NCBI GenBank assembly: GCA_032718475.1
Contig: JAUCBJ010006945.1
Coordinates: forward strand, 1-37,902
Reading direction: 5' to 3'
Length of the DNA stretch: 37,902 nt
Source of the DNA: Nemertoderma westbladi
Taxonomy: Eukaryota > Animalia > Xenacoelomorpha
Shown here: positions 1 through 37,902 of the stretch, piece by piece
How the letters are laid out: each line of letters begins with the position of its first letter
How positions within the stretch are numbered: the stretch's first letter is position 1
Notes under the pieces: model-generated
Told to the model about the DNA's origin: nothing
Databases searched by the model: none
Seen by the model: only the letters and a program-made list of their open reading frames with translations
Program-made: the position numbers and the translations under genes

Positions 1-75
1 GCTAAAGGTGATTTATTATCTAGAAGACATCCTAATTTGGCGGGTTAAACTGCCAAAGGTCTGAAAGCGCGAACA
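1..75 (+). mobile_element. 3' terminus of an LTR (3' or solo LTR) of a relative of the BEL/Pao element at 19306-31192
   Basis: 1-75 aligns by eye at roughly 80% to 20458-20536 and ends at the same terminus AAAGCGCGAACA. It is not followed by the internal-region start GTAACAG. Confidence 0.85.
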
Positions 76-200
76 CTTATTTAATTAAGGAACAGCAAAT
101 TAGAAGCCCAGAAATATTTCCATATGCTGAAATGACACCCAAATTGGAAATATGCCACCCCTGGTAGAGTTCCGGTAGCAATATGCAGGTACAGTATAAC

Positions 201-1374
201 GGGTGTTTGAAAAGGGTGGACTGGACACAGAAAACATGGACAACGGACAGACCAATCAGAAACGTATTATTCAAAGCAGTTTGAGGCAATTGGTCTGTCC
301 ACCTTTTTCAAGTTTCGCTTTCTTAGTTACATAATTGGGAATAAGATGTGTGTTTGAAAAAGGTGGACTGGACACATGCACAAAAAACATAGATAATAGT
401 CGGACCAATCAGAAACGTATTAAAGCAATGCTATTTATTAGTGATTGGACTGTCCACCTTTTTCATAGGTTTCAATTATCTATCTATAATGGGCATGCTG
501 GAAGCAGCTGCATTAAGAATGCTGCCGGTGTCCTAGGTGTATCTACCCCCCCCCCCCCCCCCCCCCCGCGCGGATTGCCCCCCTATAGATTTACAGTACC
601 GGTATAATAAATAGTAGGTCTAGCGTACCGTACAGCACTTTAACGTAGATTTGTTGGTTTATTTTCGTGGTTGGGTTAGTTGGTCAGGCCCAAACCCTAA
701 TTAAAACTGTCATTAACCCTATACCGGTAACCTTAAAGTCCCGATGCTCTAATTTAAAAAAATTATGTGGAACTTAGGACCCAAAATATTTAAGTGGTTT
801 AAATATTTAAGGGGTTACAATTCGTTACATGACAGTTTTAATTTATTTACCTCCCTCGCTGCGCTCGGTCGTTTAATAACAGATCTCGGGATGGACGGTA
901 AATAAAACATATTATATTTCCCTCATAGCAGCGCAGTACAATAGGTAGGCCTAATTATTATAATTAACTTTATGTAATGAGTTAGAATATTGACGTTCAA
1001 ATATTGATGCTAATGCTGTAAGGCTCAGCTCACAGACTTCGCGTGGCTCGCCCCATGATTGAACTAGGCCTATTTCGACAACTTTGGTTGGCTGGTTGTT
1101 CACAGTAAGTATGGGATAATAATAACATTAATAATCCATAAAAACTTTCTGAAATATTTTGAAAAACGTGGACAGAGCTGCTATAATGTGCAAATCAATC
1201 TGATCGGTCAATTCATTGCCTGTTCTTTCTCAACCCAGTCCACCTTATTCAAATTTGAAAAAGGTGGACAACAAAGCTGAAAAAGGTGGACATGCGGTGT
1301 GACGCAAATTGCCCGTGATTGGTCTGTCCATTGTCCATGTTTTCTGTGTCCAGTCCACCTTTTTCAAACACCCC
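201..1374. mobile_element. MITE-like inverted-repeat element
   Basis: GGGTGTTTGAAAAGGGTGGACTGGACACAGAAAACATGGACAACGGACAGACCAATCA at 201 is near-perfectly reverse-complemented at about 1316-1374. Internal partial copies occur at 348-465 and 1150-1290. No clear TSD. Confidence 0.65.
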
Positions 1375-2000
1375 AGGATAACGGTTTAAAAGGTAGCTGT
1401 ACTTTGAATAATGTTTCTATTTCAATGTACCTGTACACGGTACAGTACCGGTAGCAAAATGCTGAAATAATGTTTCAATTTCAAAGTACCGACTAGTACG
1501 GTACCACAACTAAGGTGTTTGCCAGCTGTTTACCGCCTCCGGCCACTGAAATTTTTGACTGTGTTTGTTATTGTTTCTGTAGTTTCTTTACTCTACATCA
1601 AAATTCAACCAAACATGAACCAAATGACATCACTAAGGGGGGAATAGAATATACTAATAATTGATGACATAATTCATATAATTAATAATTAAGTAAAGCT
1701 AAAAAATGAGGTGTTTTCCTCCTCCAGCAAATTTAGGTATTTCCTAGCGGTAAACACGTGGGTAATACCTACTTTTAGTTTTGTGAATATCATTAGGTAT
1801 ATACCATGTGATTACTGGCAATCATGTCCACCAATCACCTAGTAAACACCTCTATCAAAGACCTACAGTATGTTAGAGGTATTTACCACGCGTTCGCTAT
1901 TCGTGAATGCGGCTTCGGGTGAGTTTTTGGCCAGTAGGTAATACCCAGCTAGTAACTACCTAGCAGAGTAATACCTACTTTTGTGAATACGGCTTCAGGT

Positions 2001-2574
2001 GTCTGCACCACTGTCTGCACCACTGTCTGCACCAGTGTCTGCACCATTGTCTGCACCGCTGTCTGCACCGCTGTCTGCACCACTGTCTGCACCACTGTCT
2101 GCACCACTGTCTGCACCACTGTCTGCACCACTGTCTGCACCACTGTCTGCACCACTGTCTGCACCACTGTATGCACCACTGTATGCACCACTGTCTGCAC
2201 CACTGTCTGCACCACTGTCTGCACCACTGTCTGCACCACTGTCTGCACCACTGTCTGCACCACTGTCTGCACCACTGTCTGCACCACTGTCTGCACCACT
2301 GTCTGCACCACTGTCTGCACCACTGTCTGCACCACTGTCTGCACCACTGTCTGCACCACTGTCTGCACCACTGTCTGCACCACTGTCTGCACCACTGTCT
2401 GCACCACTGTCTGCACCACTGTCTGCACCACTGTCTGCACCACTGTCTGCACCACTGTCTGCACCACTGTCCGCACCAGTATCTGCACCACTGCCTGCAC
2501 CATATTGTCTGCACCACTGTCTGCACCATAGTGTCTGCACCACTGTCTGCACCAGTGTCTGCACCACTGTCTGC
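2001..2574. repeat. 12-bp minisatellite (GTCTGCACCACT)n, about 48 units
   Basis: Directly visible. It explains the six low-complexity ORFs (VVQT, CTTV, SAPL etc.). Confidence 0.97.
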
Positions 2575-2850
2575 TTAACGTTTACACCCCTTGTAATACT
2601 GTAGATTACATTAAAATAATACATTCCCTTCAAAGAACTTAATAAATAATACCCCGCGCAATCCTTAAGGTGGCACACAATAGGCCTACTGCTATACCGG
2701 TACCGGTACCATTATTTATTATTTACCCTGATTTCAGGCTTGTTTAGCTAGTGTCGTTCAAACTACAGGAGCAGGAGGTAGTGCATTGTGCAATAGGCCT
2801 ACCTGCCTACAGCGCCTCTGATAGAGGAATTGCTTTTGGAAGAACAATAC

Positions 2851-4242
2851 TTTTGTTACATTATGTCAACTTAACAGCGTTCTGGTGAATTCCTCGTAAT
2901 GCTGCAAAGTACAGAAGTAGGCCTACTACTACTGACTACCAGACTACTACAGTACTACAGTACTGCAGTTACTACTTTGCAGCGTTGCGGCCTATAGCTG
3001 TATAGGACGGACTGACGGAACGCTGCAAAGTAATCAATGACATGGAAACAACTTCAATTACCGTATTCGAGAATGTATTATTTCCATTTATATTAACTGA
3101 TTACTGGATTAATGCTGTAATGTGTGCTTTTTATTCAATAAAGCAGCACGTGTTTGCATAATGCTGTAATGCGTGCGTCCAGATTGAAGTGACAGGACGG
3201 GTGACAGACCGAACGTAATCAGGATCGAATGTAACATACTTTTACGAATCGAACGTAACCTCAATTATGTCTGTATGTTATGTTACATTGGATCCTATAA
3301 CTATGTTACATTCGATCTACAAATTACTAAGCTCGATTGTAACATACATTTATTTCAGTTGTGTTTTGATTTCAGGAGTTAACCGATGAAATGCTTCGTC
3401 TATTTACAGGAAGAAACAGTTTGGTGTTATGGTGAGTACAAAACAAAGACCCAAGACACAATTAAGTGACCTGCAATCTTGTAACATGTCTTAACTTTCG
3501 TTTACTGTTTTGGTTCCCCCAACACGCCTCTATAACCTGCTCCTTTCAGCCTTTAAATAAAAGTAACCTGCATACTGCAGTACTGGCATAATCTTGTAAC
3601 ATCTGTTAACTTTCGTTTATTGTTTTGGTTCCCCCAACACGCCTCAGTAACCTGCTCCTTTAAATTTGTAAATGGCAATGTTACATTCGAGCTTAGTAAT
3701 TTGTAGATCGAATGTAACATAGTTATAGGATCCAATGTAACATAATTGCAGTTACGTTCGATACGAAATAACTATGTTACATTCGATCCTGATTACGTTC
3801 GGTCATGTATCTGACAGGACTAGCTACTGTGTAGGTCTATGTGAATAATCGTGTTTAACGTGTCTGCGTGTAAGACTGTATTCCATACGTAAGACATTGT
3901 ATAGGCTTAGAAAAGGAGCAAAGAAAATATGGCGACAGTGTTCCGTAAAACTGAACGGACAAAGACGGTAACTCAGTCGACAATGGATCAAAGATTTATC
4001 AGATCCACGCAGGAGATAACAACAATAAACTTTAATTAGATAAATATAAATGCTGAAATGTTTAATTAATACTGTGTACCGGTACCTGTTAATAAATTTC
4101 ACTTATTTATATTTGAATTAGTATATACATGATCAGATGATTAAAATGTTTAAATGAGAGTATCCCTAAAATACTTTCTTCACATACGGCAGCGGCAGCA
4201 GTACGGTACCGAACGCTGATAAGTTGACATAATGTAACAAAA
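2851..4242. mobile_element. Old inverted-repeat (MITE) element containing a nested MITE
   Basis: TTTTGTTACATTATGTCAACTTAACAGCGTTC (2851-2882) is a near-perfect inverse of GAACGCTGATAAGTTGACATAATGTAACAAAA (4211-4242). Confidence 0.45.
3205..3806. mobile_element. Foldback MITE with long imperfect TIRs
   Basis: GACCGAACGTAATCAGGATCGAATGTAACAT... at about 3207 is inverted at about 3774-3804. Inverted arms run about 3205-3345 and 3680-3806, with an internal ~110-bp direct duplication. Confidence 0.7.
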
Positions 4243-4672
4243 TTACATATACATCATTGTATGCAAAGGTCACTTTTCCTTCAGCGTTAAAGACCCTTGT
4301 TTATTTATGTAAACCTCCCTCGCTGCGATCGCTCGTTACATAAATAAACTCGGATCATAACGAAAGTTAAAATTATTGAAGGGGGGGGGGGGGGGCTATC
4401 TCAGCTTCATTCCCCTGGGCGCCAGAAGGGCTCGCTACGCCTCTGGCTGTCTGGTTAACGTTCTAAGTATTTTGTATCTAAGCATCTAAGCCGGTATATT
4501 GACCAAATTTCTAAGTGGTTTCCTCTACCGGTAGGTCTGTAGGAAGCGGTAAATTGACCAAAAATACAAAATAGGTGTGTCGCGTGGTTTGTCACGGGAA
4601 CTGGTAAAATGACATTAAAAAAAAATTCAAAATGGAGGCCCCCCAAACAGGAACGTCCAACGTCCCTCAATA

Positions 4673-5915
4673 CACCATGTCCCAGAATATAGTGTCGTAA
4701 TTCAGTGACACCCCCCCCCCCCCCCCCCCTCCTAATTTTTCTACAAATCGTAATGAGATTGCATGAAATTTGAAACAGAGATAGTTTCACCTCCCGACCA
4801 CTGACTGGGTGAGCCAGAATTTTTATTTTTGCTTTCAATCTTTAGCTACAAGCTTTTAAGAAAAGTGTCTCCAGCGATGTTACATCAGTTAGTACACCGC
4901 AGTTATTCTTCAACCTTATAGTGATTTGTAGATACTAGTGGAAAGCTGACCCTGCAGCTGCAAGGATTCCAAATATGTAACACAATTTGAATTTCGTTGA
5001 AAAATAGTTCAAATGTTGCATGGTTTTGCACCTGCGCGAGGCTATTATATTATATTTAATAAATGCATCATAATCTGGAATATTTTGTTTATCCAAATAG
5101 GTAGCTGGGCAACAATGCATTACATCTTCATCATCGCACTATTACATACGGTAGCTATTCATACATTTAAAAGGTGTTCCAGAATATGGTTTATTTATTA
5201 AATAGGCCTATAATAAAATGGGGTAACAGACGTTTCGGTCTAAGACGTTTTGGGCCTAGGACGTTTCGGCCCCAATGAATGAAATACAAGGATTTGCTTG
5301 TCGGACGTTTTGGCCCAAAGATTCACTTTACTCCCTTAAATAAGCTATTAATAATAAGTTATTCAATATATTTGTTTTGTAGTTGTTACGTTCGTTACAA
5401 TAGGAGTTGTCAGTAGGAACTGCTCCGACACTTTCGTCAAGATCGAAGTTCTACATTATATTTATAAATAATAACTAATGTAATATTATTCTTATTATTA
5501 TTTGCAAAACTAATTAAATTAATTATATTTATTAAATTATTATGTGCAAAAACCATGCAACTTTTGAACGCTCATATCTCAGCTATTTTTCAACGAAATT
5601 CAAATTGTGTTATATATTTGGAATCCTTGCATGGCCAGCTTTCTAACAAAACCAACAAACAGCTATAAGGTAGAAGAATAACTGCGGTGTAACTGGTGCA
5701 ATATCGAGGGAGACACTTTTTTTTTAAACGCTTTAGCTAAAGATTAAAAGCAAAAATAAAAATTCTGGCTCACCCAGTCAGTGGTCGGGAAGTGTCACTC
5801 TCTGTTTCAAATTTAATGCAATCTCATTAGATTTGTAGAAAATTAGTGGGGGGGGGGGGGGGGGGGGGTGTCACTGAATTACCTGAATTACGATACTATA
5901 TTCTGGAACATGGTG
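4673..5915. mobile_element. Tc1/mariner-type non-autonomous element with ~360-bp TIRs and TA TSD
   Basis: TA|CACCATGTCCCAGAATATAGT ... ACTATATTCTGGAACATGGTG|TA. Arms 4673-5031 and about 5544-5915 are inverted copies that include poly-C/poly-G tracts. Confidence 0.8.
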
Positions 5916-5982
5916 TAACACAGTACAGGAGTAGTCCTACAGGAATAACGGTAGGCTTTCATTAAAACTTCACAATCAGACA

Positions 5983-7052
5983 ATGCCGAGCCCTGAAAGA
6001 ATATCGGACGCGAGTCGCGAGACGTCCTCGACCTTATGACAATCCCTCCGAACGCGGTAAATCCTCCCACAGAGTGTTCCTAAGCAACCTTCCTTATGAT
6101 CTCCGATGGCCAGACCTCAAAGACATATTCCGGGACAAGGTAGGCGAGGTTGGTCCACGTGAACCTACAGCTGAGCGAAGATGGGAGGACGAACAAAGGG
6201 ATCGGTTGGGTAGAGTTGACAAACGCTGAGGACGTCGAGAAAGCCATCGACGTGCTCAATCGTACTGAGGTTAAAGGCCGGAAGATAATCGTTAGACAAG
6301 AAACGTCTAGGGATCGGGAGCGGTTGCGAGAGACCAGCGAAGATGTTCGTCGGCAACGAATGCCGTACGCCGGGATGGAGCCGACGCTTGGGGGCGGGGG
6401 GATGGGGTTTCCAGGGGGCACTGGAGGCGGAGGGGGGCTCCTAGGGGGCGGGGGGCTAAGCCAAATCGCCATGCTGCTGCAGCCCCATCTCGCGGACGCG
6501 TTGTCCGGCGGCGGGACCAACTGCACGATCTTCGTCGCGAATCTTGAGTACGGCATCGCGTGGCAGAAGCTCAAGGATATCTTCAAGGTGGCTGGTCGGG
6601 TGCGGCGCGTCGATTTGAAGGAGGATAACGCGGGTAAAAGTCGAGGGTGCGGCACCATCGAGTACAGCAACCCGGAAGAGGCGATACGAGCGGTCTCGAT
6701 GTTCCACGGACAAATACTAAACGGGCGGCCCATGTCCGTCCGACTGGACGACATGGGGGGCAGAGGGGAGCGCGATCGATATGCCCCCCCGCGGGGGGAC
6801 CGAGGTAGGCCCCCTCCCCGGGGGGAACTCGATTTCAAGCCGCCCAGAGAGGCCGACTTTATGCCACATCGGCCTCCTCCCATGGATTATATGCCTCGGG
6901 AGGATCCGTTGATGGGTTTGGGTCGGTTGGACAACCCGCTGTTGGGTCAGTTGGCGGGTCTCCTCCAGTTGGCCGCATCCCGCGGTGTCGGGGATGTTTA
7001 CGAGGACCGGAGGGATTACGGTTACCGTGGGGGCCCCAGGTACGGTCGTTAG
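5983..7052 (+). pseudogene. Intronless hnRNP M / MYEF2-like two-RRM gene (retrocopy) with two +1 frameshifts; may be intact if these are assembly errors
   Basis: RRM1 reads RPYDNP...RVFLSNLPYDLRWPDLKDIFRDKVGEV (frame of 6068) and continues as VHVNLQ..KGIGWVE..AIDVLN..VKGRKIIVRQE in ORF 6150. RRM2 reads TIFVANLEYGIAWQKLKDIFKVAG..GKSRGCGTIEY..AVSMFHGQILNGRPMSVRLD. Gly/Met-rich linker. ATG at 5983, frameshifts near 5997 and 6150, stop at 7050-7052. Confidence 0.85.
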
Positions 7053-9529
7053 GAAGCCATCGTATCTCTCTGTCCAGCGATTTATTCTTTACTTACTGCA
7101 ATAGATTTTGATACTGTTAGATATTTGTTTGCAACAACAGCTCAACGCATTGCAACGGGAGTTTCCTTACCGGGTAGTTCACTCAACGGCTCAAATTCGA
7201 TTTGTATTCTCTCAGTTTGGCTTCATCAGTTCATCGCGTTGTATTTTATTCGTTTTTTTTTTTATCGAATTGATCCCTTTATAAATTAATTCTTTATGGT
7301 TGAAAAACTGGACTTAATTCATTTAAGTCGAATTGGTTTCGGATTGTCAAACTGGTTCATTTGGTCGATTCTGGTTGAAACATTTGGTTTTAATTCTACC
7401 AAATGTTTGCTCAGGGTCTATTTATTCACACAGAATTATTTTGATTGGTTGAATTTATCTCCCTGTATGTTCTATTCGCGGAATTTATGTATATCTATTT
7501 CATCGGAGTCTATGATATATATTTTTTAGTTCACGAAACTATATTATAAGTTGAATGTTTACGATATATTGTATAAACTATTGGTCTTTTGGTTTGGCCT
7601 ACTATTCGTTTTCTACGTACCATTTCTCTCGTGGTCTACCATCTACAGACTCATGACTTGTAGTCCCGTGGTCCGTCTATCTTCTTTTACGCTCTGGTAT
7701 ATCTACCGTAAGTAATTATCTTTCTATTTAAGTACTGGCCTACCTAAACGGGTTCCAATCGCAAAATATTCCATATTTGATTGGACTTGGGGCTCCAAAA
7801 CCCCAGTAATAGTTATCAGGCTGTTGTTCATAGGTTCATAGCTTATTATAATTCACTGATTAATTAATTCGGAAAGATTTGATTGAATTATTAAATTTAT
7901 TTGAACATAACTATTATCCCATGATTCTTCCCTCCATTGTATCTCACTGCTCTAATGTTAACAATAATTATTCTGGCTGCCTTTCTATATTCTGAGGTTC
8001 TTATAGTTCAATGTTGTTGGATCGTCGGTGTTTATTGTCATTCATTTTGGTGTTTATCTTTTTTTTGTTGAATTTTATTCTCTCGTTCTACTGCACTATT
8101 ATATTAAATATATATTTGTAATGATATAAGAATACAACTTCAGTGTATTAACTTTTCGTGAGTCACTTTCACCTTTCGATTAACTTCAGGGTTAGAAGAG
8201 AAAACATTGGGGATTCTCCCGCAGCTTCTTATTGGCTGTTTTATTTTTCAGAAAATTGGGCCATTCAGTGTCGGCAAATACGGAATCTCTATTCCTTCCG
8301 CCTTAATAACAATTCCGGTTAAAATTATTTAATCCACCATCTGAATAATTGGTATCCAATTGACCCGCTTTGAGTTTCCTTTCAAACAACTGGTTCTAGA
8401 TATAGACCTTTATAGTGTTAGACTGACTAATAAGGACTTCAATGCTTTTTGTTACTTATAAAATAAAAAGGATCAGTCTCATTCGCAACATTCTCGACAT
8501 CTACACAGATTTGGCCACTTGATTAATCCTTGCAACAGTATATTTTATTGTCTTTGGTTTTGAGTTAGTTTTAGTGGGCGGTGACCATATTATTTTGTCG
8601 TTTAAAATCACTTTATTCGTTTCTCTACAGTCTACATGTAACTTTTGGTAATAAACTATTTGGCCAAGCGATGTATATACTTACACGACTTAGTATGATG
8701 TTTGTGGACATCAGGGCATTTGATATACTTCGGTTCGGACTCAAACATGTTTGATTACTTAAATTTACAGTTTCGATTCGGATTCGTTTCGTGAACATCT
8801 TCTTTTTTTTGTTTCTAAATAATCAGTTTCATTCAGCTGTAGTTACTGATCCAGTGGCCCCCCTGGACACATCGTCTCCGAACGGATGTTAGACCAACTG
8901 ATACACAACAACCCCGACAAATGCGATCCAGGTAATGGGTAAGTGATTACATTGTTCAGTTTGATTAGAAAATGGGAAGATTATGTAACTAGGTACCAAA
9001 TGTAGAACTTTTATATGGCACTGGCAGTTGAGAATCCAATAATATCGGTATGAGCATGAGTTATGGTACAGCATATACATTGATGATACAGCATGAGTTA
9101 GGCCCGTTACGTGGTACACCATTTACTTACGTTAATTTCCCTAAATCGGATCAAACATTTGCTTTGGTTTTTAGTAGGCTGCGAAAATTTATCAGATCTG
9201 TGGTTGTTCTGATGCGTACGAGCTACATACACAGGGTTGTCACTCACCTGGAATAGTCAGGTAATTTAATTTTTCTTGAAATGTCGAGGGAATGTGATAT
9301 TATACATGTGGCAACCCTGATACAGTTATATAGCTAATTTATAGTAGGGATAAGATGATTGCGTCTAATTTCGCCTGGAGATGGATGAATTTTGAGTCAC
9401 AAACTATCTGAATCAATTAGACCAACTTCTTTGAAGTTGAAATTTAATGCTTATTTTTATACATATTTCCATTTTCGGGTAAATTTAGGCTTACAATGCT
9501 ACATACTTCAAGTCGTAATCTTACATTTA

Positions 9530-9820
9530 CACCATGTCCCAGAATATAGTGTCGTTATTCTGGTACATGCCCCCCCCCCCCCCCCCCCCCCCCATTGAAT
9601 GAAATTTGAAACAGATAGCTTCACCCCTTATTTTTGCTTTCAATCTTTAGCTACAAGTGTTTAAAAAGTGTCTAAGTCGATATTGCACCAGTCGTACAGC
9701 AGTTATTCCTAAACCTTATAACGATTCGTCCGTGCAAGGATTCCAAATATGTAACACGATCTGAATTTCGTTGAAAACTACCTGAGATATGACCTTTCAA
9801 ATGTTGCATGGTTTTGCATC
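9530..9820 (+). mobile_element. Partial third copy of the Tc1-like TIR seen at 4673
   Basis: TA|CACCATGTCCCAGAATATAGTGTCG...GCAAGGATTCCAAATATGTAACAC...GTTGCATGGTTTTGCA is colinear with 4673-5030, with deletions. Confidence 0.8.
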
Positions 9821-10335
9821 TATTGTATTCTATAAGGGGAGAGCAGGGAGGGTTAAAAAATGAGGAGGGGTGAATCAGTGTAATTTAAAGGAGAACGCTT
9901 GGGTTGGGGGGCGTTTCCATGGATACACCATTTAGAGAGACAATTAAAAACTGTACCTACTGTTTTATTTAGTCCACCTCTAGGCTACATGCTGTTTGGC
10001 TATGAAGGAAAGTATACTTTTGCCACATGTTTTCTAGAACTGATACCTCTATTTTGGATCCCTCCCATTAGTTAATTTGACAATTCTCCAATAAATGTGA
10101 ATACTGTGATAATATACTTTTCTGGGGGATAAATTATTCTGCTTAAAAATTAGGTATGGATGATTATTGATTGCGTCACTTGTCTGCTCTTTTCGTACAC
10201 AATGCATTTTTCAAAAAATAGTAGTGCGAGAGGCTTGAATCAATGGAGGGGTAGGAGGGTTGAACCACTTCGGATGGATGGGTAGGATGGTTGAAACACT
10301 TTCCTATTATTGGTTGTTTTGTATAAATATTTATC

Positions 10336-11104
10336 TACAGGTTAAATATTTAGGTGCCACATTGGATAACTGCTTATCAGGACAAAGTACAGTGAAAAAT
10401 ATTTTCTCGAAAGTTAACAGTAGGCTTAGGTTTCTATACAGAAATAAAAATAGTTTGAACACCGACTCCCGCAAGTTACTTTGCTCTTCTTTAATACAGT
10501 GTCACATGGACTATGCTTGCTCTTCTTGGTATGAAGGCTTAACCAAACAGCTTAAATGTAAATTACAAGTAGCTCAGAATAAAGTAGTACGATTTATTAA
10601 AGACTACAAACCTAGGCACCACCTAACTCAAGATGACTTTTCTGAATCTGGACTACTTAACTTAGATAGTAGAGTTAAGCAGCTACGCCTTAACCATGTG
10701 CATAAAGTGTATAATGGTAAATGTCCCAATTACCTAAAACAAAAATTCAACAGAGTACGCGATACACACTCTTACAGTACCAGAGCTAGTGCTTCAAACT
10801 TCTACCTCCCGAATTGTAAATCCTTTGAATCTGATACTTTCTTTTTTAACGGCATAAAAAATTGGAACGCTCTGCCTAATGAAATTAAAAACCTAAATAA
10901 TCAACATTCTTTTAAATCTGCAGTTAAATCTCATCTCCGTGTGCAATGTAAAAATAGGTACAATAGTCCTACAGTAAGTTATTAGTTTATTAATTATTTA
11001 CTATTTATACTGTAATTACGTTTTATAATAAATTGTTCTGTACATTACATCTTTATCGTTGAGTCGGGCATTGTCACGCTCTCGGTAAAGTTGTACATGT
11101 ACAT
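10336..11104 (+). mobile_element. 5'-truncated LINE (L2/Crack/Daphne-like, CR1 group): ORF2 RT C-terminus and start of 3' UTR
   Basis: VKYLGATLD..LSG..VNSRLRFLYRNK..LCSSLIQCHMDYACSSWY..KLQVAQNK..HSYSTR..TFFFNGIKNWNALP..FKSAVK. Stop at 10983-10985. Confidence 0.85.
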
Positions 11105-11623
11105 TAGGGTGTGTCAAAAAATTTTTTTTTTCGATAATTCAATTTTCCTATCGTAAATGGGATGCCAAATTCATTAAAAATAACTTCAAAACAAATGAAA
11201 ACATTTTATTTTTACATTTGACCCCCGCACAAGCCAACTTTGTTTCGAACGTTTTTTCAAAAATTAAATTTTTTATGAAATTTTTTTCCTTTTATATTTC
11301 AACTTTCCCATATTTTATAGCATTCTTGGTTAGTTAGTTATTTGTAAGAAACGATAATTTTACAATTTCATATATGTTCTACCCCCGCACCTAGTCACCA
11401 AAGTAGGTTGCTTTTCACGAATACGCAAAAAAATATCGTTATTTATGTCATTATGTTTGTCAATGTGTATATTTAACCAACTTATCCCTAAAATTTGTGA
11501 TAATAAACAGTAGAACTGGGTCTGTGAACATTGTAATTAGTCTGGACGAGATCAGTACTATCAAGATGCTTTATTAATCACCACCAACACAATATAAGAA
11601 AAATCAGAATCCAATAACTCAAA

Positions 11624-12741
11624 CTAAACACCATCTGTACTACTGGGGATATTAAGGTTTATCTTTAGCTTAAAATCTTTCTTAGAATTAAATTTTGGCA
11701 TTGTTTGGCGACTAGATAATTGAGTTCTAATGTAGCCATCTCTCTCCTTAACACCGCAGACTCGTTTGGATACAGTTGACACGCATTGAACCAATTGTTC
11801 CACATTCTGGGAATGACATGGAATTTCCCATTTCATAGGACCTTTCTCCAGTAACATTTGTAGCTCAGTAAGAGATTTATTAGCTATTAAAGGGGGTTGA
11901 TGTTTCTCTTCATTAGTTTCAAGTAGCTCTAATAATGTATTCTCGGTACACGATATGTGAGGGGTACGGAACACTCTAATGATTGGCTCACTAGTTATCA
12001 ACTTCGATATTCTAATTTCACGTATTATATCAAACGCCTGAAATCGAGTGTCCTTATCTTCAGATGACAACAAAGATAATAATACATTTTCGCTGTGAGC
12101 ATAATATGCCCCTTGACGGAGAACTGGAAATATAATGGTCTTTTCATTATCGAGGAGTAACTTGTCACACAAAATCAACATATGGAGGAAGTGTAAAGCC
12201 CCGTATTGTATCTCCCAATTACGCTTTATATTAAACCAGGAAGGGGCATATATATTTATCACAAAATAAGAAAGACGGGAAAGTACATCAGATGGATCTT
12301 CGGTAGATACATAAAGCCGAAGGATTCTTGACGCAGTTGTAAGCCACCTCGAGTGACTGATAGGTCCTGGAGTTTTATTGGCGGTTGATTCACATAGTTC
12401 TCCAGATATTACTGCATTGCAGATATCAAATAAATATCGCTGATCACTCGAAAGTTTGGAAGAAACAGACTGTTCAAGTTCAGGAAAATTATTATTGATA
12501 ATAGGCTCAAATATAACAGGGCTAAATTTGTGACAATTATGAAGGAGTTTCCCAACTGGACCCGAAAATGTGTTGCTTCCTGTTGTAGTACCGTCAAGTT
12601 CTATTATCAGATGTCGAAGTGGAAGCTCGTTGATGTGAAGGAGGCATATCGCATGTTGAAGTGGTGTTTCTAGTTTCCGTTCGAGGTTCACAATTATTCC
12701 GTTTTTCCAGCCAGTATTAACGCTGGTGCTATCGCATCCAA
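11624..12741 (-). CDS. hATm-like transposase exon 2 (spliced product 742 aa)
   Basis: Acceptor TTTTCAG|TT gives in-frame DV-V-GCDSTSVNTGW (second D). Also CLLHINELPLRH, HSRWLTTA, YAPSWF and PCHSQNVEQ (catalytic E). Stop at 11624. Confidence 0.88.
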
Positions 12742-12908
12742 CTGAAAAAAATCAATGTAAACAATAATTTTTAAATAATAAATACCGTTATACCTCTACA
12801 TAACTTTTCCTATTGCCTACTGTATTTAGATTTTTCGGTAGTTGATTTCAGTTTGAGCTTAATGCGCCTAAATATATACGCCTATATAGGCCTATACGTT
12901 TATTATTT

Positions 12909-14106
12909 GGAAGCAGGACAATTCGGTCCCGGACAATTCGGTCCGGACAATTCGGTCCCGGACAATTCGGTCCCGGACAATTCGGTCCGGATAATTCGGT
13001 CCCGGACAATTCGGTCCCGGACAATTCGGTCCCATTAATTTTATGTTTTGGGACCGAATTGTCCGGCACCGAATTGTCCGGATACTGACTAGGACAATTC
13101 GGTCCCAAAACATGCATATTAATGGGACCGAATTGTCCGGAACCGAATTGTCCGGGACCGAATTGTAGGGGCCGAATTGTCCGGGACCAAATTTAATTGG
13201 TACTGTACTATATAATGGTGAATGTTCTAGAACCTTAATATATATTATTATATGGTAGCTAGTGTTTTTTTTTGCTAGCTAGTATTTTTTTTAAATAAAA
13301 AAATTTACTTTTTTTTTGTTAACATTATTATTTATGGTAGCTATGGTGTTTTTATGGAGCTTGTGAATTATTTACTAGCTAGTAATAGTATGTATTTAAA
13401 ATGTTTAAAGCTGATTTTTTTTAATATATTGCGTAAGTATACTGTATGTGTTGTTGGCTGGTTAACAAGCCTAAATTATTATCCTAGATATTAGCTGGAT
13501 CTCATTCAGGGACTGTTATAATATCATCAATATTGTTGGTAATTAATATAATCAGCAACAGTTTAGGCCTAATTCTGAAATATCATTGTTTTCACAGGTA
13601 TTTTTATAATTTCAAGGAAATGTTAGCTAGTAAAAAAAAACACTAGCTACATCTTAATAAATAATATATAATAATGTTCTCGAACACTACCAATAACAAA
13701 AATAAAAAAAATACAGTATTTTTAAAATTTCAAAAAATTCTAGCAAGTAAATAACACTAGCTACCAAAACAAATATCTCTACTAATGTTCTAGAACATTC
13801 ACCAATATCAAAAAAAGCACTAAAAAGTTGCTATCAGGAACCGGACAATTCGGTCCCGGACAATTAGGTCCCGGACAATTCGGTCCCGGACAATTCGGTC
13901 CCGGACAATTCGGTCCTAGGACAATTCGGTCCTAGAACTATTCGGTCCCGGACAATTCGGTCCCGGACAATTCGGTCCCATTTATTTAGTGTTTTGGGAC
14001 CGAATTGTCCGGGACCGAATTGTCCGGGACCGAATTGTCTGGACCGAATTGTCTGGGACCGAATTGTCCGGGACCGAATTGTCCGGGACCGAATTGTCCT
14101 ACATCC
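12909..14106. mobile_element. MULE/foldback-type MITE with 15-bp subterminal arrays (GGACAATTCGGTCCC), inside the transposase intron
   Basis: GG...CC termini, a 9-bp TSD TTATTATTT (12900-12908 and 14107-14115), and inverted arrays at both ends. Confidence 0.85.
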
Positions 14107-14426
14107 TTATTATTTCAGTAAGTACCAACCAGTATATACATAAATTTGTAACGTCCGACGTCCATATTTTCATTTCACATTTACACTGACTAATATAATT
14201 ATTTATATATTTATACGTTTCTCGATTTTAGATTAAAATTTTAAAAGTAGCCTACATTCCGAATTTTAATTTCGTATTTACTTTTTTAGTTATTTATATA
14301 CAATATTTATTTACTACAGCATACATTCGTATATCACCAACATACCAACATTATTTATTTATTTATTTACAATATTTATTTACTACATAGTATATATACT
14401 GGTACATTAGTATATCAACAACTTAC

Positions 14427-15537
14427 CAACATCAAGATTTTCGAGAGAAATATTCGGACTGGAATCGATGAAGTCCATTATAGCAGAAGTAACATCAGCT
14501 GATGCTCCTGTCACCGGAGCCACGTGGCCTAAATAGGCAGAGCCAGGTTCCCCAACAAGCACGAAATGCTCTTCTTTAATTATCTGCCGCCCTCCATCAG
14601 TTAGGGTGGGGTCTTTACGTCCATCAAAATACAAGCCAATGGGCTGAATTAAACCGCATCCGATTTGTAGATTTTGTCTAAGTTTCTGCCTCTCTCTTCT
14701 GATCTTATTATGATCAACAATATCTGCCGATGACCCGGAGTCACATATTGCTGAATTGTAAACCGCAGCAGCAGCGCGATTACTAAGATTATACCTATCA
14801 GAGATTTCTGCAACGTTTGTTAGACGAAGTCTTTTAGAAATTGGAGTGGATGTTGTTGGTTGGTATAATATTACCTTCTCCAATGAGTTTTCGCAACAGG
14901 ATAATTCAGAATTTGCTTCATTATTATCGCTATCTGTGCCACTGTCTAAAATAGCACTATCGCCCAGGGATACGCAACTAGTATGGGAGACTCCAGACAT
15001 AGTACGTTCATTACGCTTCCTCCTTTGCGCTCGTATTTTCGATTCAGTAACATCTACCGCATTGGAAATTATCATTATTCGTTGACCGCGTTGATCTAAT
15101 AAGAAGTTTCGTTCACATTCAGGGACTTTGTCGTTCGGCTTACACAGACATTTACTTTCAAAATCGCATTTACAAACGGCCACATCCAATAGTTTAGACA
15201 ATTCCGCTTCATATTTGGCAAACTGTTGTTTGACCGCCAAATTGGTTCTGCGAGAAACGGGAATTTTTTTAAGTTTACGACTACGATCAAAGAGTTCCTT
15301 GATGCGACTACCAAGACGAGTCACCGAGGAAACTGCCGGAATTCCTGCCATTGCCCAAATTTGAAGAACTGAAGCAGCGCAACTACGACATTCCTCGTCT
15401 GTATTTGTGACCCCATTGACTTTCTGCTCGCGCAGAAATATTACATGTTTCATACATTGTAATCCGGTTGGTAAAACCGAGCCCTTTAATTCTAATGAGA
15501 CACCAAAAAAATCATAAGTAGTTTTAGATCGCAGCAT
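14427..15537 (-). CDS. hATm-like transposase exon 1
   Basis: ATG at 15537; LPT..W..AGIP; CKC/CLC; FLLDQRGQR; GLYFDGRKD (first catalytic D); EEH..GEPGSAYLGHV. Phase-1 donor G|GTAAGT at 14427. Confidence 0.88.
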
Positions 15538-16060
15538 AGTAATAATTATTAACAACTAGTTTGACAGATCTAATTTACTCTACGTAAGACACTAGCACAT
15601 TAGTTAGTAGTGAAGTATGAAAAGGCATAGGCCTACCGGTGCACATTACTATTTCGTTTTATGAATAAATCAGAAACGTTTCCGTTTCAAATTTCCCGCT
15701 TAATATTATAATATTGCAGATAAGCCTATTATTTGTTGAGTAAGCGACGACCTACTTTGGTGGCTAGGTGCGGGGGTAGAACATATGTGAAATTGGAAAA
15801 TTATCATTTCTTACACATAACTAATAAACCGTGAATGCTATAAAATATGGGAAAGTTGAAATATCGAAGGAAAAAATTTTCCAAAAAATTAAATTTTCGA
15901 AAAAACGTTCGAAACAAAGTTGGCTCGTGCGGGGGTCAAATGTAAAAATTAAAAGTTTTCATTTGTTTTGTAGTTATTTTTAATAAATTTGGCATCCCAT
16001 TTCTGATAGGAAAACTTTATTATCGAAAATAAATTTTTTTTGACACACCCTAATGTACAT

Positions 16061-16266
16061 AGTGTAATTACGTTTTATATTGGTTTTAGGTTAGCGTAGT
16101 GTAATATTGTATTTGTAACCAAGTAACATAAAGGACCCCCTTGGAAATAAGCTGCAAAGCTTTAGGGGTAATCCTATATGTTATGTTGGACAATACCTTT
16201 ATACCGGTACATTGTTTGGTGTATTTGTTATTGTTTTTACATAATGTATAAATAAATCTATCTATA
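16061..16266 (+). mobile_element. 3' tail of the L2/Crack-like LINE, displaced by the hAT insertion
   Basis: GGACCCCCTTGGAAATAAG...GGGGTAATCC stem-like 3' motif, AATAAA and a short TCTA tail. It continues the UTR beyond the hAT TSD. Confidence 0.6.
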
Positions 16267-16299
16267 TGGATGGTACTAGGATCGGCATGCTGCATTGTA

Positions 16300-16860
16300 G
16301 CTGTATTTTTAAGAATGCTGTGCCGGCTTGTCGACAAAATTGCGCCGCCACAACTCCCTATCACCCATGACATTTGCTAGATCATACGCATCTTCAAGGC
16401 CAGTGTCCTTTAAGATGCGTCTCAAGAAAGTCATGGGCTGTCCACCATGCTTATTCACTCCATGAGGCTGCCAAAGTACAAGATTATGCCCTGGCTGGTC
16501 CTCACGGCGAAAGCAATGTCCTGCAAAGCGGAGGCGATTTTGTTCTAGTGTCAAGCTTGGGGGAACCAATGAGACACCTCCAATGTTATATAGTGTCTGG
16601 TTGGAGATGTGTGCATTGTACTTGACACAGTGAACCCGGCGTAGCATTCTTGTGAATGTGCCATCCAGAGATTTGGTGTCCTCAGCGGTTAGAGCCCAGC
16701 ATGGACTCCCGTAAAGGAGTACTGTAACTACTGCTGCTCTAAATAATCGGACCTTAAGTTTCCGATTAATTATCTGTGACTTCAAAATCCTGGAAAGCCT
16801 ATTCAAGACTGCCCATGCCTTTCCCTTACGTATGCGAAGGTCCTCCCGACTTCCGGATCC
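16300..16860 (-). mobile_element. RTE-clade LINE 3' fragment (RT C-terminus)
   Basis: DLRIRKGKAW..LKVRLFRAAVVTVLLYGS..WALT..LDGTFTRMLR..RLRFAGHCFRR..LVLWQP..DRELWR. Confidence 0.85.
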
Positions 16861-19305
16861 ATGATCCCAGGTAACAGAAGTCGTCCACATGCTCACCATC
16901 CTTTGAGCTTATGCTCATCCGATCAGAGACTTGCTGAGGACTTTCAAAATTGTCAAAATTTTGGTCTTTCTGGAGTTAATATTTTACTATCAATTTCTAA
17001 ATCATTGGCTTAACATCACTTACTGACTTACATGACTGACTTGTGCACTACTTATATTATTGTGATAAGTTTAGTCAGATCCGTTTATTGGATGAGGTAA
17101 TGGACGTCTCTGAATCAGTTGCAGAGAAACGCCAGGGAGCAGTTAAATAAGTGCAGAGAAAAAATGGACCGTGGTTGTTATACAGAGTATTTTAAACAAG
17201 CATATAAAAAGCGGCGCGATAGCGAAAATAAATTCAATAAATAAAAATAAATAAATAATGAAAATAAATAAAAACAATCGTTATATTTAACACGGGGTAA
17301 AAAGAATCGCGTAAAACAAGATTATCGGTTACACAGAAAAATGTTAATGAAAAACTTTTTCTATTTATTGGAAATCATGTAATTAGGTACATATAATTAA
17401 TACATAATTAAGTACATATAAATTAATGGCTGCGATGGTTTTATGGGCAAATATCACTGTTTGTTGCAGATGTGTTTGTCCAATAAATTACCTTCTTATT
17501 GAAGCAATAAGTTATAAAAATACTGCAAAATCCACATAACATAATTACCGTTACAGACGTTTGTCCCATAAATGTCACCACTGTAATGCGTTACAGTGGT
17601 AGATAAAAACGTTACAGATATCACATTAGTTTTTGCCACATATCCCTTTGAGCAGGGCGTCATGCTCTTCCTCTGACTCTACCATCACAAGATTCGCCAT
17701 GAAATTCTCTTTCGAATGGTGTATGGTACTGTATGGCACTAATTTCCGACAAAAATTTTTCGGTCAATTTGTACCCCTTTTTGGCCACTTAAGCTTATTG
17801 ACCCAGCTATTCATACATTAACGAAATGTTCCCAAATATGCCAGAATATGGTGTTATATTAAATAGAATAAAGTAGCCTCGCACAGATGCAAAACCATGC
17901 AACATTTGAACTCCCGTATCAAGCAGCAAAAGCTGCCATCCATCTTGCGAACAATTGTAATTATACTGTGGCTGGTTATATAGGTCTAATTAGGAAATTA
18001 TTTTGTTGCAAACAGCAAAAAAATCTTAAGTTTCATAGTATAAACGTTTCGAATGATGTTTGCACTCTTCCTAATTGGACTTCGGTTTCCCTCAGCTTCA
18101 ACCCTTTATATAGGTCTATTCTGATATTGGCTTCCAACAATATTATGGCTTCCAACACACACAGACTTTTGGAAAACGGCCATAGTATAATTATAACAGT
18201 TCGCTGATGGCTCGCAGTTTTGACTCTCCCCACAGTTATCGTTTCTATTAAAACGCCTTTCACTGTAATCGAAAGTGCTATAGATTATAAATAAATCTTG
18301 AAGTGACTGACTGACAGTTGCATTGCGTACCTTGTTGTACAGTATGTATTATCGAATACCGTTCGTGTTTATTGGTATAAATTACCTTAAAAAAAAGTAT
18401 ATTTTGTTACTCAGTTATTAAAGTATTGGCTTTATAATAATATTAATATTTTATAATTTGAAATAAAAAGGAATTTAATTTGCAATATAAATTTTGTAAT
18501 AAATTGTAAATGCGATCGTCGCACTTATCTAACCTCCAACAAATCTGTCCAGTCCAGTCGCGTTCTCATAAGATTCCTGATTTTCAATAAAGGTCATTGG
18601 TCAGTAAACGTGGCTCAAAGCGTTGCAAAATATTTTTTTTTTATTTCTTGCCGAACCCCAATATATTATATACCATTGGAATCGTCTTTTTGAGCTCTTT
18701 CCAGATCTGGCCAAAATATATAAATATACTCAAGTCTAAAAATTTTATAGGCGAAGTAACGCTAAATGCTATCCAAGGTAGACATCCAAGGTATACATGG
18801 GTTCAAGGTATACATTTTTGTGTACCAAGGTATACATTGGTTAAATTTTCAAGGTATACGTTTTGTGTACCAAGGTATACAATTTGTGTAACAAGGTAAA
18901 CATAGGTTCAATCTTTAATGCATGAGATTTGTGTATCAAGGGTTACGATATTAGTGATTTTGAAAACAAGTGAACAAGGAAGGTAGGCTATATCTGGGGT
19001 CAATATATTCAGTTCAATATTCAGAGTAAACCTTTGTACAGTATGTATTTAAAGTTTCGGGAGACAGATGCACTGTAACTACTTAATTATTGATAGTAAT
19101 TTACATATGTCTGTTTTTTGTATGTGTTGTGTACGACATCATTTGCTATAAACACGACAAATCATTACAAATAAACAAATTAAATATGTTCATTAACTTA
19201 TCACAATAGTTAACTGAAGCCCCAGAAAAGCTGTTCGACTAGTTTGCGTGTTTCATCGCCTCTAAGTTTACATGGTGGTGGGGTGGGGTGGGGGTAGGGG
19301 GTCTG

Positions 19306-20536
19306 TGTAAAAGCTTCTGTGGGATATAACTGGCCCCTTTTGCTTCGCAATCCAGTTTCCCCCAGGCGCTGGAATACTCTAAAAGGTTCTCTAACTGTAT
19401 ATATATTCCCCTCGCCCGCAAGGTACCGTTACAGGTGTTTTAACGGACATAAAAGCCATTCTGCTATATACGTGTTTTGGCGGACATGGTAAGGCAAAAA
19501 ACCTGTAATGCACCAACTACCTTTCACAGCTTAGCCGTGATGATTCATATTACGACATCTAACAGCTGGTTGCTGACATGGAAACAGCCATTGGACGCAT
19601 AGTTCTTTGTTTGGCTTGAGCCAATCAGAGCGATTTTTCCTGTCGACGTGTAGCTTTTCAGCCGATCATAAGGAGAGTGTTCAGTCTTACTGCCTTACTT
19701 GATACTTTGTTGTTATTGCTGTCTAAGCCAGAAACACCGGCTTTTTGGTAAGAACTCTAGTAAACTGCTTAGATTATAGAAAGTATAACTGTTACCGGCG
19801 GTGTTACCTCACTTAATTTAACTGCACTAATCATATTGTTTGTACTGCTATTTACCGTCAGTTATTAATTGTATCTATTTGTTGATGGAAATATTGCTCT
19901 TTGGAGAATACGGATAAATCACCCAAAATTCCCAATTTTCTTGATACACTACAGGTTAGAGAGGCGGGCTATATATAACAATTGCGATTTATATCAATGT
20001 GGTGTGTATTGAATCTAATGTTATTTAGTAGACACTACCTGAGTCAATTGCTGTTCTCTTTATGTGTGATCAAATATACTGACGGTCGGCAGAATAGTGT
20101 GCATGATTGTGAGTGTGATGTGACTGGTAACAAAGCATTTCCTAAAGAATGCGACTTATACTTTAATCATAAGCCTTATCGTTGCGTTTAGTATAAGTCC
20201 TAGCTCTGTTTAAATAGATAGAGCGCCACGTCCTAAAGGAACTGTTAATATTTCCCGAAAGTTAATAATATCTGTCAGAAATTACATATTAGCGATCAAT
20301 CGAATAATACAGTAGGCTTACACTGCAACCTTACACTGCAATAATAAAATCTAAGCATCCGAATTCAGCCTCCCGGGTGTAGATCCATCGGGTGAATGAT
20401 CGCGCATGGGCTGGCTTCGGCTAATGTTTTGCGTATTAGCATAAAATATTGTCATATGCTAAAGGTATGTTAATTAACTAAAAGACATATAAATTTTGGC
20501 AGGTTAAACTGCTAAAGGTCTTCAAAAGCGCGAACA
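19306..20536 (+). repeat. 5' LTR (1231 bp)
   Basis: TGTAAAAGC...GCGCGAACA, a direct repeat of 29960-31192. It contains CCAAT (19621), an Inr-like TCAGTC (19681) and AATAAA (20343-20348). Confidence 0.97.
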
Positions 20537-20917
20537 GTAACAGTTATTTAATCTTATTGCAGTAGGCAATAAGGTTGCAAGTGTAGGCATTAAATACAGT
20601 TTAATACTGTTCTGTCGAACAGTAACAGTTTACAATCTTATTGCAGTAGGCAATAAGGTTGCAAAATACCGTAGTGACTGGTAAAACTGAACCGGTGCTT
20701 CTGTAGGTCAGTAGGCCTAACTGTCATCACCGGTACCGGTACTGCTGTACAAGTACATTTAGTATTATTCGATTTTGATTATTGTATACCGGTAGGTCTC
20801 GATATTAAATCGGGGACGCCTGGTTTTTATTGGGATTTTACTTAGGTCTATTTCTGTCAGTTTTATTTACTAGTAGGCTAATATTGAGCAGAAGGCGTGT
20901 GACCCTGCTCAGATTGT

Positions 20918-21490
20918 TCAGATAATTGTAGGCTGGGCTGCTGTCTGACTGTGTTGAGTTTGGAGAGATTACGGCGTGTGTAGAGTTTGTCTGATAAAGT
21001 GCCGTTAGTAAGTTGGGGCAGCCATATGCTGAAGGTCAATCCCCTCTTAAAGAATAAGTCGTACTACCGTGTTAGAACGCATACTAACTAACAGTTTCAG
21101 AGTCTGCATATACTGTAGTTTATTTAGGCTTGATCGTAGTCTGCCAGTGTTTTAGCCTGTGTTTGTTTGTGTGGTCTGTTCAGGTACCGTAATAGTTATT
21201 ACTCAGATATTTTGTAGGCTGGATTGTTGTCTAGCTATTATTAGGTCTGAAGAGATTGCTGCGTGTGTAGAGTTTGTCTGATAAAGCTCCGTTAGTAAGT
21301 TGGGGCAGCCATAGCGGTAAGGTCAATCCCCTCTTGAAGAATAAGTCGTACTACCGTGTTAGAACGCATACTAACTAACTATTTCAGAATCTACACGTAC
21401 GGTAGTTTATTTAGGCTTGGTGGTAGTCTGCCAGCGTTTGGTTTGTATTTGTTTGAGTATTCTGTACGGGTAGCGTAATATTTATTATTC
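20918..21490 (+). repeat. Two diverged ~285-bp tandem copies in the retroelement 5' leader
   Basis: 20918-21202 versus 21203-21490, with shared blocks such as GTTAGTAAGTTGGGGCAGCCATA and AGAATAAGTCGTACTACCGTGTTAGAACGCATACTAACTAAC. Confidence 0.9.
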
Positions 21491-22798
21491 AGAGTTTATG
21501 CGATTATTCGCAACATTCATGTCCCCAAGTTTATTCCTACAGTAATTGTGTTTGTTACACATACCGTTATAGTTAAACTAACCCCGGTACTACATCAGGG
21601 CTGCTTGGCGTAGGTAAAGACTGACGACTTGGTGCTTCGGTCACTCCAGCAGATGCCGTGGTTCTTTTAACTGTTCAAGTATATTTAACTACTGATTATT
21701 TGTTATACCGGTACTTGTACCTAATTTAGGGTTTAGTGTACAGTGCTTTCCGAAGTAATTAGTGTAGGCAGTATATTCGTGTTGTAAAGTGGTTGATAGG
21801 CACATTCGTTAGCTCTATTAGCTTCTGGGTAGGAACAATCCGTGATACATAACGTAGTACCTATAGCGATACGGTTATAGGTCGTCAGGCGGTGGTATTT
21901 TCCTATCTGGACAGTACAATATATTTACTACTACTTATTATTTTCAAATACCGTAGTACCCTGTTCATTGTAATAACCAGAATTCTAACCCTTTGTTAGG
22001 CTGGTTTGTAGACTTCCTGTAAAATTACCCTAAAAATTTTGTACGTAATATTTTTGTTGTGTTTAATTAGAGAATTAATCTCACCCGTATCGTAAGTAAT
22101 TTGTAGTATTAAGTAACTTAGGTAAATTAGAATTATCAGTTTTAGTGTCTCAATAAGTAACACTTCACTGACAGCGCACAGCTTCTGTGTAGTGATTCCC
22201 CCAGAAATAATAACATTTATTTCAAATATTGACAAAAAACCCATTTAAACGGGTATATAAATATTATAAATCAACTCAAACGATTTATAAATAGTAGGCC
22301 ATACGACAACTAGGTCTCAATATCAGTTGGACTACTGCTTAAATAACGGTAACAAAGTAAGTAACCAAGTAGCCCTAAAATATTCAGAGATTCAATTATT
22401 CTAAAATAATTGACATACCGGTACTCACTATAGGCTTATTATATTTATCTCTATAAATTTGAGCTGAAATCATACCGGTACTCTGTAATTAATTCTAGTT
22501 CATAATTATACTTACATGCTGTAAGTGTAAGCTGTATACCGGTATTCATTATAGGCCTATTATATATTTATATATATTTGTGCTAAAAATTATATACCGG
22601 TACTCTGTGACAAATCTAGTCTGTAATAATACTTATATATATATTATAAGCATACCGGTATTCTAATATATTATATATATATCACGCTACACTGAGTAGC
22701 AGTATCGGTAATTAATTATTAGGCTAACAGTGATACGGAATTACTAGACTTACTTTAACTGTATTTATAGCCGTAGGCATTCAACTGTGTAAACAAAC

Positions 22799-25700
22799 AT
22801 GTCAGATTCAACCAAATCACTGTCAGATAGTCTCTTAGAAAGTGTTAGAATGAGTATTAGACTTAGACAGCGTATTAAAAGGATCCGTGACCAAGATCCA
22901 AGTATAGAACATCCTAGATCCAAGTCTAAGTCACCTACTATTGTAAGAAAGGCCATCCCTACAGTAGTAGTGTCAGACCCTAGGCTAGTAGAACAACGTA
23001 GGTCTATCATCGGCACTCGGGCCCAAGTCAAGCGGGATCAAGAAGCAGCTGTCAAGCAGCAGCAACATCCTGGCCAGGAACCTAGTTCTCAGCGGCCCGA
23101 TGGCTCCAGTAGTTCGGATGCTGTTGAGCGGACGCCCGAACGCAGAGCGGAGATGGCGGATATGGTTTATGATGAGCGGCCAACCTATGAAGAATCAACC
23201 GACGCCACTTCTTCTCAAGAAGAAAGCGAGGTGGAAAGCGAAGTGGAAAGCGAATTAACAGCAGCAGAGAAGCCGCGAACTAGAGACGCCATTGACATAT
23301 ATCTGTCAGACTATCAGCGATTCATAGGAGACGAAGAGTTGAGGAGACGACTGTCTGGACTTCGCCCTAATAGTGAAGGAACCAAGCTTGTGTTGGACGC
23401 AATCGATGCGGAAATGTTAGCTGCAGAACAAGCTAAACGTGATGAAAAACTCCGCCTCATTAGAGTTCGAGAAGAACAAGTAAAGAAAGAACTGATAGAG
23501 AGAAGAAAGGTAGCAGCAGCAGCGGCGGCGGAAGCAGAAGCAGAAAGAAAAGAAGCAGAAGCCGAAAGAAAGGCAAAAGCGGCAGAAGCAGAAGCCGAAA
23601 GAAAGGCAAAAGCGGCAGAAGCAGAAGAAGAAAGAAAAGCGGCGGAAGCCGAAAGAAAGGCAACAGTGGCAGAAGCAGAACGGAGAGCGTCTGAGGCGAC
23701 TATCCAATTGGAGTTGGAAAGGCTGCAAGAGACGCAAGACAGTATAAATAAACAGTCTACTGCTAATCAAATGCAGATGATGAGAAAATCTACTCCCAAG
23801 CGTCAAGGATACACATCCTCGGAGGAAGGCGATACTACCGATCCTGAAGGCGGAGGAAATAAATCTCATTTGAGTAGGCGTAGAAAAACATATTACCGTC
23901 GCAAATTGCCTGATTTGCCCCCAGCTGTTAAAAGACAGCTAACTAGCACAGATTTAGGTAGTGCAGAACCCATAGAACAATTTATCCAGGTCAAAAGACT
24001 CCCTACTATAGTCGATGAACCTGAAATAATTAGGCCTGTAGTTCCCAAAGTCACTTCTGTGCTAGAGACCCCTGCACTTCCAGAGCTTAACTCTAAATTC
24101 CCTTTACATAGCACTACACTGCCTGTACCCGGTGGAACAGTTCATGCAAATACCCCTGTCCAGATAGCAGAGAGAGAAATCAATAATTTGTCTCCCGTCG
24201 TCCCGCGTCAGCCCGCTACTATGTTGGCGACTCCCGCTTCGGCGGTTGAGTGGGTGGAAGAGGGACGGCGGGGGATGAATCTTCTGCTAGGACAGATGCA
24301 GGAGACTGTCCACCAACTTAAGGGAACAGTGAGGGAAGGTAGAGCAGAGTTGCAAGAAGTGCAGCAAAGTATCGCGCTAGAACGCGACAAATTAGTCAAC
24401 ATACTAAAAGGCATACCAATACCCCCTGTAACATTGTGTCAACCCGTTAGGTCTGAAGTATTACATGCGCAAGGTGTGGAGCCTACACGCATCTATACTG
24501 CTAGTGAAGTTGAAACTCCTATAGCAAACCCTATTAAGGGTGATTATAGACCTGTTATTAATGATATTCCCTGTAGACCTGATAATGATCCGAGAAATTT
24601 ATATACCGATAATTCGATATTAAATAACACGATGGTCCAAGAAAGCTTTACGCGTCAGATGGCTAGAACAGAAGCCCGCCAAGCGGTCAAAGTGGGAGAG
24701 ATCGTCAAATTCAATGGAGATGAGATGAAATGGTTACCTTTCAACGAATATTACAAAGATAGCATACAGAACTCTGTACTATCTAACGGAGAGAAACTTA
24801 GATTCCTCATCAAGTGCTTGGAAGGACCTCCCAAGTTAATGGCGTTAAAGTTTATTGGACATCCAGATGGATTAAGACAAGTTTGGGATACACTAAACAT
24901 CAGGTATGGTAACAAGGATAACATAGCTAAGTATTTGTATGCAAAATTAGTAGCCCCCCGACACTTCCTTAGTAGCGGGATTATAGAGTTTTCCGATGAA
25001 ATTCAAGAGATCTGTAGACAACTGGACTGGTTAGGTAAGTCGCATGAATATCAGAGTTCCATGGTTATTGGAGCCGTAGTCTCTACTTTACCAAAGGGTG
25101 GAGTATGTACACGCTGGGACAAGAAAGTGTTGTACATGAATGAACAACAACGACGAAGTCCTATCATGGCTGATCTCATGTCTTTCTTAGATAGTGAAGT
25201 AAAATTACAACTCATAAGGCAGGCCAGAGAGAAAACATCGGAAAATAAGGTAAGTGAGAAACCCGATTCTAGGAGAAGGATAATACCAGTGTGTTATACT
25301 GACGACGGCGAAAGCCAAGCTTCTCAAGAAGAGGACAGCGGGAAAGACACAGCAAAATCTTACTATGACAACAAGACCTATAAAGACGTAAGTAAATACA
25401 AGTCTCGAACCAGTGACAGGAGAGAACAGGTAACAACAACTCCTCCTACGTCTCCTAAGAGAATTCACGGAAGGAAGCCCGAAGAAAGAACGAGAGTGCA
25501 TAACGTTAACCAAGTTAAGGTGAGTAACATCAAACCAAAATGTGCGCTGTGCGACGGGCCTCACCGTTTGAGTGCGTGTGCTGAATTTCTAAAGAAATCC
25601 CCTGTAGACAGACGTACAGTCCTGTGGAATAAGCGGCTATGCTATAATTGCCTCAGATCAGGACACCAACGGCGAACCTGTTACTCCGACGTAAAGTGTG

Positions 25701-26968
25701 CAAAGTGTGGCGCGAAACATCACATCTTGTTACACAGTGAGTTCGAACGAGACAACCCGAGTCAGGTAAGTGAGCCCGAACTACATGTCCAATTCAGTGA
25801 TGTGAACGACACTGACCAAGGTTCTGAGTGGGAAGGATTCTATACAGACGAATTCTCCGATGCCAACGAATCCTGTTATCTAATGAATACCACAGTGTAT
25901 CGAGCACTTACGGATGAAAAGGACACTGACGAGTTTACTCCAACTCCTTTTGACAAACAACCATCTTGGAAAGTTCCAACTTCCAACATAGGAATAAGAG
26001 AATTTCCTGTAGTGCAAGTTCGAGTTCATGGTCCCAACAAGAGTTACATAGTGAACGCCCTACTTGACTCCGGCAGCACAGGAACATTCATCAATCAAGA
26101 ACTAGCCGAAGATATCTTTGCTGGACAACCCAAGTTCCGGACTAAATTGAATATGTCAGGAATTATGCAGGTTTGGAAATCTACCCTAACGGCAGATTAC
26201 TATGTAGGTGTGTTGTCCACCCCCCAGGATAAGTTAGGAACACAAGGTATAAGGTCAGTAAAAATGGTGGCCATAAAGAACTTTGCTACTACTCAAGCAG
26301 AACCTTATAACTGGGACGAGGACGAGTGCATCCAACATCTTGAGATACCTCGATTCCAAACCGATTATCCTGGAGTGCAAATCCTCATCGGCCAAAACGC
26401 GCATGAGGCGCTCGAGACATTGGAGAAACGGCCTGCTCAACCGCAGCCATTACAAACTTATGCGGTAAGAACTAGAGTAGGTTGGTACTTCACTGGCCCT
26501 TCCCGTAGAACTCTCAAAGAGAGATTACCTCAACCACAGGTATACCAAGTAAAGGGGGAAGTGGAGAGCAGTGATGTGGACGATCCAACTGAGGGAACAC
26601 CATACGCCTCAGATAATGACGATATTAACTCCAATGTAGATCAATGGAGACATTGCCTTGGGACGATTAATCCAGCCGACATCGATTCCAGAAGAGCAAC
26701 TCCTCAAGAACGGATAGATACTCCCGGCTGGTTAGGTGGACCCGACTCCCTAAGTAAAGAAGAAGATGAATGGCCTCCTCATCTTACCACTGAGGAGATT
26801 AGACAGGCCAAGGGAGCGGCGGAAGTAACACGACAGCCTAATCACCCAGCTGGTCGTTTATGTTTACTGGAAAGAGACCAAAAACTGTCCGGAAACTATG
26901 GAAGGCAAGATACTCTTCCTACGACCACTTCCCTAATCCGACAAATATCTAGGGACTCCATAACATAA
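22799..26968 (+). CDS. gag: BEL/Pao Gag-aspartic protease polyprotein fused in frame to an RNase H C-terminal remnant (1389 aa; no RT or integrase)
   Basis: DUF1759-like capsid region (KFNGDEMKWLPF..EKLRFL..L..RYGN). BEL triple knuckle CALCDGPHRLSAC / CYNCLRSGHQRRTC / CAKCGAKHHILLH (25541-25735). Protease LLDSGSTGTFI (~26060), ILIG, AVRTRVGW. Then QWRHC..NPADIDSR..WLGGP..EWP. Confidence 0.93.
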   Translation: MSDSTKSLSDSLLESVRMSIRLRQRIKRIRDQDPSIEHPRSKSKSPTIVRKAIPTVVVSDPRLVEQRRSIIGTRAQVKRDQEAAVKQQQHPGQEPSSQRPDGSSSSDAVERTPERRAEMADMVYDERPTYEESTDATSSQEESEVESEVESELTAAEKPRTRDAIDIYLSDYQRFIGDEELRRRLSGLRPNSEGTKLVLDAIDAEMLAAEQAKRDEKLRLIRVREEQVKKELIERRKVAAAAAAEAEAERKEAEAERKAKAAEAEAERKAKAAEAEEERKAAEAERKATVAEAERRASEATIQLELERLQETQDSINKQSTANQMQMMRKSTPKRQGYTSSEEGDTTDPEGGGNKSHLSRRRKTYYRRKLPDLPPAVKRQLTSTDLGSAEPIEQFIQVKRLPTIVDEPEIIRPVVPKVTSVLETPALPELNSKFPLHSTTLPVPGGTVHANTPVQIAEREINNLSPVVPRQPATMLATPASAVEWVEEGRRGMNLLLGQMQETVHQLKGTVREGRAELQEVQQSIALERDKLVNILKGIPIPPVTLCQPVRSEVLHAQGVEPTRIYTASEVETPIANPIKGDYRPVINDIPCRPDNDPRNLYTDNSILNNTMVQESFTRQMARTEARQAVKVGEIVKFNGDEMKWLPFNEYYKDSIQNSVLSNGEKLRFLIKCLEGPPKLMALKFIGHPDGLRQVWDTLNIRYGNKDNIAKYLYAKLVAPRHFLSSGIIEFSDEIQEICRQLDWLGKSHEYQSSMVIGAVVSTLPKGGVCTRWDKKVLYMNEQQRRSPIMADLMSFLDSEVKLQLIRQAREKTSENKVSEKPDSRRRIIPVCYTDDGESQASQEEDSGKDTAKSYYDNKTYKDVSKYKSRTSDRREQVTTTPPTSPKRIHGRKPEERTRVHNVNQVKVSNIKPKCALCDGPHRLSACAEFLKKSPVDRRTVLWNKRLCYNCLRSGHQRRTCYSDVKCAKCGAKHHILLHSEFERDNPSQVSEPELHVQFSDVNDTDQGSEWEGFYTDEFSDANESCYLMNTTVYRALTDEKDTDEFTPTPFDKQPSWKVPTSNIGIREFPVVQVRVHGPNKSYIVNALLDSGSTGTFINQELAEDIFAGQPKFRTKLNMSGIMQVWKSTLTADYYVGVLSTPQDKLGTQGIRSVKMVAIKNFATTQAEPYNWDEDECIQHLEIPRFQTDYPGVQILIGQNAHEALETLEKRPAQPQPLQTYAVRTRVGWYFTGPSRRTLKERLPQPQVYQVKGEVESSDVDDPTEGTPYASDNDDINSNVDQWRHCLGTINPADIDSRRATPQERIDTPGWLGGPDSLSKEEDEWPPHLTTEEIRQAKGAAEVTRQPNHPAGRLCLLERDQKLSGNYGRQDTLPTTTSLIRQISRDSIT

Positions 26969-28591
26969 TAACATATGGAGTGGGTGTGTGACTATATCAT
27001 TTTATATTTGTTTTTATTTTATATTTATGTATGTATTATTACGTAATTTTATTATAATCGTTTTCTTTAATTTTATTTAGTAGAATGTTATTTTAGCGAT
27101 TATTTAGTAGATTAGTGCAATATATTAGTGTTTATTACGTACGTAATTACTTATAATATATATTTAGTGCGACGGCGAGAAATAATTATTTTTTCTCTTT
27201 CCTTACTGTCCGTATTATATTATAAATGCGAGACTATAGTAAGATGACATGTCAGTACTTATTAAAGTACAATAAAGCCACTACTATATTCAAGTATTAT
27301 TGGTAGGCAGAGTATTAGGAATGCAAAGTTCAGATCCTCGTGTCTCGGCTAAACCAAGCTCTGGGTAGACCTTGGAAACGACTTGCCTCTTCACACTGAC
27401 ATTGCTTCGTGCGATATTGCTCTTCTACCTTATAACAAATAATACATATAGTAGCGTGATGTCCCTCTAACAGTAGCGTAAATCGCAAATAAATCTGTTA
27501 AACTTTTGACCTTCTGTAATTCTAGTCGATTAAGATATCGTGGCACCCACCGATATACTTGAAAGACAAATTCTAGAATCAGTGGTTAATGTCCCCAGAC
27601 AAGTTCTGGAATAAATCGGTGCCCATCCTAAATATTAATTTAATATTTATTAAAATCTGTAAAATCTCGATCCTTTAAAATTTCTAGTCAATTAAGATAT
27701 CGCAGTATTTACCGATATTCTTAGAAGGACTATTTTATAGAATTAAGGATCCTAAGTCCCCAGATATGCTCTGGAATAAAATTTGTGTCAATTTAACATC
27801 AAATAATAAAATTCACGGGAATAAATTTAAATTCATATTCAAATGAATTTCATAAATTGTCATTTTGTGCAATTTATAACATTCCCAAAATTCCAGTAAT
27901 TAATAGATCATGGGAGCGGAGATTCATATTGAGTGTATTAGAGTGTGAGAATCTCCAACATATAGTCAATAGCCGATAAAATTTATAAAATCATGCATAA
28001 AGAGGATATTGACAATTAAAGAATTACTATTAAATAACATCCCAGATCTGTATGCATGAGAATTACCCTAATTCTACCGCTAGTTTTCCATAATGTCACC
28101 ATGGCAACACCCACGCTGGAATTAGAAGCAAGTTAAAGGAACAATAAAGGCTTGCCCCATTGCGTAGCATAAGAGAATACATAGCGCACTATTAGTATCC
28201 AAGGATACATAGTAATAACGTGACATTCTGGAAGACAATGACTAACGGACAAAATGGCTTGCATGTGTGCAGTAAGTAATGTTTGTATGGAATTTGTGCG
28301 TTTATAGGTGAATGATACTACTAAAGTGTGTTTACAGTAGCTAATCGCAATTGTAAAGTAGCCTAACTCTACCGAGATAACCTCAAGTGGATTCAAGCCT
28401 TTGGGACGGACAGTGGTGGGACTTGTGTCGATTATCGTTGTCGTGCTGTTGCTACATGTTGGCGCAAACACCGCGACAACGGTACATCGGCGCTGAGAAA
28501 CCCACTGTCCGGGGTCAAAGACTAGTAGGCAGCGACGCCCGCTTGCCTAAATATTGACTCATACTAATATTAATAAACTCAGATAGCAGAT

Positions 28592-29881
28592 ATGACGGAA
28601 TTAATAGAAGATGACCTTGGTATTAGAGAGCGATATACTCTACCTTTACAAGCGTTTGTGGATAGTTTGATACGCGGTGAAGCCGATCCGACTATTACGG
28701 AGGACGATGGTCGTTATATCGAACCGCCGATGTCCCAGGAACAACTTACGCGTGAATTGGACTATAGAAAATTCACCGCTCGCTATACGAATCGTAATGG
28801 TACGTATATGGACTTCTTAACTACCGGCCATCCTATCGATTTACATGATACGGACGATGTAGACACCCTAAAGGGAAATGGTTCTATTTAAATATCATAC
28901 CCAGCGGAGTCGTAACGATAAACCGAGAATAGATCACGAAAATTCTATTCGTAACAGACTGGGAAGACGAACCAATATGCCTAGAATCTGAGGAGATTCA
29001 GCCTATCGCGCTCGGAACAGCGACAACGATTACATCCTAGAATGGTATCAAGGTCCACAGTGTCTCACTGCGTACGATTATCGCCATGCCAACTATGTTT
29101 CTCGGCAACGTTGTCGGTTATGCGCATCGAGAGACCCTGTTACGCCCATGGACACAAACGTCCGCTGTTCCTATTTCCACGAACAACCGGCGATGGAAAT
29201 TTATTGAGCGTATTGCAGATTTAATAATTTGCATATTTTTGCGGTTTGCCCTCAATTTATGACTCAATGTCACCACTGTCCACTAAAGGGACACGCCAGT
29301 TTCGATTGCCCTTTTAATCGCGATTTGGAAAGCGTAGATGAAATGATCACACTACGTTACATTAGAGCTTGGGAAGCGAACGCTGATTTACATCGTGATT
29401 CGCGCCATCGCTATTATCCTGGACGCGCTTACGAAGGAATTTATGCGTTCCATCCTTATCTATTCGCTTCTGTCGAACAGAAATCACGCATATCGAGTTA
29501 CAGGAAGTATATCGACGGCCTTACGAGTACCGAGCCCGCGAACGCGAGTTGGAAAGAACCATTAAACCAAGGAAGTTTCTAACTACTTATGGTCCACCCA
29601 CGGCCCTCGTGCAGACCACTCGTACAGGACCCGTAAGAGCGGCTGTCTTGAAACGAGCTCTCAAAGCCGTTAGACCCCTCTCCCCGGACGTTGATGTCAA
29701 TCAACCCGGTACTTCGACCGGCGGATATACCGATCGCAATCCCATACCTTCTGATGCAATCATATTGCACCCTTCACCCAGGAGTTATAGCCCTCCTCGT
29801 AAAGTGGCTCGCCCCAAAGAGAAAAGGACTCTTGCTAGCTTTAAAAAACTGCGTAAACGCCGTCCGCGCAAGAAAGACTAA
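28592..29881 (+). pseudogene. Decayed accessory ORF (~430 codons) with CCHC zinc knuckles and a basic C-terminal tail
   Basis: The track's short ORFs join through a frameshift at about 28871, in-frame TGAs at 28989 and 29205, and a frameshift at about 29550. Motifs are *AYCRFNNLHIFAVC and CHHCPLKGHASFDC; it ends KKLRKRRPRKKD. Confidence 0.6.
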
Positions 29882-29950
29882 CTGTTTAGAGTATTTTTAT
29901 ATTTTAGAAACTGTGATTTTGTATATTTTATAGACTTAAATCCCATTTTC

Positions 29951-29959
29951 TGGGAGCGG
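29951..29959 (+). other. Polypurine tract
   Basis: TGGGAGCGG immediately 5' of the 3' LTR TGT. Confidence 0.65.
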
Positions 29960-31192
29960 TGTAAAAGCTTCTGTGGGATATAACTGGCCCCTTTTGCTTC
30001 GCAATCCAGTTTCCCCCCAGGCGCTGGAATACTCTAAAAAGGTTCTCTAACTGTATATATATTCCCCTCGCCCGCAAGGTACCGTTACAGGTGTTTTAAC
30101 GGACATAAAAGTCATTCTGCTATATACGTGTTTTGGCGGACATGGTAAGGCAAAAAACCTGTAATGCACCAACTACCTTTCACAGCTTAGCCGTGATGAT
30201 TCATATTACGACATCTAACAGCTGGTTGCTGACATGGAAACAGCCATTGGACGCATAGTTCTTTGTTTGGCTTGAGCCAATCAGAGCGATTTTTCCTGTC
30301 GACGTGTAGCTTTTCAGCCGATCATAAGGAGAGTGTTCAGTCTTACTGCCTTACTTGATACTTTGTTGTTATTGCTGTCTAAGCCAGAAACACCGGCTTT
30401 TTGGGAAGAACTCTAGTAAACTGCTTAGATTATAGAAAGTATAACTGTTACCGGCGGTGTTACCTCACTTAATTTAACTGCACTAATCATATTGTTTGTA
30501 CTGCTATTTACCGTCAGTTATTAATTGTATCTATTTGTTGATGGAAATATTGCTCTTTGGAGAATACGGATAAATCACCCAAAATTCCCAATTTTCTTGA
30601 TACACTACAGGTTAGAGAGGCGGGCTATATATAACAATTGCGATTTATATCAATGTGGTGTGTATTGAATCTAATGTTATTTAGTAGACACTACCTGAGT
30701 CAATTGCTGTTCTCTTTATGTGTGATCAAATATACTGACGGTCGGCAGAATAGTGTGCATGATTGTGAGTGTGATGTGACTGGTAACAAAGCATTTCCTA
30801 AAGAATGCGACTTATACTTTAATCATAAGCCTTATCGTTGCGTTTAGTATAAGTCCTAGCTCTGTTTAAATAGATAGAGCGCCACGTCCTAAAGGAACTG
30901 TTAATATTTCCCGAAAGTTAATAATATCTGTCAGAAATTACATATTAGCGATCAATCGAATAATACAGTAGGCTTACACTGCAACCTTACACTGCAATAA
31001 TAAAATCTAAGCATCCGAATTCAGCCTCCCGGGTGTAGATCCATCGGGTGAATGATCGCGCATGGGCTGGCTTCGGCTAATGTTTTGTTTATTAGCATAA
31101 AATATTGTCGTATGCTAAAGGTGTGTTAATTAACTAAAAGACATATAAATTTTGGCAGGTTAAACTGCTAAAGGTCTTCAAAAGCGCGAACA
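29960..31192 (+). repeat. 3' LTR (1233 bp)
   Basis: Differs from the 5' LTR by about 6 substitutions and 2 single-base homopolymer indels, counted by eye. Confidence 0.97.
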
Positions 31193-31735
31193 GTCTGCTA
31201 AGCTAGTTCCTTTGAAATGCTATGTAAGCATGCCTCTCGCGGTTTAGATGTTGGGACTGTAGCAATTTTCGACAGCCTGTTTTTCGTGGCTCTTTGAGGA
31301 AGTTTGTCCGGATTAAAATACCTCAGATGGTGCTTGTTACAGAATTTACCTTGCAGGTAATGAGAACAGTAGCACGAGGTATTCCTTCTGGGACGGGATC
31401 CATTCTATCCGGTGAATTTGTCTCGTTTTTGGAATGAGTTTGGGGGAAGTTAATGTTTCTGGAAGACTATCATGTTCACCCTTCAAATCGACCAGCGAAA
31501 TGATCGAGAAATGGCAACTGCTCATATTATCTTTTGCGAATGATTGGAACTCTTCAGATAACCCACCCCCACTCCTGAACGCGTGCCTTTATGAACGTCC
31601 CTAAAGTTATTTTGCCAAGTACCGGTAAATGAATTATAACGGTATTCTGATTTCAGGCCTGGAGATAATTGAGTTAAATACGTGGCACATCACACAGTAA
31701 CTAAGGTCCGTGCTAGAATGCTAGATTGAAATCCC

Positions 31736-32300
31736 TATAGTGGGGCTGTTAAACGCCTACCGCGTATTAATTGCATTTGTATACCTTGGAGTCGTTGTTG
31801 AAGCTTGACCCCATTGTTTATATCGTATTGGGGCTGTTAAATGCCTATGTACCGTGTATTAATTGTATTGTATACCTTGGAGTCGTTGTTGAAGCTTGGC
31901 CCCATTGTTTATATCGTATTGGGGCTGTTAAACGCCTACCGTGTATTAATTGTATTGTATACCTTGGAGTCGTTGTTGAAGCTTGGCCCCATTGTTTATA
32001 TCGTATTGGGGCTGTTAAACGCCTACCGTGTATTAATTGTATTGTATACCTTGGAGTCGTTGTTGAAGCTTGGCCCCATTGTTTATATCGTAGTGGGGCT
32101 GTTAAACGCCTACCGTGTATTAATTGCATTGTATACCTTGGAGTCGTTGTTGAAGCTTGGCCCCATTGTTTATATCGTAGTGGGGCTGTTAAACGTCCTA
32201 CCGTGTATTAATTGCATTGTATACCTTGAAAACATTGTAGAAGCTTGGCATGTTGCTGTCCCATTGTTTATCACACTGATAGAGTATACCTTGAACATTA
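31736..32300. repeat. 87-bp tandem repeat, about 6 copies, containing GTATACCTTGG
   Basis: The 29-codon periodicity is visible in the ORF track. The motif is the reverse complement of the CCAAGGTATAC subterminal motif at 18770-18900. Confidence 0.92.
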
Positions 32301-33724
32301 TAATATGTATAATGAGCTAAAATTGTCTACCTTGGAACGAACAAACTCTTTCACTTCCAAGGGATACAAATTCCAAGGGATACCGTCTTATACCAAGGTA
32401 TACCAATATACTGCAGTATCATAGAAACGGGAAGGGCAGCGACAATTTATCTTGGCCAACACAAAGGGCTCTATAGAAGTAATTAAAATTGTAAGTGCCG
32501 ATATAAACCCGTTCGTTTGTAGAAAATGACAGGCAGTCAAAGTTATGTTCCAAGGGTATACATATTTATCCAAAATCGTGTCCTACCCTCCTTAAACAGA
32601 TTGTGTGGTCAAATTGCAGGAAGTAGGAGGGTCGAATAGATATAATTTGGGAAGCAGAATCAATACTCATTACAATAAATGTTTATTTGGCGGCATTCCG
32701 ACACCATGTAGACAGTCTGTAGATGTTGTTTTTACACTATTTTTTTTAAGAAAAAAGTGAAATTCTATATAGTTTGCTATGCTAGACGTTATTTTAAGCC
32801 ATGGGTCATGTTTATGTGCCCTTTGTGATTAAATGAAGAAGCAACGTCCACTCTATCGATTGGTATATAATATTGGCCAAGATATTCAAGTCATATTTCT
32901 GTATGGCAGCTTATTTCATGGGGACTATATTTTGCAACGCCCAAGGTAGACACCAAGGTATACATTTTTATGACTTGACTTCTTGTAGTGAAAATACAAT
33001 ATTAGTGTGCAACTCAGATTTTATCTATGTTGTAGAGCTCGCTCTAATCTTCAAAACGAGCCATCAACCATTAAAATCGGTTGATGTAAACTGGATTTAT
33101 AAGCAAAAGTGTGAATTTGCAAAAATGTGCCATCCTTACTGACCAATGACCTAAAACTTTCCCCAACCCATTCCTTCGCCCTGCCCTGCCATTACCTCTA
33201 AGTTATAAATGATTAAATAACCGATTAATACAAATTGCCGAGGTATATTTCATTACCCAAGATAAATAAATAGTATAAATACGCACAAGAAACATCGACA
33301 GCCAGTATTAACGACTACTTACCTACCAGGAGCTCGATTAGCTTTATACTAATAGGCCTAACTAAAAGGCCAGGGTCGGATTTTGAAACAAACAAACTGC
33401 TTCTCCTATCATGTTTTATTGTATAACAGTTTATGTTACATTTCATAGAAATATCTTAGTAGAGGCCATTTTTAAATCCGGCCCTAACATTCGTCCCTGT
33501 AGTATTAAACAGTCGTTAAATAGGCTTTATATTATAAATTATTATAAAACATCAATAACATTAGTTGATATATATTAGCCAATATGATATTAATGATACA
33601 TGATAAAGTAAAATATGTATGAGGAGTAATAACTATAATTATACGCAGAAAATTTATAAAACTTACAATAAAATGATAAATATAGACCATCCAGTCTTAG
33701 GCGTAGCGATAGAAGCAGAAAGGT

Positions 33725-34320
33725 GAGAGAGAGCATTGTGGGTGACATTGATATCGATAGCACACGTTATATACTATGAGAGAGAGAGCATTGTGGGTGA
33801 CATTGATATCGATAGCACACGTTATATACTATGAGAGAGAGAGCATTGTGGGTGACATTGATATCGATAGTACACGTTATATACTATGAGAGAGAGAGCA
33901 TTGTGGGTGACATTGATATCGATAGCACACGTTATATACTGAGAGAGAGAGCATTGTAGGTGACATTGATATCGATAGCACACGTTATATACTATGAGAG
34001 AGAGCATTGTGGGTGACATTGATATCGATAGCACACGTTATATACTATGAGAGAGAGAGCATTGTGGGTGACATTGATATCGATAGCACACGTTATATAC
34101 TGAGAGAGAGAGCATTGTAGGTGACATTGATATCGATAGCACACGTTATATACTATGAGAGAGAGCATTGTGGGTGACATTGATATCGATAGCACACGTT
34201 ATATACTATGAGAGAGAGCGCATTGTGGGTGACATTGATATCGATAGCACACGTTATATACTATGAGAGAGAGAGCATTGTGGGTGACATTGATATCGAT
34301 AGCACACGTTATATACTATG
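33725..34320. repeat. 53-55-bp minisatellite, about 11 copies
   Basis: (GA)nGCATTGTGGGTGACATTGATATCGATAGCACACGTTATATACTAT with a variable GA count. Confidence 0.95.
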
Positions 34321-34492
34321 AATGTTATTATATTAAACTAATTAAAGTTATAATTACTAACAATGTTATCGTAAACTTAAAAAAACACACAGAAAATGGC
34401 TTAAAACAATTTCCAACTTTAATGAATGTACTTTACAGGCCTAGGGGACTACCAGTAGTGCACAATAAGGGTGTTGGGTTGGTGTTAGTTAC

Positions 34493-34525
<33 letters not shown>

Positions 34526-35457
34526 TGTAAAATAAAATAAAACAATTCGGAAGTGGCGTAAAGTCCCTTTTTTTTTACTTCAACCTCTCGGGAATATTGA
34601 TATATTAGTAAGTGCGAGTTTTTATATACTTAAGTAAACGTGTATTATTTCCCGCCCGGTAGAAAGTCACACGCTCACCCTACGACGAATTATAGATATT
34701 AATAAAAAAAAATATTATGACTATCTGTTCAGATCGGTTAACTAACACAACCGCTAATTACTTCAATTTTGATGGAATTAATAATAACAAGTTCAATTTC
34801 CCCCAGAAAAGCGGCTTTTATTTAAGTATCACTTACACTTATATCATCGATAATACTAGCCTATAATTGTATTGCCACGACTCAAAATCTACACAATAAC
34901 TGCCATAAAGCCCTTATCACAGACTGCAACACGCTTTTGTTTAATTGCCAATAACTAACTACATATTGCGGTGGGTGTTAAATTCAATAATCGCATCAGA
35001 AATACATTTACTGCCGTAAACAGGAACAGTTTAACTACCGGTGGTACAGTAACCTAAAAAAAACTACTAAATTTACAAAGAAAATCTCATCGCATATATT
35101 TTTTTCATACTGTAATGGGCGACGTCCCAGGATTGGCTATATGAGTACTGATTATGTGGGTAATGGAATATGAATCTATTTACAATGTAATTTATACCGG
35201 TAAGGCTGATGGTACACACGTTTCCAACACACACAATGTGTATCGCCATAGGAACTAATCACGAACGCCAAGTGAACTAACAGCTGAATGCACCCAAGTA
35301 CCTGTTAATTAAAACAATGACTGTAAATGATCTGAGATATGGAGGTTGAGTTTCGGATTGCACCCAGCCCAGACTAATGAGGGTTCCATTGCACCCAAGC
35401 TAAAGCGAAAACTGCAAAGAATATTGCACCCTGTCGAAAAGCAGACCCAATAACGTC

Positions 35458-35590
35458 TCACTGGAATAGTTTACCTAAAGTTGATTTCTTTCGGTTGAGA
35501 TTTCCACTGGAATCTAATATATCTCTCTTGTTCGCTTCCTCCAACGCCTGCTCGCTATTTTCCCATTCTAGTTTTTCTTTCTCAAAAGAC
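35458..35590 (-). CDS. SEPT7: Septin-7/peanut-like gene, last coding exon
   Basis: Acceptor TTTTAG|G gives SFEKEKLEWENSEQALEEANKRDILDSSGNLNRKKSTLGKLFQ*, resembling the septin-7 tail FEDEKANWE...KGKIF. Confidence 0.8.
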
Positions 35591-35947
35591 CTAAAATATT
35601 TCAAAATAAAAATTAATCAGGTAATTAGAATTACAATCTAATAATGTAGGTGGTTGTCCAATATCCTTCAAATACAACTATAATTGACCCAGTAGTATAA
35701 GTCGCCCATGTGAAGAATACCACGATTTCAATTTTCGGTCAGCCTTTTATTGGAATTTTATATATTAAGATTTTTTATTTTTGTAAATTTAGCTTTCTTA
35801 AGTGTTTTATAGCGCTTATTTCTGTCTTATAACCTGTACACATACTAATTCGTTTATTGTTTTGGTTAGATTCAGCCATTCTGTAACCTGTGTTTTTGGT
35901 GAAAACCTGGTATTCTTCACATGGGCCAAGACTATAACTCGACGAAC

Positions 35948-36112
35948 CTCAACTTGTTTTCATATTGTTTAACGTCATCATCGAGAGATTTCCTCACCAC
36001 CTGAGTTTTCCGTTCCAACTCAACCTCGGATTCCCTCAACTTCCCCGTCTTCTCGCGAACTTTACTTATAAAAACCTGTTCCATATCCGATTCCATTTTC
36101 TTCATCTTGTAG
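35948..36112 (-). CDS. SEPT7: Septin-7/peanut-like gene, penultimate coding exon (coiled coil)
   Basis: TTGTAG|C...AG|GTTCGT, 165 bp, phase 2/2. YKMKKMESDMEQVFISKVREKTGKLRESEVEL resembles septin-7 [31 protein letters not shown], and it splices in frame to the next exon. Confidence 0.85.
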
Positions 36113-37235
36113 CTACAAATAAATACATAATATTGTCATATTTAAATAAGTTGAGATAGTAAGTCGGAACGGAACCCCAAGATGATGATTTTTATACAAC
36201 CAAAACATTAAACCAAATTGGTAACGCCACACTCACCCAAATATTGTATCATTACGTAATTGCCCGAATTAGATAATACCCGGTGATAGTAGTTTTACTA
36301 ACATTATAAACATTGTCATGTATTAGTAATAAATTATATTATTAATAATAAATAATTATTTATTACATATGCTTGAGGGATTTTATTTACCGCGCGTCAG
36401 CGAGGTTAAAAGGGTCGAGAGAATATTGGCAAAAAAATGTTCTACTTTTTTCCCATGTAATACGTAATTTCATTCTTAGATTGGTAGTTTTTTGTTGCTA
36501 AATTATTTATTAAAAGAGAGCGATATATGCCTAGTGTTACAAAATATATTGAACTTAAAACTACATAAACCAATATTGTTTATTGAGTTCCGTTTAGAGT
36601 TCGCCGTGCAGACACTAAAGTTGTAATAACTTTTGAGTTATATGAATGGATTTTGATCAAATTACTTGCATTATATTATCGTTTTAAATATTTTAATTTA
36701 ATTCTACGTTTTTTTTTAAAGAAATCGAGTTCCTAATTACTGCAGCACTCAATTCGATAGTTTCAACAATATCCTTTTCACAGGCTATCAGCACAATGAC
36801 TTTAAAGTCTTTCATACCCGACAGTCTTTCTATCGTGACATTTGTTATTGTGTTCTATCCTGTAATCATTATTAAATATAGCTCCACCACACCTACACTG
36901 TATCTGTTTTGCATTTTACTTTACCACGTTGACCGCGATGAGATATCGCACTGCTGACCGGTGGGTTTTCGCCTCTTCATTTAGTTAGCAAATTGGCAGT
37001 TTTGAATACAGTAAGTAGTTAGTAGTACCAGTAGAATAAAATAATAAATAAGTATTTTATTTGAAAAGGCCCTTAATAATATTTAAAATTGAGTTGCAAT
37101 AATTAATATAACTTTTATCAAATAAAGCTAATTCAGTTATTCTGCCCTCGTCTGTTCGCGCTCGTGTGAGTTTTCCACTCGTTTTCCCGCATTTGGGCGG
37201 TTTCATACATATGAAACCGCCCCATGTCAGGGTAG

Positions 37236-37902
37236 GTGTAAAACGCGGATCCGGATACGGATCAGGACCCGGATTTGCGAGTGTAAAAGGCGGATCCGGA
37301 TTTACATACAATCCGTAACTGAGTGTAATATGCGGATTCTGAAATACGCAATCCGTATTGCAGTGTAAAACGCGGATTCATATATTTTGTGAATCCGGAA
37401 TGGAGTGTAAAATACGGATTTACGTTAATACCAAGTTTTAATGGATCCGGAATGGAGTGTAATACACGGATTTTCGTGAATTACCAAGTTTTGTTGGACC
37501 GGAATGGAGTGTAAAATACGGATTTTCGTTAATTACCAGTTTTATTGGATCCGGAATGGAGTGTAAAACACGGATTTCGTTAATAACCAATTTTTGTTGG
37601 AACCGGAATGAGTGTTAAAACACGGATTTCGTAATTACACTATTTTGTTGGAACCGGAATGGAGTGTAAAACACGGATTTTCGTTAATTACTAAGTTTTA
37701 TTGGATCCGGAATGGAGTGTAATACAGGATTTTCGTGAATTACATGTTTTGTTGGATCGGAATGGAGTGTAAAACACGGATTTTCGTTAATTACCAAGTT
37801 TTATTGGATCCGGAATGGAGTGTAAAACACGGATTTTCGTAATTACCAAGTTTTGTTGGATCCGGAATGGAGTGTAAAACACGGATTTTCGTTAATTACC
37901 AA
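37236..37902. repeat. ~53-bp satellite running off the window end (probably intronic in the septin gene)
   Basis: GGATCCGGAATGGAGTGTAAAACACGGATTTTCGTTAATTACCAAGTTTTATT units, more degenerate toward the left. Confidence 0.92.

Follow-up and report, generated by a model that had tools for sequence, protein, structure and literature searches.

How does an LTR retrotransposon begin reverse transcription when no tRNA-type primer-binding site (PBS) follows its 5′ LTR? The question is raised by an 11.9-kb LTR element that spans positions 19306-31192 of the stretch of DNA analysed here (37,902 nt, hereafter the window). GTAACAGTTAT stands directly after the 5′ LTR of this element, as the initial annotation had observed, and the analysis found no TGG in the next 30 nt. 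The family Belpaoviridae, to which the element is assigned below, is described in its ICTV profile as replicating by tRNA priming, with an 18-nt PBS for host tRNA-Arg or tRNA-Gly (PMC8742986). No such 18-nt site is present here, and to judge from its sequence the element departs from the tRNA rule stated for the family.

The element and the sequence after its 5′ LTR

The following features, all on the forward strand, define the element and its candidate priming sites.

19301-19305 (+): left copy of the 5-bp target site duplication (right copy 31193-31197)
19306-20536 (+): 5′ LTR, 1231 nt, TG...CA, delimited by pairwise LTR comparison
19771-19776 (+): 6 bp by which the primer helix might be lengthened, through pairing with 20549-20554 beyond an internal loop; weak and AU-rich in the duplex fold
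19785-19795 (+): candidate self-primer, complementary to the PBS at all 11 nt; the RNA is predicted to begin here or close by
20343-20348 (+): likely poly(A) signal AATAAA, the sole AATAAA/ATTAAA of the LTR
20537-20547 (+): non-tRNA PBS that abuts the LTR (offset 0); in the predicted fold its bases are largely unpaired (0.60-0.95) and lie in a loop between flanking duplexes
20616-20664 (+): second copy of LTR end, PBS and leader start, 94% identical, whose PBS retains 9 of 11 pairs
22793-26968 (+): single ORF, 1391 aa, characterized by protein profile and homology searches
29952-29959 (+): likely polypurine tract, a purine-rich tract adjoining the 3′ LTR
29960-31192 (+): 3′ LTR, 1233 nt, with an identical 11-nt primer (30441-51) and R arm (about 30972-31000)

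The ORF contains, in order, a long N-terminus, a BEL Gag (DUF1759), zinc knuckles, a protease (LDSG) and an RNase H tail of about 50 aa fused in frame downstream of the protease. The Gag matches PF03564 at E 8e-12, the protease match is weak (E 0.013, below the cut-off), and identity to BEL polyproteins is 22-47%. When 30 relatives were used as tblastn queries, no RT or integrase similarity was found anywhere in the window. By its Gag, zinc knuckles and protease, together with the LTR pair, target duplication and polypurine tract, the element is of the BEL/Pao type (Belpaoviridae): it has in common with Semotivirus (BEL, Pao, Tas, Suzu, Sinbad) the Gag-protease, TG...CA LTRs (here 1.2 kb), 5-bp duplication and purine tract, and differs in having no tRNA PBS, RT or integrase. 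Its sequence marks it as a young, defective, non-autonomous derivative, for which the enzymes of a partner would be needed. The LTRs are 99.35% identical (eight differences), and with the target duplication intact this suggests that RNA of the element was likely copied recently with the present PBS.

Inside the 2.2-kb non-coding leader are two 290-nt repeats (20918-21493) that are 85% identical. Frameshifted ORF pieces with a CCHC knuckle and a basic tail lie upstream of the 3′ LTR at 28577-29881; Pfam gave no match for them, and an ESM Atlas search with the ORF piece near the 3′ LTR returned leads all under 0.9. Elsewhere in the window, long inverted arms (11097-11408 and 15750-16060) flank two ORFs on the minus strand (375 and 382 aa), neither of which has a Pfam match, and 15-bp tandem inverted arrays at 12901-14124 interrupt this 11097-16060 unit, which is likely a DNA transposon with a nested insert. 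An intron-less ORF at 6144-7052, with two RRMs and a Gly-rich linker, is by appearance what we take to be hnRNP M-like and is possibly a retrocopy. Pieces at 10239-10985 and 16309-16908 resemble in appearance the C-terminus of a non-LTR retrotransposon ORF2; the sole profile match of the latter is a weak one, to DUF6451.

The PBS is complementary to 19785-95 at 11 of 11 positions, and the predicted primer:PBS duplex has an energy of −11.7 kcal/mol; no primer longer than this LTR match is encoded elsewhere in the element. The element thus has a PBS that adjoins the 5′ LTR and is complementary to 10-11 nt of that LTR, as is typical of Tf1. The self-complementary PBS of Tf1 is likewise given as 11 bases (PMC7175516), and the threshold for self-priming in a plant survey was at least 10 bp at 0-5 bp from the LTR (PMC6317226), which 11 nt at offset 0 passes. 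In dinucleotide shuffles, an 11-nt self-match arose in 5 of 5000 at offset 0, in 29 of 5000 at offsets 0-3 and in 36 of 5000 at offsets 0-5.

These frequencies bear on a first alternative, in which the match is a product of chance or a relic, the PBS is degenerate or used by an unseen primer, and the R:leader duplex described below serves poly(A) masking or packaging. About 0.7% of shuffles reach 11 nt and 2.3% reach 10 nt at offsets 0-5, which leaves some room for chance, and the lack of RT and integrase is in favour of this alternative; the likely recent copying with the present PBS speaks against it. Variation at the PBS itself is on the side of this alternative. Sequencing run X1 contains 40% of the words searched, as contigs, and behaves like DNA, whereas coverage in runs X2 and X3 is confined to the flank. 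Two X1 contigs have A instead of G at 20537, so that base 1 of the PBS is variable, and this would be a mismatch unless the LTR side had changed too, the primer region being represented by one low-depth contig.

A single PBS unit is present in one X1 contig. Tandem duplicates of LTR end and PBS, which were seen in the window (20531-20664) and in the related locus L029 (1463 and 1509), possibly arose from a slip at plus-strand transfer.

Folding of U5, R and the leader

Four further stretches, also on the forward strand, are needed to describe the fold around the PBS.

20316-20344 (+): R-region arm of a 29-bp R:leader duplex, whose final two bases overlap the start of AATAAA
20554-20588 (+): leader arm of this duplex, with an alternative local 12-bp hairpin (−12.6 kcal/mol)
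20356-20534 (+): U5 hairpins of the initial annotation, from complementarity and folding
1-75 (+): LTR end of a related copy, 81% identical

The initial annotation described U5 as a highly structured RNA domain that ends exactly at the LTR terminus. The first part of this description stands, since 20350-20547 is more stably folded than its shuffled versions (z −2.41; 3 of 200 shuffles reach its level), but neighbouring sequence is comparable: 190-nt neighbour windows fold equally well or better (20541-20730, z −4.84; 20066-20255, z −3.16), which does not fit a distinct domain. Moreover, the 29-bp duplex between 20316-44 and 20554-88 crosses the LTR terminus, so the fold does not stop there. 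Each of the helices proposed for U5 is indeed complementary at its place, the AAGAC/GTCTT pair being located at 20482-86/20518-22. In the predicted ensemble of the 5′ LTR, however, only helix 3 (20436-62, P 0.93), inner helix 4 (20495-516, 0.98) and 5b (20365-71 with 20408-14, 0.66) are populated; helix 1 (20400-05 with 20528-33) and 5a (20356-62 with 20388-94) are both at P 0.03 and the cUUCGg hairpin is at 0.00. The 3′ LTR copy, in contrast, is dominated by helix 1 (P 0.94) and 5a (0.87). The crossing helices 5a and 5b may possibly form together, an arrangement outside the reach of the nested model. The terminal stem strand of U5 (20528-34) has its partner at 20400-05 or, in the 5′ LTR only, at 20428-33.

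A few variants bear on these helices. In the LTR end at 1-75, two substitutions fall in inner helix 4 with pairing kept and one outer pair is lost. In one X1 contig 5b differs at two positions and still pairs at both; one of these changes disrupts the UUCG stem. Among the variants listed, 2 of 10 lie inside helices, which make up 63 of 153 positions (P 0.14), and the few listed from three partial U5 variants include no double-sided change, so that covariation in U5 was not seen.

Could the U5 fold itself be a ribozyme, or a retron-like branching RNA, that generates its own priming hydroxyl, as the initial annotation had suggested? The better-than-shuffled folding, the crossing of 5a and 5b and the preservation of pairing by both listed X1 changes in 5b are what such an RNA might show. 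An Rfam search, on the other hand, gave no near-threshold family (3 weak matches, E 2.1-3.7), and scans of both strands with a relaxed HDV descriptor and a hammerhead core gave 0 matches each; neither a nested double pseudoknot with a catalytic C nor a CUGANGA...GAAA core was found. The UUCG stem is not populated in the ensemble and is disrupted in one contig, the listed variants do not significantly avoid the helices, and a PBS with an exact partner requires no branch. We therefore regard a self-cleaving or branching U5 as very improbable. Self-priming of the Tf1 kind, which the annotation mentioned as background only, is now the favoured mechanism, and in our structural model the U5 hairpins make more sense as an arm of a priming scaffold.

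The other arm of such a scaffold would be the R:leader duplex. Its 29 pairs (28 Watson-Crick and one G-U) give −38.4 kcal/mol, with z −4.3, 0 of 300 shuffles as good and P 0.98; it encloses the entire U5 fold and starts 7 nt past the PBS, and thus is predicted to join sequence just 3′ of the PBS to the LTR downstream of the primer, as in Tf1. According to PMC10085805, Tf1 needs three duplexes, primer:PBS and two that join PBS-adjacent sequence to the LTR downstream of the primer. A U5-end stem just 5′ of the PBS is predicted with 6-7 bp in both LTR copies, its partners differing between them and stems of such length having no null distribution for comparison. All three duplexes of the Tf1 pretzel accordingly have candidates in the modelled RNA, the U5-end stem being the weakest. 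The overlap of the R:leader duplex with AATAAA would also suit a role in poly(A) masking, as supposed under the chance or relic alternative.

In nested folding the primer helix has P 0.00, and forcing it costs 5.5-15.6 kcal/mol; the primer strand is partly engaged in other predicted pairs, several bases being unpaired at only 0.01-0.16 in two of three folds. Because the R:leader duplex crosses the primer helix, the two cannot appear together in nested folding, which may explain both the zero probability and the forcing cost.

Primer-binding sites of related BEL/Pao elements

Relatives were collected with an alignment of 12 BEL/Pao polyproteins, which led to 79 metagenome loci, and 9 more brought the set to 88. 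The latter (L080-L088) are BEL/Pao elements within nine prokaryote genome records, likely from host contamination. No tRNA was found in the window or in the 88 loci. The DNA pattern of the LTR end had 0 matches in metagenome contigs and 0 in viral contigs, and protein scans of viral contigs gave no relative.

For 40 of the 88 loci, chosen for upstream sequence and a locatable ORF start, the sequence after the LTR was scanned against LTR splice junctions, with 40 leader shuffles each. In 11 of the 40, against 0.08 expected, a complement of at least 11 nt (11-15 nt) to the junction of a GT-AG LTR intron was found after the LTR. These 11 loci represent 10 families (L015 and L016 being one), and the match of L029 is doubtful, as two scans place its junction match at different sites. 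The LTR end was fixed independently only in L006, L012 and L015, and in the others it was deduced from ACA or ATA plus the match. A curated set of 11 families was obtained by adding L022 (from a looser scan) and L034 and omitting L029. The self-complementary sites are as follows.

Junction-type PBS: L002, L005, L006, L012, L015/L016, L022/L023, L033, L034, L035, L046, L066
Contiguous self-complement (LTR scan): L001, 753-763; L032, 72-81

Once the intron is removed, each of the 11 curated families has 11 of 11 Watson-Crick pairs, compared with 6-8 in unspliced RNA, and the donor is GTAAGT in nine. The LTR intron is 76-426 nt in length in the junction families, with 4-9 nt of the match on the exon-1 side. 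PBS pair positions 3-11 use 2-4 pair types among the curated families, and differences of PBS and junction between the sister families L034/L035 and L046/L066 are double-sided. In L018, L050 and L069 the PBS fits the junction model on the side that is present (8 of 8 pairs with the donor side in L018), the other splice site being absent from the contig. Of 14 relatives, 12 have a paired stretch that starts with GT, and 12 carry a poly(A)-like hexamer in the interval from primer to LTR end. Folding gives the predicted primer helix a P of at least 0.75 in 7 of 12 relatives and of at most 0.01 in 3. Inspection by eye gave no TATA-like motif at a fixed distance upstream of the primers.

TGG elements behave differently from the junction families: where LTR ends are defined by the pair, TGG is at most 5 nt away and a self-match of at least 8 nt occurs in 0 of 7, and among the 40 scanned loci 0 of 8 with TGG (assigned by eye) have a junction match. 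TGG is lacking in many of the other relatives. Contiguous self-matches of at least 10 nt were found in 8 of 40 loci, where 1.42 were expected; one or more of these are false positives, among them the TGG element L051. Those of L001 and L032 look real from the sequence; in L001, where the LTR pair sets the LTR end, the contiguous 11-nt match is retained in a second LTR that is 74% identical. The LTRs of L001 (911) and L015 (91) apparently end in TATA rather than CA.

The primer might instead come from the host, either as a tRNA fragment (Ty5 and copia use half-tRNAs) or as some other small RNA, and six PBS bases of the window element resemble what is presumably the complement of a GUU anticodon loop. 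Such priming is established for Ty1/copia elements (PMC6317226, PMC10886601), and the former restricts its use among plant elements to Ty1/copia. The PBSs of the relatives all differ, each fitting its own junction only; cross-family matches of PBS and junction number 0 of 110 among the 11 curated families, which is not expected from a shared tRNA pool. We consider a host RNA primer improbable.

With regard to the alternative of chance or relic, self-complementary PBSs are common among BEL/Pao relatives, and the offset-0 match of the window element starts with GT like that of most relatives. The distance from primer to LTR end is atypical, 752 nt in the window element compared with 74-195 nt in 14 relatives. 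When both strands of evidence are considered, the alternative retains a small share of the probability and is unlikely. The primer:PBS duplex of the window element is also weaker in this comparison (−14.7 vs −17.2 to −20.6), and no R:leader duplex reached significance in any of 13 relatives.

Unlike that of the splice-junction form of BEL/Pao, the PBS of the window element is not one that pairs with the junction of a GT-AG LTR intron. A spliced primer was sought for it and rejected, the best GT/GC-AG junction giving 10 nt compared with the contiguous 11 nt (unit 1). A donor-like GTAAG at 19749 in the 5′ LTR reads GGAAG in the 3′ LTR; there is a second strong donor-like site at 20109, and the stretch surrounding it is missing from some X1 contigs.

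A Gag-protease tree was built from 26 rows; L046, L066 and L051, in which the knuckle pattern failed, were left out. A starred clade of 13 rows unites the junction families with L001 and a fish protein, the TGG elements being mostly separate. The nesting of L001 among junction-type families is as expected if splicing of the 3′ copy cost it the LTR intron. The window element falls outside this clade, on a long branch (2.0) at an unresolved base with L029 and L036, and two FastTree runs put it on opposite sides. L018 is the top-scoring relative of its protein (121 bits). A position of the window element within the subclade that scored best was rejected (AU p 0.001, LG+G4, the group having been picked after scores were seen). 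Considering the long branch outside the junction clade and this rejection, the evidence from the relatives transfers to the window element only by analogy.

A proposed model of self-priming and its relation to known systems

Together, the PBS match to the element's own LTR, the Tf1-type arrangement of three duplexes and the same logic in relatives back the proposal of the initial annotation that priming is independent of tRNA. We think it likely that the element primes reverse transcription with its own RNA, in a Tf1-like manner. Our confidence is held at this level by the absence of a junction, the unresolved long-branch placement, the 752-nt loop, the weaker duplex, the missing R:leader duplex in relatives and the PBS variants of X1.

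In our model, transcription would start at or shortly before 19785, because threading an 11-bp helix into a closed loop requires a free end. The R:leader duplex and the U5-end stem would keep the PBS open within the loop, and the free 5′ end of the RNA would thread in and form the crossing 11-bp helix, giving the pretzel of Tf1. RT supplied in trans by an autonomous partner would then cut after 19795 with its RNase H, the new 3′-OH would prime minus-strand DNA at the terminal CA, and the first strand transfer would proceed via a long R of about 580 nt. The R:leader duplex would arise at the 5′ LTR only, and masking of the 5′ poly(A) signal may be a further effect of it. For most marine relatives, the model has the primer put together when the LTR intron is spliced out; the window element represents the form without an intron. 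Such relatives would have to remove the 5′ intron and keep the 3′ copy, otherwise their progeny would lose the intron. Intron loss through splicing of the 3′ copy would yield contiguous forms, such as L001 and perhaps the window element.

By the sequence tests applied here, the element appears to work like Tf1, yet it does not belong to the Tf1/sushi group. Tf1/Tf2 of Schizosaccharomyces pombe, Tj1 and Tosmo1-3 share with it an 11-nt PBS directly past the 5′ LTR that is complementary to their own LTR, and two extra duplexes (PMC7175516, PMC4600332, PMC10085805) between PBS-adjacent sequence and the LTR downstream of the primer, which in our element are predicted only. Tf1/sushi elements are Ty3/gypsy chromoviruses with a chromodomain integrase, whereas the window element is of the BEL/Pao type with a DUF1759 Gag. 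In further contrast to Tf1, its loop is 752 nt, its leader duplex 29 bp, and its start site and RNase H cut are deduced. The primer is split by an LTR intron in many BEL/Pao relatives, and none is described for the Tf1 group in the portions of text available.

Evidence of the same type, a post-LTR complement to the LTR of at least 10 bp, led to the prediction of self-priming in plant Tcn1 (gypsy) and TAR (copia: Houba, Osr-1) elements (PMC6317226); these belong to other superfamilies and hosts, and the available part of that survey reports no splice-junction form. The fungal GalEa conserved hairpin site and bivalve TRIMs likewise have no tRNA PBS and a hairpin-forming sequence past the 5′ LTR (PMC5445492, PMC6934838). 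Their authors found no LTR complement for these sites, whereas the window element has an exact one. A search of the literature, in the portions searchable and outside Repbase notes, GyDB and subscription journals, showed neither self-priming nor splice-junction priming to have been reported for BEL/Pao (including PMC3601003, PMC8220671, PMC5443660 and PMC10886601). The words ‘PBS’ and ‘tRNA’ are absent from the main texts, as available, of a BEL/Pao survey (PMC3118150) and the Sinbad paper (PMC554778).

A broader reading joins these lines, and we regard the chances for and against it as evenly balanced. Self-priming would be the rule in a large marine and fish branch of BEL/Pao, in which the spliceosome would build the primer from a 5′ LTR intron that must stay in the 3′ LTR. 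The window element would then represent a deep intron-less lineage with an independently built full Tf1-style pretzel, whose 29-bp clamp would open the PBS and hide the 5′ poly(A) signal.

Tf1 is a demonstrated case of self-priming, and predictions exist for certain gypsy and copia lineages; if self-priming is true of this element as well, it would be present in all three LTR superfamilies. This would bear on whether self-priming or tRNA priming came first, a question raised in PMC3601003, and, we infer, on escape from control by tRNA fragments. It would also offer an annotation rule for BEL elements that seemingly have no PBS. The splice-junction form, if true, would make reverse transcription dependent on splicing and on the unequal treatment of two identical introns in one RNA.
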